Part shown: positions 1 to 64,000 of the stretch, piece by piece
How the letters are laid out: each line of letters begins with the position of its first letter
Position numbering within the stretch: the stretch's first letter is position 1
Assembly: GCA_965248265.1 (NCBI GenBank)
Contig: CBDFJF010000001.1
Coordinates: 1,312,001-1,376,000 of the forward strand
From: Candidatus Latescibacterota bacterium
GTDB lineage: Bacteria; Latescibacterota; UBA2968; UBA8231
Length of the DNA: 64,000 bases
Reading direction: 5' to 3'
The notes under the pieces: model-generated
What the model saw: only the letters and a program-made list of their open reading frames with translations
Told to the model about the DNA's origin: nothing
Database searches by the model: none
Program-made: the position numbers and the translations under genes

Positions 1-1166
1 GCGAGCAGATCCTGGTACCCATCGTTGTCGAAGTCCACAAAGCCGATCCCGAATCCCAACGGCCGCAGACTCGCCAGGCCGATTCCCGAGTTGAAAGCGG
101 CGTAGGCGAAAAGCAAATTGCCCTTGTTCTCGTACAGGCCGTTGGGTTCATTCTGGAAATTCGTGACCACGATATCCATGTCGCCGTCATTGTCATAGTC
201 GCCCGCATCCACTCCCATGCCGGCTTCTTTCTGACCGTCACGGCCGTAGGCGACGCCCGCCAATGCCGCGATCTCCCGGAACGATCCGTCCCCCGCGTTG
301 TGGTAGAGGAAATTCTTCACAGCGTCGTTGGCCACGTAGATGTCTACCAGGCCGTCGGCGTCAAAGTCTGAGGCCACGACTCCCAATCCCCGGCCCTCGG
401 TGTCAACGGTATCCACCAGGCCGGCACGCTCTGTCGCATCGACGAACACACCGCCCTCGTTGCGGTAGAGGATATCTGCCGCGCCCTTGAAATTGACCGG
501 ATGTGGATAGGTTTTGAGATCGCGCACGGAGGTGGATCCGGCGACGTAGGGCTGCAGCAGCTTGCGGGCGGCGTACGACAGATCGTAGCGCACATAGTTG
601 GCGACATACAAATCCAGGTCGCCGTCGTTGTCATAGTCCAGGAATGCCGCCGAGGTACTCCAGTTGGTATCCCCGACCGCTGCCTGTGCGGTGGCATCGG
701 CGAAACGACCGTCCCCCTCGTTTCGATAGATCACGTTGGCGCCGTAGTTGGTCACGTACAGATCGAGGCGGCCGTCGTTGTCGTAGTCAGCTGCGGCACA
801 GCCCATCCCGTAGCCACCGTCGTCGGCTCCTGCTGCTGAGCTGACGTTCTCGAATGTCCCATCGCCCCGGTTGCGGTAAAGGGCGTTGCCGGCACCGGCG
901 GCGTCGGGATAGCCGGGGAATGGTGCACCGTTGACCATATAAGCATCCACAAACCCATCCCCGTCATAGTCGACGAAGGCGACGCCCCCTCCCATCGTCT
1001 CGGGAAAATACTTGCGGCCACTCGCACCGTTGACATGCACGAAATCGATTCCGGCCTGCCCGGCTACGTCGACGAATTCGACCTGCGCCGTTTCCGCGGC
1101 CACGAATCGATCGGGCGATACCAGCAACGAAAAGGAGATACCTGCGCGGACAAACCAACTGTTCAT
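1..1166 (-). CDS. CRTAC1/ASPIC-UnbV family FG-GAP repeat protein (partial, runs off window start; absent from ORF track)
   Basis: Manual translation from ATG 1166: MNSWFVRAGISFSLLVSPDRFVAAETAQVEFVDVAGQAGIDFVHVNGASGRKYFPETMGGGVAFVDYDGDG; repeated D-Y-D-x-D-G-x-x-D-L/I-Y-V motifs; paralogous to 6319..8175. Confidence 0.9.
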   Translation of the reverse strand, partial: MNSWFVRAGISFSLLVSPDRFVAAETAQVEFVDVAGQAGIDFVHVNGASGRKYFPETMGGGVAFVDYDGDGFVDAYMVNGAPFPGYPDAAGAGNALYRNRGDGTFENVSSAAGADDGGYGMGCAAADYDNDGRLDLYVTNYGANVIYRNEGDGRFADATAQAAVGDTNWSTSAAFLDYDNDGDLDLYVANYVRYDLSYAARKLLQPYVAGSTSVRDLKTYPHPVNFKGAADILYRNEGGVFVDATERAGLVDTVDTEGRGLGVVASDFDADGLVDIYVANDAVKNFLYHNAGDGSFREIAALAGVAYGRDGQKEAGMGVDAGDYDNDGDMDIVVTNFQNEPNGLYENKGNLLFAYAAFNSGIGLASLRPLGFGIGFVDFDNDGYQDLL

Positions 1167-1234
1167 GTGTGTACGCTCTCTACTTCACTTTAACGCGAGT
1201 GACCGTGTTGCCGAACTGGCGGACCCAGATGACC

Positions 1235-3454
1235 TCAATCCGGCTGCCCGGCGATCGCCCAGACGTGCTCCAGTGTGCGGACGATGAGCATATTGCCGGA
1301 GATCGCCGGAGTCGCAATGACGATCTCGCCCATCGGGTTCTTGGCCAGCAGCTCGAACTCGCGGCTGTGACGTACCACATAGACGTCTCCCTCTTCGCTG
1401 GCGATGTAGAGACGGCCCGCAGCGGCTACTGGGGAGGCCGAGAACGCGGCGCCGCCTCGACCGGCGACGCGCTCGCGGAAAATCCGCTGACCTGTTCTGG
1501 CATCGAAGGCAGTTAGAATACCATTGTTTGCCAGGGTGTAGAGGTGATCGCCGTAAACCAGGGGCGTCGGCACGTAGGTGCCGCCCCCGGTCTTGCGCCA
1601 GGCGATGTGGCGGCTGGACTCCTCGCCCTTGGCGAGCGAGATGTCTCCGCGGCCGCCGGGACGGATGGCGTAGGTGCCCCGCACCGGCGCCCAACCGCCG
1701 GTGACGAAGGCCAGGCCGTGACCGGTGACCACCGAACCCACCGTGATCTCGGAGTGCGGGCCCATGCTCCACAGTTCGCGGCCGGTGTCGGCGTCATAGC
1801 CGCGAATCCGGCGGCTGCCGTTGGTGACGATCTCCATGCCCTCGGGCCCCTCGATCAGGGCCGGCGTCCCCCAGGATGGCAGGTTGTCTCGCGATGTCCT
1901 CCAGACCTCGCTGCCGTCCTCCAGGGAGTAGGCGGCGATGAACGGGTCCTTGGCGCGGTCGATCTGGACGATCACGCGGTCGCCGTGGAGGATCGGCGAG
2001 CTGGCGTGCCCCCACTCGAATCCGGAGTCGTAGAACCAGCCGACGCTGAGAGTGCCGAGGTCGCGGCGCCACAGAAGCTTGCCCTCCACGTCGTAGCAGA
2101 AGAGGCCCTCCGAGCCCAGCATCGCCACCACGCGACGCCCGTCGGTCACCGGTGTGGCGTTGACCTGCGAGGCCTTCATGTGGTGCTTCGCTCGCGGTGC
2201 TCCCTCCTGGGCGACTCGCTCCCACACGATCTCGCCGTTCGAGCGGTCGAGGGCTACAAGACGCCAGCTGTAGTCGGCTGCGATCTCCGCCAAGTCCGGA
2301 TCGCCGTAGACACCGATTCGCAAGGGTTTCTCCTCGGCGCCGTAGACGGCTGTTGCCAGGTAGATCCGATCGCCCCAGACGATCGTGCTGGCGTGGCCGC
2401 GGCCGGCGACCGGTGTCTTCCACAGAATGTCGGTGCCGTCCTCGATGTTCCAGGTCAGCGGCGGCGTGCCCCGGGCGGTACCAGTGGTGGCGACACCGCG
2501 GAATCCCGTCCAATTCTGCTCTGCAACGCCAGCCGGCACGACCGGCTCCGTCGCCACGGTCTTCTCCGCCGGTTCGGCGATGGCCTCGGTCCTGGCGTCC
2601 CCCTGTGGAGCGGCGCTGACTTCCTCACGGATAAAACGGCGGGGAGTGTCGAAGTTCCCCTGCATGAGCCGCGCGGCCTTGACCGTTTCGCCCTCGACCT
2701 CGATCTCGATCTCGACAAACGTGCCCCCTCGCTGGCGAAAGCGGGTGTCATCGAGGGCTTCCAGGGGGAAGGTCTTACCCCGCACGGTGCCGGAGAGCAG
2801 ACCGGCGGCGTAGAACAGCTCGAGCTTGATTGTCCTCTGCCGCTCGAAGGCGTAGACTCCGGCGTAGCGGGCGAGGAGGTCGGACGAGATTTCGTATGTG
2901 CTCGGCGGCGGCAGCTCGGCGCCCGCGGCCTCGAGCGCAGCGGCGACTTCCTTCGCCTCGTCGAGCTTAGCTCGCGACAGGGCGGCGGTGAGCATCTGGG
3001 GTGAAAGCTTGCCCGTGCCGATCAGTGCCTTCACGGCCTCGACATTTTTGTTGACGATCGCGCCCATGATCGCGTCTTCTATATCCTCTCCGTGCTCGAC
3101 GAGCAGAACGATGACGTCAGGGTGGCCGCGTTGGCTCGCCCAGGTCATGGCGTTGGCGCGGTACAGGTTGTCGCGGTGGGCCAGGTCGGCACCGCGCCCG
3201 ATGAGCAGGCGGACGACGTCAGAGTGGCCCCATCCGGCAGCGTACATCAGGGCCGTGACGTCGTACTGATTGACGGTGTCCACCGGAACACCGGAGTCGA
3301 GCAGCTGGCGCACCTTCTCTATGTCGCCGGCGCGAGCTGCGTCATGGAGGGCGTCTGCCCGTTCATCCGCGAGCACCGGAAGGCGGGTGCCCGGGACACC
3401 GGCCATCAGGAAGCAGAGAGTGAACACGGGGATTGGATGAGATAAGCTTTTCAT
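1235..3454 (-). CDS. Secreted ankyrin-repeat + PQQ-like beta-propeller protein
   Basis: Signal-like N-terminus; ankyrin motifs (ALHDAARAG, TALMYAAGWGH, AMTWASQRGH); WTGFRG...ILWKTPVAGRGHASTIVWGDRIY and repeated SP/W propeller motifs. Confidence 0.88.
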   Translation of the reverse strand: MKSLSHPIPVFTLCFLMAGVPGTRLPVLADERADALHDAARAGDIEKVRQLLDSGVPVDTVNQYDVTALMYAAGWGHSDVVRLLIGRGADLAHRDNLYRANAMTWASQRGHPDVIVLLVEHGEDIEDAIMGAIVNKNVEAVKALIGTGKLSPQMLTAALSRAKLDEAKEVAAALEAAGAELPPPSTYEISSDLLARYAGVYAFERQRTIKLELFYAAGLLSGTVRGKTFPLEALDDTRFRQRGGTFVEIEIEVEGETVKAARLMQGNFDTPRRFIREEVSAAPQGDARTEAIAEPAEKTVATEPVVPAGVAEQNWTGFRGVATTGTARGTPPLTWNIEDGTDILWKTPVAGRGHASTIVWGDRIYLATAVYGAEEKPLRIGVYGDPDLAEIAADYSWRLVALDRSNGEIVWERVAQEGAPRAKHHMKASQVNATPVTDGRRVVAMLGSEGLFCYDVEGKLLWRRDLGTLSVGWFYDSGFEWGHASSPILHGDRVIVQIDRAKDPFIAAYSLEDGSEVWRTSRDNLPSWGTPALIEGPEGMEIVTNGSRRIRGYDADTGRELWSMGPHSEITVGSVVTGHGLAFVTGGWAPVRGTYAIRPGGRGDISLAKGEESSRHIAWRKTGGGTYVPTPLVYGDHLYTLANNGILTAFDARTGQRIFRERVAGRGGAAFSASPVAAAGRLYIASEEGDVYVVRHSREFELLAKNPMGEIVIATPAISGNMLIVRTLEHVWAIAGQPD

Positions 3455-3472
3455 GTTCGCCTGGAATCCGTT

Positions 3473-4693
3473 TTAGTCCGGGAGTTGCTCGCGCATTTTG
3501 TAGGCGTGGAGCGCATGGGCTGCGTCTCCCACCAACTCGTGATAGGTGTTGCGGTCTCTGCGCTGGATCGGCCTCAGGCGGTCGAAAGTCTTCAGTTTGT
3601 GAAGCTGCTTGGCGGTGTCCTCAAGCTCCTCAAAGGCCTTATCCAGGGGGGCCCGATCCAGAACCCCCAGTTGGATCGCCCGCAGGTAAGTTTCGAGTCC
3701 ATGGCCGAGGAGCTTGAGTCGTTGGGAGAGGACCTCGTCCTCAAACTTCTGGAGCTTGCTCGCGTTGGAGCTGAACTTCCGGCGCACTTGGACCAGTGTC
3801 CGCTCCCAGTATGCTGACTCCGCGTTCAGGCGGTAGAGGCCAATCTCGTACTGCTCCTTCAAGAGCGCTGGGAGCGTCTTACCGTGCATGCGCTGCACCG
3901 ACTGGAAGAGGTGGAGTCCTTCACAGTAGTAGCGGTGGATTTCAGCCGGTTGGGGCCTTCCGTCCTTCAGGATCGCGGCCTTCTCATAGGTTTCGCTGTC
4001 CCCCTCGCCGCTCATGTATGCCTTGAAGTAGGCCTGGTTCTGCGCGAGGACCTCGAGCGCTTCCGCGCGCACCTTGACGACGAGCTGCTCCAGCTCAGGA
4101 TCCCCTTGCTCGGCAGCGCCAGCCACCACCTCGAGCAGCCACGCATGGTTGTGGAAGGCCGGTCCGCCGCTCGACAGCAACATGCCGGGCCGATAGCGCC
4201 GAGCATAGCCCACCACGAGGTCTGCGAAACTGACCTCGCGGTCCTTGAGCTTGAAATGGGTCGAGGGCGGGACGCCAACCTCGAGGAGCGTTTTGAAGAA
4301 CAGACCGGGGTGTGACTCGATTGGGAAGTTGTCCTCGGTGCGCAGGAGAAAGGCGGGCTCGCCCTTGGTGTTGTAGTAGAGGTTGTCCTCGACCAGCCGC
4401 CGGTATGCGAGGTCTCCCGACTCCAGGCGCAGCTCCAGGCCGTAGACGAGGATCCCGTGGGCCATAGTCCAGGGGTCGTTCGGGTTGAGGCAGTGCTCCT
4501 GCACGACCGCTTCCAGGATCTCTTCGCCCGAGAGCTCCCTGGGCGGTCTCTTCGTCTTGGCGTCTCCCTCCCGCTGCCCCCCTTCGGGGCAGCCTATCAG
4601 GGTGAGCCCCGCGACCAACGACAACGCCGCGCTCAGACGCCGCCTCACGGCGAATCCGGTGCGGGCTCTACGCTGCTCTGCACGCTTGATCAC
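3473..4693 (-). CDS. Hypothetical helical lipoprotein with His/Cys motifs
   Basis: 406-aa ORF abutting the upstream stop; lipobox-like LTLIGC; motifs PWTMAHG, ESHPG, CEGLH, GHGLE, AHALH. Confidence 0.75.
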   Translation of the reverse strand: MIKRAEQRRARTGFAVRRRLSAALSLVAGLTLIGCPEGGQREGDAKTKRPPRELSGEEILEAVVQEHCLNPNDPWTMAHGILVYGLELRLESGDLAYRRLVEDNLYYNTKGEPAFLLRTEDNFPIESHPGLFFKTLLEVGVPPSTHFKLKDREVSFADLVVGYARRYRPGMLLSSGGPAFHNHAWLLEVVAGAAEQGDPELEQLVVKVRAEALEVLAQNQAYFKAYMSGEGDSETYEKAAILKDGRPQPAEIHRYYCEGLHLFQSVQRMHGKTLPALLKEQYEIGLYRLNAESAYWERTLVQVRRKFSSNASKLQKFEDEVLSQRLKLLGHGLETYLRAIQLGVLDRAPLDKAFEELEDTAKQLHKLKTFDRLRPIQRRDRNTYHELVGDAAHALHAYKMREQLPD

Positions 4694-6322
4694 TCAACTG
4701 TCGTCCCGGATGGAAAGTGAAGTGAGCCTCTCTCCTACCGCCCAGGGCTGGCGGCAAGGTACGCCCCGTTCGTACCTCCACAGACGCTGCCGGATCCAGC
4801 CGAAGTCACCGGCAGCGGACTCGACCCGCGCCAGAGCCGCCTGCTGCCAGCGGATCGCCTCTCCGAAACGCCCCAGTTCGGCCACTGCCATGGCGAGCGT
4901 CTCGGCATCGGCAACGGTCTCGGTCCCCCGCACGGACTCGCTGGCCATCTCCAACGCAACCAGGCCGTCGCGTCGCGATGCTTCCGGCATCGTCGCCAGC
5001 AGCCGTGCCAACAGCATCTTGAGCTCGCGGCTCGCGCGTAGCGCCCTGACATCTTCCTCCACGCTGGCCAGAGCCTGCTCGAAGCGCTCAAGCCGCATCA
5101 GGGCGACGACGGCTCCAAAGCGCGCAGACACCAGTTCGGGTCGCAGTTCCCGGGCGCGCCGGTAGCTCGCCAGCGCTTCTTCGAGACGGCCTCGATCGAA
5201 GAGCAACCCCGCCAGTGCCAGGTGAACGCGCTCTGAATGCGGATCGAGCTCGAGTGCCCGGCGCAAATGATGCTCGGCCGGCTCGTACTCACCATCACCT
5301 GTGAGGACCTGGGCTAGCAGTAGGCGGCTGAGGGTGTAGTCGGGCGCCCGTTCGACGAGTTCCTCGAGCTGCTCGAGCGCCTCCTGTCGCCGGTCGAGCT
5401 CGAGCAAGGCTGCAGCGAGATTGTACCGCACTCGCGGCTGCTCTGGATCTGCTGCTAGAGCCCGCTCGTACTCACCCACCGCCGCATCGAAGAGGCCGCG
5501 GTGGGCAGCCGTCATGCCGCGTTTGACGTAAACCTGGGTGCCGTCGCGCAGATTGCCCAGTTCCACCATGAGCGGATCTGAGAGTGCGACGGGAATGTGC
5601 CCCTGACGGGAGGCCCGGTCGAAGAAGGTCGCGGCACGCTCCTTCTCTCCCAGGCTGCGGTACGCCAACCCCAGGGCGTAGTGGATCTGAGAGGCTTGCG
5701 GTTGCTCGGTTAGCGCCTTTTCCAGCTCGCCGATCGCCGGCGTGAATTCGCCGGTTTCGAGGGCCACCCGGGCGAGGCCGACGCGGGCTGCGACACAGCG
5801 CGGATCAGCCTCGAGAGCCTGCCGGAAGTGGCGACGAGCGCCTTCGAGGTGGTGCTGCTCAAGCTCGACTTCGCCCAGCCACACCAGACTCGGAATGTCG
5901 AAGGGCCGCAGCGCCAACCCCTGCTCAAAGGCCGCGGTGGCAGCGCTGTAGTTGCCGAGCGTTCGCTCAACTTGTGCCAGAAGATAGGCCCAGCGAAACG
6001 TCGCCGGACTCAGCGAACATGCGTTTATGTAGCAGATTCGCGCCGGCTCCAACTCTCCGTACGTGTGGAAAACCTGACCCAGCTGCCCATAGCCTCGAGC
6101 CAGCAGCTCTGGCTCGGTTCCGCCTGCTCGCAACAGGCGTGAAACCGCAGCGTGTTGCCGCCGCAGTTGCTCACGCGGCTCCGGGTCGAGGCTGGCGAGA
6201 TCGGGCAAGGGCGGCAGGGACAGGAGCTCGGCCTGTCGTGCATCCGGTGACTGCTCAGAAGAGCCGCAGCCCGCGAGCAAAGCCATCGAGAGCGTTGCGA
6301 CGACGGCGTAGATCCCGCTCAT
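4694..6322 (-). CDS. Tetratricopeptide-repeat lipoprotein
   Basis: LLAGC lipobox; many TPR units (A..Y..AL..dP); overlaps the CRTAC1 stop. Confidence 0.88.
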   Translation of the reverse strand: MSGIYAVVATLSMALLAGCGSSEQSPDARQAELLSLPPLPDLASLDPEPREQLRRQHAAVSRLLRAGGTEPELLARGYGQLGQVFHTYGELEPARICYINACSLSPATFRWAYLLAQVERTLGNYSAATAAFEQGLALRPFDIPSLVWLGEVELEQHHLEGARRHFRQALEADPRCVAARVGLARVALETGEFTPAIGELEKALTEQPQASQIHYALGLAYRSLGEKERAATFFDRASRQGHIPVALSDPLMVELGNLRDGTQVYVKRGMTAAHRGLFDAAVGEYERALAADPEQPRVRYNLAAALLELDRRQEALEQLEELVERAPDYTLSRLLLAQVLTGDGEYEPAEHHLRRALELDPHSERVHLALAGLLFDRGRLEEALASYRRARELRPELVSARFGAVVALMRLERFEQALASVEEDVRALRASRELKMLLARLLATMPEASRRDGLVALEMASESVRGTETVADAETLAMAVAELGRFGEAIRWQQAALARVESAAGDFGWIRQRLWRYERGVPCRQPWAVGERLTSLSIRDDS

Positions 6323-8175
6323 GGCACCTCACCCGTCACTCGCTCACTCACCCACTCACCGCTGCCTTCCACGAGAGTGTGATAGCGTCCAGGAGCAAGG
6401 TCCCGCCAGCGCTCCCGCAGTCCGCTGGGCCAGAGGACCTCCACGTAAGTGACGGCTTCGCTGTCGCCCAGGCCGAACAGCAGCCGGGGATCGCTCGACG
6501 CCAGGTAGCTGGCAGCGGCGCGTGACCGCCTGACGAGGGGCGCTTCACCGTCGCGGACGAGCGTCGCTACCGCGCCAACCATGTCTCGACCCGTTCGCCC
6601 CACCAGTCGCAAACCCAACCAGCCCGATCTGCGGGCTGTCTGATTCACCAGCAGTTGCACGGGCCCGCTGTTGTTGCAGATGAGCACATCGGGATCGCCG
6701 TCTTCATCTACGTCGCCCACCGCCGCTCCACGGCTGACGTGCGGCAGCGCCAGGACCGGCGCCTGCGCACTGGCGTTCACGAAACGGCCACCTCTGTTGA
6801 GGAACAGCTGATTCGGCTGTTCGAGCGGCAGTGGATCGCCCGTCGCTCGCAGTTGTCGGATGGTCCTGACGGCGCCGTTTACGGCCACCAGATCGAGCCA
6901 GCCGTCGTTGTCCACGTCGAGCAGGGCGGTACCGAAGCCGGTCAAACCCATACTCGGGGGGCCGAGCCCGGCAGCGGCGGTGCGGTCGAAGAACAGACCG
7001 CTGCCGTCGTTTACGTAGAGTGTGTTGACTTCCATCAACAGATGGGTCATGAACAGGTCTTCGTCCCCGTCCCCATCGACGTCGCCCGCATCCACCCCCA
7101 TGCTCGCCTGGACACGTCCCTGGGCGTCGACGGCGCTGCCGCTCATCATACCCTCCTCGCGAAAATGTCCCTCTCCCTGGTTCATCCAGAGTTTGTTGGG
7201 AGTCTGGTCGTTGGCCACATAGATGTCGATCCAGCCGTTGCCGTCGAAATCAGCGCTCACCACACCGAGACCGGGACCAGGAGCGGCAATCAACCCGACC
7301 TCGCTGGACACGTCGGCGAATGTTCCGTCACCGAGATTGCGCAACAACCGGTCCGTCTCCGGTCTGTATTTGCTCGGGCCGCAGTATTCGGGCGCGCCGT
7401 GCTCGGTGGAGCAGACTTTGTGACTGGCGATCCGGAAGTCGACGTAGTTGACGACGTACAGATCGAGAAGACCGTCGTGATCGAAGTCGACGAAGGCCGC
7501 GCTCGTCGACCAGCGGGAATCGTCCGTCCCGCTCTCTGCCGTGGCATCGGAGAAGGTGCCGTCTCCCGCGTTGCGCCACAGCTGATTGGCGCCCAGGTTC
7601 GTCACATAGAGATCGACCCGGCTGTCGCCGTCGTAGTCACCGGCGGCCACACCCATACCGTAACCGTAGGCCTCGATGCCGCTCGCGTCGGTCACATCGC
7701 TAAAGCGCAGCAGGCCCCTTCCACCTGGCGAGGTCGTGAGGTCGTTGCGGAACATGCGATCACGAAGTGGCGCGTCCTCAGCGGCAGGTAACAGGGCCTC
7801 GCTCAACTCCACGCCACCGAGCATCCGACCCTGTACCAGATAGACATCGAGATCGCCGTCGTCATCGTAATCGAACAGGGCGCCCCCTGCCCCCATGATC
7901 TCGCCGAGGTAGTATTCGCCCGACATGCCGTTGAAGTGGTTGAAATCGAGTCCCGTTTCATTGGCTCTGTCTACGAACGCGACGGACACTGATCCATCGC
8001 CAGAGGACGCCGGTCCGCTGCCCGAGTCCTGGCAGGCGAGTATCTGCAGCAACACTGCGAAGAGGACGGCAGGCTGCCGTATCGAGAAGGTCTGCGCGGG
8101 ATTTCTCCCCCCGTGCACGATGGAATGGCGGCTGTGCACGCTGCAGCGACCAACAACCGAGCGATCCAGTTTCAA
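6319..8175 (-). CDS. CRTAC1/ASPIC-UnbV family protein
   Basis: FG-GAP repeats DYDDDGDLDVY, DFDHDGLLDLY, DVDGDGDEDL; C-terminal SYLASSDPRLLFGLG...VEVLWPSG (UnbV); TTG start uncertain. Confidence 0.92.
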   Translation of the reverse strand: MKLDRSVVGRCSVHSRHSIVHGGRNPAQTFSIRQPAVLFAVLLQILACQDSGSGPASSGDGSVSVAFVDRANETGLDFNHFNGMSGEYYLGEIMGAGGALFDYDDDGDLDVYLVQGRMLGGVELSEALLPAAEDAPLRDRMFRNDLTTSPGGRGLLRFSDVTDASGIEAYGYGMGVAAGDYDGDSRVDLYVTNLGANQLWRNAGDGTFSDATAESGTDDSRWSTSAAFVDFDHDGLLDLYVVNYVDFRIASHKVCSTEHGAPEYCGPSKYRPETDRLLRNLGDGTFADVSSEVGLIAAPGPGLGVVSADFDGNGWIDIYVANDQTPNKLWMNQGEGHFREEGMMSGSAVDAQGRVQASMGVDAGDVDGDGDEDLFMTHLLMEVNTLYVNDGSGLFFDRTAAAGLGPPSMGLTGFGTALLDVDNDGWLDLVAVNGAVRTIRQLRATGDPLPLEQPNQLFLNRGGRFVNASAQAPVLALPHVSRGAAVGDVDEDGDPDVLICNNSGPVQLLVNQTARRSGWLGLRLVGRTGRDMVGAVATLVRDGEAPLVRRSRAAASYLASSDPRLLFGLGDSEAVTYVEVLWPSGLRERWRDLAPGRYHTLVEGSGEWVSERVTGEVP

Positions 8176-10427
8176 CGGGCTCCTAGACCTTCCTCGAACA
8201 TCTGCTCCGCCCGCTCGCGCAACTCTCCGAAAATTTCCTCGCGCTGCAGGAGCATCCGGTGCGTCTGCCGCGCCTCCACGGCCTTTTCCGGTTCGCCCAT
8301 CTTGCCGTAGAGACGGCCCAGGTGATTGTACACCTGGGCCTCTTCCCCTTGCTGGATGAGGCGCTCGTACTGCTGAACCGCCTCGCTGTTGCGTTCTAGC
8401 CCTTCATAGGCGAGGGCCAGATTCCGGCGTGCGAGCACGTGACCCGGGGTTCTGTCTAGGACATGGGAAAACTCCGCAGCAGCCGCCGCGAATTCCCGTT
8501 GTCTCAGATAGTTGTATCCCAGATTGTTGCGCACATCGTCATGCTCGGGCCGCCGTTCCAGGAGCAGCAGGTACTCGCGCTCCGCTTCCACCCAGCGTCC
8601 CCCTTGCTGGTAGAGGACTGCAATATTGTACCTGGCGTCAAAATGATCGGGGTCAAGTTCCAAGACTTTCAAGTAGGATTTCTCGGCGGCCTCTGGGCGG
8701 TCCGCCAGACGCAGGGCCCCGGCCAGGCCATAGTGGGAGCGGGCAGTTGTCGGTTCGATTTCGACGATCTCCTCGAACAGGGCGACGGCCTCTTCAATTC
8801 CTTCCTGCCCGAGATAGAGATTGGCCAGATTGCGCCGGGGATCCGCCCTGTGCGGAAACAGCTCTGCCAACAGCCGGAATTGCTCTTGAGCCTCAGCGCG
8901 GTTATCGAGATCGACAAGGAGCTCACCCAACTTGAGGCGTGCATCGTAGTGACCCTCATCCAGGTCGAGGGCTTTTCGCAGCTCCAAGGTCGCCCTCGCC
9001 GGCATGCCCTTGCGGGCGTAGGCCAGCGCGACGTGGTATCGGTCCTGGGCATCGTCCGACTGCTTGATGGCTCTGGCATTCAACGGCCACGCAACAAGAA
9101 GGAGCAAACCCGCTGCCGGCAGCACGATGCGCCACTGCCGGGCTGACACCTGGTCCTTCAGCCACGCGCCGGCGTAGCAGGCCAGCAGGATCAGCAGTGG
9201 TATGGCGGGCAGACGGTAGCGGGCGGTCACGGAGAAGGCGATGACCGCCCCTGCATAACACAACACGAACAATACCAGCAGACCCGCTCGTCTCTCCACC
9301 ATGGCCAGCAGCAGGCCGGCCAGGGCCAATGGGCCCACGATGCCGAATGGGAAGGCCAGCCAATGATGCCACACCAGCCCGGCCAGCAAGTCAGAATGGG
9401 CCCGGGCAAAATAGATATCGGCATGACGCCGAATCTCTCCGCCCTGCCAGAAATCGAACGTTTTCGTGGCCAGCGACTGCAGATAGGCTGCCGGCTCCTC
9501 TCTGGCGAACGAGGTCGCCTCCCGCCAGAAGTAAGCCGATTGTTCGGAGGGTTTCTCCAATCCCTGCCGGACCGGCTGTCGGGTCAGCTCATCCCAATCC
9601 GCACCCGGTCCCAACCTGACCGTTCGCTCGTGATCCGGGTTGTTGCCCAGATAAAAACTCAAGCCCGAGTCCGATGAGAGCAGGACCAGGTCCGCACCCT
9701 TGTGGTGGTTTCGCCACGTCGTGCTGCCGATGACGAGAAGCATCCCCAGCGCCAGCAACAGGACGCGGCTGAGCCGGGCGGGTAGCCCCAGATCTGTGCG
9801 CCAGAATATCCATCCGGCCACGCCCAAACTGAAGAGGAGGACATGGGCAACGGCCAGGCCGGCCAGGCCCAGCAGGAGTCCAGCAGCAAGACACGCCCAG
9901 GGGGTTCTAACGGTACCGGGGCGAAGGAGAAAGAGTACGAGGCTCAAATTGAGGAGGATAGCCAGCGTCGGGGGCAGAAGTACCCCCTCGAAGTAGATCA
10001 GCGGTCCGTACACCGCAGCCACGGTCCCGGCCACCAGACCGATGCCGGGCGAGGAGAATACCCGTCGGCCGATCAGGTAGAGCAGCACGACGCTGAGCGC
10101 GCCCAGGGTGTGCTGGATCAGGCGGTAGACGTGGTAATCAGCCCCGAAGAGCCAGTATACTGCCCCCAGGAAAGCGGGATAGAGCGGCGGCCATGTGAAC
10201 GGCTCGTCTCCCAGGCTGAACGTCGCAGCGAGCTGTTCGGCTTGCTGGAAGTAGCTCTGGGCGTCCGCGACGGGGGCATCGAAGAACGGGCTCTGAGCAG
10301 CGATCTCGTGGAGGTAGAGCAGGCGCCAGAGAAGGGCGAAGGCGAACAGGACCACGGCGCCGTACCACGTTCGGCCCGAGCACTCCCGGCAAAGCCGTTT
10401 CGTCCTCCGGATCAGTCTGTCGAGCAA
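8172..10427 (-). CDS. GT-C fold (PMT/GT39-like) membrane glycosyltransferase fused to C-terminal TPRs
   Basis: Multiple TM segments, PVADAQSY, PPLYPAFLG, FYLGNNP, ARYRLP; TPR tail. Confidence 0.85.
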   Translation of the reverse strand: MLDRLIRRTKRLCRECSGRTWYGAVVLFAFALLWRLLYLHEIAAQSPFFDAPVADAQSYFQQAEQLAATFSLGDEPFTWPPLYPAFLGAVYWLFGADYHVYRLIQHTLGALSVVLLYLIGRRVFSSPGIGLVAGTVAAVYGPLIYFEGVLLPPTLAILLNLSLVLFLLRPGTVRTPWACLAAGLLLGLAGLAVAHVLLFSLGVAGWIFWRTDLGLPARLSRVLLLALGMLLVIGSTTWRNHHKGADLVLLSSDSGLSFYLGNNPDHERTVRLGPGADWDELTRQPVRQGLEKPSEQSAYFWREATSFAREEPAAYLQSLATKTFDFWQGGEIRRHADIYFARAHSDLLAGLVWHHWLAFPFGIVGPLALAGLLLAMVERRAGLLVLFVLCYAGAVIAFSVTARYRLPAIPLLILLACYAGAWLKDQVSARQWRIVLPAAGLLLLVAWPLNARAIKQSDDAQDRYHVALAYARKGMPARATLELRKALDLDEGHYDARLKLGELLVDLDNRAEAQEQFRLLAELFPHRADPRRNLANLYLGQEGIEEAVALFEEIVEIEPTTARSHYGLAGALRLADRPEAAEKSYLKVLELDPDHFDARYNIAVLYQQGGRWVEAEREYLLLLERRPEHDDVRNNLGYNYLRQREFAAAAAEFSHVLDRTPGHVLARRNLALAYEGLERNSEAVQQYERLIQQGEEAQVYNHLGRLYGKMGEPEKAVEARQTHRMLLQREEIFGELRERAEQMFEEGLGAR

Positions 10428-10465
10428 GTTCGCGGGAGTTGTGTTGCTGGTGATGTGCGTCGCTT

Positions 10466-10885
10466 TCAGATCACGGCCTCGTGCTCGATGAGGACCCGAT
10501 CCGGATTCTGCCTCCCGGTCCCCGTCGTGGTGCCCGCCAGGTACTTAATTCGAACGGTATCACCCGGCTTGACCCGGAACAGCGTTTTTCGCGCCTCACC
10601 GACCTCGCCCTGGACCTTCTCGATGTTGACGTTGAAGCCGGGACTTTCTTCTTCTACCGGAACCGGGACGGCCTTCCGGGCATCGGCTCTGAGGGTGAAG
10701 TCCGCCGTCGTGCCCACCACCTGGATCCGGTAGATATTCTCAGGGGTTTCATTCAAGAACAGGATTTCGTCATCTTCCCCCCCACGGCTATCGACCAACT
10801 TCCTTCCGCCACAGTCGGATAGCGCGAACGACGAGAGCAGCACAGTCAGCAATACCATCACCTTGCCCATGACACGATCCTCCAT
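10466..10885 (-). CDS. Small hypothetical lipoprotein (beta-sandwich-like)
   Basis: Hydrophobic leader ending FALSDC; co-oriented between PPIase and GT genes; start could be 10891, 10885 or 10870. Confidence 0.65.
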   Translation of the reverse strand: MEDRVMGKVMVLLTVLLSSFALSDCGGRKLVDSRGGEDDEILFLNETPENIYRIQVVGTTADFTLRADARKAVPVPVEEESPGFNVNIEKVQGEVGEARKTLFRVKPGDTVRIKYLAGTTTGTGRQNPDRVLIEHEAVI

Positions 10886-10900
10886 TGTCACCTTGTGGGG

Positions 10901-13099
10901 TTACTTACTGGACAGGCTCTCGAAACGCTTCAGCATGGCTGTCGCTTCCTCCGCCTGGCCCTGCGCCGAGCGAAGTTGGGATAGATTGTAGTAAGCCTCT
11001 GCATAACCCCGATCGATTTCAACGGCCCGCTTCAGGGCCCTTTCCGCTTCATCGTGGCGTCCTGCGTCCGTATACAGTCCACCGAGCTCATTCCATGCTT
11101 CCTTGTAGGCTGGATTGAGCCTCAAAGCCCGCATCAGTGAATTTTCAGCCTCCTCGGGACGTCCTTGTTTGTTGTACAGGACCCCGAGCTCGTAGCGCGG
11201 TTCCGCGACGCTCGAATCGGCTTCGATGGCTTGCCACAGGGCCTTCTCCGCCTCCTCGTAGCGTCCCTGATTGGAATAAAAAAAGGACAACAGGCGGTGC
11301 GTGTAGGCGGATCTAACCCCTTCCAGGCGAAGGGCGTTTTCCAGTTCGGCGTACGCGGCCTCGAAGTTTCCGTCGGCCACGTGCGCCTGCGCGAGATCGT
11401 GCAGGCTGTCGCGGGTTGCCTCCTGTATTCGGGGATCGAGGGAGGAGTCATCCTCGGGAAGCCTTACGGCGCTGAGTTCACTCGCGAAGGTTTGCACCTG
11501 ATCCGCATACTTCTCCCGCACGTCTGCGAGCAGGCTGTTGAACAGCTGCTCCTCTGTCTTCAACCGAAGGTTGGCCGTCGCCCGAATTTTAGCCGCGGCG
11601 AATGGTTGCAATTTGCCCCCGCTCCTCTCCAGCACCCGGAAGACGGAATAGCCCTGCGGGACCTGCACTGGGCCAACGAGCTGACCCAACTCTGCGGCGA
11701 GCGCCTGGTCCAGCAGCTTCCCGTACCTGGCTCGCTGATACCCGTGTATGTGCAGATTCCCGTCCTCGGTACCGTGTCGTGTAGTCAGATGTACCAGGTC
11801 CTCAAACGGTTGCCCTGACTCCAACCGTTGACGCACGACGGTGGCCGCGTCCAGATCGTCCACGAGAATCTCCTGGATCGAGATCTGGTCAGGCTCGACG
11901 AACATGTCGTGGTGATCCAGGTAGAACCGCCTGGCCTCCTCCTCGCTCACCTCCACCTGGTCGCGGAGCGACGTCCGCAGAGCCATGAGCAGGAGCTTGA
12001 CCTCCTTGCGTTTTTTCCACTCGAGCGCTTGGGGGGTCTCTTGATACTCCAGCTTCCGAGACGCCTCCCAAATCATGATGTCGGGCACTACCCAGCTCCA
12101 GGCGGCCTCCACCACGGCGACACTGTCCCCGAGCGCGGGCATGCGTCGACGCTGGCGAAACGCCCAGTCGTAATCGCCGACCGTTATTTCTCCCCCTTCG
12201 TAGGTAAACAGCGTGGTGGCCGCCTCGGCGGGCGTGAGCTGTGGACGGGACGTTCCACCAGGCTCCTTGCCTACCAGGATCGCCAGTCCCTCCGGTTTCA
12301 GCGAAAGGCCTGATTCGTAGGCCAGCTCCTCGACCAGAGCCCGCCGCGCGACCGTCTGTTTCTCCAGCCCCAGATCGGAGCTCACTCTCTGACGGTTCCT
12401 GGGTGAGCTACCTTCCCGCTCATCGGTGAAGCGGATGAGGAGATAGTCACCGCCCGACGGCAGCGGCTCCGAGACTTCACCCAATTCCAGCTCGCGGAAG
12501 AGTTGGACGGGAATACCCCATCGGCGGACCGCGGATCCGTAGACGAAACCGAATTCCCCACCCTTTTCGGCATTGCGCTCGTCTATCGAGTGGAGCCGGG
12601 CCAGCTCGGCGAAATCAGCCCCCTCTTCCAGGCGCTGGCGAATCCCGGTGACCTGCTCTTCGGCCTCCACAACTATCCAGCTCAGGAGCCTCTGGCGGTC
12701 GAGCCCGTCTCTGACGAGACGCGCCTGCACTTCTTGCTCGGTGATGCTGACGAGAGGACTGAGGTGGCGTCTCTCGTAGTGATCGACGATGTGCCTGCGA
12801 AAGGCATATTCGTAGTCGGCCTGAACAGTGCTGGTGGTGTCGATGCCGCGAGAGCGGGTTTCGAGTACGAGCAGCTTTTCGTCGATGAGCGTCTGCAGGT
12901 AGTCGCGGCGGGCTGCATCCCCGACCTTTTTGCTGCGCAGTCCCGGCAACAGCGAAGCGGCGAACTCCTCGACTTCGCGCCGGTCGATGGACTCCTCGCC
13001 GACCCGGGCAACGACTGGAGTGACCTCTGCCTGCTCGCCGGGAGGCGCATCGGCGCAGGCGACGACGAGGAGACAAGCCGGAGCTATTTTTCGAATCAA
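10901..13099 (-). CDS. SurA/PrsA-like lipoprotein with two parvulin (PpiC) domains and C-terminal TPRs
   Basis: LVVAC lipobox; VVARVGEESI; FAELARLHSID..AEKGGEFG; second domain EILVDD...GPVQVPQGYSVFRV; TPR tail; GAGG RBS before TTG. Confidence 0.85.
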   Translation of the reverse strand: MIRKIAPACLLVVACADAPPGEQAEVTPVVARVGEESIDRREVEEFAASLLPGLRSKKVGDAARRDYLQTLIDEKLLVLETRSRGIDTTSTVQADYEYAFRRHIVDHYERRHLSPLVSITEQEVQARLVRDGLDRQRLLSWIVVEAEEQVTGIRQRLEEGADFAELARLHSIDERNAEKGGEFGFVYGSAVRRWGIPVQLFRELELGEVSEPLPSGGDYLLIRFTDEREGSSPRNRQRVSSDLGLEKQTVARRALVEELAYESGLSLKPEGLAILVGKEPGGTSRPQLTPAEAATTLFTYEGGEITVGDYDWAFRQRRRMPALGDSVAVVEAAWSWVVPDIMIWEASRKLEYQETPQALEWKKRKEVKLLLMALRTSLRDQVEVSEEEARRFYLDHHDMFVEPDQISIQEILVDDLDAATVVRQRLESGQPFEDLVHLTTRHGTEDGNLHIHGYQRARYGKLLDQALAAELGQLVGPVQVPQGYSVFRVLERSGGKLQPFAAAKIRATANLRLKTEEQLFNSLLADVREKYADQVQTFASELSAVRLPEDDSSLDPRIQEATRDSLHDLAQAHVADGNFEAAYAELENALRLEGVRSAYTHRLLSFFYSNQGRYEEAEKALWQAIEADSSVAEPRYELGVLYNKQGRPEEAENSLMRALRLNPAYKEAWNELGGLYTDAGRHDEAERALKRAVEIDRGYAEAYYNLSQLRSAQGQAEEATAMLKRFESLSSK

Positions 13100-13111
13100 G
13101 TGGTCCTCAAT

Positions 13112-15967
13112 TCACTCCAGCCCGGCGAAAACGCTGATAAAGGTGGTCTGTATGTTCCTGGCCGGACCGTTCTCAGGATCGCGCCGGTCGAACTTGACCC
13201 CCATCTGAGTACTCAGTTTGTAGCCCAGATAGTCCCCCGTGTTGGTGAACTGCACGGCCAGGACGCGACTGTTCTGATCGTTGAGATCCTCCCTCAGATC
13301 CCTGAACTGGATGTACTCCACACCTGCTTCGACAAAAGTCCTGTTCAGGATCGGGTAGCGACCGAGCAGGGAGAACAGCTCCATGAGATTTTCGCGCTCA
13401 CCCACGTTGGCATGATCGCGCGTCTGGTTCCGGTACTCGCTCTTCCACCTCGGCTCCAGTTCCAACAGGCCCAGATCGAACTCGTAGGCGACTTTGTTGA
13501 TGACGCCGAAAAAATGCTCGTTCTGCAGCTGGTTGCGAATTCTGCGATCCTGCCTGTCGAGCTCAGTGTGGGTCAGGTCCCACTTGACCGTGTTGATGAA
13601 GCGCAGGTTACGCATGCCGGTGTAGTCGAAATTCAACCACAGGCTGTTGTGCCAGGCGTCCTCGAGCAGGAGCGGGTCGGTGATGTTCAGCGCTTGCCCT
13701 TCGGACTCGGGGGTCTGGTAGGCCCACTGGAGCAAGTTCTCGCGAATGTTGTCCTGGGCGCGCTTGACCATGTCGAAGACGCGCAGTCGACCGAGCCCAG
13801 GATAGTCGCGGTCGAGAGTGGCGAGCAGGTAGTTGGTCTCGTTGTCGCGGTTTTCCGAGATGAGGCGCTCGTCCATGCGGCCGACGATCACTCGAAACTC
13901 CGGGGTGATGTTGGCGCCGCCGTAGATATTGTAGCCTCGGTGATCCCGTCGATAGGGATAATCGGGCTCGTTGTCGTTCTCGAACCGGTCTATCCAGCCG
14001 TTGTTGTTCATGTCGGGACCGAAGAGGAATTCTGGTCTGTCCACGTTGAAGCGGAGGAAGGGCTCTTCGTAGTCTGGAAAGTCGTTGCGTCGTGCGCTGG
14101 CGCGGTTGTCGTTCTGGTTGAAGTCGGAGATGAAGTCGTTGTTTTCGTCCCATCCGGGGAATATCTCGAAGTCGCCGTTGCCCGCGCCTTTGCGCGCCAG
14201 GTCGGGAAACCGGTCCTGATCGTCGTTGTCGTCGACGAATTCATAGAAGTCGCGCGGGTCGCCGTAGTCGACGAACCCGGTCCTTGGCGCCCCTGTCGTG
14301 GTGACCGCCGTGGTGGAGTAATCGTGGTCCATGCTGAAGGCTTCACCAAACAGGAAAAATGGATAGGTCTCTTTGGAGACGTTTACCATCCAGGCCTCGG
14401 CGCGGCGATCACCCTCGATGCCGGAGAATGCGTCGTGGGTGATCAGGTTGGCGTTGGGGTACATCCTGTAGCTGTAGGACACGTCGTACTCCCCAAAGAC
14501 GTTGAAGCCGAGCACGTCCGTCACTTCGATGGTGCCGCCGACGACATGGGTGGCCGTGGGCAGGCCGTAGTCGAAGATGAGCAGGCGCAGATTGGAATTG
14601 TCCTGGACGTTGCCCTCTGCCCGGGCCACGAGCCGTGGCGCTGGTTGCTCTGCCTCCGAGCCCCCCCCGCCCACGTGAGTGGTCTGGCGATTGGAGTTCA
14701 CCCAGACCTGGTAGTCATTGCCGACCGGCACCTGGAAGCGGACCCTTTCGATCTCCGATTTGTCTCCGCGAGCATTGTCCACGAAGCCTGCGGGGCCCGT
14801 GCTGTTGAAATCGTAGCGCACGCTGATCTCCTCACCGCCATCGGCGGCCCGGAAGCCGGTGCGCTCGAACCCGCCCTGGATCACCGGCTCGAAGCCGATC
14901 TGCCTGGCGGTCTCCTGCTCTCCATCGATGTAGGTGATGATGAGATCGGAGCCTCCCTCGAAAAAGGAGGCCCCTCCCACGCCGTCTTCCGGGGAGTCGT
15001 CCTTCAGGATGAGCTCGACCCATTCTACGGGGGACGCGTTCTGGTCCTGGGTCAATTCCCCCTTGATCAGACTGGCTTCGAAACTTTCCAGATCGGTGTG
15101 GGACTGATGTGCGTTGACGAAAGTGGCGCCGAGCTTGATGAAATCGCCCAGCTGGGTGGTCACCCGTCCGCCGAACAGGGTCGTGTTGTTGGTAAGCTTG
15201 CTAGGAGCAAGGGTTTCCTCGCCGCCGGTCCGGTTGATGCGGGAATAGATGACGGTGGCTTCGTACTTGTCGGAGGCGAAGTCCCATTGCAGACCGTCGA
15301 AGGCGGGCTTGGCAAAGGTCATCGGCGTGAGAATGGTGCGCAGTTGGTGCCCGATGCTCAACGACGTGTGGTACTGGCCCTTGTGGTCCGAAGCGATCAC
15401 GAGGCCAGAGAACCAAGTTCTGAACTTTTCGTCCTTGTAGAGTGAATTGCCCAACTGGGCCTCGGGCTGATCCTGGCTGTGGTCGTAGATCAGCCAGCCT
15501 TTGGAGATGAAGTTTCCGTAGAGATCGTAGTAATAGTCGCCTTGGATCCCGACATCGACGTAGCGTTGGAAGCGTTGACGGGCGTAGTTGGTGTACTCCC
15601 ACTGGCGCCAGCGGTATTCTTCGTGGAGCTCGCCCGGCAGGTACCATTTGCGCATGGCCGGATCGAGAGAGGTCGTGAGCACGCTGGTACCCTGCGGTTG
15701 ATAGCTCCAGACATCCGCCTTGCGGATGCCCAGGCGCGTGCCATAATCCTGCTGCGCGAGGGCGGGACCGGAAACCGCGATGACGGTCAGGGCGAAGATT
15801 GCCTCGCGGCGTAAGTACCTTGCCACGAGGTGCGCGCCGCGAGCGCGGATGGATTCTACCGCGCTCAACGGTGATGGACTTGCGCTGCGAGGCACTACAG
15901 CAGCACGGTTGGAAAAAGTCGGTCTTCTCAAAACAAACCCTCCTCTGTATACCCTTAGATCCCTCAA
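13112..15967 (-). CDS. Large exported protein, probable outer-membrane beta-barrel with Asp/Asn-rich Ca-binding loops
   Basis: Signal peptide ending ALA-QQ (true start probably GTG 15826); amphipathic aromatic-rich strands at both ends; DDNDDQDRFPD, DENNDFISDFNQNDN, DMNNNGWIDRFENDNEPD. Confidence 0.75.
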   Translation of the reverse strand: MRDLRVYRGGFVLRRPTFSNRAAVVPRSASPSPLSAVESIRARGAHLVARYLRREAIFALTVIAVSGPALAQQDYGTRLGIRKADVWSYQPQGTSVLTTSLDPAMRKWYLPGELHEEYRWRQWEYTNYARQRFQRYVDVGIQGDYYYDLYGNFISKGWLIYDHSQDQPEAQLGNSLYKDEKFRTWFSGLVIASDHKGQYHTSLSIGHQLRTILTPMTFAKPAFDGLQWDFASDKYEATVIYSRINRTGGEETLAPSKLTNNTTLFGGRVTTQLGDFIKLGATFVNAHQSHTDLESFEASLIKGELTQDQNASPVEWVELILKDDSPEDGVGGASFFEGGSDLIITYIDGEQETARQIGFEPVIQGGFERTGFRAADGGEEISVRYDFNSTGPAGFVDNARGDKSEIERVRFQVPVGNDYQVWVNSNRQTTHVGGGGSEAEQPAPRLVARAEGNVQDNSNLRLLIFDYGLPTATHVVGGTIEVTDVLGFNVFGEYDVSYSYRMYPNANLITHDAFSGIEGDRRAEAWMVNVSKETYPFFLFGEAFSMDHDYSTTAVTTTGAPRTGFVDYGDPRDFYEFVDDNDDQDRFPDLARKGAGNGDFEIFPGWDENNDFISDFNQNDNRASARRNDFPDYEEPFLRFNVDRPEFLFGPDMNNNGWIDRFENDNEPDYPYRRDHRGYNIYGGANITPEFRVIVGRMDERLISENRDNETNYLLATLDRDYPGLGRLRVFDMVKRAQDNIRENLLQWAYQTPESEGQALNITDPLLLEDAWHNSLWLNFDYTGMRNLRFINTVKWDLTHTELDRQDRRIRNQLQNEHFFGVINKVAYEFDLGLLELEPRWKSEYRNQTRDHANVGERENLMELFSLLGRYPILNRTFVEAGVEYIQFRDLREDLNDQNSRVLAVQFTNTGDYLGYKLSTQMGVKFDRRDPENGPARNIQTTFISVFAGLE

Positions 15968-16007
15968 GCTCCTGTTTACCGTGCACGCCCGGCGATGAAG
16001 GCTTTCG

Positions 16008-17960
16008 TCAATAGACGACGGCGACCGTTCCCAGAACCTCTTCTGATTTGACGTCCGCTTTTACCTCGAGCTTGAGCAGATAGAGTCCGGGTGGCACGAG
16101 CCGATCGTCAGCGTCGGTGCCGTCCCACAGTACGGGGTGGCGACCGCTCTCGATCTCGCCCGCGAACACGACGGCGATGCGGCGGCCGGAAAGATCGTAG
16201 ACGACGACCTCGACGGGTGTCGCCTTGGTGAGCTTGAAGACGTCGAAGCGGATTTCGGCGCTATCGTTGATGCCGTCGCCGTTGGGGGTGAAGGGGTTGG
16301 GCACCGCCTCCACAGCGCCCATCAGAGCCACCCCCGCGATGTCGGTGAGAACGGTCAGGTTCGAGCGCTTGTCCTCATCCTGGAGGTTCAGCCCGGGAAA
16401 ATCGCCGGTGAGAACCATGGCGTTGCCGGGAACCGCAGGCTGGGGCAGCTCATCAGATCCCTCGCTCGACCCCCATCCGTCGAATTCGATGCCGTAGCGC
16501 AGAACCGATGTGTCGAAGCGGAGTTTCAGCACGGAACCATCTTCCGTGATGGGCGGAAAACGGACCAGGAAGCGGTTGGGATCCACGGATACGAGGGCCC
16601 ATTCTGCCTCCTCGTCTGGGTAGGGCAACGATAAACCGGCCACGTCTACTTCGAAAACCTGTTCGTCCAGGATGTCTCCCTGTGCATCGAGCTTCTGAAT
16701 CTTTTCGAGGCGCTCGATGGGGGCCGAGGTCCGGATCTCGAAGGTGTCGAATCCGCCTTCGGAAGGCTCAAAGGCCTGCACCGCGTAGACGAATTCTCTG
16801 CTCTCCCCGATTTGCGCCTGACGCGGGAAGATCTCCGCGACGAGTTGCTGGGCAACCGGCGGTGAGTGCTCGAAGGAGAGGGAATCGACCCTTTGCGCCG
16901 CCTCCAGGTCCTGGCTTTCGAAGCGGATCTCGAATTGGAAGAACTGCCGCGGGGCCGGCGACGTGATCTGGATCCCTTCCCCGTCTGCGGCCGGCCGATA
17001 GGGCTCCGACCAGGGACTCCAGAACCGCGAATTCGCGCTGCTGCGGGTGCGCACCGAAATGCCGGATTTTTCGGGACCACCGATGGCGCCGGCCGACCAG
17101 TGAATCCGGCCGAACAGTGCGCCCCGTTCGCCCTCCTCTCCCCAATCGTCGGGGCCGAAGGGCCGGGACAGGTAGCTGCCGGCCGTCACATAGCCGCTGC
17201 CGAAGAGCTCGATCTCGTCGATCTCGAAACCGCCGAGGTACTGGGACGTCAGGCGCAGGTGCTCGACGAATTGGACCGGTATGTGCATCACGGCCCGGGC
17301 CCGCGTGTTCTGCCGTTCGTGGAATCTGGCGGTGACGTTCCAGTCGGGCCTGCCCGATTCTGAGAGATTGCTCGTGCCGTCGTTGACCTGGATGTAGTAG
17401 GCCCTGAGATACTCGCGGGGAAAAAGAGAGCTCGGATAGAAGACGATGCGATTCAAGCCGAGCGGTGCGCCCAGATCGATGTCGATGTGCTCGCCAAAGG
17501 TCGAATCGGAGATCTTGCGGTCATAGACCTCCAACGCGCCACCCGACGAATACTTGGTGCCGTTGATGATGTTCTCCAGGGCCTGTTGCAGTATCTCGGC
17601 GCTTCCCCGCGGCGGCCTGCCGAGGGGACTGTTCGGAGAGGTAATACTGACTCTCCCCCCGCGGGCGCGAATCTGCGTAAATAGATCGACCTCGGGGTCG
17701 ATCTGGATCGGCACGATCCAGCCGGGCTCGGCGGCGGAATCGATGAGGTTTCCAGGGGAGCTGCCGTTGCCTGCCCAGGGGTTCTCGACCCCGCCGATGA
17801 CGACGGTGTCCAGCGCCAGGCTCCCGTGGACGAAGAAAATGATCGACCCGATAAAGCAGCAGCCAGCGATACTGCGGTGACGGGGAGCCGGAGGACAGGA
17901 TGTCCGAGGACAGGACGTCCTCGGCCTCGGGCAGCTAGTAGACGACGGAGACGATGCCAC
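16008..17960 (-). CDS. Secreted discoidin-like + FlgD-Ig/CHU_C-tail protein (paralog 3)
   Basis: IDLGAPLGLNRIVFY..EIDEIELFGSG; WSPWSEPY..SPAPRQF; PNPFTPNGDGIND..VYDLSGRRI..WDGTD..VPPGLY..VAVVY; in-frame GTG 17960 chosen over 18065. Confidence 0.82.
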   Translation of the reverse strand: MASSPSSTSCPRPRTSCPRTSCPPAPRHRSIAGCCFIGSIIFFVHGSLALDTVVIGGVENPWAGNGSSPGNLIDSAAEPGWIVPIQIDPEVDLFTQIRARGGRVSITSPNSPLGRPPRGSAEILQQALENIINGTKYSSGGALEVYDRKISDSTFGEHIDIDLGAPLGLNRIVFYPSSLFPREYLRAYYIQVNDGTSNLSESGRPDWNVTARFHERQNTRARAVMHIPVQFVEHLRLTSQYLGGFEIDEIELFGSGYVTAGSYLSRPFGPDDWGEEGERGALFGRIHWSAGAIGGPEKSGISVRTRSSANSRFWSPWSEPYRPAADGEGIQITSPAPRQFFQFEIRFESQDLEAAQRVDSLSFEHSPPVAQQLVAEIFPRQAQIGESREFVYAVQAFEPSEGGFDTFEIRTSAPIERLEKIQKLDAQGDILDEQVFEVDVAGLSLPYPDEEAEWALVSVDPNRFLVRFPPITEDGSVLKLRFDTSVLRYGIEFDGWGSSEGSDELPQPAVPGNAMVLTGDFPGLNLQDEDKRSNLTVLTDIAGVALMGAVEAVPNPFTPNGDGINDSAEIRFDVFKLTKATPVEVVVYDLSGRRIAVVFAGEIESGRHPVLWDGTDADDRLVPPGLYLLKLEVKADVKSEEVLGTVAVVY

Positions 17961-19992
17961 TGTGGTTTTCGTTCCTCTCGTCCGTCTCGACCGAAATCCG
18001 GTAGATGTAGATTCCCGGAGGCACGAGCCTGCCATCATCGTCGCGCCCGTTCCAATTCTCGCCATAGGTACCGCTGACCAGCGGCTCGCTCTGCAGCTGC
18101 CTCACCCGGCGCCCGGTTAGATCGTAGATCGCCAACTCGGCCGCAGCGACGTCCGTCAGGTTGAGCAGAGCATAGGACAGCACCGTCTCATCGTTGATGT
18201 CATCCCCGTTGGGCGTAAACGGGTTCGGCTGCACCTGCGCCTGACTGACCAGCTCTTCGCTCAAGGGGATGGTCACCACGACCCCCCCTCCACTGTAGCG
18301 ATCGATGGCATCCCCGCCGTCCACGAGCTGTCGCACTTCGTCGCCGCCATCGATGAATATGCGGCCCTTGAACTCCGTGCCGAATTTGACCACGGAGGCG
18401 TCGAACACCACCTGCACCCGCTTCCCGTTATCGGCGACTCCCTTGAGAGTGTCGAAGTGCACGACCAGACGATCGTCCTGGATCTCCGCATTCGGGTGGG
18501 TGTCGTCCGGGTGAAGAAGGCACGGTGCACAGATGATCTTGTCAGTGCCCGCGCTGTCAATCCGCACCAGACGCACCGCCGAAGGCTGCACGAACGTCTC
18601 GATCTCCAGGCTGTCGAAGCCGCCATCGGTGTCTCCCAGTTCGGGCAGAAGGGTGTAGGTGAAGGTGGTGTCTACCGCCGCCGGCACTTCCTTCGGGAAG
18701 ATCTCGGCGACGGCCCGGCCGGCACTGGGCGGCTTGGAAAAGTCGAACCCGATCGCCTCCAGGCGACTGCCGTCGCTGATCGTGGGAGTAAAATCGATGC
18801 GGAACTGGATGTAGCGCCGCGGCCCGGGTGAAGCGACGGGCACACCCTCGGCTCCCTTGTCGAAATCATAGGGCGTCGACCAGAAGCTCCAGTTTTCGTG
18901 GTCGTAGGTGATGGGACCGAGCTGTGCACTGTAATCCGTTTTTTTCCGTTCTCTTCCTTGGGTTCGCCCGTAATCATCTAGCGTCAATGGCTCCCCGTCA
19001 TCCGAGAAAGTCGACAATTCGTCGCCCCGCTCGGTGAACACGGAGTAGACGCTGGGGTCGGGACAGCCGCCGAAAACGCTCCCTTGGCGGTCGCATGCGG
19101 CGCCCTCCGGCGTGTCCTCGGCGCGACCTGTGCGGGTGCGGATAATGGTGCGGGCATTCGGGTCCCGCGTGCCGGTCCAGTAGAGCCGGCCCCAACTGGC
19201 CAGCTCACCGGAATTCGCAGGCCCCACGTCTTCGATGTCGAAGATCTTGGAGATATAGGTGGCTTCGGGCACGTAGCCGTCGCCGTAGATCTCGAACTCG
19301 GCGAGCTGCCAGGTTTTGTTAGGGATCAAGACGCCGGCCCTAAAGCGCTCTACGACCTCCATGTAGACTTCTCGCCCGCGCAGCAGTGGAAAGGTAACTT
19401 CCACGCTGTCCTTCTTGTTGTCGAGCTCGTCGCGGACCAGTTCCCCGTCGACGTAAAGTCTAAAAACATCGACGTACTCTTCCGTGGAGTCCGGGTGCGT
19501 GAAGAAGAGGATCCGATTGATTGGGAAAATGGCTCCCAGGTCCACGGTGGGCCGGGGTGTTCCCTCCGGGCCGCCGATATCGCCCCGGTAATTGTAGACG
19601 GTGGTGGTGTCTCCATCCAGGGCGCGATCGAAATGCCCCGGGGTGCGCTCAAAAATCCGCTCCCGTTGCCAGCCACCCCGCTCTAAATAACCCAGAGAGA
19701 GGTTGAAGTCCGGCGCGATTCTGATCGGCATCACGTGGGTCTCGGAAAAGTCCAGACTGACGATTCCCCCAGACGCCTCGTTGTATTCAGGGTAGAGGTC
19801 TGCCTCCAGACGCCCGGCCGCCTCGATCCAGGTGCGGCTGTCCACTGTCAGCGCCGGGGCGTCGGCTGCCCAGCTCTCGGCCGATTCGGGGTTGCCGATC
19901 ACCAGCATAGTGCGCGAGTGCAGGCTCGTGGCGCCGGCAAGGCCGATGACCAGGCAGGCCAACCCATAGACGAAACTCCTCCTCGCACGCAT
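17935..19992 (-). CDS. Secreted discoidin-like + FlgD-Ig/CHU_C-tail protein (paralog 2)
   Basis: Signal MRARRSFVYGLACLVIGLAG; VDLGAIFPINRI..LAEFEIYGDG; WSFWSTPY..SPGPRRY; PNPFTPNGDDIND..WNGRDDDGRLVPPGIY..VSVVY. Confidence 0.85.
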   Translation of the reverse strand: MRARRSFVYGLACLVIGLAGATSLHSRTMLVIGNPESAESWAADAPALTVDSRTWIEAAGRLEADLYPEYNEASGGIVSLDFSETHVMPIRIAPDFNLSLGYLERGGWQRERIFERTPGHFDRALDGDTTTVYNYRGDIGGPEGTPRPTVDLGAIFPINRILFFTHPDSTEEYVDVFRLYVDGELVRDELDNKKDSVEVTFPLLRGREVYMEVVERFRAGVLIPNKTWQLAEFEIYGDGYVPEATYISKIFDIEDVGPANSGELASWGRLYWTGTRDPNARTIIRTRTGRAEDTPEGAACDRQGSVFGGCPDPSVYSVFTERGDELSTFSDDGEPLTLDDYGRTQGRERKKTDYSAQLGPITYDHENWSFWSTPYDFDKGAEGVPVASPGPRRYIQFRIDFTPTISDGSRLEAIGFDFSKPPSAGRAVAEIFPKEVPAAVDTTFTYTLLPELGDTDGGFDSLEIETFVQPSAVRLVRIDSAGTDKIICAPCLLHPDDTHPNAEIQDDRLVVHFDTLKGVADNGKRVQVVFDASVVKFGTEFKGRIFIDGGDEVRQLVDGGDAIDRYSGGGVVVTIPLSEELVSQAQVQPNPFTPNGDDINDETVLSYALLNLTDVAAAELAIYDLTGRRVRQLQSEPLVSGTYGENWNGRDDDGRLVPPGIYIYRISVETDERNENHSGIVSVVY

Positions 19993-20085
19993 GGTGCTAG
20001 TGCCGTGTCTCAGACGTAGGCTTGTGAAGTGAGGGCGTCGAGGCATCTGAATACAGGCATTGAGACACGTCACTCGATCTCCTTC

Positions 20086-23000
20086 TCAGTACGCCACGCT
20101 GACGAGGCGGACCGCCGAGTTGTCCGAGCCCACGTCGCTGTCCACGTGGACGCGGCACAGATAGAGCCCAGGCGCCACGAGCTCCCCTTCGTCGTTGTGA
20201 CCGCCGCGGCCCTGCCATACCAGGACCCGCTCACCGCCCGCTTCCTCACGGGACACCACTGCGACCTCGACGCCGGCCAGGGTGAAGAACCGGGCCTCGA
20301 TCCGGCGTGGCGCATCGATATTCGTCACGGAAAGCACGAGCCGCACCCGATCGTTGATGCCGTCGCCGTTGGGAGTGAAGGGATTCGGCGTGATCTCCAC
20401 ACCGGACAGCACCCGATGGTCGTCGATGGGGGTGAAAATGGCCGCCCCTTGACCGTCGATCTTCTCTATGGCGTCTCCGGGGTCCGCCTTCTGCCAGAAT
20501 TCGGGCATACTCGTATCGACAACCTCCGAGTTGGCCACCTCGGCGGAGAAGGTCGTGCCGCTCACGAAGATGCGGGAGCGGAAACGCAGCTCCACCACCT
20601 CACCCTCGCGCAGCACCGGCCCTCTCTGCTGGCTGCCCAGCCGGTTGTAGCTGGCCCGGTTCAGGGGCTCGCCGTCGTTGTCGAGCGCCACCTCTTCGCC
20701 GTCGAAGAGCACGCGATAGTAGCGCACCAGCCCCTGGGATTCAAAGGGAAGTTCGTTGTAGTCGCCCGCATCCACTTTGCGCAGAGTCTGGGCTCCACTC
20801 TCAGGATCGGTCGCCGTCACCTCGAAATAGTCGATGCGGCCCTGCTCTTTGACCGGGTCCAGTGGCAGCTTGCTCCAGGCCGCCTCGGTGAGTACACCGC
20901 CGGATTTGTCCAGCGGGGCTTCATCCCCCGCCCTTGCGATGCGCTGGTAAATGGGGGCGCTGTCGGCGTCGTAGTCGACGAGGCGCGGCAGTTTTATCCA
21001 CAGGGTGTCGGCCGTGCGGGTCGGGACAATGTCGAGGGGATCCCCCGCTGAATTGAAGAAGCCGCCCTCAACATCGCCCGTGAACACCTCGACTTCATCA
21101 TCTGCGACGCTTTCTTCGTCCTTCTTCACGAGTGCGTCCCTTCCGCCGACGCGCACCTCTATTAATTCCATTTCATTTTGATGCGACGCCAGCACCCGGA
21201 CCTCGTCGAAACGGCTGCTCGCATCCGGCTCGTCGTCTCGGAAGAGCGGCCGCACGAAGACGGAGAACGTGTCCGGCACGACGCTGGCGACATCGACCTG
21301 GGGGGTGACCTCCGCCAGGACCTGGCGCGCGAAGGGATCGGTGAAGTGGACGATGATCGAGTCCAGGGTGGCAACGGCATCGGGTCGGTCGGAAACCAGT
21401 CTGGCCTCCAGTTTGAGGAATCGACGCGGCGAGGGCGAGATGAATCGGTCTCCGGAGTGCTCGTACGCCCTGCTCCAGGCGCTCCAATCCACTCCCGGGG
21501 CAGAGGTCGCGAGAGAATCGCCTCTGTCACTGTCTCTGGTCCTCCGGTGCCAGTACTTGTCGCGGGTCACTTCTGTTCCATCGGTGAAGAACCACCGCCA
21601 CTCAGTCTTGACTTCGTTGCCGGTTTGCGTGCGGACTTCGATGCGGGTCCCCGGAGGGGTGTCGCCGACCCATTCCACCCGTGTCAGGGCGCGCGCCTGC
21701 CGCTGGCCTCTGCTGTCCTTGAACTCGATCAGCGGCGACGTGAGCGTCACCTGCGCGACACGGCCCTCTCCGAACACTTGCATTTGGCGGATGGCGACAT
21801 GCGTGGAAGGCGACGTGTTGGAGCCGTCGAGGTGGACGAATTCGATAAGGCGGGTTCGCAACGGTTCGAAGCGCTCCTCCGTATAGAAGAATTCGTCTGT
21901 GGTCCCGTTGCGTTCGCGTTCAGGTGGCGAGATCCTGTTCCAGAGCGGGGACCCGTCTGAGGCGGCGGAACCGTCTGAAACCCGGACTGTCCACCCCCAG
22001 AGTTCGCGTGGTGGTTGGCCTCTCTCCGATATCGGGTTAGCCAGGATGCGGAAGGTGTCCACCCAGAACAAGGCCCCCAGATCGATGATGAGCGGCCCAC
22101 CCCATTCTGCCCGGGGTTGTCCTGGTCTCAGGGCGAGGTAGAGGTAGGCGTCCCAATCGTCCAAGAAGCTGCCATTGAAAGCATTTGGCGTATTCTGGTC
22201 TTTGATGCCCCGAGGGGTAATTTGGCCACCCCTCTCGAGAATCCCGAGCGCTATGTTGTCGCCGACCGTGATGACCTGCACGTCGGCGAGGCGCGGGCGT
22301 TCCTTCCGATAGTAACGCACTGTACCCAGGCGCCCGGGCTCCTCTGTCTCGATGGTCTCGTACGCTTCGCGGGTCGTCAGAACCTCCTCGCCGTCAAAGC
22401 TCTTGAGATAGTACTCGATTCTCCCCTGCTCTTCCCGCGACAGGTCGTCTTCATAGACCTCTCGGCTCACTTCCTCGGCCCGGTCCAGGTTGCTGTCGGT
22501 CACGACGATGCGGACGTACTGTATGGGTGTGCCGGTGAAATCGGCGTCAGCCTTCGCGTCCGGTTCGAGGACAAACTCGAACTCCCGCTGGTCCCGATTG
22601 CCCCGCGTCGTGCCCCCGACGACGCGGTAGTCCAGCGGCCGCACAGCGCTCTCATACTTTAGCAACCCGGTAGAGACCAGTACCCGGAACTGCAGGAAGG
22701 GATCCCCAAGCTCTTCGTCGACGAAGCGCAGGATGATCTTTTCGGCCGAAACCAGCCGGCCCAGGTCGAATTCGATCCACCACTTGAACGAGGGCTCGTC
22801 CAGGTCCGGCTCCCAGTAAGACTCGAAGCGGTCGTCATCCCGGTCGATGACATTGCCCGCAAGCTCCAGGTTGGAGCCGGCGTTCTTGATGCCGCCAGGC
22901 GCTCGCGGACCCTCGAGGACGGTTATGAATTGGTCCTGGTCCTTGGCATCGATAATGTGGGTGAAGCTGGGCGCATCGGTGACCGCATCCACCTGCTTGC

Positions 23001-23268
23001 GGAATTCGCGAGGTACTATCAGGGCATTGGGGCCGCCGTCCTTCATCTGCACTTCCAGAACGTCCTGGCGGACCTCATCGATCGGTTGCTCCAGATTCCC
23101 CAGTTGCCACTGACTCCAGTGGCTGGCCGTGTTGACGGTGATCTGCCGCTTCTGGATGTCGATCCGGTAACCCTGGGTGAAGCCCGGATTCGACCAGACC
23201 AGCAACATCGCGGCCCCGAGGAAAGCGGCCCCCTGGGCCGCCCTCGTCATGGTGGGAAATCCGTACAT
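20086..23268 (-). CDS. Secreted double discoidin-like + FlgD-Ig/CHU_C-tail protein (paralog 1)
   Basis: Signal peptide; WWIEFDLGRLV and LIIDLGALFWV; WSAWSRAY..SPSPRRF; PNPFTPNGDGIND..VAPGLY..VSVAY. Confidence 0.85.
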   Translation of the reverse strand: MYGFPTMTRAAQGAAFLGAAMLLVWSNPGFTQGYRIDIQKRQITVNTASHWSQWQLGNLEQPIDEVRQDVLEVQMKDGGPNALIVPREFRKQVDAVTDAPSFTHIIDAKDQDQFITVLEGPRAPGGIKNAGSNLELAGNVIDRDDDRFESYWEPDLDEPSFKWWIEFDLGRLVSAEKIILRFVDEELGDPFLQFRVLVSTGLLKYESAVRPLDYRVVGGTTRGNRDQREFEFVLEPDAKADADFTGTPIQYVRIVVTDSNLDRAEEVSREVYEDDLSREEQGRIEYYLKSFDGEEVLTTREAYETIETEEPGRLGTVRYYRKERPRLADVQVITVGDNIALGILERGGQITPRGIKDQNTPNAFNGSFLDDWDAYLYLALRPGQPRAEWGGPLIIDLGALFWVDTFRILANPISERGQPPRELWGWTVRVSDGSAASDGSPLWNRISPPERERNGTTDEFFYTEERFEPLRTRLIEFVHLDGSNTSPSTHVAIRQMQVFGEGRVAQVTLTSPLIEFKDSRGQRQARALTRVEWVGDTPPGTRIEVRTQTGNEVKTEWRWFFTDGTEVTRDKYWHRRTRDSDRGDSLATSAPGVDWSAWSRAYEHSGDRFISPSPRRFLKLEARLVSDRPDAVATLDSIIVHFTDPFARQVLAEVTPQVDVASVVPDTFSVFVRPLFRDDEPDASSRFDEVRVLASHQNEMELIEVRVGGRDALVKKDEESVADDEVEVFTGDVEGGFFNSAGDPLDIVPTRTADTLWIKLPRLVDYDADSAPIYQRIARAGDEAPLDKSGGVLTEAAWSKLPLDPVKEQGRIDYFEVTATDPESGAQTLRKVDAGDYNELPFESQGLVRYYRVLFDGEEVALDNDGEPLNRASYNRLGSQQRGPVLREGEVVELRFRSRIFVSGTTFSAEVANSEVVDTSMPEFWQKADPGDAIEKIDGQGAAIFTPIDDHRVLSGVEITPNPFTPNGDGINDRVRLVLSVTNIDAPRRIEARFFTLAGVEVAVVSREEAGGERVLVWQGRGGHNDEGELVAPGLYLCRVHVDSDVGSDNSAVRLVSVAY

Positions 23269-23300
23269 ATGGCGTCTACTGACTCCCTCGCAGAGCGTAT

Positions 23301-23338
23301 AAGGAAAACGAGGGAGGTCGTGGAGCCCCTCCCTCGTT
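23301..23338 (-). terminator. Rho-independent terminator/attenuator after the TWG-tail gene
   Basis: Perfect 11-bp stem AACGAGGGAGG (23307-23317) / CCTCCCTCGTT (23328-23338), ending in TTTTCCTT on the minus strand. Confidence 0.7.
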
Positions 23339-23393
23339 CCGTATCCTCAGAAAAGATTGCGCCTGATCGTGTTGATCGGCCTCAACCTGAAAA

Positions 23394-24260
23394 CTAGAAC
23401 CGAGACTTCAAGCGGCCCCAGGTGTTGGACTCCACCGCCGTCATCGTGCCGCCCCCGGCGGGGGTGATATCTGTATCCAGCTCGAAATCAGCAGCTCTGT
23501 CGCCGTGTGCACATGGTGCTCCGAGGTACCACCAGCCGTCGTTCGCCCAGGTGCCGTCGGCAATCTGTTCGGCCTCGCTCAGGTGGGCGTCGTCGTCCGT
23601 GACGATCATGTCCCAACCGATAGTCTCGCCCGGATCGAGCGTGGACTGGATAGAGCCGGTGTCGTTTCCGTCGCCATCCCTCTGCAAGTCGTCCCAAGGT
23701 GTGAATCTGACTTCGTAGTAATACGTGCTCTCGCCGAACTCCTCGCCGATGAAGGACGTGGCGAATTCGAAGTGCGCCGGCTCTTGGTGAAACCCGGTGG
23801 CCGGGGTATGGTCCGCACCCTCTAGCGGAGGTACCGAGATGTTCCACCATCCGTTACCGTAGTCGAAATCGCTGCCCGAGTGATCGCCGTCGGTGTAAAA
23901 CTCGATGTTGTCGTCAAAGCAGGTGCAGTTATTGGGGGTATCCCTCACGTGGAGCTGGTCGAAAACCCAGGCGGCCTGGTACAGCTGATCGCTGTTGGCG
24001 TTGTAGCCTCCGTACCAGCCAAAGTCCAGGTCGGCCTTGTCGATCCCACCCCCCGGCCTGTCAGCGTAGGCGTTCCCGGCGGCATCCTCGATCAGAATGT
24101 GGAAATAATCGGGAAGCGCCGTCCACTCGCTTATATCCCCATCGATGGTGGGCAACCCATCGTCCGGAAACTGAATTGCCAGAAATTCGCCCCCTGAGTG
24201 CGCCGACGCCGATACGGCCATGAGGGCCACGGCCAACGGCAGCAAAAGAAGCTTCTTCAT
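23394..24260 (-). CDS. Secreted DOMON/CBM9-like sugar-binding protein with C-terminal TAVESNTWGRLKSRF tail
   Basis: GAGGAGG RBS; MKKLLLLPLAVALMAVSASA signal; PTIDGDISEW, DDNIEFYTDGD, YYYEVRFTPW, IGWDMIVTDDD. Confidence 0.82.
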   Translation of the reverse strand: MKKLLLLPLAVALMAVSASAHSGGEFLAIQFPDDGLPTIDGDISEWTALPDYFHILIEDAAGNAYADRPGGGIDKADLDFGWYGGYNANSDQLYQAAWVFDQLHVRDTPNNCTCFDDNIEFYTDGDHSGSDFDYGNGWWNISVPPLEGADHTPATGFHQEPAHFEFATSFIGEEFGESTYYYEVRFTPWDDLQRDGDGNDTGSIQSTLDPGETIGWDMIVTDDDAHLSEAEQIADGTWANDGWWYLGAPCAHGDRAADFELDTDITPAGGGTMTAVESNTWGRLKSRF

Positions 24261-24309
24261 TATGCGACTACCTCCTCGGTGTTGGTTGAGACATGGAAAA
24301 TTGATTAGG

Positions 24310-24351
24310 TAACTGTGACATACATTAACTGTGACATACATTGTGATACAT
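24310..24351. repeat. Perfect 16-bp tandem repeat TAACTGTGACATACAT x2 plus degenerate partial copy
   Basis: 24310-24325 is identical to 24326-24341, followed by TGTGATACAT. Confidence 0.9.
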
Positions 24352-24450
24352 ATTAATGATGCACCGAATCACCCGCTTCTGATAGCACCTCCCTTCGAAT
24401 TCGACGTTCTCTCGCGCCAGCGGTGTTCAGGGTATACGAAGCTTCCAGAA

Positions 24451-24479
24451 ACGATATATAGAAAGCCAGGGCGAGTCAA
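24451..24479 (-). promoter_or_regulatory. Putative sigma-70 promoter for the minus-strand envelope operon
   Basis: TTGACT-N17-TATCGT on the minus strand. Confidence 0.5.
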
Positions 24480-24601
24480 GGGGAATTTGAATGCGGATAA
24501 AGTCATCGTCAGCTATTGTTAATTGAGGCGTTTGACTCCATCGGAATCCCCTGTGGGCCATCCTCCCCCCGGAGGGGCGTGCACTCGTTTCTACTCATGA
24601 C

Positions 24602-24649
24602 TCGTTGCGCTAAGTCGTGATTTCGTTGCGCGACTATTTCGGTGCGCGA
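24602..24649. repeat. Direct repeats TCG(T/G)TGCGC x3 in the divergent intergenic region
   Basis: ATTTCGTTGCGCGA 24620-24633 vs ATTTCGGTGCGCGA 24636-24649; TCGTTGCGC also at 24602. Confidence 0.65.
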
Positions 24650-24766
24650 TCTCGATGAGCCATAGGCGCGCTCCGGACAATTTGCCACCCGTCGCACGAG
24701 GAATTCTGCTATCTTAGCACCCACTCCTCCCCGCCACGACGAAGCCTTTCGATCCGGAGAGCCGGC

Positions 24767-26737
24767 CTGAACCCGAATCGTTCCTACCTCCACGCCCCCA
24801 CCTTTCGGGCTCTGCTCATCGGCGCTGTGGGAGCGGCGGCCATCGGCAGTGGGGTACCCTACGGCAACATGGTCCTCCACGGCTCCCGCGTTGCCTCTTA
24901 TTTCAACACCCCCGCTGCCATCATCCTGTTCTTCTTCCTGGCCCTGTTCGGCAACGCTTTCCTGGGTCTGCTGCGCCGCTCCTGGATGCTGAACCGGGCG
25001 GAGCTCGCCCTCGTCTACATCATGTGGATCGTCGCCACCGCCATTCCCGAGTGGGGCTTCACTTCCTTCCTGCTGCCCGACATCACCGGCGTCGTCTACT
25101 ACGCTACCCCTGAAAACAACTGGCGTGAGTTGTTGCTGCCACACATTCCTCAGTGGATCATGCCGTTCCGGCAGCTTGCCGATGTTCAGGATTTCTACGA
25201 AGGCGCACCGGCGGGACAGGGCATTCCGTGGGGCAGCTGGGTGCCGGCGCTCATCTACTGGCTGTCCTTCATCACGGCCGTGTACCTGGCCATGATCTCC
25301 ATCACCGTCATCCTGCGCAAACAGTGGGTCGACCGAGAGAGGCTGGTCTATCCCCTGGTGCAGTTGCCCATCTCCATGATTCAGGACGACCCAGACGACA
25401 GTGGGCGGCCATCCATCATCAGTCCCTTTTTCAAGAATCCCCTGATGTGGGCTGGCTTCGTCATTCCGGCCATTCTCCAGACCCTCAACGGTTTGCACCA
25501 TTACTACCCGAGCATTCCGTCATTCTCTCTGTACGGCCTCTCGATTCCGCTCTTCCGCGACTCCGTGAGCATCCCCCTCAACTTGAGCTTTCAGATGCTC
25601 GGGTTCTCCTACTTCATCAGTCGGGAAATAGCCTTCGGCCTCTGCTTCTTTTACCTGCTCAACACCCTCGAGCAAGGCGTACTCAATGTGCTCGGCGTCC
25701 AGGAATTCGACTCGCTCCTGGGCAACTACAGCGCCTACACCGGCACCATCGTCGTGCACCAGGGCTTCGGCGCCATCATCATGCTCGTCCTCTTCGGCCT
25801 GTGGACGGCCCGCAGCCATTTGCGGCAAGTGTTCAGAACAGCCTTTGGTCGGAGGCCCGAAGTAAATCAAATAGACGACAGCAACGAGATACTATCATAT
25901 CGAGCAGCCGTGTTGCTGCTTCTTGGTAGTCTCACTTTCGTCGGCATCTGGTTGTGGCAGTCTGGGCTGCCGGGCTGGATCACGCCGATCTACTTGCTGC
26001 TGGCCTTCATCCTCTTCCTCGGCATCACCCGAGTCGTCGCCGAAGGTGGACTCGCCTTCATCTTCGCTCCCATGATCGCTTCCGATTTTATCACTGCCGG
26101 GTTCGGCACGAGGGCCCTTGGGCCTTCCGGCATCATGGCCTTCGCCTTCACCTACATCTGGGCCTCCGATATTCTGACCTTCGTCATGGCTTCTTCCGCC
26201 AATGCACTGAAGCTGGCTACAGAGACCATACAAAGAGGTATGCGCCTCGTGTTCTGGGCCATGCTGGTGGCCATCGTTGTGGCCCTTTGCAGCTCGGTGT
26301 GGGCGGTCATCGAATTGGCCTACCGCTACGGCGGCGCCAACGCGGACGTTTTTTTCCTGGGGTCAGCCAAACTGCCGTTTCAAATCGCCGCCGCCCGGCT
26401 CGAGTCGATCGAGGGCCCACACTGGCAGAACTGGTTCTACACCGGCATCGGCGCCACCGTCATGGGCGTGCTGATGCTGGCCCGGCAACGCTTCTCATGG
26501 TGGCCCATTCATCCGCTGGGTTTTCCAACATCCGCCGTTTTCGGTACCATGTTCTTCAGCGTCTTCCTGGCCTGGCTCTTCAAGAGTGTCGTGATCAAGT
26601 TCGGCGGCCCCCAACTCTACCTGCGCAGCCGCCCCTTCTTCCTGGGGCTGATCCTGGGCCAGTTCGTTACCGCCGGCGTCTGGTTCGGCATCGACTATCT
26701 CGTTGGCGGGAGCCACAACCACGTGATGTCCTTCTAA
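24767..26737 (+). CDS. Polytopic membrane protein, DUF6785/DUF6784-like putative transporter (copy 1)
   Basis: Many TM helices; ILRKQWVDRERLVYPLVQLP; ITRVVAEGG; WWPIHPLGF..RPFFLGLILG; homology to copy 2 extends upstream of GTG 24827 to a CTG at 24767 with GGAG RBS. Confidence 0.82.
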   Translation: MNPNRSYLHAPTFRALLIGAVGAAAIGSGVPYGNMVLHGSRVASYFNTPAAIILFFFLALFGNAFLGLLRRSWMLNRAELALVYIMWIVATAIPEWGFTSFLLPDITGVVYYATPENNWRELLLPHIPQWIMPFRQLADVQDFYEGAPAGQGIPWGSWVPALIYWLSFITAVYLAMISITVILRKQWVDRERLVYPLVQLPISMIQDDPDDSGRPSIISPFFKNPLMWAGFVIPAILQTLNGLHHYYPSIPSFSLYGLSIPLFRDSVSIPLNLSFQMLGFSYFISREIAFGLCFFYLLNTLEQGVLNVLGVQEFDSLLGNYSAYTGTIVVHQGFGAIIMLVLFGLWTARSHLRQVFRTAFGRRPEVNQIDDSNEILSYRAAVLLLLGSLTFVGIWLWQSGLPGWITPIYLLLAFILFLGITRVVAEGGLAFIFAPMIASDFITAGFGTRALGPSGIMAFAFTYIWASDILTFVMASSANALKLATETIQRGMRLVFWAMLVAIVVALCSSVWAVIELAYRYGGANADVFFLGSAKLPFQIAAARLESIEGPHWQNWFYTGIGATVMGVLMLARQRFSWWPIHPLGFPTSAVFGTMFFSVFLAWLFKSVVIKFGGPQLYLRSRPFFLGLILGQFVTAGVWFGIDYLVGGSHNHVMSF

Positions 26738-26755
26738 ACTTTACAGAGGTTGACA

Positions 26756-28435
26756 ATGTCCAGCTCTGATGGCCCCAGCTCTGATGATCTGAAACCGCGC
26801 GGCACCCGCCGTATCATTTATGTCAGCGACCCGTCCAGCGTGGCGTGGCGGTATTTGCCGGATCCGGTTCGCGAAGAGGATTTGACGGCCTGGATCGATG
26901 CCATCGCAGCCGCCGAGATCGACACCTTCGTGCAGGAGGTCTATTCCCAGGGTTGGTCGACCTACTGGCGCGGAGACCGCCTCGAATACGACGCGCGACC
27001 GCAACACCGGCGATTTCTGCCCTTGCTTGATGCCGGCGTTCAGCCTGTGGAGGTGCTGCTCGATCGATGCCACCACCACGGCATCGAGTTCTTTGCCGGC
27101 TTCCGCGTCAACGACAATCACGGCGCCGTGTCCATAGCCCAGGGCGTCGGGGCCGGCGCCGGCTTCATCGTCGACAATCCACAATTCCAGATCGCCCAAT
27201 GCCCGGACGAAGGATATCACTATAGGGAGTCCGCGCCTCTCGACTTCACCCACGAAGAGGTGCGCGATTTTATCGTCTCGGCTGTGGAGGAAGTAGTCGG
27301 ACGCTTCGCAGTAGATGGAATTGAACTGTGTTATCGCGACCAGCGCTATTTTCCACCGGACACCGGGGCCGAGCGCCGCGACCTGATGACGAGCATGGTG
27401 GGGCAGATTCGCGCCGTCCTGAACCAGCCCTCCCCCCGCACGGGAAAGCCCCGGATTTTCGGAGCGCACGTGTTCTCTTCGCTCGAGGAATGCCGCGACA
27501 TGGGCCTCGACGTGGAGAAGTGGATTGGCGAGGCGACGGTCGATTACCTGGCGCCGGCCGACATCATGCATGCCGATTTCAGCGTGGCCTACGAAGAGTT
27601 CACCGCGCTCACCCGGTCCACCGACTGCATGCTCTATCCATCCATCTTCCCCTGGACCAGCGTCGGCGCCCGTCGGCGCCTCAAGCAGGAACCGATTTCC
27701 AGCGATAACCGGCGCGCCCTTGCCCAGAACATCTACGGCGCCGGGGCCGACGGCATCTCCCTGTACAACCATTTCGAGTACATGCACGGAGGACTCGATT
27801 GGGGCAACGCCCACCCTCCCTTCTATCCGTTCGCACTGTTCGACGCCTGTGAACTGCGCCCAGAACGGGTCCTGAGCGGCCGGCGGCATTACATATTCGA
27901 TGCCACCTGGGGAGGATCCATGGGATTCGGTCCCGACCGCACCTCCACCGGTGCGGTCAAGGCACAGCGTGTCATTCTCGAGCGGACCTCACTGCCCTCC
28001 AGCGGTAGCTATCGCTTTGTGGTACGAGAGCATCTGAACGAAGCCAAGGCCGCGATGCTGCTCTTTCGCGGCTTCCACATGACGCTGAATGATCAACTGC
28101 GGGTGGCCGTCAACGGCACGCCGGTCGACCCGGCTGACCTGCGGATTCGCGACAACGAAGTCCGCGTCGACTTTCGCCAACCCCTCGATGAAGAGCAGGT
28201 CGAACGGCAAATGCAGGAAGGACATTCGCGGGAGCAAGCCGAGAGCTATCAGCCGGCGCCTGATCCACCCTTTGTCACCGCCTGGTTCGCCCTGGGCGCA
28301 CCGCCTGCGGTCTACGGTTGGAACGAGCTGGAGCTCGAGCTGGTCGCCGCCGACCCGGACGCCGATGGTGAAATCATCATCGAAGAAGTTGAAGTCTTCG
28401 TGATACCGCGTACCACGTCGCGTTTGCCGGCGTGA
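26756..28435 (+). CDS. Glycoside hydrolase-like 10 (GHL10)-type TIM-barrel protein, cytoplasmic
   Basis: CHHHGIEFFAGFRVND, LDFTHEEVRDF, FAVDGIEL, GADGISLYN; no signal peptide. Confidence 0.72.
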   Translation: MSSSDGPSSDDLKPRGTRRIIYVSDPSSVAWRYLPDPVREEDLTAWIDAIAAAEIDTFVQEVYSQGWSTYWRGDRLEYDARPQHRRFLPLLDAGVQPVEVLLDRCHHHGIEFFAGFRVNDNHGAVSIAQGVGAGAGFIVDNPQFQIAQCPDEGYHYRESAPLDFTHEEVRDFIVSAVEEVVGRFAVDGIELCYRDQRYFPPDTGAERRDLMTSMVGQIRAVLNQPSPRTGKPRIFGAHVFSSLEECRDMGLDVEKWIGEATVDYLAPADIMHADFSVAYEEFTALTRSTDCMLYPSIFPWTSVGARRRLKQEPISSDNRRALAQNIYGAGADGISLYNHFEYMHGGLDWGNAHPPFYPFALFDACELRPERVLSGRRHYIFDATWGGSMGFGPDRTSTGAVKAQRVILERTSLPSSGSYRFVVREHLNEAKAAMLLFRGFHMTLNDQLRVAVNGTPVDPADLRIRDNEVRVDFRQPLDEEQVERQMQEGHSREQAESYQPAPDPPFVTAWFALGAPPAVYGWNELELELVAADPDADGEIIIEEVEVFVIPRTTSRLPA

Positions 28436-28473
28436 AACCCTTAGCTAGGCTTTCCAATACAAGGGAGACTGGC

Positions 28474-29817
28474 ATGGAAATGACGCTCATGCTGACGGGA
28501 GCGTTCGTGCTGATGGGCGCGTTTTCCACATGGGGGGCACCGCCCCCACCGATCGAACGTGTCGAAATCCGCGACGAGGGACTCTACGTGAATGGAGCGC
28601 CGTTCTTCCCGGTCGGCGTCGCCTGGGCCGCGCACTGGCATTTCTCTCTTCCCGAGGCCGGAGAGAAGGGCTTCAACATGGTCGACACCTTCGGCCATAG
28701 AGACGTTCCGGAGAGCTTTCGTGCCGACGTCGACGACGCTTATGCCAACGGCATGTACTCGGCCGTTCACCTTGGCAATGAGGTTTCTAAGAATTTGGAG
28801 CAGGTCGAAGAAATCGTCCTAGCCTGTCGGGATGCACCGGGATTGCTGGTGTGGAGCCTGGAGGATGAGCCGAACAGCCGTAACCCCGGCCCCGAAGACG
28901 AGGGCAAGCCCCACGTCGACATGCCCTACAAGACCCCGCCAGAGGAGCAACTCCCGGCCTACGAGTTGATCAGGCGGCTGGATCCGGATCACCCGGTGTG
29001 GATCAACCTGGCCTACGGTTACGAGCAGGACCACCGCGACTATAGGCACGTCGCCGACATCCACTCCGACAACACCTACCCTGTTCCCAACTTTCCGCTG
29101 ACCTACGTGGCCCAATTTTCCGACAGCGTCGTGAAAGGTGCCCGTGTAGGAGCAGGGGAAGGCAAGTTGGGATGGATGTACATCCAGATGGCCCCGTTGG
29201 CGGGGGGGCCCAAGGACCGTCCCCCGACCATCACAGAGGTCCGTTGCATGACCTACATGGCCGTCGCCCACGGCATCAGCGGTGTCAGCTACTTCAGCTT
29301 CCACTACGGAGGCCAGTACGAACGCGAGGAGTGGACCTGGTGGGTGAACCAGACCTCGCCCGGCTACTGGGCTCAGTGGGCAGACTTGACGGCGGAGTTG
29401 CGCACGCTGGCTCCCTACCTGGTGACGAGGGAAGTGCCCGAACCGGTCGAAGCGAGCATCACCAAGGGCACCAAGGGTCTTACTCGGGTCAAGACCGACA
29501 TGCATGCGGAGGAACATCGCTATTCCGCCCTGCACCTGTCCCTGCGTCGGGGCCCCAGCGGTTACTTTCTGATCGCCGTCAATGGAATAGACGAGCGGAT
29601 CAATGCCCGCCTCACATTGCCGGTACCGGATGGCGGTCTTGCCGAGCGTGCGGCGGTGCGTTTCGAGAACCGGTTGGTCGATGTCGAGGAGGGGATCTTC
29701 GACGATTCATTCGGACCCTACGCGGTCCATCTGTACGAGATCCCATTCAAGGAGGAAATCGATCGCGATAGCATTCGGTGGCCGCAATGGCAACGCCGGG
29801 TTCTCGGTCAGCCGTAG
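28474..29817 (+). CDS. Secreted clan GH-A-like TIM-barrel glycoside hydrolase
   Basis: LYVNGAPFFPVG, GFNMV, WSLEDEPN, LDPDHPVWINL, AVAHGISGVSYF. Confidence 0.72.
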   Translation: MEMTLMLTGAFVLMGAFSTWGAPPPPIERVEIRDEGLYVNGAPFFPVGVAWAAHWHFSLPEAGEKGFNMVDTFGHRDVPESFRADVDDAYANGMYSAVHLGNEVSKNLEQVEEIVLACRDAPGLLVWSLEDEPNSRNPGPEDEGKPHVDMPYKTPPEEQLPAYELIRRLDPDHPVWINLAYGYEQDHRDYRHVADIHSDNTYPVPNFPLTYVAQFSDSVVKGARVGAGEGKLGWMYIQMAPLAGGPKDRPPTITEVRCMTYMAVAHGISGVSYFSFHYGGQYEREEWTWWVNQTSPGYWAQWADLTAELRTLAPYLVTREVPEPVEASITKGTKGLTRVKTDMHAEEHRYSALHLSLRRGPSGYFLIAVNGIDERINARLTLPVPDGGLAERAAVRFENRLVDVEEGIFDDSFGPYAVHLYEIPFKEEIDRDSIRWPQWQRRVLGQP

Positions 29818-30626
29818 AACACTTCGATCTTGTCGGCCTCCTTGCCAGGTACTGTTTCGGGATCGAGTGCGTTCTCGCCGAAGACTACCGGAAAGCTCAT
29901 GCCCGAATCCAGCGTGCGGGTCGCCGCATCGACGAAAATCACGGCGAAGGCGCGGCGGCGCTCCTCAGAAAGGTTTACGCCCGAGCGGTGGAGGAGATAA
30001 TTGTGCAGTAGAATGGCCTCCCCGGCTTCGGCTTCCAGATCGGTGATGTCCTCTTCGGAGATGTACTCAGCCTGCTCTTCTGGTGAGGGGAAGTGCTTAT
30101 CGTTGATGATGCCGTGCTTATGGCTGCCTGGCACGATCTGCATACAAGCATTTGCCACCGTGGCATCATCCAGGGCGATCCAGACGGTGACGAAGGGATT
30201 GGTGTCGATACCGAAGCCTGTACCTACATCCTGGTGCCAGTTTATTTGGGTGCCGGCCCCGGTGACCTTGTTCATGAACATGGAGCGAAAGACCGAGACG
30301 TCCTCACCGATGTAACGCCTGGTGATCTGGCGATAGAGAGGATGCTGCATGTAGGCTAGAAAAACGGGATCTTGCTCGAGGTCATCGATTCGTCGGTATT
30401 CGAGGGAACGCTCGGTGTTGCCCCTGGTCCGGTGCAATTCCCCGGTGCTGCTGTCGTGAAACTGGAAGCGCATGTTCTCATACTCGACACGGCCCAGCAT
30501 GATATCGTCCATGCGTTGCTGTAGAGCCTGGAATTCATTTGCAGGCAGCACCTTCCCCAAGCGGAGAAACCCGCGCTCCATGAACTCCTCGTGCTGCGCG
30601 TCGGTAAAGCTCGTTTGTGAGGTCAT
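29808..30626 (-). CDS. Phytanoyl-CoA dioxygenase (PhyH) family Fe/2OG oxygenase
   Basis: WHQD, VWIALDDAT, VPGSH, LLHRSGVN..RRA. Confidence 0.92.
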   Translation of the reverse strand: MTSQTSFTDAQHEEFMERGFLRLGKVLPANEFQALQQRMDDIMLGRVEYENMRFQFHDSSTGELHRTRGNTERSLEYRRIDDLEQDPVFLAYMQHPLYRQITRRYIGEDVSVFRSMFMNKVTGAGTQINWHQDVGTGFGIDTNPFVTVWIALDDATVANACMQIVPGSHKHGIINDKHFPSPEEQAEYISEEDITDLEAEAGEAILLHNYLLHRSGVNLSEERRRAFAVIFVDAATRTLDSGMSFPVVFGENALDPETVPGKEADKIEVFYG

Positions 30627-30785
30627 CTCCGAAATCTCCTAATCTCGCATTTGAGATCGATCTTGCGAATATATACGGGTGAGAGATCAACCGGTAGATC
30701 ACACATGTTTTTTCGGCTGCGGACAAAGTAAGCGGGTATTATCATCCCGATGCGGACCCGTCAGTTCAATCAGAGAAAGGTTGAA

Positions 30786-31496
30786 ATGAAACCACTCGAC
30801 TATGGCCGTTCCTTCCTGCTCGGTAAGGGACCGGGGAATGAAGTACGAATGTGGGTGGAATCCCGCACGCGGATCACGGACGAAAACAGCGGCGCCAGCG
30901 AGGACTACGTCCAGACCGGCTCGTGCAAGAGTGAAGAGACCTTCGCGGATCGGGATCTCTTCAAGGAGCCCAACTACGATTTCATGGCCATCTACGGGCC
31001 TGAGGACTCCATCGTCTTCCGGCGCCTGGCACAGGCGCACGAGCACTACAAGAGCTGCGTACCTTCAGGCGATTTCTTTGGCGGACAGAAGTACCATCTG
31101 GTCGAAGGCGGCGACGTGGTGGAGCTCGAGGATGGCCAGGCGATCTGCGCTGCGACCTACGATTGCGCTCCTATCGTGGCGCAGACGGAAATCTGGAATG
31201 ACGAGACCGGACTTCGAGCCATCATCGAATACCCGGTCAAATCGATGAACACGAACCGCGAGCAGGGCGCCTACATTTACCAAGTGGACACGGGGCCGGT
31301 GGCCTTTCCCGATTTGAGCGTGCGGCACAAGCGTCATGCCGACGGAATCTCACTCGGTTTCATCGCCTTCAATGCGTCTCACTTTGCCGATTTCGTTCTC
31401 GAGGTGCCGACTGAGGTGGGAAACACTGAGATTCACCACTATTCGCAGGTGTTCAGCTTGCCGGCGAAAAACCGGTTGTTTTCGGTGACGGGTTAA
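30786..31496 (+). CDS. Hypothetical protein
   Basis: AGAAAGG RBS; MKPLDYGRSF..CKSEETF..IEYPVKSMN..YQVDTGPVAFPD; coding-like composition. Confidence 0.75.
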   Translation: MKPLDYGRSFLLGKGPGNEVRMWVESRTRITDENSGASEDYVQTGSCKSEETFADRDLFKEPNYDFMAIYGPEDSIVFRRLAQAHEHYKSCVPSGDFFGGQKYHLVEGGDVVELEDGQAICAATYDCAPIVAQTEIWNDETGLRAIIEYPVKSMNTNREQGAYIYQVDTGPVAFPDLSVRHKRHADGISLGFIAFNASHFADFVLEVPTEVGNTEIHHYSQVFSLPAKNRLFSVTG

Positions 31497-31534
31497 CGGA
31501 CTCCTTCAAGGGCCTTCCCCGCCGGTCTATCTGA

Positions 31535-33490
31535 ATGAGTGAGTCTTCTACCCTTCAGCCTACATTTCGGGCCCTGCTCATCGGCGCTGTGGGAGCGGCG
31601 GCCATTGGCAGTGGGATACCCTACTGCAACATGGTCCTGCACGGCTCCCGCATCGCTTCCTATTTCAATACCCCCGCGGCGATCATCCTGTTTTTCTTCC
31701 TGGCCCTGTTCGGCAACACCCTCGTGGGCCTGCTGCATCGAGCCTGGATGCTTTCCCGGGCGGAGCTCGCCCTCGTCTACATCATGTGGATCGTCGCCAC
31801 CGCCATTCCCGAGTGGGGCTTCACCTCCTTCCTGCTGCCCGACATCACTGGCGTCGTCTACTACGCTACCCCTGAAAACAACTGGCGTGAGTTGTTGCTG
31901 CCACACATACCTCAGTGGATCATGCCGTTCCGGCAGTTTGCAGATGTCCAGGATTTCTACGAGGGCGCCCCTCTGGGACAGGGCATACCCTGGGGCATGT
32001 GGATTCCGGCGCTCATCTACTGGCTGTCCTTCATCACCGCCGTGTACCTGGCCATGATCTCCATCACCGTCATCCTGCGCAAGCAGTGGATCGAGCACGA
32101 GCGCCTCGTTTATCCCCTGGTGCAGCTGCCCATTTCCATGATTCAGAACGACCCGGACGACAGTGGACGGCCGTCCATCATCAGCCCTTTCTTCAAGAAT
32201 CCGCTGATGTGGGTGGGCTTCGCCATTCCGGCCATTCTCCAGACCTTGACCGGCCTCCACCACTACGATCCCAGCATCCCCGCGGTATCGCTGTACGGTG
32301 CCTCGATTCCGCTGTTCCGCGGCACCGTGCACGTGCCCCTAAACCTGAGCTTCCAGATGCTCGGGTTCTCCTACTTCATCAGCCGCGAGGTCGCCTTCGG
32401 ACTCTGTTTCTTCTACTTGCTCAATACCGTCGAACAAGGTGTCCTCAATGTCCTCGGCGTCGAGCAATTTGATCCGCTGCTGGGCGGTTACAGCACCTAC
32501 ACCGGCACCATAGTAGTGCACCAGGGATTCGGCGCGATCATCATGCTCGTCCTCTTCGGCCTGTGGACGGCGCGCGGCCATCTGCGCCAGGTGTTCAGAA
32601 AGGCCTTCCTTAGCGACACCAAGGTAAATGACGACGACGAGATACTATCCTATCGAGCAGCCGTGCTGCTGCTTGTCGGGAGTCTGGTTTTCGTCGGCGT
32701 CTGGTTGTGGCAGTCGGGATTGCCCGGTTGGATCACGCCGATCTACATGTTCTTCGCCTTCGTCCTCTTCATCGGCATCACCCGCGTCGTTGCCGAAGGT
32801 GGACTCGCTTTCATCTTCGCCCCCATGATCGCCTCTGATTTCATCACCGCCGGCTTCGGCACCCGGGCCCTGGGCGCCTCCGGCATCGTGGCTTTCGCCT
32901 TCACCTACATCTGGGCCTCCGATATTCTGACCTTCGTCATGGCCTCTTCAGCCAATGCCCTGAAATTGGCTGCCGAGACCATACGAAGAGGTGTGCGCCT
33001 GATCTTCTGGGCCATGCTCGTGGCCATCGTCGTGGCCCTGTGCAGCTCGGTGTGGGCTATTCTCGAATTGGCCTACCAATACGGCGGCATCAACGCCGAT
33101 CAGTTCTTTTTCAGGAGCTCGGGCTACCCCTTCAAAATTGCCGCAGCCCGCCTCGCCTCCATCGAGGGCCCCCATTGGCAGAACTGGCTCTACACGGGTA
33201 TCGGCGCCAGCATCATGGGCTTGCTGATGCTGGCACGCCAGCGGTTCTCGTGGTGGCCCATCCACCCATTGGGCTTTCCCACCAGCGCTGTGTTCGGCTT
33301 CATGTTCATCAGCGTCTTCGTGGCATGGCTGATCAAGTCGATGGTCATCAGGTACGGTGGGCCCCAGCTCTACAGGCGCAGCCGTCCCTTTTTTCTGGGG
33401 CTGATCCTGGGTCAGTTCGTTACCGCCGGTGTTTGGTACGGCATCGATTACCTGGTGGGGGGAAGCTATAACCAGGTGATGACGTTCTGA
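31535..33490 (+). CDS. Polytopic membrane protein, DUF6785/DUF6784-like putative transporter (copy 2)
   Basis: Near-identical paralog of 24767..26737. Confidence 0.85.
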   Translation: MSESSTLQPTFRALLIGAVGAAAIGSGIPYCNMVLHGSRIASYFNTPAAIILFFFLALFGNTLVGLLHRAWMLSRAELALVYIMWIVATAIPEWGFTSFLLPDITGVVYYATPENNWRELLLPHIPQWIMPFRQFADVQDFYEGAPLGQGIPWGMWIPALIYWLSFITAVYLAMISITVILRKQWIEHERLVYPLVQLPISMIQNDPDDSGRPSIISPFFKNPLMWVGFAIPAILQTLTGLHHYDPSIPAVSLYGASIPLFRGTVHVPLNLSFQMLGFSYFISREVAFGLCFFYLLNTVEQGVLNVLGVEQFDPLLGGYSTYTGTIVVHQGFGAIIMLVLFGLWTARGHLRQVFRKAFLSDTKVNDDDEILSYRAAVLLLVGSLVFVGVWLWQSGLPGWITPIYMFFAFVLFIGITRVVAEGGLAFIFAPMIASDFITAGFGTRALGASGIVAFAFTYIWASDILTFVMASSANALKLAAETIRRGVRLIFWAMLVAIVVALCSSVWAILELAYQYGGINADQFFFRSSGYPFKIAAARLASIEGPHWQNWLYTGIGASIMGLLMLARQRFSWWPIHPLGFPTSAVFGFMFISVFVAWLIKSMVIRYGGPQLYRRSRPFFLGLILGQFVTAGVWYGIDYLVGGSYNQVMTF

Positions 33491-33492
33491 CG

Positions 33493-36081
33493 TCAGCGAA
33501 CGACGGCTTCACGCGATGTCAGTAGCTCTTCGGGATGGCGGGCCAGGTACGGGGGTATACCGCGCAATTGGACGATGGCGCGGGGACTTCGGCTGATGGT
33601 GAAAGCCCAGATCCCGTCGTCGGCTCCAGCAGGGACCGTTACCGGGACATCCACGGGTACGGAGAGGTCTGAGCCCGTCACCAGTTTCAGATGCTCGGCG
33701 ACGAGCTTGCCATCCGGTCCATAGAAACGGACGTCGCTTTCGTGACTGGTGTTTGCGTGAATCCGCACCACGAACGTCCCGGTATCCCGCGGCACGAAGA
33801 AATAAAGCGGCTGGTCCAGGGTCGGAGTGCCCGGGTACAGCGCCATGAACTCGCTCTCCGGGGACGCCTCCACTACCTGCGGCCGCCGGTCGAATTCGAG
33901 TCGTCCTCCTCTCTGATAGTCGGTTCCCGGGTCGAGCATGTAGAGACCCTTGCGCTGAATCTGCAGCCGCAGCTGTGCGCTCTCATCCTGCTGCCTGCGG
34001 ATGTCCCCTTCTTCTACGACTTCACCCGTTTCCGCGTTCGCGAGCGTCCAGTGACCATCCAGGGTGTGATCCGGGTAGACGACGAAGGGAAGGATCAGCA
34101 CTTCGCCGGCCTCGGCGGGGAAATAGTAGCGGGCCTGCTCAAAAAAGAATGGCGATTCCGTGTGCTCACCGAGCAGCTCCAGCAACGACTCTGAGGCCTG
34201 GATCGCGACTGGAACCAGATCCCGAGACCATTGCGTTGGCAGCGCCTCCAGCACAACCCTGTCACCGTAAAGTTCAAGCCCTTCATCAAACAGCCGGGCG
34301 ACCTCTTCGTGAGCGGGGATGTCGGTCCTATCCGTTTTCCAACTCTCCACCATCTCGTCGGTCACGCCCTCCAACTCGGTGACTTTCTCGTAGCCGTGGA
34401 CACCGCGCTGCCTCTTGTAGTAATCCCAACCGAGGACGATTGCCTGGGAGTGGATGAGTCCCGTGTCCATGATTCGGCGGGCGAATTGGATCAGCTCGCG
34501 ACCTACCGCCAGGATCACTTGCGGATCCTCTACCCTCGCGAACTCGTGCTTGAGACGCAGCCAGTGCAGGTACATCATCAGATGATCCAGGCGCCCTTCG
34601 ACGCCTGGGGTCGCCACCAGCTCTCGTGCTGCCGCCAGATCCCGGTAGGCGAGCACGAGGGTGCGCTCGCTCATCTCGTTGCTGTCCTGCCAGCGTTCGT
34701 AGAACCGCCGCACCGGGACTGCGGCTTCGGCGAATGCCGTGGCGTAGAAGTCATCGACAATGCCATCGACGTCGGCGTCGACATTCCACGTCAGCTGCGT
34801 CGTCAGATAGTAGCCGAGACCGTTGGGGGCCCAGTTGCACCCTGATTGTCCGTCCAGAGTAGTGGCACCAAGGCGGTGAAAATGCGGGATGTTCTCTCGT
34901 AGATACGCGACGTTGCCCCCCTTGGCTTTGCCCGGCATGCTGCCGTCCCACTCGTGCAGCGAGAAGTAATCGTAGATGCCAAAGGCGCTGGCCTTGTCGG
35001 ACCAGGCCTCGATCTGCTCCTCCCAGGTCATCTTCGTCCGGCGCAGACCTCGCGTGAGTTGCACGTAGACATTCGGGTGCAGCCTGAACGATGGCGGGTC
35101 GGTGTGCCATGCGTAGGACAACAGTCCAAGGTATTTGTCGGGGAATTGGGCAGTGAGGCCTTCAGCAACCGTGTTCGCAAAGTGAAAGACGCGATCGCTG
35201 ATGGTGCCCTGTGCCAGGCAGCGGTCGTCTTCGCAGAACTCGCCGTTGTCATTCGGATCGAAGGGCGCCATGTTGCGCTGCGGCTCCTTCTCGAACGTCC
35301 TGATCACGTGGTCGGTCGCGAGCTGGATCACATCCGGATGGGTCGTACAGGGTTGATGGCCAACCCGGGTGCCGCCCTTGAGGGCGAAGTACTCCGGGTT
35401 CTCTTCGAAGAGGCTACCCGGGGCGAACTGGGCCCAGGCGTGGCTGCAAGCGATGCCGAACCACCCGGGAAAGCGGTTGTGCCGGTTCCACGCGCCGTAG
35501 TCGGCGGCGAGCTTTGGGGTGCGAGCGCCCCAGCCGTACCAGATGCGCCGGTAGTCGAAGTCCGGACTGTCAATGGTACTTACGTCGACGTGCAGACTGC
35601 GCTGTTCCGGGATAATGGTCCAGGCTTCGTGCGGAAAGAACCAGCGACAACCGAGCTCTCGCAGGAGGGTGAAGATCCCCACCTGCACGCCCAGATCGCT
35701 GTTGCCGACGATGTAGAGCCGGTCAGTAGTGCTGTGCAGGACGAATGCTTCCGGTCCCAAACCTTGCAGGTCCCCGACACGCGGCGCGTCGGGAAACTCG
35801 GACGCCGTGCCCACGCAGAGCGCACGGCCTTCCCCTGCCTCAGTTTCGATAATCGGCAGGTGGCCGCTCATCTGCTCGATGAGCTGGGCGAGCTCCTCGG
35901 CGTTCGTCCGCGTGAGGTCGGACACGCTCGCCGCGATCAGGACAGGGGCCGCTCCCGACTCGGGATCAACGATCGTGAAGGGCGCTGAGGTTGCCACAGC
36001 GTTTGTCGCTCCCAGCCAGATGGATGACAGCAAAACCAAAAACTGGCTGCTGATTTTGATGAGATTGATACTCTCGTTCAA
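33493..36081 (-). CDS. Secreted DUF4838 family protein with GH20/GH67-type N-terminal domain (copy 2)
   Basis: GAGGAGG RBS + TTG; signal peptide; LRELGCRWFFP, SPDFDYR, NPEYFAL, CTTHPDV, LLSYAWHTDPP. Confidence 0.82.
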   Translation of the reverse strand: MNESINLIKISSQFLVLLSSIWLGATNAVATSAPFTIVDPESGAAPVLIAASVSDLTRTNAEELAQLIEQMSGHLPIIETEAGEGRALCVGTASEFPDAPRVGDLQGLGPEAFVLHSTTDRLYIVGNSDLGVQVGIFTLLRELGCRWFFPHEAWTIIPEQRSLHVDVSTIDSPDFDYRRIWYGWGARTPKLAADYGAWNRHNRFPGWFGIACSHAWAQFAPGSLFEENPEYFALKGGTRVGHQPCTTHPDVIQLATDHVIRTFEKEPQRNMAPFDPNDNGEFCEDDRCLAQGTISDRVFHFANTVAEGLTAQFPDKYLGLLSYAWHTDPPSFRLHPNVYVQLTRGLRRTKMTWEEQIEAWSDKASAFGIYDYFSLHEWDGSMPGKAKGGNVAYLRENIPHFHRLGATTLDGQSGCNWAPNGLGYYLTTQLTWNVDADVDGIVDDFYATAFAEAAVPVRRFYERWQDSNEMSERTLVLAYRDLAAARELVATPGVEGRLDHLMMYLHWLRLKHEFARVEDPQVILAVGRELIQFARRIMDTGLIHSQAIVLGWDYYKRQRGVHGYEKVTELEGVTDEMVESWKTDRTDIPAHEEVARLFDEGLELYGDRVVLEALPTQWSRDLVPVAIQASESLLELLGEHTESPFFFEQARYYFPAEAGEVLILPFVVYPDHTLDGHWTLANAETGEVVEEGDIRRQQDESAQLRLQIQRKGLYMLDPGTDYQRGGRLEFDRRPQVVEASPESEFMALYPGTPTLDQPLYFFVPRDTGTFVVRIHANTSHESDVRFYGPDGKLVAEHLKLVTGSDLSVPVDVPVTVPAGADDGIWAFTISRSPRAIVQLRGIPPYLARHPEELLTSREAVVR

Positions 36082-36142
36082 CGTCTTGCCTCCTCATGTC
36101 GATGTGTCCGCGATATGTGGCCTATCGCGGCAACGGGACCAC

Positions 36143-38749
36143 CTAGCCATCCACCACCACCTCCCTTGGCGCCAGGAGCTCGTCCGGGTGCCGGGCCACA
36201 TAGGGAGGCACCCCCAGCAGCGTGATTCGCGGACGCACGCTGTCGATGCCGAAGGCCCAGATCCGGTTGTCTGATCCAGGCGGCACGACCACGGAGATAT
36301 CCACGCCAAAGGTCAATGGCGTGTGCCCCCTTCCGCTCCAGTCGCGGCCGGCCAGGTCGCGGCCAGACACGATCCCGGTGTAATCGGAGACCACCTGTCC
36401 GTCGGGGCCATAGATGCGGATGTTGCTCTCGAGACTGCCGGCGCTGTGAACGCGCAAAACAAAAGACTCCGTGCCCCGCGGCACGAAGAAGCACAGGGGT
36501 GCCGCCATCGCACTGCGCGCGGGTGCGAAGGTACTGGCGCGAGAGGCTTCCAGCACTACACGCCGCTGGCCGAATCCCAGGCGTCCGGCCTTCCTGTAAC
36601 CCGTGTCAGGGTTCAGGGCGTAGAGGCCACGGTGCGGAATTTTCAAGCGGATCTGAGCACTCTCGTTCGGCTGCGTATGGAGATCGCCCTCCTCGACGAC
36701 CTCACCCGTTTCCATACTCCTGAGTGTCCAGTAACTATCCAGGGTGTCATCCAATGCAACCAGCGCTACCGTGAGCTCGCCGGGTTCAGCGTGAAAACGG
36801 TACAGACACTCTTCACACTCGGATGATTCGTCGCGGTCTCCGAGCCTTGCCAGCAAGGCATTCGACGCGCCCACGTCGACGGGAACCAAATCCTGCGACC
36901 AATCGCTCGGCGCCACCTCCACCGCGGTGCGGTCGCCATAGGCATGTAGCCCTTCATCGAATAGCTCAGCGACTTCGGCGTGAGTGGGGACGTCGGTCCG
37001 CTCCGTCTTCCAGGTCTCGATCATCTCACCGGTCACGCCGTCCAGGTCGACCAGCTTCCGGAAACCGTGATCGATACCGACCATGTCGAACCAGTCCCAG
37101 CTATGGAGCATCGCGTAGGAGTGGATGAGTCCGGTGTCCATGATCCGGCGTGAAAAATGAATGAGCTCGCGACCGAGAGAGAGAATCGCCTCCGGATCCT
37201 GCTCCCTCTCGAACTCCCACCGCAGGCGCAGCCAATGCCCGTACATCAACAAGTGGTCCAGGCGTCCTACGACACCGGGGTCCACCGCCAGCTTGCGCGC
37301 TTCGTCCAGATCCCGATAGGACAGAATCAGCGTCCTCTCGTTCAACTCGTATGATTCTGGTCGAGTATTCGGCACCTGCCAGCGTTCGTAGTAGCGCCGG
37401 ACTGGTTCTGCGGCTTCTCCGAATGCCACGGCGTAAAAGTCGTCGATGATGGCATCGGCATCAGCCTGGACATCCCAGAATAACTGGGCTGCAAGGTAGT
37501 ATCCGGGACCGTTGGCCCCCCAGTTGATGTTCGACTCCGGGACGAAGGTGTTGGCGCCGAGGCTGTGGTAATAGGGTATCACCGTGCGCAGGTAGTCCAG
37601 GTCGCCCCCATTGGCCTTGCCCGGCAGGCCCCAGTCCCACTGGTAGATCGAGAAATAGTCATAAATTCCGAAGTTGCTCGCCTTCTCGGAAAAACCGGCT
37701 ATCTGTTGCTCGAAAGTCATTTCGGTCCGGCGCATGCTGGTCGTGAGCTGGACGTAGACGTTCGGATGCAGCTTGAATGAAGGCGGCTCCGCGTGATGGG
37801 CATACGCCAGCAGCCCCACGTACTTGTCGGGGAATTTCCGGGTCACGCCTTCCGCAACCTGATTGGCGAACAGGAAAACACGGTCGCTGATCGAACCCAC
37901 GGCGCGGCAGCGGTCGCCTTCGCAGAACCCGCCGCCGTCATTCGGCTCGACCGACACCATGATGGCCTCCGGATTGTCGATACTCCGTTCGAACGAACTC
38001 AACGCGTAGTCTATCGCCAGCTGGAGGACCTCTGGGTCAGTCGTGCAGATCTGGTTGCCGCCCCGTTTGCCGTCTACGAGGGCAAAGTACTCGGGGTGCA
38101 CCTCGAACAGGTCGCGCGGGACTAACCTGGAGTAGTTGTGTCCGCTGGCCGTGTTGAACCAGCCACGCTGTCTGTTATGCCGGTACCAGGCCTGGAAGTC
38201 GTCATGAAGCTTGTCGGTATGCGACCCGTAGGCGTACCAGATGTAGCGGTAGTCGTAGTCCGGGCTGTCAATCGTACTGACGTCGACATGCAGCTTTCGC
38301 TGCTTCGGGATAATGGTCCAGGCGTCGTGGGGAAAAAACCAGCGGCAGCCCAACTGCCGCAGCAACGTAAAGATCCCCTGCTGCGCGCCGACATCGCTGT
38401 TGCCGATGATGTAAAGCCGGTCGGCGGTGCTGTGCAGGACGAAGGCTTCCGGATTCTCGTATTGTAGTTCACCGACACGTGGCGCATTCGGAAACTCGGT
38501 CACCGTTCCGACGACGATAGAGCGACCCGCCGGGACCATCGTAACAGCCGGGTGACTGCCGCACATCTGCCCGACAATCTGCGCGAGTACTCCCGAATAT
38601 TTCTGCGTCAACTCAGACGCACTGGGTGCGATCACGACGCTTGCGGCGCCGGACTCGGGATCGGCAATGGTGAATGGTTCGGAAGTCGCTGCAGCGGGGA
38701 CGCTCAGTATAACCCCCAGCGCAAAGAAGAGTCCTGCGTTTTTCACCAT
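36143..38749 (-). CDS. Secreted DUF4838 family protein (copy 1)
   Basis: Signal peptide; LRQLGCRWFFP, HPEYFAL, QICTTDPEV, SVEPNDGGGFC; colinear paralog of 33493..36081. Confidence 0.85.
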   Translation of the reverse strand: MVKNAGLFFALGVILSVPAAATSEPFTIADPESGAASVVIAPSASELTQKYSGVLAQIVGQMCGSHPAVTMVPAGRSIVVGTVTEFPNAPRVGELQYENPEAFVLHSTADRLYIIGNSDVGAQQGIFTLLRQLGCRWFFPHDAWTIIPKQRKLHVDVSTIDSPDYDYRYIWYAYGSHTDKLHDDFQAWYRHNRQRGWFNTASGHNYSRLVPRDLFEVHPEYFALVDGKRGGNQICTTDPEVLQLAIDYALSSFERSIDNPEAIMVSVEPNDGGGFCEGDRCRAVGSISDRVFLFANQVAEGVTRKFPDKYVGLLAYAHHAEPPSFKLHPNVYVQLTTSMRRTEMTFEQQIAGFSEKASNFGIYDYFSIYQWDWGLPGKANGGDLDYLRTVIPYYHSLGANTFVPESNINWGANGPGYYLAAQLFWDVQADADAIIDDFYAVAFGEAAEPVRRYYERWQVPNTRPESYELNERTLILSYRDLDEARKLAVDPGVVGRLDHLLMYGHWLRLRWEFEREQDPEAILSLGRELIHFSRRIMDTGLIHSYAMLHSWDWFDMVGIDHGFRKLVDLDGVTGEMIETWKTERTDVPTHAEVAELFDEGLHAYGDRTAVEVAPSDWSQDLVPVDVGASNALLARLGDRDESSECEECLYRFHAEPGELTVALVALDDTLDSYWTLRSMETGEVVEEGDLHTQPNESAQIRLKIPHRGLYALNPDTGYRKAGRLGFGQRRVVLEASRASTFAPARSAMAAPLCFFVPRGTESFVLRVHSAGSLESNIRIYGPDGQVVSDYTGIVSGRDLAGRDWSGRGHTPLTFGVDISVVVPPGSDNRIWAFGIDSVRPRITLLGVPPYVARHPDELLAPREVVVDG

Positions 38750-38776
38750 TGTGGTCGCGAATCCTTCCTCCCTACG

Positions 38777-39874
38777 CTACGGCCCATCCCCACCGATGTT
38801 CAGCTTGGCCAGGTAAATATCCGCTTTGGAATCGCGAGCCGCGCTGGTCTCCCCGTATGTGTGCCCGGAGTAGTATACCAAAAAAACACCATCCTCAGTC
38901 GAGACAAACCCCGCATAACCCAAATCCGCGAACGCCGGCTTGGGTAGGAAGGCGATCTGCTCAAACGTGGCGCTGTGATACACTTCAGCCGGCTCATCAT
39001 ACTTCCAGAGCGACGTCGCTATTTTTCCATAAGCGATCACGGACGGTCCGACGAAACGGCCGGCGGCGTACACGTCCTTACCGATGCGGATCATCGCCGG
39101 CCCGGCGATCCCGCCCCCGTCTATGCCCAAAGTCCAATTGGTCCAATCTGAGTACGGCGGATAGGCGCGAGAGAGGACGTTCTGGCGGGTCAGCGCCCAC
39201 AATTCCCCGTCGGGCCAGAAGACCAGCTCCGTCTCTGTCACATGCCACGGGTAGTACCCCCTGGGCCCCTCCGACTGCTCGACGATGGTGCTGACCTTCT
39301 CCCAGGCCAACCCGTCCTCCGAGCGCAGGAGATCGACACGCGAAAAGCTGGTGTCGCTGGCCACGTAGATCACCCCGTCGTGGACCCTGGGCCGCCAGAA
39401 GTTGTGCTGTGGCTCATGCACGCGCTGCGGTTCGGACCAGCTCTTGCCGTCTTCGGTGTAGACGACCCGGCTCTCCACGTAGCTGCTGTCCCGGCCAAGA
39501 TCCCAGTACAGGTAGTAGAGCATGAGCCGGTCGGGAAGGGCCAGAAGCTTGCAGTCCACCGCTGTACTGGATGTCGTGTAGATCAGATTCCAGTCCTGCA
39601 AATCCGACGAGCGCAAGACGATCCCCGGACCGTCCTCTCCGGGGTGGACCTTGCCCTGATTGACGGCGACGTAGTAGTCGCCCCGCCAGTGGGCGATGTC
39701 GGGAGTCCCGTTCCAGGCGCCGTCCGCATAGACGGTTCGCACCCATTCGACGACGCCCTGCGGGTCGGGCTGCTCGATCGTCGGACCATCTGCAGAGCTG
39801 GTATTGGCTGTGGCCAACGCCGAACCCAGCGCCAGACAAAACGTTGCGATCCAATACGAATTGCGGAACCTCAT
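38777..39874 (-). CDS. Secreted sialidase-like (Asp-box) beta-propeller protein
   Basis: Signal peptide; SSDLQDW, TEDGKSW, SEDGLAW; DLGYAG..LVYYSGH..DIYLA. Confidence 0.72.
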   Translation of the reverse strand: MRFRNSYWIATFCLALGSALATANTSSADGPTIEQPDPQGVVEWVRTVYADGAWNGTPDIAHWRGDYYVAVNQGKVHPGEDGPGIVLRSSDLQDWNLIYTTSSTAVDCKLLALPDRLMLYYLYWDLGRDSSYVESRVVYTEDGKSWSEPQRVHEPQHNFWRPRVHDGVIYVASDTSFSRVDLLRSEDGLAWEKVSTIVEQSEGPRGYYPWHVTETELVFWPDGELWALTRQNVLSRAYPPYSDWTNWTLGIDGGGIAGPAMIRIGKDVYAAGRFVGPSVIAYGKIATSLWKYDEPAEVYHSATFEQIAFLPKPAFADLGYAGFVSTEDGVFLVYYSGHTYGETSAARDSKADIYLAKLNIGGDGP

Positions 39875-39942
39875 TATGTCTCAGCGTCTCTCCTGACAGA
39901 ATCTATTGCGTCGCAGACTCAGACCGCCAGGCTGAGGCGATC

Positions 39943-41703
39943 TCAACCGTCCCACGGAAAGGCAAACGTCGGCTGCCTGGCGTAGCGCTTCATCTCGATC
40001 TCGAGAACGCTGCCGGCTCCCGGGGCCAGTCGCACCCGGAAGGTGGAGCCGTCCAGCTCAACTCGGTCATCCCCAATGGTGGCGCGGACAAATTCGTGCT
40101 CGCCGTAAGCCCCGCCCTGCACGACGAGTGCACGCTCTTCCGACTGGTTGAGGTTGATCAGATGTAACGTCATCGAGTCAGGACCGAGCTTTTCAACCAG
40201 GGCGCAGACGTCTTCGGGCAATCCTGCCCGCTGTCGGGCCGGGTCGAAATAGCGCACGCGGCAGTGCAGCGGGCCGCTGTGCTCCGTCGGCAGGCCGCCG
40301 AGCATCAGGTGAACGAGGTTGGTCACGGTGGCGGGATTGAACTTATTCGGGTTATCGGAAAGCCGCGTGTCCGTCGTCATGGTGTCGTTGAGCACCCAGT
40401 CCATCTTGCGCCGCACCGTTTCGAAGTCCTCCCCCAGAGCCGTTTCGGGAAAACTCGGGTTATTGCCCTCGAGGTATCCGGTCCAACCCGATGTCGTCGA
40501 CAGCCGCGACAGGTCGGCCCTGTCCATGGACCAGTAGTAGATGTCCAACGCCCCGGGCGAGTAGGGCTGCGGCGAAAACTCGTACCAGCCGTCATCGCCG
40601 TACATGCGCGGGTACATCTCCTGGCCATCCACGATTTTCTTGTTCGAATTGACCGAGTCGAGCATGCCGCGCCAGACATCGACGTAGCGCTGATCTCCGG
40701 TCAGCAGCAGGGCGTTGCCGAATCCGGTGATGCTGCGGAAGACGGAGCTGCGGCTGCTCGGTTGGTAGGACGGGGGCACGGTGATGGTGAAGCTCCAACC
40801 GTAGCAGCCCCCGTACCACTTGCCGTCGCAGGCGCCGCCGATGGTCCCGTCCAGTCCGATATTGGACGGCAGGATGCCGTCGTTCTGGCGCGCCCGCTCG
40901 CACCAGGCGTCGACGTACTCCAGCACCCAGTCCCGGTACTTGGCCTCGCCGGTCAGGGCGTAGGCGTTGAAACCGAGCGCAGTCGCGACCAGATTCGAGG
41001 GGTGATCGCCGATGACGTCGGTGTAGTCGGCGAAATGTTCGAGCATCTCCTCCCAGTTCCGCTCGCCGTGGACGGCGACGAAGCGCCCCTCCACCTGGTC
41101 CATAGGATCTCCGGCCCAATCGATGGCCGTTGCCTTGCGCAGCAGCGGTCCACGGCTGCCGTTGAACAGACTACGGATGATCTTGTGCTCCGGATCGTAG
41201 TTGGGCGCGTCCGGGTCTTCGTTCATGTAGAAGCCGGCGAAGCGGCGGACACGATCGTGAAAGCTGCGCTCGTACGGATCGAAGAGGCCGTGGTGGTTGA
41301 ACGTGGTCAGGCCTTCGGCGTTGTGGACCCAGTCGAACATGACCGGGAATTCCTTGTAGTACATGCCGTCCCGGGCGAAGGGAACTTCCGTCGTCTTGGC
41401 CTCCGTGTACTGCCGCACATGGCCCTCCCAGGCCAGCTTGCACATCTCCATGATGGAATCCGAGCCACCCAGGACATACAGGGTCGGCCAGTGCCAGAGA
41501 TTCTCGATAGCGTCGTCGGGGCCGTCATTGCCACCCCAGCGAGGGATGCATTTTAGATAGCCGCGCTCGTCGAAATACTTGGCGAAAAAAGTCTCACAGG
41601 CCCGGGTCTGGGCGCGTATCAGCTCGCGCTCCATCAGCGCCCAGCCAGGCGGCGTGGCAGGGGTATCGATTACGAGATCGGCGTGATTCAGATTCAGCGG
41701 CAT
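39943..41703 (-). CDS. Conserved hypothetical protein, probable (alpha/alpha)6 barrel enzyme
   Basis: GGAG RBS; RWGGNDGPDDAIEN, FDWVHNAEG, AYALTGEAKYRDWVLEYVDAW, RYFDPARQRAGLPEDV. Confidence 0.72.
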   Translation of the reverse strand: MPLNLNHADLVIDTPATPPGWALMERELIRAQTRACETFFAKYFDERGYLKCIPRWGGNDGPDDAIENLWHWPTLYVLGGSDSIMEMCKLAWEGHVRQYTEAKTTEVPFARDGMYYKEFPVMFDWVHNAEGLTTFNHHGLFDPYERSFHDRVRRFAGFYMNEDPDAPNYDPEHKIIRSLFNGSRGPLLRKATAIDWAGDPMDQVEGRFVAVHGERNWEEMLEHFADYTDVIGDHPSNLVATALGFNAYALTGEAKYRDWVLEYVDAWCERARQNDGILPSNIGLDGTIGGACDGKWYGGCYGWSFTITVPPSYQPSSRSSVFRSITGFGNALLLTGDQRYVDVWRGMLDSVNSNKKIVDGQEMYPRMYGDDGWYEFSPQPYSPGALDIYYWSMDRADLSRLSTTSGWTGYLEGNNPSFPETALGEDFETVRRKMDWVLNDTMTTDTRLSDNPNKFNPATVTNLVHLMLGGLPTEHSGPLHCRVRYFDPARQRAGLPEDVCALVEKLGPDSMTLHLINLNQSEERALVVQGGAYGEHEFVRATIGDDRVELDGSTFRVRLAPGAGSVLEIEMKRYARQPTFAFPWDG

Positions 41704-41767
41704 GTGCGACTCCTTGGGGGTGAGATCTCAGGCAGCGGGGAGCCGGTGAGCTCGACCCGAGGTGCAG

Positions 41768-43060
41768 TCAGCGGCGTTCGTAGCGCTCGCGAACTGGATG
41801 GACCTTGGCGCGCTCGAACAGACTCGACCACTCCTTCGAACCGTCATCGGACCATAGTTCAAGCCGGGTCCCCTCGATCTGGGCCGGCCCATTGCGGAAT
41901 TCCATGAAGTAGTAGTACCCCTGATGTGCGCTGGCCATATGGATGCATCCTCCGTCCGGATACACGACGGTATTGATGATGCGGGGCTCGGGATGGTTGT
42001 AGGGCTTGCCCTCTTCTCGAAAGGGCTTGAGGTCTGACTCGGGCACACGGCAAGCCTCAACTGCATCCTCGTCGACTTCAACACCGAGCCCCGGAGCGGT
42101 GGGCACCTGGTGATAGCCGCCCACCACGTCGATGGGTTCTTTTATCAGGGTCTGAGTGTAGAGGTTGATACAATTGATGGCCGGCCAGGTGGCGTGTGTG
42201 AGAACGGCCCCCAGGTGGGCGGCCCAGGTCGTCGTCAGCCCGTTGCCGACCAGTTGTAGCCAGAACGGCATCTTGGCCTCAGCGGCGAGTGTACCCTGCC
42301 GCATGAGGGCGGATTTGCCGGCGCACAGCACGTACCCGTCGCAGACCTCTTCGCGCACGACCGTTATGTAGGGCGGCGACCCGAAATGCATGGCGATGGG
42401 GCGGTTGATGGCCTGCCGTATCTGCCGGTTGCCCAGAACATCATCCCGGGGGATTGGCTCCTCGAACATGGCGACGATGTCGTAGCGTTCCAGTTTCTTG
42501 ATGATGGGGATGGCCGCCGCGGGGGTCTGGAAGGTCCCATTGGGATCCAGGTCCAACTTGAACTGGCGGGGCACGACCTGGTCGATGGCGTTCACCTGCT
42601 CCACGATATCCCACCAGGGTCGCGGCTTGAGTTTGAAGCTGGTATAGCCGTTGGCGACTGCCTCCTGCGCCTCGGCAGCCCATTGCTCCGGGGACGCGTC
42701 GATCGACCACCAGGAGATCGGCACCCAGTCCCTGACCTTGGCGCCCAACAACTCGTAGACGGGCACTTCGAGAATCTTGCCGACCACGTCGAACAGGGCG
42801 ATCTGCAGGCCGCATCCCAGCGAGTCGTCGTGCATCATGCGGGCCGGACTCTTGCCCGTGACCTTTTCTACGGATTCATCGGTTACGCGGCTCCAGGTGT
42901 AGTGGACGACCGTCTCCCCCCAGCCGACGTGCCCGGTGTCGGTCTCAACCCTGCACAGTTCGAGGATGTTCCAGTTGTAAACCTCTCGAGCCGTGATCTC
43001 CTGCTGGCGCGGCGTGAAGGGCACGACCACAGTGATGCGTTGGACATCGACGATTTTCAT
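41768..43060 (-). CDS. Mandelate racemase/muconate lactonizing enzyme (enolase superfamily) protein
   Basis: VETDTGHVGWGE, IALFDVVGK..PVYELLG, FKLK, LDPN, FEEP, PTAPGLGVEVD. Confidence 0.9.
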   Translation of the reverse strand: MKIVDVQRITVVVPFTPRQQEITAREVYNWNILELCRVETDTGHVGWGETVVHYTWSRVTDESVEKVTGKSPARMMHDDSLGCGLQIALFDVVGKILEVPVYELLGAKVRDWVPISWWSIDASPEQWAAEAQEAVANGYTSFKLKPRPWWDIVEQVNAIDQVVPRQFKLDLDPNGTFQTPAAAIPIIKKLERYDIVAMFEEPIPRDDVLGNRQIRQAINRPIAMHFGSPPYITVVREEVCDGYVLCAGKSALMRQGTLAAEAKMPFWLQLVGNGLTTTWAAHLGAVLTHATWPAINCINLYTQTLIKEPIDVVGGYHQVPTAPGLGVEVDEDAVEACRVPESDLKPFREEGKPYNHPEPRIINTVVYPDGGCIHMASAHQGYYYFMEFRNGPAQIEGTRLELWSDDGSKEWSSLFERAKVHPVRERYERR

Positions 43061-43086
43061 CCGTTTTCAGCTCCAGAGGTAGAAGG

Positions 43087-43953
43087 TCACTGTCTCAGCT
43101 GCCATATGCGCCCCGCGTTGTCGCCCAGAATCTTCGCCCGGTCACTCTCGGATAGCCAGTCGAAGGCCTCACGCACGATCCGCAGCTCTCCGTCCAGCGA
43201 CGGCCAGTTGTACTTGGCGCGCACGGGACCCGGGTAGCCCGTTCCCCACAGACAACGATCGGCGCCAAAGGCATCCGTCGCTCTCCTGACGACCTCATGC
43301 ATATCTCGATGTGGGAAGTCCTCGTTGGAACGACCGTGCACGTCAGAGATCTTCATGTAGACATTCGGATGCTGCGCCAAAGCCAGCACCTGATTGTACG
43401 GCGCCCAGTCCTCGGCTGCCCACTCCGGTTGCGGGTACATCATGTGGTCGATCAGCCACGTGATGCCGGGAAAGCGACCGGCGGCGTAGTCCAGCTGGTC
43501 GGCGTGATGGGCGCGACTGTGAATCTGGATTATTCCCCCACGCTCGGAGATCGCTTCGAACATTCGCTCGTTCTCCGGCCTCATCAAGATCTTGCCTTCC
43601 GCCGGATCGTCGACCTCGTAATACAAAGGATGAAAGCGAAAGCCGACCATGCCGCGCTCATCCATCCAGTAGGCAGCCGTGGTAGCGTTATCCGGATCCA
43701 GGGGGTCGACCATGCCGTGTGCCAGGAACCGGTCCGGATATTTTTGAGCGCTGTCCGCGATGTAGCCGTTGTCCCAGGTAGAGGCGGATGTCTGCACGAC
43801 GACGGACCAGTCCACGCCGTTGGCATCCATGTCTTCCACCAGCAGTTCAGCCGGGGCCGGCTCGGTCAACACTCCGGATTGTCTGGGTGCCGTGGGTCCC
43901 ACCGGGGCGATCGGCGGCAACTCCCATATGTGCACGTGTGTGTCTACGATCAT
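43087..43953 (-). CDS. Amidohydrolase_2 family protein (lactonase-like)
   Basis: AGGAGA RBS; IVDTHVH, GFRFHP, IDHM, LWGTGYP, ILGDNA. Confidence 0.9.
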   Translation of the reverse strand: MIVDTHVHIWELPPIAPVGPTAPRQSGVLTEPAPAELLVEDMDANGVDWSVVVQTSASTWDNGYIADSAQKYPDRFLAHGMVDPLDPDNATTAAYWMDERGMVGFRFHPLYYEVDDPAEGKILMRPENERMFEAISERGGIIQIHSRAHHADQLDYAAGRFPGITWLIDHMMYPQPEWAAEDWAPYNQVLALAQHPNVYMKISDVHGRSNEDFPHRDMHEVVRRATDAFGADRCLWGTGYPGPVRAKYNWPSLDGELRIVREAFDWLSESDRAKILGDNAGRIWQLRQ

Positions 43954-44170
43954 TCGATATCTCCTGGCCATTTTACTGATCACACTCGTCACCTACCGCC
44001 GGCGTAGTGCATGTAATCATAGTTTCTTAGGTTAGTCAAGTTAGCCGCGCGGCATGAGTGCGGTCCGATTTGCAGGTGAAGCACAAGGCACCCAACGAAG
44101 AGTCGAAGGCCGCACTGAAGGCTCCAGCATCTGTCTCATACGCCGACTATCGCCCGAGAATACGGTATTA

Positions 44171-44509
44171 ATGAATCCGACTGAACCCCACATCGACATG
44201 AGCACGATTCGTGCTATTGCTCAGCTGATCACCGAGCGCTTCGACCCGGAGCAGGTGACACTCTTCGGCAGCTATGCACGTGGAGACGCAAGCGACAACA
44301 GTGATGTGGACCTGCTTGTAGTACTTCGGGATACCAACCCGCGACGTGGCAATCCGGTCCGTATGGCGATTGCCGAGCGGTTCGTACTGCCGGTTGATGT
44401 GGTCATCCGCACTCCGGAAGCAGTGGAGCAGTACCGCGACGATCCGTTTTCGCTGATCCATCGGGTGCTGAAGGAGGGTGTGGTGCTTTATGAGCGCCGT
44501 GCGGCCTGA
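44171..44509 (+). CDS. Minimal nucleotidyltransferase (MNT, MntA-type antitoxin)
   Basis: LFGSYARGDA..SDVDLLVV; PVDVVIRTP; EGVVLYE. Confidence 0.88.
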   Translation: MNPTEPHIDMSTIRAIAQLITERFDPEQVTLFGSYARGDASDNSDVDLLVVLRDTNPRRGNPVRMAIAERFVLPVDVVIRTPEAVEQYRDDPFSLIHRVLKEGVVLYERRAA

Positions 44510-44645
44510 TCGAGACTGGTTCGATCGAGCAGCGGTTCGGTATCCGATGGAGGGGCGACAGGAGCCCGATGGAGAGGCGGCCGCAGAGGCTATCCTCCTG
44601 GCGGAGCAGGTTGCCACTTTCATACTCGATCGGTCGGCCATCTGA
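44490..44645 (+). pseudogene. HEPN-domain gene with large in-frame internal deletion
   Basis: 51-aa ORF MSAVRPDRDWFDRAAVRYPMEGRQEPDGEAAAEAILLAEQVATFILDRSAI overlaps the MNT stop; keeps HEPN N-terminal W..A and C-terminal RYP..A.EAI..AEQV..FI but lacks the central FHxQQxxEK..HDL part. Confidence 0.7.
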
Positions 44646-44683
44646 ATGCTTGTGGAACTTGGCGATCTCAGGAGTTGCAGGGG

Positions 44684-45484
44684 ATGAGCGAACGATTGAA
44701 AGACAAGGTGGCGATCGTCACCGGTGCAGGCAGCTCGGGACCCGGCTGGGGCAACGGCAAGGCGACGGCGGTATTGTTCGCGCGCGAGGGAGCGAAGGTG
44801 TTCGCCGTCGACGTCAATCCTGCCGCTGCGGAAGAGACTGACCAGATCATCGATCGGGAAGGCGGCGTCTGTACTGTCCACCAGACGGACCTGACGCATG
44901 CGGATCAAGTTGAGACCATGGTCGAGCGCTGTATCGAGACCTACGGCCGCGTCGACGTTCTGCACAACAATGTCGGCATCCTAGAAGTAGGCGGACCGGT
45001 AGAGGCCAGCGAGGAAAGCTGGGACCGCGTCGTGGCGGTCAACCTCAAGAGCATGTTTCTCACCTGCAAATACGTCCTGCCGCACATGGTGACCCAGGGC
45101 GGCGGTGTCATCGTCAATATCTCGTCCATCGTCGGCATCCGTTATCTGGGAGTGCCCTACGTCTCCTACAGCGCCACCAAGGCCGCCATACTCCAGCTCA
45201 CGCAGACGGTCGCCCTCGAGTACGCCGAAAGGAACATCCGCGCTAACTCTATTCTGCCGGGCTTGATGAACACCCCCATGATCGTCGAACCGCTGAAGGA
45301 TGTGTACGGAGATGGCGATGTGGAGAAGATGATCGAGGTCCGAAACAATCAGGTCCCCATGAAGAGGATGGGCGATGCCTGGGACGTGGCGCATGCTGCC
45401 CTGTTTCTGGCCTCGGACGAAGCGCAATACATCACCGGAGCTCAACTCGTCGTAGACGGCGGTTTGACCTGTAAGACGTCGTAG
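44684..45484 (+). CDS. SDR family NAD(P)-dependent oxidoreductase
   Basis: AIVTGAGS..GNG, NNVG, NISS, YSATK, ITGAQLVVDGG. Confidence 0.93.
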   Translation: MSERLKDKVAIVTGAGSSGPGWGNGKATAVLFAREGAKVFAVDVNPAAAEETDQIIDREGGVCTVHQTDLTHADQVETMVERCIETYGRVDVLHNNVGILEVGGPVEASEESWDRVVAVNLKSMFLTCKYVLPHMVTQGGGVIVNISSIVGIRYLGVPYVSYSATKAAILQLTQTVALEYAERNIRANSILPGLMNTPMIVEPLKDVYGDGDVEKMIEVRNNQVPMKRMGDAWDVAHAALFLASDEAQYITGAQLVVDGGLTCKTS

Positions 45485-45519
45485 TTGTTCATCGGAGCAA
45501 TTTCCAGGAGACGGAGAGC

Positions 45520-47196
45520 ATGCAGCGTCATTACGAAGTCGAAATGCGTCTGGACGTCAAAACGCCGATGCGCGACGGGGTGGAGCTTTCCTCCGATCTG
45601 TACCTCCCCGTGGCTGCCGGCGAGTCCTTCCCCACCATCTTGATGCGCACGCCCTATAACAACAACCTCGACCGCTTCATCTCCAAAGCCCGCCGCCTGG
45701 CCAACGACGGCTACGCCTGCGTGCTGCAGGACGTGCGTGGACGCTGGGATTCGCAGGGCGAGTTCTATCCGTTCGTCGACGAACCTGAGGATGGCTTCGA
45801 CACGCAGCAGTGGATCGGCAGCCAGCCGTGGAGCAATGGCAAGATCGGCATGTTCGGGGCCTCCTACCTGGCCTGCGTACAGTGGATGAGTGCCCCGTTG
45901 CGTAGCGAATTCCTGACCTGCATGGCACCCCGTGTGATGTGCAACGATTACTTCAACGGCCTGTTGTACCCCGGTGGCGCCTTTCACCTGGGTGTCGCCA
46001 TCACCTGGGGAATGCGCACCCGCGCCCGCACCGCGCAGACCATCGATTACCAGAACTGGACGGAAGCCTTCCACGCCCTGCCACTTGCCGAGATGGCAAC
46101 GGACGCCGGCGACGACGTCGGATTCTGGAGGGATTGGATCGAGCACTCGACCGACGACGAGTACTGGGACGCCATGAACATCGAGCGCAAATTCCACGAG
46201 ATCGCCGTGCCGGCTCTGGAAATGGGCGGCTGGTTCGACCTCTACGCCCCGCGAACCTTCGATAACTGGAACGGCCTTCGGGAACGCGGCATGACGCCCG
46301 AAGCACGGCAGAGCAGGTTGATCGTCGGTCCCTGGCCGCACCATCTCAGTCTCAGCACCCACACCGGCGACGTCGATTTCGGCGCCAAATCGATGATCGA
46401 CCTGGACGCCCTGGAACAGCGCTGGTTCGACTACTGGTTGAAGGGCATCGACACCGGCATCGTCGACGAACCGCCGTTGCGGCTGTTCATCATGGGTATC
46501 AATGAGTGGCGTGATGAGCACGAGTGGCCATTGGCGCGCACCGACTGGCAGGACTGGCATCTTCATTCGGACGGCAACGCCAACACCGCCATGGGCAACG
46601 GCACCCTGGCTCTGGAATCCCCCGACGACGAACCGCCGGACCAGTACGTCTACAACCCGGAGTTTCCGGTGCAGTCGCTCGGGGGCAACAACTGCTGCTC
46701 ACCCGAAATCGTTCCCTGGGGGCCCCACGATCAACGGCCCGTAGAAATGCGCGGCGACGTGCTCTGTTACACCAGCCAACCACTGAAAGCCGACACCGAA
46801 ATCACGGGGCCGATCCAGATGACCCTCTTCGCTGCCAGTGACGCCCCGGACACCGACTGGACGGCGAAGCTGGTCGATGTCTCGCCCACCGGCTACGCCA
46901 TGAATCTGTGCGACGGCATCCTCCGCGCGCGCTACCGCGAAAGCCTCAGCGAAACGAAGTTGATCGAACCCGGAGCGATCTACGAGTACGCGATCGAAGT
47001 CGGCGTCACCGCCAACGTCTTTCGCCGCGGCCACCGGATCCGTCTCGAGATTTCCTCCTCGAACTTCCCGCGTTTCGATCGCAATCCGAACACCGGCCAT
47101 GCCATCGGCATGGATGCCGAGATGCGGCCGGCGCAACAGACCATCTATCACTCGCGGGAGTATCCGTCGCGGATCCGGCTGCCCGTGATCCCCTGA
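45520..47196 (+). CDS. CocE/NonD family serine hydrolase (peptidase S15-like)
   Basis: MRDGVELSSDLY, QDVRGRWDS, GASYL nucleophile, GGWFD, GPWPH, SSSNFPRFDRN. Confidence 0.93.
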   Translation: MQRHYEVEMRLDVKTPMRDGVELSSDLYLPVAAGESFPTILMRTPYNNNLDRFISKARRLANDGYACVLQDVRGRWDSQGEFYPFVDEPEDGFDTQQWIGSQPWSNGKIGMFGASYLACVQWMSAPLRSEFLTCMAPRVMCNDYFNGLLYPGGAFHLGVAITWGMRTRARTAQTIDYQNWTEAFHALPLAEMATDAGDDVGFWRDWIEHSTDDEYWDAMNIERKFHEIAVPALEMGGWFDLYAPRTFDNWNGLRERGMTPEARQSRLIVGPWPHHLSLSTHTGDVDFGAKSMIDLDALEQRWFDYWLKGIDTGIVDEPPLRLFIMGINEWRDEHEWPLARTDWQDWHLHSDGNANTAMGNGTLALESPDDEPPDQYVYNPEFPVQSLGGNNCCSPEIVPWGPHDQRPVEMRGDVLCYTSQPLKADTEITGPIQMTLFAASDAPDTDWTAKLVDVSPTGYAMNLCDGILRARYRESLSETKLIEPGAIYEYAIEVGVTANVFRRGHRIRLEISSSNFPRFDRNPNTGHAIGMDAEMRPAQQTIYHSREYPSRIRLPVIP

Positions 47197-47220
47197 CGCA
47201 CTTACTGGTGCGGATCGAAC

Positions 47221-47769
47221 CTATTGGTTCGGATCGAAGTTCTCCAGATCAGGTTCGATCACCAGTCCCTGCTGCATGTCGAACTCAACCTCGACCGAGT
47301 GCTCGTGGTAGTCGGCGTCGCCTCGTATGGTCGTGTACAGCTCTGCGCCGTCGACGGACATCGGCATCGTGTGCCACACGCCCAAATGCAGGCACACACC
47401 CACCTTACCCTCACCGTAAAAAGCTCGCATCTCCTCGGGACGGAGCGGCTCTCCAACACCGCCGACGATGTACACGGACGGCTTGCCGTTTTCGGGGAAG
47501 AAGGATTGTCCCGCATCGGTGTGGAAGGCGAAATGGGCTCTCTTCAAGCCTTCTGACAGTGGAGTCCTGTTGTCGTCGGCCTCGTACCACTGTGGATCAT
47601 CCTTCCGATCGTCGGGAGTTATCTCCGAGTAGGAGTGCTTTTCATAGGAACTGTAGTTGCCCTTTACAATGTCCGGCTTGCGCTCCTCCAGGCTGTTGAT
47701 CAGATGCCCGTAAGGCGCGAAGTATTCGGGCTTCAGACGTTCGACTTTTATCTTCACCGACTTGTACAT
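47221..47769 (-). CDS. Ureidoglycolate lyase (AllA)-like cupin (copy 2)
   Basis: VERLKPEYFAPYG, HTDAGQSFFP, RAF, LGVWHTMP. Confidence 0.72.
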   Translation of the reverse strand: MYKSVKIKVERLKPEYFAPYGHLINSLEERKPDIVKGNYSSYEKHSYSEITPDDRKDDPQWYEADDNRTPLSEGLKRAHFAFHTDAGQSFFPENGKPSVYIVGGVGEPLRPEEMRAFYGEGKVGVCLHLGVWHTMPMSVDGAELYTTIRGDADYHEHSVEVEFDMQQGLVIEPDLENFDPNQ

Positions 47770-47802
47770 TTTCGTCTCCCTCCTGTGTGTAACCCTGCGC
47801 GT

Positions 47803-48615
47803 TCAACCTAGCAGTTTGCGGAAGTAGTCGCGAAAGGCAACCGTGTCGGTCACGTTGTTGCCGCCGTACTCCAGCTCGATCCAACCCCGGTAGCCGGTTT
47901 TGTCCATCACCCTGAATACACGCTTCCAGTCGAGGGTGTTGTCTTCCAGACTTCCCGTACCGCTGTGTTCGTTAACTCCACGGGCGTGGAAATGGCTGCT
48001 GTATTGAATCAGTTGCTCTATTTGAGACTCGGAATAACCCCGCGGGTACATGTGCGCATAGTCGAGGGTCAGGGTCAAGCCCGGCACATCCTGTACCAGC
48101 TTTTGTGCCCGCTTTGGTGTGTCTGCGAATGACCCGATGTGAGGCTCAATAGCGAATTTGATCCGATACTCCCGCGCCCTCTCCACCCTCCAGGCCAACT
48201 CGTCGGCCGCCCTGGCCAGCGAGTCACGCCGGCTTTCTTCTTTGAAGTGAGCTCCGGGCAGCGTCGTCAGATGCCTGCACTTGCATTCGGCTGTGTAGTC
48301 CAGCGCTTTGAGAAACGCTTCTCGGGCCTGGCGACGGCGCCGTGGACTGGGATGATTGAGAGCGCGGGATTCGTAGTCCAGGGCCAACTGCAGAAATATG
48401 TCGGCGGCGACCAGTCCGTGGCTGTCCAGTCGCTTTTTAAGCTTGCGCGCTGAGCTCCGCACGTTCTTGAACTCACTCGCGGGCCGCAGATGCGAGCGAT
48501 CCTCGAAGAGCCCAATATCGACGCCCTTGATGCCCAACATCGAGATCAGCTGCAAGGCCTGTTGGTGGGGTAAATCAGGATAAGTAAAATCGGAGCAGGC
48601 CAGCTTGAGCTTCAT
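47803..48615 (-). CDS. Sugar phosphate isomerase/epimerase (xylose isomerase-like TIM barrel)
   Basis: IEPH, TLDYAH, HFHAR, GYRGWIELEY. Confidence 0.87.
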   Translation of the reverse strand: MKLKLACSDFTYPDLPHQQALQLISMLGIKGVDIGLFEDRSHLRPASEFKNVRSSARKLKKRLDSHGLVAADIFLQLALDYESRALNHPSPRRRRQAREAFLKALDYTAECKCRHLTTLPGAHFKEESRRDSLARAADELAWRVERAREYRIKFAIEPHIGSFADTPKRAQKLVQDVPGLTLTLDYAHMYPRGYSESQIEQLIQYSSHFHARGVNEHSGTGSLEDNTLDWKRVFRVMDKTGYRGWIELEYGGNNVTDTVAFRDYFRKLLG

Positions 48616-48617
48616 GA

Positions 48618-49856
48618 TTACCCAACACCGAGGGCGGCGTCGATCTCGGCCTGGTACTCGTAGACCTCGCAGCTTTCCACTTCGCTCATTTTCACCGCCC
48701 TGCCCGCGACCGCCGACTCGAACACCGCGTAGAGAGCGGCCACGTCTTTAAGTCCGCAGGCCCCGTCTACCTCCACCGGTCGCCCGTTGAGGACCGCCTC
48801 CCCCATCTCGTGCAGTTCGTAGGCGATCAGTTTGATGTCCACCTTGGGATCCGTGTCGGTGACACCGGTGGGGAACAGGTGCTGCGTCAGCGGATCCAGA
48901 ACCAGATCCGGATGGGCGGCCAGCAGATCCTCCTGTTCCATCTTCTTCTCACCCCGGCGCTCCAGGCTGACGCGGCTGCCCCTGTTACCGAATCCGTCGA
49001 TCGTGCCGCGGTCGCCGAGGATGAGGTTGCCGGTACTGGTGCCGTGACCGCTGACGGCGACGATGAAGTTGAGGACGACGCCGCTCTCCATCTTGAACAG
49101 GGCTTGCGTGGTGTCTTCGGCCGAGGCTTCGATTTCCTCATCCATGGCCGCGAACCGCTTTTTGTAGAATTGGTAGCCCAGGGACATCGACTCTGACTTG
49201 CGGCGCACCGGCTCTACCATTCTCGCATCTCCGTACACCTCGGCGATGTCACCCAACTGATGGCGGATCATGTGGGTGAAGTGCACCGCCAGATCCAGAA
49301 TGAAGCCGCCGCGCTCCTTGTGATGGCGCCAGGGCGTGATGAAAATTTTGTCTCCAGCTTCCAGGCTGTGGCACAGGGCCATGTACACCTTGCCGATCTC
49401 ACCCGTCTCCAGCAGATGGCGCACCATCCGCGCGGATGGGTCCCGGCGGAAGTTCTCCGCCACCGAGACAATCCGGTCGTTGCGCTCGGCCGCGTCCACT
49501 ATCATCTGGCAGGTGCGCACGGTGATGGCCATCGGTTTTTCGACCAGGACATGCAGCCCCAGATCCAGGGCCTGGCAGACCACTTCGTGATGCACCGACG
49601 GGTCGGTCACCACATCCACGGCCGCCAGGTTGTCGGTTTCCCGGGCCATTTCTTCCAGGTCAGTAAATACCTGTGGCCGGACACCCAGCAACTCCTCAGC
49701 CTCTTTGGCCGCCATCTCCACGTTTTCGCGTCGGATATCACACAGCGCGGCCAGCTCCACGTTGGCGAACGGAGACTCGGTCAATTCTTTCAATCCGTGG
49801 AGGTGCCGCGTGCCCATGCCACCGCACCCCACCAGTCCCAGACGAAGCTTTTCCAT
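48618..49856 (-). CDS. Gfo/Idh/MocA family oxidoreductase
   Basis: GLVGCGGMG, HVLVEKPMA, GGFILDLAVH. Confidence 0.92.
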   Translation of the reverse strand: MEKLRLGLVGCGGMGTRHLHGLKELTESPFANVELAALCDIRRENVEMAAKEAEELLGVRPQVFTDLEEMARETDNLAAVDVVTDPSVHHEVVCQALDLGLHVLVEKPMAITVRTCQMIVDAAERNDRIVSVAENFRRDPSARMVRHLLETGEIGKVYMALCHSLEAGDKIFITPWRHHKERGGFILDLAVHFTHMIRHQLGDIAEVYGDARMVEPVRRKSESMSLGYQFYKKRFAAMDEEIEASAEDTTQALFKMESGVVLNFIVAVSGHGTSTGNLILGDRGTIDGFGNRGSRVSLERRGEKKMEQEDLLAAHPDLVLDPLTQHLFPTGVTDTDPKVDIKLIAYELHEMGEAVLNGRPVEVDGACGLKDVAALYAVFESAVAGRAVKMSEVESCEVYEYQAEIDAALGVG

Positions 49857-49860
49857 GTCG

Positions 49861-50379
49861 TCAGCCCTGCCAGCCCGGATGGTTGTCCATGTCCGGCTCG
49901 AGGGCCAGGCCTCGGTCCTCGTCGAAGTGCACGTCTATCGAGTGGGCGTCGTACTCCTGGTCACCACGGGCGGTCATGTAGACCTCGTCCCCTTTCAAGC
50001 AAACGGGCATGGTGTGCCAGACTCCCAGGTCCATGCAGATGCCCAGACTTCCATCGGTATAGAACGCGCGCAGGTCTTCCGGCTCGATCATGGGCTGAAC
50101 CGGCGCCACCCAGAACACGGTCGGACAGTGCCGGCTCGGATAGAACGACTGTCCTGCGTCGTCGTGGCAGGCGAAGTGGGCTCGCAAACGGCCCTCACTC
50201 AGCAATAGCTTCGCTGGCAGCGGATCGGGAATATCACCGGTGACTTCGTAAGCGTTCTCCAGCAGGGCACCCACCACCACTTCGGGCTTGGCCTCGTCGA
50301 AGGTGGCGATCGCCTTGCCGAAGGGCGCGAAGGATTCCCTGGTGAGTTCCTCGACCTTGACCTTGAGAACTTTCAGCAT
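49861..50379 (-). CDS. Ureidoglycolate lyase (AllA)-like cupin (copy 1)
   Basis: VEELTRESFAPFG, HDDAGQSFYP, LGVWHTMP; paralog of 47221..47769. Confidence 0.72.
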   Translation of the reverse strand: MLKVLKVKVEELTRESFAPFGKAIATFDEAKPEVVVGALLENAYEVTGDIPDPLPAKLLLSEGRLRAHFACHDDAGQSFYPSRHCPTVFWVAPVQPMIEPEDLRAFYTDGSLGICMDLGVWHTMPVCLKGDEVYMTARGDQEYDAHSIDVHFDEDRGLALEPDMDNHPGWQG

Positions 50380-50410
50380 GCCTGGCTCCCTGATTTTCCT
50401 CGTGATTTTG

Positions 50411-51472
50411 CTATGGTTTATTGCCCCGGCGGTTATCCATTGTCCGCGGGGTCAGATCGAAGAGCGTATCATGGCCGTTGAAGAAGCGCTCGAACTCATC
50501 GACCATGAGTTTGAACATCTGCGTGTAGCTGGAGGCCAGGACGCCCGCGATGTGCGGGCTCAGAAACACATTTTCCAACCGGGTGATCTCGTGGTCGCCG
50601 ACGGGCTCGGGATTGAAAACGTCCAATCCGGCGACCAGGCCGCCGCGTTTGAGCCGCGCCACGAGTGCGTCCGAGTCCACCACCGTACCCCGCGACACGT
50701 TGACTAAGACCCGGCCATCCGGGATCATGTCGAGCTCCCGCCGACCGATCATGCCGTCGGTGGCGGGAGTCTGTGGCACCAGCAAGACGATCACGTCGCA
50801 CTGGGTCAAAACGTTATCGAGCGAGGTCTTGAGAAAACCGACCGCGTCGGCCATCTCCGATCCCAGGTAGGGATCGTGGACCCAGACTTCCGTGTCGAAG
50901 GGTCGCAGCATCTGGATGAGCCGCCGGCCGATGTGACCGCAGCCGATCAGGCCGACCCGTTTGCCCGTCAATTCCCCATCCAAATAGCCCCGGTCGGTCC
51001 TGTCCGTGTACGACTCCATCCTGCCGGAGATGAGGCGGCGAAAATGCTGTCCCGCGTTGCGCAACGAAATGATGATGAGCGCCAACGCCCATTCCGCCAC
51101 CGGATAGGAGGAGCCGTTGGTCGTATCCACTGTGCGGATGCCCCGCTCCCAGGCCGCTTCCACGTCGATGCGGTTGGCGAAGCGATCACCCTCGAGCTCG
51201 CCGATGATTTTCAAACCGGGAGCCAGGTCCATCAGTCCGCTGTCGACGGGGGGAACACCGGAGGAAACGATCAGCCCGTTCAAATCGGGGAGACGCTCAC
51301 CGAGCCGGGCCACATCCTCGTCCTCTTGAACTTCGTAGATACCCCCCACCTCACACTCAAACAGATCCAGGTCGACGAAGCCCTTCAGACGCTCCAGTTC
51401 CCCAGCGTCCAGGTACTTCTCACGCACCTCGGCGTTTGAGGCTATCAGAACTTTGGGTCGGGCATCCCCCAT
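50411..51472 (-). CDS. D-isomer-specific 2-hydroxyacid dehydrogenase
   Basis: VGLIGCGHIG, NVSRG, LDVFNPEP, SPHIAG. Confidence 0.9.
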   Translation of the reverse strand: MGDARPKVLIASNAEVREKYLDAGELERLKGFVDLDLFECEVGGIYEVQEDEDVARLGERLPDLNGLIVSSGVPPVDSGLMDLAPGLKIIGELEGDRFANRIDVEAAWERGIRTVDTTNGSSYPVAEWALALIIISLRNAGQHFRRLISGRMESYTDRTDRGYLDGELTGKRVGLIGCGHIGRRLIQMLRPFDTEVWVHDPYLGSEMADAVGFLKTSLDNVLTQCDVIVLLVPQTPATDGMIGRRELDMIPDGRVLVNVSRGTVVDSDALVARLKRGGLVAGLDVFNPEPVGDHEITRLENVFLSPHIAGVLASSYTQMFKLMVDEFERFFNGHDTLFDLTPRTMDNRRGNKP

Positions 51473-51622
51473 AGCGGTCTATATGGCCTATACATAATTG
51501 ATTAGGCGGCGATGCTGTTGGTGTTGATCTGATCTTCGGTGATCTATACAACTCTATTCATGACCTGGGCGCAATCCGTGCTCGACACGCCGGCTTCCCA
51601 TTCTCGGGCCTTAGCTCCAGGC

Positions 51623-53563
51623 TCAAGGGTTTTGCTGGAACCGCAGGAGCTTGCCACCGCCGGCCACCAGGTTTATCTGGGCCCGCGCCCCGTCGGCAAC
51701 CGGCTGCCACTGCCGTGCCTGAGGGTCGAACTCTTCCAATGCTGCCGCGCCGACTACCGTCGTCGTGATCGGCTGCCCGTGGTCCATGTTCACGACCAGG
51801 GCGTGTGAAACCTCGTCGGTGGAACCGAAGTAGCCCCACAGGACACCCTTGTCCTGCTCTGGATTGAAGGGAGGATCCACCCTGAACGGAGCCTCGGCCG
51901 GCAGTACATCTATATGCCATCCCGCGACCCCGCGACCCGATAGGTACACGGCAAGGGAAGTCAGGGGCTGGAGCTGCTCGGCGACGGCGACGAACTCGGG
52001 ATGGATCTGACGCATCGCCTCACCCAGCGGGGTCAGCGGCGCCGCCACGTCAGCCTCGGCGCGCTCCGGCGTCCACTCGATGTCGTCGAACCCGGATACG
52101 CCGCCAAAAAAATCGGAGTAAGCCCAGTAGACGAAATGCATGATGCCCTGGCCGCCGTAGGCCAGGGTGGTATAGCCCAGGAACCTGCTCTCGTCGCCGT
52201 TGGGTATGCGGTGGGACGGACTCACGGAAGCAGCCTGTATGACGTTGATGAAGGGAATGCCTCCGTAGAGTGCCGCCTCGCGCACCAGGTGCAGGTTCAT
52301 GAAGTACTGATTGCCGTCGTCGTTGGTGTAGAGACCGTAGTGGTCGTAGCTGATCAGGTCCGGCTTGACGATGTCGACGTACTGACGCAGATGCTCCCGG
52401 TAGGCCTCGTCGGTACCGCCGGAGGTGCCGAGCGCGCCGGCGCCGGCGTAGGTAGGAAACAGGTTGATGTGGGCCAGGTGAATTGGATCGCGCTCTCGGA
52501 TGTAGGCCACCATCCTTGCGAACTCCGGGAAGCGGACGGCGCTCGGCTCGTCGGTGATGGCGTAGGAATACATGGCGGGATGATCCTTCACAGCGTCGAT
52601 GACCGCGTCGATCCTGGCCTTGGCTGCAGGGTCGTCCAGGTTGCTGGGCTCCCTCATATCCCAGACCAGCAGGTCCATCCGCAACCCGTGGGCATGGGCG
52701 ACGTCGAGGTCTTCGACCGTGGTTCCCCAGGCCAGGGTGAACCCTCCATCGACCAGCTTCTGGGCCATCCCGGGCGTGAATGGACCCCATCTGCCACCTC
52801 CACCCCCCGGACCGTGGTAGTAGCCGACGATGGGCGTGCCCATCTGCCAGATACTTTCACGGTTCTCGGGTTGTACGATAAAATCGATCACCGAGTCACC
52901 CTGAATCACGAGGCCGTCCTGTTCATAAGGCAGCAACCCTGGTCCGGTAATACTCACTCGATAGGTCGGCAGAACTTCCTGGAAGAACACCTTGCCTGCG
53001 GCTACCCCTGGTGTGGAACGTCCCATGGTCCCGTCGTTGAGAACCATCTTTCTGGATTGTTCACCAGAGCCGGCTGAAGTGAGTTTGTAGATGTATACGC
53101 CCGCCGCACTCCCCTGGCCTGAGTCGTCCAGGCCGTCCCAGGTGATCGAATGGGACCCCGCTTCCCGCCACGAATCGACCAGAGTGCGCACCTGCTGACC
53201 CAGACTGTTGTAAACTTCAACCCTTGCGTAACCGGCATCCGGGAGACTGTAAGTGATGACGGTGGATGAGTTGAACGGATTGGGATAATTCTGATGCAAC
53301 TCGAAGGACGAGGGCGTCGTTTCGTCCGCTATCACCGTGGGAATCAGAAGATCAATCCGATATCCACCCTCATCATCAGTAACATCACTGTGCCAATCAA
53401 AGGAATCGTTTTCGTTCGTGAAGGTGATCTCGGCCCCGGCGACCGGTTCGTCACGGGCGGTTTTGACGGTGCCCGAGACTACCATCGCGGCGTGCGCAGG
53501 AAGGACGTGCGAAGCCAGGACTAACAGCACGACCGCCAATCGGTTGCTGCGGATTACTCTCAT
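51623..53563 (-). CDS. Secreted GH-A-like hydrolase with a T9SS-type-A/FlgD-like domain nested in a carboxypeptidase-regulatory-like domain (copy 2)
   Basis: GGAGG RBS, ATG 53563; signal ending AHA; LHQNYPNPFN..WDGLDDSG..GVYIYKL..RKMVL; ITDEPS, ISYDHY, LAYGGQGIMHF. Confidence 0.82.
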   Translation of the reverse strand: MRVIRSNRLAVVLLVLASHVLPAHAAMVVSGTVKTARDEPVAGAEITFTNENDSFDWHSDVTDDEGGYRIDLLIPTVIADETTPSSFELHQNYPNPFNSSTVITYSLPDAGYARVEVYNSLGQQVRTLVDSWREAGSHSITWDGLDDSGQGSAAGVYIYKLTSAGSGEQSRKMVLNDGTMGRSTPGVAAGKVFFQEVLPTYRVSITGPGLLPYEQDGLVIQGDSVIDFIVQPENRESIWQMGTPIVGYYHGPGGGGGRWGPFTPGMAQKLVDGGFTLAWGTTVEDLDVAHAHGLRMDLLVWDMREPSNLDDPAAKARIDAVIDAVKDHPAMYSYAITDEPSAVRFPEFARMVAYIRERDPIHLAHINLFPTYAGAGALGTSGGTDEAYREHLRQYVDIVKPDLISYDHYGLYTNDDGNQYFMNLHLVREAALYGGIPFINVIQAASVSPSHRIPNGDESRFLGYTTLAYGGQGIMHFVYWAYSDFFGGVSGFDDIEWTPERAEADVAAPLTPLGEAMRQIHPEFVAVAEQLQPLTSLAVYLSGRGVAGWHIDVLPAEAPFRVDPPFNPEQDKGVLWGYFGSTDEVSHALVVNMDHGQPITTTVVGAAALEEFDPQARQWQPVADGARAQINLVAGGGKLLRFQQNP

Positions 53564-53646
53564 TGATTCCTCCAGTGTTCTTGCCTGCCGGCAACATGCC
53601 GCTGGGTTTCGATGTTTCGTTGCGGCCTCATCGATATGCGTGTGCA

Positions 53647-55653
53647 TCAACGCGCGGCCTGCAGGCGCAGCAACCTGCCACCGCCGGCCACCAGAGTCAC
53701 TTCCGCCCGCGACCCGTCCGAGACCGGGCGCCACTGCCGCGCCTGGGGATCGAACTCCTCCATGACTCCCGGGCCGACTATCGTCCTCGTGATCTCCTTC
53801 CCGTACTCCAGATTCACGACCAGCACGTGTGTGACCTCGTCCATAGACGAGTCCTCGTCCGTGAACGAGACCTCGCCGGTGGACGGGGAGAAGTAGCCCC
53901 AGAGGAGACCTTTTCTCCTGGTGCCAACCGTGAAAGGGGGATCGACCGTAAACGCAGCGTCGTCTGGCAGTTCATCGACAAACCCACCCGCTGGCTTTTG
54001 ACCTGTATGGTACACGGCGAGGGATGTCAGCGGCTGCAGCTGCTCGGCGACGGCGACGAACTCGGCGTGGTTTTGGCCCACCGCCTCGCCCAACGGAGTC
54101 AACGGCGCTGCCGCATCGGCTGCGGCACGCTCCTCCGTCCATTCGATGTCTTCGAATTCGGATATGCCTCCGTGGAAATCGGCGTAAGCCCAGTAGGTAA
54201 AATGCATGATGCCCTGACCGCCGTAGGCCAGCGTGGTGTAGCCCAGGTACCTGCTCTCGTCGCCTGTGGGCACGCGGTGGGTCTCGCTCAATGAAGCCGC
54301 TTGAATGACGTTGATGAAGGGAATGCCGCCGTAGAGAGCGGCCTCGCGTACCAGCGCCAGGTTCGTGAAGTACTGATTGCCGTCGTTGGTCGTGCGCAGG
54401 TTGTAGTGGTCATAGCTGATCAGGTCCGGCTTGACGATATCCACGAACTGACGCAGGTGCTCCCGGTAGGCTTCGATGAGGTCTCCGGACGTGCCCAGCG
54501 CCTCAGCACTGGCGTACGTCGGGAACAGGTTTATGTGCGATAAATGGGCGGGATCGCGCTCGCGGATGTACTCCACCAGCCTGGAGAACTCCGGAAATCT
54601 GACTGCGCTGGGCTCGTCGACGATTCTGTAGGAGTACAGGGCGGGATGGTCCTTCACCCTGTCGATGGCCGCGTCCATCGTCGCCTTGCGGTCCGGGTCG
54701 TCGAGGTAGCTGGGCTCTCTCAGGGCGTAATCGATCAAGTCCAGGCGTAATCCGTGCGCGTGGGCGACGTCGAGGTCTTCGACCGTGCTTCCCCAGGCCA
54801 GGGTAAACCCCCCGTCGACGAGCTTCTGGGCCATCCCGTGCGTCAGTGGACCCCATCGACCCCCTGCACCTCCGGGACCGTGGTAGTAGCCGACGATGGG
54901 AGTACCCAGCTGCCATTTGCGCTGCACGGTGAAATCGAGGACCGCGACTTCCCCCAGCACCAGGCCGCGCTGTTCGAATGGCACAATCCCCGGCTCGGTG
55001 ATGCTCACCCGATAGGTGGGCAGATCTTGCTGGACGACCACTTTGCCCATGGCTGTACCTGCTGGACCTGGTGCAGAAGGTCCTGCAGCCCCATCGCTGA
55101 GAACCATTTTTCTGGTTTTTTCACCAGAGCCGGCTGAAGTGAGTTTGTAGATGTATACGCCCGCCGCACTCCCCTGGCCAGAGTTATCCAGGCCGTCCCA
55201 GGTGATCGAATGAGACCCGGATTCCTGCCAGCCATCGACCAGGGTGCGCAACCGCTGTCCCAGATTGTTGTAGATCTCAACCCTGGTGTAACCGGGATCC
55301 GGGAGACTGTAGGTGATGACGGTGGAGGGGTTGAACGGATTCGGATAGTTCTGGTGCAACTGGAAAGACGAGGGCGTCGTTTCGTCTTCTGCTATCACTG
55401 TGGGAATTGGAGAATCAATCCGGTATCCACCCTCGTTGTCCGTGACATCACGGTACGCCTCAAATGGATCATCCTCGTTCGTGAAGGTGATCTCGGCCCC
55501 GGCAACGGGTTCATTGCCGGCCGTTTCCACGGTGCCCGAGACGACGATCCCGCCCCATACCGGAAGGCTGACCAGCCATACCAGAGCCTGGGACAGGAGA
55601 AATGGGCGGCAACATGGTTTTACCGAACGGTTATTGCAGATTGTCGTTCGCAT
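53647..55653 (-). CDS. Secreted GH-A-like hydrolase with nested T9SS-type-A/FlgD-like domain (copy 1)
   Basis: Colinear paralog of 51623..53563; LHQNYPNPFNPST, IVDEPS, ISYDHY. Confidence 0.82.
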   Translation of the reverse strand: MRTTICNNRSVKPCCRPFLLSQALVWLVSLPVWGGIVVSGTVETAGNEPVAGAEITFTNEDDPFEAYRDVTDNEGGYRIDSPIPTVIAEDETTPSSFQLHQNYPNPFNPSTVITYSLPDPGYTRVEIYNNLGQRLRTLVDGWQESGSHSITWDGLDNSGQGSAAGVYIYKLTSAGSGEKTRKMVLSDGAAGPSAPGPAGTAMGKVVVQQDLPTYRVSITEPGIVPFEQRGLVLGEVAVLDFTVQRKWQLGTPIVGYYHGPGGAGGRWGPLTHGMAQKLVDGGFTLAWGSTVEDLDVAHAHGLRLDLIDYALREPSYLDDPDRKATMDAAIDRVKDHPALYSYRIVDEPSAVRFPEFSRLVEYIRERDPAHLSHINLFPTYASAEALGTSGDLIEAYREHLRQFVDIVKPDLISYDHYNLRTTNDGNQYFTNLALVREAALYGGIPFINVIQAASLSETHRVPTGDESRYLGYTTLAYGGQGIMHFTYWAYADFHGGISEFEDIEWTEERAAADAAAPLTPLGEAVGQNHAEFVAVAEQLQPLTSLAVYHTGQKPAGGFVDELPDDAAFTVDPPFTVGTRRKGLLWGYFSPSTGEVSFTDEDSSMDEVTHVLVVNLEYGKEITRTIVGPGVMEEFDPQARQWRPVSDGSRAEVTLVAGGGRLLRLQAAR

Positions 55654-55699
55654 GAATTCTCTAATCTATACCAATCCGAGCTGATGCCCTATCATGTCA
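55648..55699. repeat. ~52-bp intergenic direct repeat, copy 1
   Basis: Core CCAATCCG[A/G]GCTGATGCCCTATC[A/G]TGTCA is 27/29 identical to 58939-58967, plus shared TCGCATGA.TTCTCT. Confidence 0.85.
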
Positions 55700-55745
55700 G
55701 ACGACTTGCCGGTTCATACACCCACCATATCAGGAGGAATAACCG

Positions 55746-56123
55746 ATGGCTAATCCATTCTGTCACATGGAACTCCAAACCGATGACGTCGACAAAGCGC
55801 GCGGCTTTTACAGCGAACTGTTCGATTGGGAGGTCGAAGAGCTGCCGATGGGCGAATTCACCTACACCATGATGAAACCAAACGTCGGTGACCCGCAGGT
55901 CATGGGCGGGATCACGCCGAAACAGGCCCCTGACGCGCCCAACCACTGGCTCTCCTACATCGCCGTTGAAGACGTTGACGCAACCCTGGCCAAGGCCAGA
56001 GATCTCGGCGGCAACGTGCTCGCCGACAAGATGGAGATCCCCGAGAACGGCTGGATGGGTGTCGTGCAGGATCCGACCGGCGCCGTGTTCGGCCTCTGGC
56101 AGGCGATGGAAGACGCCAGCTGA
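55746..56123 (+). CDS. VOC (glyoxalase/bleomycin resistance) family protein
   Basis: AGGAGG RBS; CHMELQTDDVDKARGFYSELFDW, WLSYIAVEDVD, DPTGAVFGLWQ. Confidence 0.92.
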   Translation: MANPFCHMELQTDDVDKARGFYSELFDWEVEELPMGEFTYTMMKPNVGDPQVMGGITPKQAPDAPNHWLSYIAVEDVDATLAKARDLGGNVLADKMEIPENGWMGVVQDPTGAVFGLWQAMEDAS

Positions 56124-56349
56124 TTGTTTCAAACACACACGCCCCGGGGTGCCGCCAGCCCCGGGGCTTCCCAATGTACAGGTGTCACAGGGGGCGCCCG
56201 CATCCCGAAAAGACGTGGTTCTTACGGGTCGATGACGAAATCGTGACAAAGCGAGCGGCGAAACAGGCATCTCACTGCCACTGGTGGCTCACGTGAAGCG
56301 CTGCAATCGCCAGACAAGCACGCATGCGAATGACTGATCGCCGCTGCTG

Positions 56350-57969
56350 ATGCCCGTCATCGTCGACATCGGCAGCCGCCGACAGCTTCTCCTGGACGAC
56401 CACGTGATAGAGCGAACGGAGGGGGCGCAGCGCCGATTGCACCGACCAAGGCGCTACGGCCATGTGCCTCTGCTCGAGGCCGACCGGCCGTGGGAGCAGG
56501 GCGGTAACGGCGTGTCGCTGCTGGGCGGGACGGTGCTGTACGACGAGGAGGAGTGCACGTTCAGGATGTGGTACCGCAATTCCCGCGTCGTAAGGACCAA
56601 CGCGGGCTACGAGACCCCACACACCAGAGGTTACACCTCGTGCTACGCCGTCTCAGAGGACGGTCTGAACTGGGAGAAGCCCGACATCGGTCAGGTCGAT
56701 TTCGAGGGCTCGACACGCAACAACATCCTACCTCCTGGCATCGGGGGCAGCGCATTCATCAGACGCCCCAACCTGATCGTCGACTACGAGGACTCCGACC
56801 CCGGCAGACGCTACAAGATGGCCTACATGGACGAGGTCGGCGGCCGCTGGGCGCTCTCCCAGGGCTACTCCGCCGACGGCATACGATGGCAGATGAACGC
56901 GGGGACACCCACATACTTCCAGCCGCCCATCATTCCCAACGGGGTGCTGTTCGGTTGGGACCCCAACTGCCAGCGCCATGTCTTCTTTCACCGGACCTTC
57001 ACACGGGTGCCGGCCGACGTCGACGGGCGCACCGTACGGCGCGACGGGGCGCTCGTGCGCTCCACCAGTGTGGACTTCGATGGGTGGGGGGACACACAAC
57101 AGATCATCGGCAGGTCCGATACAGACCCGCCCGGTTGGGAGCCCGGTCACCTCGGCGTGCTTGCCGCGCTCGCGTACACCGAGGAGATTTACGTCGGCTT
57201 CCTGGACGTCTGCACCGCCTACCATGTGGAGGACGTGCCGGAAGAGCTGTGGAGCACGGTCTACCAGGACGAGCATGCCGAGCATCACACGGAGCTGCTG
57301 GTCAGCCGCGACGGACTGCGATGGGATCGGGTAGCGCCCCAATGGGAGTTCCTGCGGCCCGGACTGTCGGGCACATGGGACGACACGATCGTCGCCGTGG
57401 CCAAACCCGTCGTATGGAAGGACGAGATCCTGCTGTACTACACCGGTCGGAACCTGCCCTGCGGGGCCCAACTGCCCGATCATCCGCAAAGCGGCCTGTT
57501 GAACAAGGTCATCGACGGCCGCCGCATGGGTTACGCGATCGGTCTGGCGCGGATGCGCCTCGACGGCTTCGCGTCGATCGAGGCCTACGAGGATGGCGGG
57601 ACCATGACGACCAGGCCCATGCGCTTCACTGGCGACCGGCTGTACATCAACGCGCGAGCGCCGCAGCGACCGTTCGGCGCCGCGGCATCACCCTCGGATC
57701 CGTGGGGCAGCGTCAGGGTAGAACTCCTGGATGTCGATGAGCGACCGGTAGATTCCTACGGCTGTTCCGAGTGCGAACCCTGGACGGGTGACGAGGTGCG
57801 CGACGAGATCACGTGGATGAGCCGTCCCGATCTGAGACGTTTGAGCGGCCAGCCGGTGCGCCTGAGGTTTCACCTGCGCAACGCCGCGTTGTATTCGTTC
57901 CAGTTTGCCGACGCGAGGCCGTCGCCCGTGAGTATCCCAGCACCCGGTAGCCGCGGTGGTGGCGCCTGA
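56350..57969 (+). CDS. GH32/GH43-like five-bladed beta-propeller protein with C-terminal beta-sandwich
   Basis: FRMWY, SEDGLNWEKP, RYKM, SADGIRW, SRDGLRW, LYYTG, RLDGFAS; no signal peptide. Confidence 0.75.
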   Translation: MPVIVDIGSRRQLLLDDHVIERTEGAQRRLHRPRRYGHVPLLEADRPWEQGGNGVSLLGGTVLYDEEECTFRMWYRNSRVVRTNAGYETPHTRGYTSCYAVSEDGLNWEKPDIGQVDFEGSTRNNILPPGIGGSAFIRRPNLIVDYEDSDPGRRYKMAYMDEVGGRWALSQGYSADGIRWQMNAGTPTYFQPPIIPNGVLFGWDPNCQRHVFFHRTFTRVPADVDGRTVRRDGALVRSTSVDFDGWGDTQQIIGRSDTDPPGWEPGHLGVLAALAYTEEIYVGFLDVCTAYHVEDVPEELWSTVYQDEHAEHHTELLVSRDGLRWDRVAPQWEFLRPGLSGTWDDTIVAVAKPVVWKDEILLYYTGRNLPCGAQLPDHPQSGLLNKVIDGRRMGYAIGLARMRLDGFASIEAYEDGGTMTTRPMRFTGDRLYINARAPQRPFGAAASPSDPWGSVRVELLDVDERPVDSYGCSECEPWTGDEVRDEITWMSRPDLRRLSGQPVRLRFHLRNAALYSFQFADARPSPVSIPAPGSRGGGA

Positions 57970-57997
57970 CTGAAGAGAATTGGACTTTGAGGATTAT

Positions 57998-58849
57998 ATG
58001 GCGGAGAAAAAAATTGATATGGTGACGGAAGAGCAAATCAGATTCTTCGATGAAGAAGGTTATCTAAACTATGGCAGGGTCTTTGAGCAACGCGAAGTCG
58101 AAGGGCTCCTCGATGCCATGGATCGGATCGTTCGTATCGAGCTGGAGGGAGGAGATGACTCTTCGTGTGAGTTCCAAACGGGACATCGGCGCACGATCAA
58201 AGAGGCCCATGAGGAGGTCCGCACGCTTACCCAATACGTCAACGTTTGGAAGCGGGACAAGGCATACGACCGAGCGATTCGCAGTCCCCTGATCACCGGA
58301 ATTGTCAAGGCTCTGCTGAAGACGCGGGAGGTTCGTCTATGGCACGACCACATCATCTCCAAGCCCCCACAGGACAACGCCCATTTCAAGTTCCACCAGG
58401 ATTTTTACAATTGGCCTCTATCCGAACCGAACATCTTGAGCTGCTGGATCGCCCTGGATGACGCCACCGTCGACAACGGCTGCATGCATGTGATCCCCGG
58501 CAGCCACCGCGACCCGCGTTTCTCTCCCGCGGCCAAGAACAAGGAGCTCAAGGCGTTGGAGCGTGATCCCAATCTCAGGACGGAGAGGATGGAGATGCAG
58601 GAAAGCCCAGCCAGCGCCGGAGTACCGGTCGAGTTGAAGTCGGGGGAGTGCATGTTCCACCACTGTCTCAACTTTCACGCGACCCCACAGAACACGACCG
58701 ATCGCCAGCGTCGAGCCTTCGTGATCATCTACGTAGGCAAAGGGGTCGCATTCTCTTTGGCCCAGGCAGCAGGCCATGTCCTGGTGCCGACTATCCCGGT
58801 TCAAGAAGGAGAACCCCTCGAGGGTGAAGGTTTTCCACTAGTGGCCTGA
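57998..58849 (+). CDS. Phytanoyl-CoA dioxygenase (PhyH) family Fe/2OG oxygenase
   Basis: FHQD, CWIALDDATVDNGCM, IPGSH, NFHATPQN..RRA. Confidence 0.92.
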   Translation: MAEKKIDMVTEEQIRFFDEEGYLNYGRVFEQREVEGLLDAMDRIVRIELEGGDDSSCEFQTGHRRTIKEAHEEVRTLTQYVNVWKRDKAYDRAIRSPLITGIVKALLKTREVRLWHDHIISKPPQDNAHFKFHQDFYNWPLSEPNILSCWIALDDATVDNGCMHVIPGSHRDPRFSPAAKNKELKALERDPNLRTERMEMQESPASAGVPVELKSGECMFHHCLNFHATPQNTTDRQRRAFVIIYVGKGVAFSLAQAAGHVLVPTIPVQEGEPLEGEGFPLVA

Positions 58850-58914
58850 GACCTCGCTATCCCACGCAATGTCCGTCGTCATTGTTGTCCTCGTTCGAGT
58901 GGACGGCGAGACGC

Positions 58915-58967
58915 TCGCATGAGTTCTCTCCGCGATTTCCAATCCGGGCTGATGCCCTATCGTGTCA
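58915..58967. repeat. ~52-bp intergenic direct repeat, copy 2
   Basis: Matches 55648..55699 in the same orientation. Confidence 0.85.
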
Positions 58968-59057
58968 TCCAACAAGTCACATGGCTACCAAGCTGACGTT
59001 TGTCGATGTTTTGAGCTTGAACTTGAGCAATAAAGCCGAGTTGGCATTGGAGATTCC

Positions 59058-60356
59058 ATGATCAGCAAAACGACGACAGGAGCGCTGGCGATTGCGCTGG
59101 CCGCGACCATGGCAGTGGCCGACGAATGGCCGCAGTGGCGGGGCCCGGCAGGCGACGGCGTGTGGCATGAAAGCGGAATCGTCACCGAGCTGCCCCAACC
59201 TGCCATACCCCTCCGGTGGCGAGCGAAAATCTCGAGCGGTTACAGCGGGCCCACGGTGGCAGACGGCCGCGTCTTTGTCATGGACCGCGTCACCAGCCCG
59301 AGCCAGATCGAGCGCGTTCACTGCTTCGCATGGCAGACCGGAGAGCTGCTGTGGTCGCACCAATACGAGCGCGAGTATCGGAATGTCGACTTCATCGCCG
59401 GCCCTCGCGCTTGTGTGGCCATTCACGACGGACTGGCCTACGCCCTCGGCACGATGGGCGATCTTCACTGCCTCGATGCCGAATCGGGTAAGGTCGTCTG
59501 GCGCAAAGACCTGTTGGAAGAATACGGGATCCGCATGCCGATCTGGGGCATTGCTGCCTCGCCGATCGTTTTCGGAGACCTGGTAATCGTGCAGATCGGC
59601 GGCACCTCTGCCTGTCTCGTCGCCTTCGATCGCCGTACCGGCAAGGAAATGTGGAAAGCACTCGATGATCGGGCCTCCTACTCCACCCCACTGATCGTCG
59701 AGCAGAATGGCGAAACAATCCTGGTGTGCTGGACGGGCGACTACGTTGTCGGCCTCGATCCCCGCAGCGGGCAAACACACTGGAAGTACCCGAATCCCCC
59801 GAAGGAAATAGTCATCTCGATCGCGTCACCCGTCATCGATGGCGACAGGCTCTTCGTCACGAATTTCTACGACGGCTCGCTGATGCTGCGACTGCTATCC
59901 GATCGTCTGGCCGTGGAAAAAACCTGGCGCCGCGCAGGCTCCTCGGAACTGCAGACCGACGCTCTCCACTCGACCATCACCACACCTCTCATCATCGGCG
60001 ACCTCATCTACGGAATCGACAGCTACGGAGAGTTCCGGGGACTGGACGCCGCCACCGGCGAGCGCGTGTGGGAGAGTTCGGAGATCGTGCCGAGGGCGCG
60101 GTGGGCAACGGCTCATCTGGTGCGCAACGACGAACGGGTGTGGATCCTCAACGAGCGCGGCAAGCTGTTGATCACCAGCCTCACACCACAAGGCGCTCTA
60201 ATCCACAGCGCTGCGCATCTGATAAAACCGACCCGCGATCAGCTCAATCAGCGGGATGGCGTGGTGTGGTCGCAGCCGGCCTTCGCCTATCGTCACGTCT
60301 TCGCCCGCAACGACGAGGAGCTGGTCTGCGCCGACCTGAGAGCTGGCTCACAGTAA
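59058..60356 (+). CDS. Secreted PQQ-like beta-propeller protein
   Basis: Signal ending AVA; DEWPQWRGP, GYSGPTVADGRVF, WSQPAFA. Confidence 0.9.
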   Translation: MISKTTTGALAIALAATMAVADEWPQWRGPAGDGVWHESGIVTELPQPAIPLRWRAKISSGYSGPTVADGRVFVMDRVTSPSQIERVHCFAWQTGELLWSHQYEREYRNVDFIAGPRACVAIHDGLAYALGTMGDLHCLDAESGKVVWRKDLLEEYGIRMPIWGIAASPIVFGDLVIVQIGGTSACLVAFDRRTGKEMWKALDDRASYSTPLIVEQNGETILVCWTGDYVVGLDPRSGQTHWKYPNPPKEIVISIASPVIDGDRLFVTNFYDGSLMLRLLSDRLAVEKTWRRAGSSELQTDALHSTITTPLIIGDLIYGIDSYGEFRGLDAATGERVWESSEIVPRARWATAHLVRNDERVWILNERGKLLITSLTPQGALIHSAAHLIKPTRDQLNQRDGVVWSQPAFAYRHVFARNDEELVCADLRAGSQ

Positions 60357-60416
60357 CATCGCACAGTGCGCCGGGCGCATCCCAGCGCGACGCAAATCAT
60401 CAGAGGAGACAATCGC

Positions 60417-61316
60417 GTGACGCAGGCCATTCCAACCGCAGTGCTGGGCCGCACCGGACTGAAAGTCACCCGGCTCGGGTTCGGCACCGCCATCAGAGGC
60501 AATCCCGACGACGAGCACTGGAACAAAGTGCTGAACTCGGTGCTGGACGCGGGGATCAACTTCATAGACACCGCCAACGACTATGGCGTTAACAAAGGAA
60601 ACCCGGCCGAAGAGCAGATCGGAAAACAGATCTCCGGACGCCGGTCGGAGTTCTACCTCGCTACCAAGTGTGGATGCCCTCCCGGGGGCGGCGAGCACAT
60701 CTGGACGCGGGAGAACGCCTTCCGGGGATTACACGAGAGCCTGGAGCGGATGCAGACCGACTACGTGGACGTGATGCAGTACCACAATCCCTCAGTTGAG
60801 GAATGCGAGGCTGGTGACTTGGTGGCCGTGCTCGAGGATATGCGCAAGCAGGGCAAGGTGCGCTGGATAGGCGTCTCGACGACGCTGCCACACCTGGCGA
60901 CGTTCCTCGAGTGGGGGGTGTTCGACGTCTTCCAGATCCCCTACTCCGCCCTGGAGCGGGAGCACGAAGAGTGGATCACCAGGTCCGCACAAGCGGGAAC
61001 CGGCATTGTCGTCCGCGGCGGGGTGGCCCAGGGCGAACCTGATGCCGCCGCGGGAGAGGGGCAGGTGAACAGGTGGAAGATGTTCGAGGCGAATCTCGAC
61101 GAGCTGGTCGATGAAGGGGAGAGCCGTACCACGTTCATGCTGCGGTATACCCTGACGCATCCCCACTGCGATACAACCATCGTGGGCACTACCCGCATCG
61201 ATCACCTCGAAGAGAACCTGGCTGGTGTCATGAAAGGACCACTCTCTCCCGACACCTACGCCGAGGCCAAGCGCCGCCTGGACGCCGCCGGTGAGAAACC
61301 CGAGGCGGTTGCGTAA
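60417..61316 (+). CDS. Aldo/keto reductase
   Basis: GAGGAG RBS + GTG; LGRTGLKVTRLGFG, GINFIDTANDYG, ATK, TDYVDVMQYH, GKVRWIGVS. Confidence 0.93.
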   Translation: MTQAIPTAVLGRTGLKVTRLGFGTAIRGNPDDEHWNKVLNSVLDAGINFIDTANDYGVNKGNPAEEQIGKQISGRRSEFYLATKCGCPPGGGEHIWTRENAFRGLHESLERMQTDYVDVMQYHNPSVEECEAGDLVAVLEDMRKQGKVRWIGVSTTLPHLATFLEWGVFDVFQIPYSALEREHEEWITRSAQAGTGIVVRGGVAQGEPDAAAGEGQVNRWKMFEANLDELVDEGESRTTFMLRYTLTHPHCDTTIVGTTRIDHLEENLAGVMKGPLSPDTYAEAKRRLDAAGEKPEAVA

Positions 61317-61337
61317 TCCTTCCCACTGGCGGGAACC

Positions 61338-63269
61338 CTACGGCGCAAATACCTGAAACCGCCCACCTTCACTTCCCCCGTCGACGACGTGGATCCGGCC
61401 TTGCGAGTCGACGACCATGTCGATAGCGGTCGGTGGTGAGACCTGGAATTCTCCCGGCGCGTCGCCGAATCTTCCCCATTTGGTGACAAAGCGTCGTTCC
61501 GTGTCTTGTGACCTGGCATCAAAGACCTGTAGCAGGCCGCGCGCCTCCATGACCATCAGTCTCGTGCTAGACGCGTCGAAGGCGATGACGAGGGGGTCGA
61601 GGGTTTCGCCGCTGTCGGGCCCGACGCCGTCGTCGAAGGTGCTGTCATTACCCCCGTAAATGGTGTCCGTGACCTTCGTCTTGGCGATGATGTGGTTGCG
61701 TTCGCGATCGGGGACGCTGAAGAAGAACTGGTCGTTGCCGCTGCCTGCCCCAGCCTCGGGCGCCCGGACGACGTGCTGAACTGGTATGCCCTGATCGGCG
61801 ATGAGCGTCTTCCGAATGAGATCGAGCGGACCCTCCACGTTCCCCTCGCTGTCACTGCGATACATGAACCCCTCGTAGTCTATCATCACAATTGACCCGT
61901 CCTCGTCTTCGTAGAGGCCGGCCGGAAATGCGCCGTCCGTATCGATCAGGCGGAACCACAGCTCCCGCCGATCGGTGTCGATGGCACCGAGGACGACGCT
62001 TTTGCTTACCGTGTCTGAAACAGCGGTGTAGACACGTCCGCCCGTATCGACTGCAAGCCGCACCGGGGAAAGGCGGTGAGGTATCAGGCTGTTGCCTTCC
62101 AGTCTCGAAAAGTAGGGTCGATACCCGTCACCCCCCGGAAACATGACCTGAACGCCCGCCTGCATCGCTCTGGCAGTGGTGGTCGAGATCGCCGACATGG
62201 CGATGTAGATATCATCCATCCCGTCCAGGGCAGCGCCGATCGCCTGCGCCTCGGAGTTGCTGATAGACTGGAGTTCCCGCGTCTCCACGAGCGGATAGAA
62301 AATGCCGCTTCGCTCTGGACTGGCGCTCGATATACCACCCTCCCATTCCGTGTGCACGACGACGCGGTAGAGGTACTCCGTGTTGCCGTCGAGGACGGTA
62401 TCCGTGTACGAGGTGATGGTCTGGGTTTCAAGTAGCTCCACGGGCACATTCAGCCCGCCTTCGACGCGCCGGTGCACCTCGTAGGCTTGGAACCTGGGCC
62501 CATCGTATTGTGACCACGCCAATTCGGCCGTGGCGGTTTCACTGCTCAATAAAAGGCTTTCGATGCGCACTGCTGGAATCTCATAGGAGATTTCGGCGCG
62601 GGCGCTCTCGAAGCCGGCGCCAAAGACGATGGTGTTGACCCAGTAGAAGTAGTCGGCGCCGGGGCGGGCGGTCGTGTCCGTCCAGGCGCTGGTCTCGACC
62701 TCAGGTATCGAGTCCAGCCGTGCTGTATCTTCGCCGAATGCACGGCGCCAAATCTCGTACCCGTCAAAACCCGGACCGATGTACGGGTCCCAGGTCAGCA
62801 CGATGTGCCCTGTTGCCGGGGAGTCAGCGATGGAGGTCAACTCGACACCGGTGACGGTAAACGACTGCACGGAAAGCGGTTCGCTGGGCACGCCAAAGCC
62901 CGCCGTGTTCACTACTTCGATCCAGTAGATGTAGTCCCGGTCCGGCCTGATTGACGTGTCGGCATACGCTGTCTGTGCTTGTTCGCCTAGGTGTGCGAGG
63001 GTATCAATCTCAACGAGTGTCTTCTCGCGGCGCATTACCAGGTACATGTGGAAATCGGTTTGCCCTTCGTACGGTGCCCATTCGATGAGCGCCACACCAG
63101 TGGAATCGCTGATCTGCGCGCGGACATCCTCGACTGGAGGCGTGAGCGCGGAGTCGAAGGGGTTTTCTCGCGAGGCGTCGTGGCACGATGCGAAGAGGCA
63201 TGCGACGATCATGAACGCGCTCGCGCGGACAGCGAAGTGCTGTCCCGTATGTGTCTGACCTGAGATCAT
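61338..63269 (-). CDS. Lipoprotein with three fibronectin type III repeats and a C-terminal NHL-like propeller
   Basis: LFASC lipobox + RENPFD; three W..Y..F..Y.V.RR...Y/WTDT....Y.Y repeats; TKWGRFGDAPGEF..DMVVDSQGRIHVVD; start may be 63212. Confidence 0.8.
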   Translation of the reverse strand: MISGQTHTGQHFAVRASAFMIVACLFASCHDASRENPFDSALTPPVEDVRAQISDSTGVALIEWAPYEGQTDFHMYLVMRREKTLVEIDTLAHLGEQAQTAYADTSIRPDRDYIYWIEVVNTAGFGVPSEPLSVQSFTVTGVELTSIADSPATGHIVLTWDPYIGPGFDGYEIWRRAFGEDTARLDSIPEVETSAWTDTTARPGADYFYWVNTIVFGAGFESARAEISYEIPAVRIESLLLSSETATAELAWSQYDGPRFQAYEVHRRVEGGLNVPVELLETQTITSYTDTVLDGNTEYLYRVVVHTEWEGGISSASPERSGIFYPLVETRELQSISNSEAQAIGAALDGMDDIYIAMSAISTTTARAMQAGVQVMFPGGDGYRPYFSRLEGNSLIPHRLSPVRLAVDTGGRVYTAVSDTVSKSVVLGAIDTDRRELWFRLIDTDGAFPAGLYEDEDGSIVMIDYEGFMYRSDSEGNVEGPLDLIRKTLIADQGIPVQHVVRAPEAGAGSGNDQFFFSVPDRERNHIIAKTKVTDTIYGGNDSTFDDGVGPDSGETLDPLVIAFDASSTRLMVMEARGLLQVFDARSQDTERRFVTKWGRFGDAPGEFQVSPPTAIDMVVDSQGRIHVVDGGSEGGRFQVFAP

Positions 63270-63368
63270 TTGTTGGATACGGTATCGTTATGCGGAAGGA
63301 ATCATAAGTTCTCCGGCAATTGCCCGAGAAGCATACTGCCGTCGTCGTCGCCTGACAACACAACACCG

Positions 63369-63383
63369 GCAAACGACGTGCCA
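63369..63383 (-). promoter_or_regulatory. Sigma-54 (-24/-12) promoter upstream of the FN3 lipoprotein gene
   Basis: Minus strand TGGCACG-TCGT-TTGC matches the TGGCACG-N4-TTGC consensus, in an intergenic region. Confidence 0.7.
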
Positions 63384-63548
63384 GAGTCGGATTGATGCCC
63401 GTTCGCTGCCGCAGGCACGGGCGTTCGGCCACACGTCAATCTGCGGTCTGTTGAACCCAAATTCGTAAATTCGGTCGGAATTTATCACTATATTTTCTCC
63501 GTCGGGATTCGCTGGACTACAACGGGTGATTGGCGCGCTCTACAACGC

Positions 63549-64000
63549 ATGGCGAGAAACCCTTACCTGAACCGTTCCATGATCCGATCCGTCGATCAGT
63601 TCTTCGGCAGGAGCCGGGAAGTGGAACGCATAATGTCGCGCCTGGGCGCCGAACCACCGCAGTCGGTTTCGATCGTCGGGGCTCGCCGTGCGGGCAAGTC
63701 GTCCCTGCTTTGGCACATTGCCCAGAATGAGGTCTATGCCCGCTATCTGGACAAGCCTGAGCGCTACGCGTTCATATTTTTTGACTTTCAGGGACAACAA
63801 CATCTGGGTCAATCCGGTTTTTGCCGGGTCTTCGGCGAACATCTGAGTGCTGCCTGTGGAGACCGTTTTACAGTTCCAGCTCTTGACGATTTCGAGGGCA
63901 TGGAAGCAACCGTGCGCGATCTCAGCGCGCGGGGTCTTCAACTGGTATGTCTGTTCGACGAATTCGAAGCAGTAACCCGCAACCCCGGGTTTGGAGAGGA
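63549..64000 (+). CDS. STAND-like/AAA P-loop ATPase (partial, runs off window end; absent from ORF track)
   Basis: Manual translation MARNPYLNRSMIRSVDQFFGRSREVERI..SIVGARRAGKSSLL (Walker A)..LVCLFDEFE (Walker B). Confidence 0.85.
   Translation, partial: MARNPYLNRSMIRSVDQFFGRSREVERIMSRLGAEPPQSVSIVGARRAGKSSLLWHIAQNEVYARYLDKPERYAFIFFDFQGQQHLGQSGFCRVFGEHLSAACGDRFTVPALDDFEGMEATVRDLSARGLQLVCLFDEFEAVTRNPGFGE

Follow-up and report, generated by a model that had tools for sequence, protein, structure and literature searches.

The locus described here raises the question of whether a large, unnamed, predicted outer-membrane β-barrel exports the tailed, lectin-like proteins encoded beside it, imports what they bind, or holds them at the cell surface. 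It lies in a 64,000-nucleotide stretch of a Candidatus Latescibacterota genome (the window; all positions refer to it, and all features given with coordinates lie on its minus strand). As originally predicted, seven tightly packed, co-directional open reading frames (ORFs) are present: A (23394..24260), B (20086..23250), C (17935..19992), D (16008..17960), E (13112..15931), F (10901..13099) and G (10466..10870). The intergenic gaps amount to 143 (A-B), 93 (B-C), -26 (C-D), approximately 76 (D-E, reckoned from a TTG start of E at 15931), 12 (E-F) and 30 bp (F-G). Export signals had been assigned to all seven products, and signal peptides or lipoboxes were seen by eye with the help of orthologues, no predictor being used. 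The co-directional run extends beyond 10466 down to 1235, through a GT-C/PMT-like membrane protein with TPRs (H, 8172..10427, outside the span first considered and 38 bp from G), an ASPIC/FG-GAP protein, a TPR protein, a 406-aa ORF and an ankyrin-PQQ protein.

All seven genes exist and their synteny is kept in relatives, but they do not form a fixed unit. The conserved core consists of E with B, C and D, usually accompanied by F and often by A and the GT-C/TPR gene H. E is represented in the genome by 13 close and 5 distant copies, and the cassette by approximately ten, with shuffled gene order. Exactly three tailed genes were found in 51 of 61 full loci, some loci having two or three barrels per triad, and a tailed gene lies directly upstream of E in 56 of the 61 (D, then E, in the window). 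The loci contain no PorP/PorV-like gene, and 101 cassette stretches gave no PorV-like one. Among the best 80 of 622 related loci, the named relatives are Latescibacterota/Handelsmanbacteria or belong to records titled Gemmatimonadetes, besides single short-contig records titled Bryobacterales and Pirellulaceae. The small lipoprotein G exists as predicted but is accessory to this cassette sub-type: the genome encodes no paralogue of it, 3 of 40 relatives have a homologue and 79 related loci have none, H being commoner in cassettes. G, DUF6785 and ASPIC genes were accordingly rejected as obligate parts (0/79, 26/79 and 13/79 loci, respectively). Our searches found no described system with this gene set, in agreement with the original prediction, and no paper on the cassette in the open-access literature, supplements aside.

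The mature E protein comprises 880 residues (from 15754). Its full-length model (pLDDT 79.1, pTM 0.80) is an outer-membrane barrel with two large inserts, as had been expected, and not a soluble protein. Of the refuting conditions set originally, neither a loss of synteny in relatives nor a soluble fold of E was observed. We count approximately 24 predicted strands, 23 long ones in the model and one inferred from turn parity, without inspection of the coordinates; the last spans residues 866-878. The folds of the inserts and of the N-terminal 100 residues, most with a pLDDT below 50, are tentative in this full-length model. Insert 1 (mature 220-397, 14564..15097) is a putative β-sandwich, predicted to be extracellular, and another locus of the genome encodes this domain by itself in a lipoprotein. 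Insert 2 (mature 476-604, 13943..14329), a loop rich in Asp and Asn, contains four Dx[DN]x[DN] motifs; it is the best-conserved segment of E and probably Ca-binding. Homology of an E insert to the B/C/D core, the tail or A was rejected (hhalign probabilities ≤0.3%). The N-terminal 100 residues, short, aromatic and conserved, could form a plug and gave no SLH match, nor did the rest of E. The n-region of the signal peptide contains an in-frame insertion of 99 bp (15803..15901) that is missing from orthologues; the genome contains two further copies, both at cassette genes.

By sequence, E has no family in Pfam, NCBIfam or the PDB and matches neither PF11751 nor PorV. PDB sequence searches with E, E profiles, the B/C/D core and A returned nothing credible, and DUF6029, the Atlas lead for E (0.88), was dropped after giving no Pfam match in 76 family members. 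In a fold search every top match was a membrane barrel with a TM-score of at most 0.25, and none stood out. The usher FimD could be aligned to most of the E barrel (9bog, Z 12.0, rmsd 5.3, 319 residues). This match in barrel size would suit a machine in which E is its own export pore, reading the Tyr-ending tails, passing folded B, C and D through its lumen and assembling them with A as major subunit, independently of SprA. We consider this distinctly unlikely: the FimD Z-score does not exceed those of unrelated barrels, and the lumen could be occupied by the N-terminal segment together with both large inserts.

Chaperone-usher systems have periplasmic C-terminal domains after the barrel and a PapD-like Ig chaperone. 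The cassette resembles FimD/PapC systems in the predicted strand number of the barrel, an inserted β-sandwich, a chaperone, paralogous subunits and a lead gene with a hairpin. However, E lacks the C-terminal domains, its insert is predicted to lie on the outer side, the chaperone F is a parvulin with no PapD match in any cassette gene, and the cassette subunits are multidomain proteins of 600-1050 aa with CTD-fold tails. Curli, for their part, use CsgG, an oligomeric lipoprotein pore, together with curlin repeats; E is a single-chain barrel, and neither element was matched among the cassette genes. Both analogies, drawn in the original prediction, thus fail on architecture.

SlpA ranked second to fourth in the Foldseek search with E. 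Like Deinococcus SlpA/OmpM, E is a very large barrel with acidic, metal-binding-type insertions (PMC9388160). The profile match between them is weak, local (four strands) and below the cut-off throughout: one 75-position stretch of the 656 in SlpA_C aligns with distant E members (best 30.2 bits, cut-off 35) and none with E itself, where it maps to mature residues ~380-500. It occurs in 2 of 28 distant members and in 15 of 48 of a second set partly chosen for that match. It is conceivable, if improbable, that E is a remote SlpA-type relative and that B, C, D and A stay periplasmic, binding E from inside through FlgD-type Ig docking domains as a structural, envelope-organising complex. SlpA itself is described as having 30 strands, an SLH domain and a coiled coil (PMC9388160), whereas E has ~24 predicted strands and neither element was found. 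In addition, variable ligands would account for ten diverged copies better than a tethering role does, and lectin folds suit a surface location.

B, C and D are paralogues with 23-34% pairwise identity over the stretches they share, and the discoidin domains and FlgD/CHU_C tails ascribed to them were largely recovered. The CHU_C profile passes its cut-off in C (40.2 bits; tail at 17938-18270) and D (30.5 bits; tail at 16011-16346) and stays below it in B (15.8 bits), a long protein with discoidin-like domains, the shared core and a Tyr-ending tail (20089-20433); Pfam F5/8 matches are weak. The model of D (pLDDT 87.8) comprises a split base domain with an inserted CBM32-like (discoidin) domain (Z ~13), an Ig domain and a CTD-fold tail close to the CTDs of PorU (Z 12.7, rmsd 2.4, 99 residues aligned) and PorZ (Z 10.7; VIA-align). 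For the base domain, phage tail assembly proteins were matched (9nwi, Z 12.1), a lead that would fit assembly through an E export pore. In a quick tree without bootstrap or clade test, from which ORFs below 550 aa or the score thresholds were excluded, B, C and D appear as ancient clades with three separate roles; a CBM32-like domain is present in all three. Stable role clades are what a hetero-complex would form, which is consistent with the heterotrimer first proposed, within a surface complex.

The tails share a PNGDG…VxY motif and form a discrete class by their own profile, with 33 genome ORFs at 81 bits or more and the next at 51. The terminal Tyr is present in 33/33 of these ORFs and in 199 of 200 tailed genes of related loci, while most other CTDs in the genome end in K/R, a difference that speaks for a dedicated reader such as an E export pore. 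A barrel lies within 6 kb of 26 of the 33 tailed ORFs (background 4%), while of 75 tailed ORFs outside the class two have one within 10 kb; the remaining seven of the class are more than 13 kb from any barrel. The tail profile also matches FlgD and an internal domain of streptococcal C5a peptidases. Such PNGDG-type Ig domains inside Gram-positive proteases favor periplasmic docking, against which stand the strictly C-terminal position of the cassette domain and its invariant last residue.

Among 151 Latescibacterota genomes, E was found in 94 and the B/C/D core domain in 89, all of them with E and none among the 57 lacking it. The tail profile matched in 10/10 barrel-positive genomes and in 0/53 genomes of three barrel-less families; the other four barrel-less genomes gave two borderline partial matches (59 bits). 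These absences of E and the core fall mostly in three sister families and represent few independent events. SprA, on the other hand, is present in 145 of the 151 genomes, including 85 of the 89 with E and the core; the four in which it was missed are drafts of 75-88% completeness. Because SprA is near-universal in the phylum, its co-occurrence with the cassette says little. The tail class tracks E and not SprA, as an independent pore would predict, whereas SprA is present wherever genomes are near-complete and the tail has a T9SS-CTD fold.

The source genome encodes SprA, PorV and three PorU proteins, all above cut-off, along with approximately ten PorV-like genes elsewhere that could act as shuttles. 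GldL and GldN were unmatched in this 92% complete genome, but the controls were silent too, as they were for the PorP/SprF profile, which also gave no match; a GldM match (20 bits, cut-off 180) at an unrelated locus was discarded. A missing T9SS motor would favor export through E, with the same reservation about the controls. Since SprA, PorV and PorU are encoded in the genome and the tail has a CTD-like fold, anchoring of type IX cargo offers a simpler account than an additional, new pore would, and the idea of the barrel as a dedicated exporter is correspondingly weakened. We favor, with about even confidence, a reading in which the T9SS exports B, C and D, which barrel E then retains on the cell surface in a glycan-binding complex.

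In type B T9SS, the shuttle gene lies directly downstream of the cargo gene (PMC12618676), as in SprB-SprF, Fjoh_3952-3951 and PG1035-PorP-PorE (PMC12618676, PMC9143113). The cassette shares with these systems the CHU_C-like tail, a barrel gene directly after a tailed gene, many paralogous pairs, a translocon, PorV and PorU in the genome and TPR proteins nearby. E being a barrel by model, the CTD-like tail of D, the discrete tail class and its closeness to barrels, the restriction of the core domain to genomes with E, the tailed gene directly upstream of E, the presence of SprA, PorV and PorU and the lack of PorV-like genes in cassette stretches all argue for anchoring. The differences are nevertheless considerable. 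PorP/SprF are 14-strand FadL-type barrels, while E has ~24 predicted strands and two large inserts; being far larger than they are and unrelated by profile, E leaves docking on SprA unexplained. Type B loci encode one cargo each, the cassette three fixed cargo clades. The cassette tails end in Tyr, have seven strands in a PorU-like fold and for the most part stay below the cut-off of the type B CTD profile TIGR04131 (35 bits): C and D score 25.7 and 20.7, B gives no match, and only one of the 14 matches in the genome, all in the PNGDG class, passes (36.2). The cassette further has dedicated parvulin and GT-C/TPR genes, occurs outside Bacteroidota, in a genome in which the searches for GldL, GldM and GldN gave no PorL/M/N motor match above cut-off, and the PNGDG motif is not T9SS-specific, which also counts against anchoring. 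The same holds for the seven tailed ORFs far from any barrel, the PorV-like genes elsewhere, the few independent events behind the genome counts and the loci with more than one barrel per triad.

F is a SurA/PrsA-like lipoprotein with the two parvulin domains originally noted, followed by ~170 aa of C-terminal TPRs that had been overlooked; its genome paralogues (ORFs of 564-682 aa) align to residues 1-544 alone. The family occurs in 54 of the 61 full loci, and a chaperone so dedicated would also fit an E export pore. A is an exported, CBM9/DOMON-like protein with a TAVE..TWG.LK tail, as predicted: it ends in TAVESNTWGRLKSRF, and CBM9_1 is carried by 13%, 37% and 100% of the members of the nearest Atlas clusters, though Pfam is silent on A. 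The tail pattern recurs in 40 genome ORFs, 10 of them A-family. A is a frequent, non-obligate member, within 8 kb in 31 of the 61 full loci. A stem-loop with a short U tract (23304..23340, -22.3 kcal/mol) separates A from B, and in related loci windows of -22 kcal/mol or lower were found for 27 of 29 A genes, against 12 of 198 among the tailed genes. It likely raises the A transcript over those of the downstream genes. Major-subunit genes are often followed by a hairpin, so that this arrangement also suits export and assembly by E.

The neighborhood brings in a further possibility, compatible with anchoring, that E is a nutrient channel importing oligosaccharides from glycans captured by B, C, D and A; we regard this as unlikely. 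The CBM32-like and CBM9-like folds fit an importer, and E is much wider than an anchor requires, with an aromatic N-terminus that could plug it. Genes for DUF6785 membrane proteins are overrepresented in the vicinity of barrels (11 of 34 genes within 10 kb, background 4%; near 25 of the 61 full loci), a divergent DUF6785 gene is followed in the window by GHL10- and GH42-like genes, and a distant barrel triplet adjoins two ExbD genes. However, 23 of the 34 DUF6785 genes are far from barrels, and no hydrolase, ExbD or TonB family recurs, as far as labelled, in the 30 commonest neighbor clusters of 79 loci. The recurrent partners are instead of biogenesis type, namely F and H (6 of 7 genome copies of H within 10 kb of a barrel; 37 of the 61 full loci). 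In SusC/SusD utilisomes, a TonB-dependent receptor with a plug is encoded next to a SusD lipoprotein. The cassette is alike in its many diverged copies, a large barrel with glycan-binding-fold partners and, in some loci, putative permease and glycoside hydrolase genes nearby. It differs in that Pfam and NCBIfam gave no TonB-dependent receptor or SusD match on E, 76 scanned relatives or any cassette gene, and in that the partners carry secretion-type tails in place of lipid anchors.

Under surface anchoring by E, all parts would first be exported by Sec, as their signal peptides suggest, and F, with its parvulin domains, may aid folding of E or the cargo. B, C and D would cross the outer membrane via SprA, given its presence and their CTD fold. 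Gene order and co-occurrence suggest that E replaces the 14-strand PorP/SprF as cognate shuttle or anchor, with the tail left uncleaved. One B, one C and one D might act together, as the role clades would allow; A, produced in larger amounts, would be a plentiful companion binder, and surface parts may be glycosylated by H. Some ten diverged copies would then give ten binding specificities. A more far-reaching proposal would see in E an outer-membrane machine of a new class. It would recognize a Tyr tail of its own and export or assemble a fixed B/C/D heterotrimer with abundant A into a glycan-capturing surface organelle over its pore, as a non-SusCD system for uptake and display; with some ten copies per genome, it would shape how much of the Latescibacterota lives. 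We consider this proposal speculative and unlikely.

The cassette likely supplements type IX secretion by displaying B, C and D on the cell surface. Its anchor logic matches a known T9SS branch, while the barrel itself is, as judged from sequence, unrelated to PorV/PorP. The barrel family is unnamed in the databases searched, yet it is found in many copies in 94 of the 151 sampled Latescibacterota genomes. If anchoring is correct, a barrel with no relationship to PorV/PorP can serve as the destination of T9SS-type cargo, and this in a phylum in which no motor was found; the tail and barrel would constitute a defined pair, testable in Flavobacterium. If E also conducts solutes, uncultured glycan users would have a route for polymer uptake other than SusC/SusD.

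The seven closely spaced, co-directional ORFs of the original prediction were all recovered in place on the minus strand, separated by gaps of at most 143 bp. They comprise the lead protein A (23394-24260), three paralogues with a CHU_C/T9SS-CTD-type C-terminal tail, B (20086-23250), C (17935-19992) and D (16008-17960), the barrel E (13112-15931), the double-parvulin lipoprotein F (10901-13099) and the small lipoprotein G (10466-10870). Beyond G, the run continues unbroken on the minus strand into H, a GT-C/PMT-like protein with TPRs (8172-10427), followed by an ASPIC/FG-GAP protein, a TPR protein and two further ORFs. Directly upstream of A, a 16-bp direct repeat with two complete copies plus an incomplete third (24300-24345) lies in the AT-rich promoter region common to A and a divergent DUF6785 gene, and is a possible operator. 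The flanks at 24827-38749 look catabolic, with DUF6785/DUF6784 and DUF4838 genes (two of each), GHL10- and GH42-like genes and a gene for a PhyH dioxygenase. Further along (51623-55653), two tandem paralogues carry carboxypeptidase-regulatory-like and FlgD-Ig domains close to the N-terminus and not the C-terminus.

E had been proposed to form an outer-membrane barrel, and its predicted structure agrees with this. Searches of Pfam, NCBIfam and PDB sequences gave no match to it. A structure predicted from 114 sequences for its mature form (880 residues; pLDDT 79.1, pTM 0.80) contains 23 long strands spanning residues 118-878, and, judging from how short and long turns are arranged, one extra strand would precede residue 118, giving a predicted total of about 24; strand number and sidedness were read from the secondary-structure string of the model. 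By the same turn pattern, its two inserts would both lie outside the cell. One is a β-sandwich (residues 220-397); the other, a loop rich in Asp and Asn (residues 476-604), carries four Dx[DN]x[DN] motifs and is the best-conserved segment of E. Residues 1-71 are conserved, yet mostly modeled at pLDDT <50. Each top match in the fold searches was a membrane barrel and none was close (TM ≤0.25; by a second measure, Z ≤13.8 and rmsd 4-13). Such a barrel could itself serve as a passage, and we regard import through E as doubtful and export through E as unlikely.

Sequence relatives of E numbered 884 among 7998 scored candidates, with 405 cluster representatives at E-value ≤1e-30, and the named homologues belong to Latescibacterota and Handelsmanbacteria. 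SlpA_C and distant E-family members have one four-strand stretch in common, below cut-off every time. Within the E signal peptide, a 99-bp structured element (approximately -42 kcal/mol; 15803-15901, minus strand) is inserted in frame; its only two other copies in the genome (contig C2, 1823690-1823786 and 1334056-1334118) are both at cassette genes. The β-sandwich insert also occurs as a stand-alone domain in a 350-aa lipoprotein (C2, 2001778-2002830; 125 bits).

B, C and D have their C-terminal 400-450 residues in common. In the model of D (pLDDT 87.8), residues 43-216 match a CBM32/discoidin domain (Z ~13 against several CBM32s), and the tail, residues 501-607, matches the CTDs of PorU (Z 12.7) and PorZ (Z 10.7). 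For the split base domain, phage tail proteins were the best among the matches listed (Z 12.1 and 10.7) and serve as leads only. A tail profile divided the tailed ORFs of the source genome (7.3 Mb on two contigs, 92% complete) cleanly: 33 scored at least 81 bits, all with a terminal Tyr, and the remaining 75 scored at most 51 bits, ending mostly in K, R or Q. All 14 matches to TIGR04131 (type B), one of them above cut-off, fall among the 33 Tyr-ended ORFs. The profile also matches FlgD and an internal PNGDG-bearing domain of streptococcal C5a peptidases, which counts against a pure T9SS reading; a structural role in the periplasm is nevertheless improbable.

A quick tree built from 64 tailed proteins resolved three clades, one with B (23 rows, SH-aLRT 99), one with D (16 rows, SH-aLRT 99) and one with C (19 rows, SH-aLRT 97), and left six rows outside. 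In each clade, members of several cassettes and of no fewer than three families are intermingled, so the triad predates the cassette copies.

The source genome encodes 13 close copies of E, including that in the window (38-53% identity), and five distant ones (24-30%), and gene order differs among the cassettes. Compared with 4% of random positions, 26 of 33 tailed ORFs lie within 10 kb of a barrel, as do 7/8 F, 6/7 H, 9/13 A, 11/34 DUF6785 and 6/25 ASPIC genes. On contig C2 (1322-1337 kb; stretch L004, 2201-17178), three distant-class barrels in tandem come after a pair of ExbD genes, a protein with a type A tail and a single discoidin protein with a Tyr-ending tail, a layout that may link the E family to proton-motive energising.

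The order A-B-C-D-E-F-G-H with the divergent DUF6785 gene recurs exactly in two related genomes, G072 and G092, the place of G there coming from a separate search. The G092 orthologue of E is in two ORFs of 188 and 769 aa (stretch L028, 2123-4999), through either an assembly error or a real break. Across five other families, E adjoins tailed genes in 14 of 15 distinct loci, the exception being a triplet of distant barrels. We compared 79 further loci; their source genomes are few and for the most part closely related, and the loci do not count as independent. All 61 with full 8-kb flanks contain a tailed gene, exactly three in 51, and a tailed gene lies directly upstream of E in 56 (B in 40, D in 16); F is present in 54, H in 37 and A in 31. 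The expected synteny thus holds for E and the tailed genes. The seven-gene set does not hold as a unit: G is absent from all 79 loci, the order varies and the run extends into H.

For A, the CBM9-like assignment comes solely from Atlas features. By strict pattern matching, 45 of the 51 distinct A proteins carry a TAVE..WG.IK tail. A short [ST]WGxIK tag, in most cases with TAVE ahead, closes 40 ORFs of the source genome; about 30 of these have no relation to A, a few of them being probably spurious, so TAVE..WG.IK is a general tag. The short type A tails of Prevotella, at 43-55 residues (PMC11969387), are far longer. A strong hairpin (≤-22 kcal/mol) follows 7 of 13 A-family ORFs in the source genome versus 1 of 33 tailed genes, and 27 of 29 A genes in related loci versus 12 of 198 tailed genes, the 29 including A-last cases where the hairpin is a plain terminator. 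In the window and three other cassettes of this genome it separates A from the next cassette gene, where A would be the abundant product.

Type B cargo of Bacteroidota needs a cognate PorP/SprF barrel, its gene commonly directly downstream (PMC12618676), and the 14-stranded PorP/SprF barrels hold uncleaved cargo at the surface (PMC9143113). The cassette resembles these cargo/shuttle pairs in layout and apparent working, and differs in its barrel, which places it outside them. By the features tested it is neither a chaperone-usher nor a curli system, to which it had been likened, nor a SusC/D or SlpA system. The common layout with a different barrel leads us to favor, at roughly even confidence, a reading in which B, C and D would be exported by the T9SS and then dock on E by tail-barrel binding. 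The observed folds, tail class, gene order, co-occurrence and T9SS genes form its basis, from which we infer export route, binding, stoichiometry and ligand. The open-access main texts searched yielded no paper on the cassette and, as originally claimed, no characterized system with this gene set; the cassette is real and undescribed.

T9SS genes are described as possible in other FCB phyla (PMC11285876). In the source genome, SprA, 13 PorV-family matches and three PorU scored above cut-off. PorP/SprF, GldL and GldN profiles gave no match, with controls also silent, and a GldM match was far below cut-off. The genome check proposed earlier therefore found SprA and PorU and, with silent controls, none of PorL/M/N, hinting that the T9SS is powered differently here. 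None of the 101 cassette stretches searched contained a PorV-like gene; one cassette of the source genome ends two genes ahead of one. On contig C1 (1813-1834 kb; stretch L003), a cassette continues on the same strand into PorV-like, long TPR-like and, by eye, ExbB-like genes.

Searches of 151 genomes found E in 94, the domain common to B, C and D in 89 and SprA in 145. All 89 fall within the 94, the other five having only the distant barrel class, and 57 genomes have neither. The 53 genomes of three families from the same class yielded no E, common domain or tail, and SprA was present in 52 of them; of the four other barrel-less genomes, two give partial 59-bit tail matches. Four genomes, all 75-88% complete, have E and the common domain without SprA. 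The cassette is thus a single module, acquired or lost whole and superimposed on a T9SS that is present regardless.
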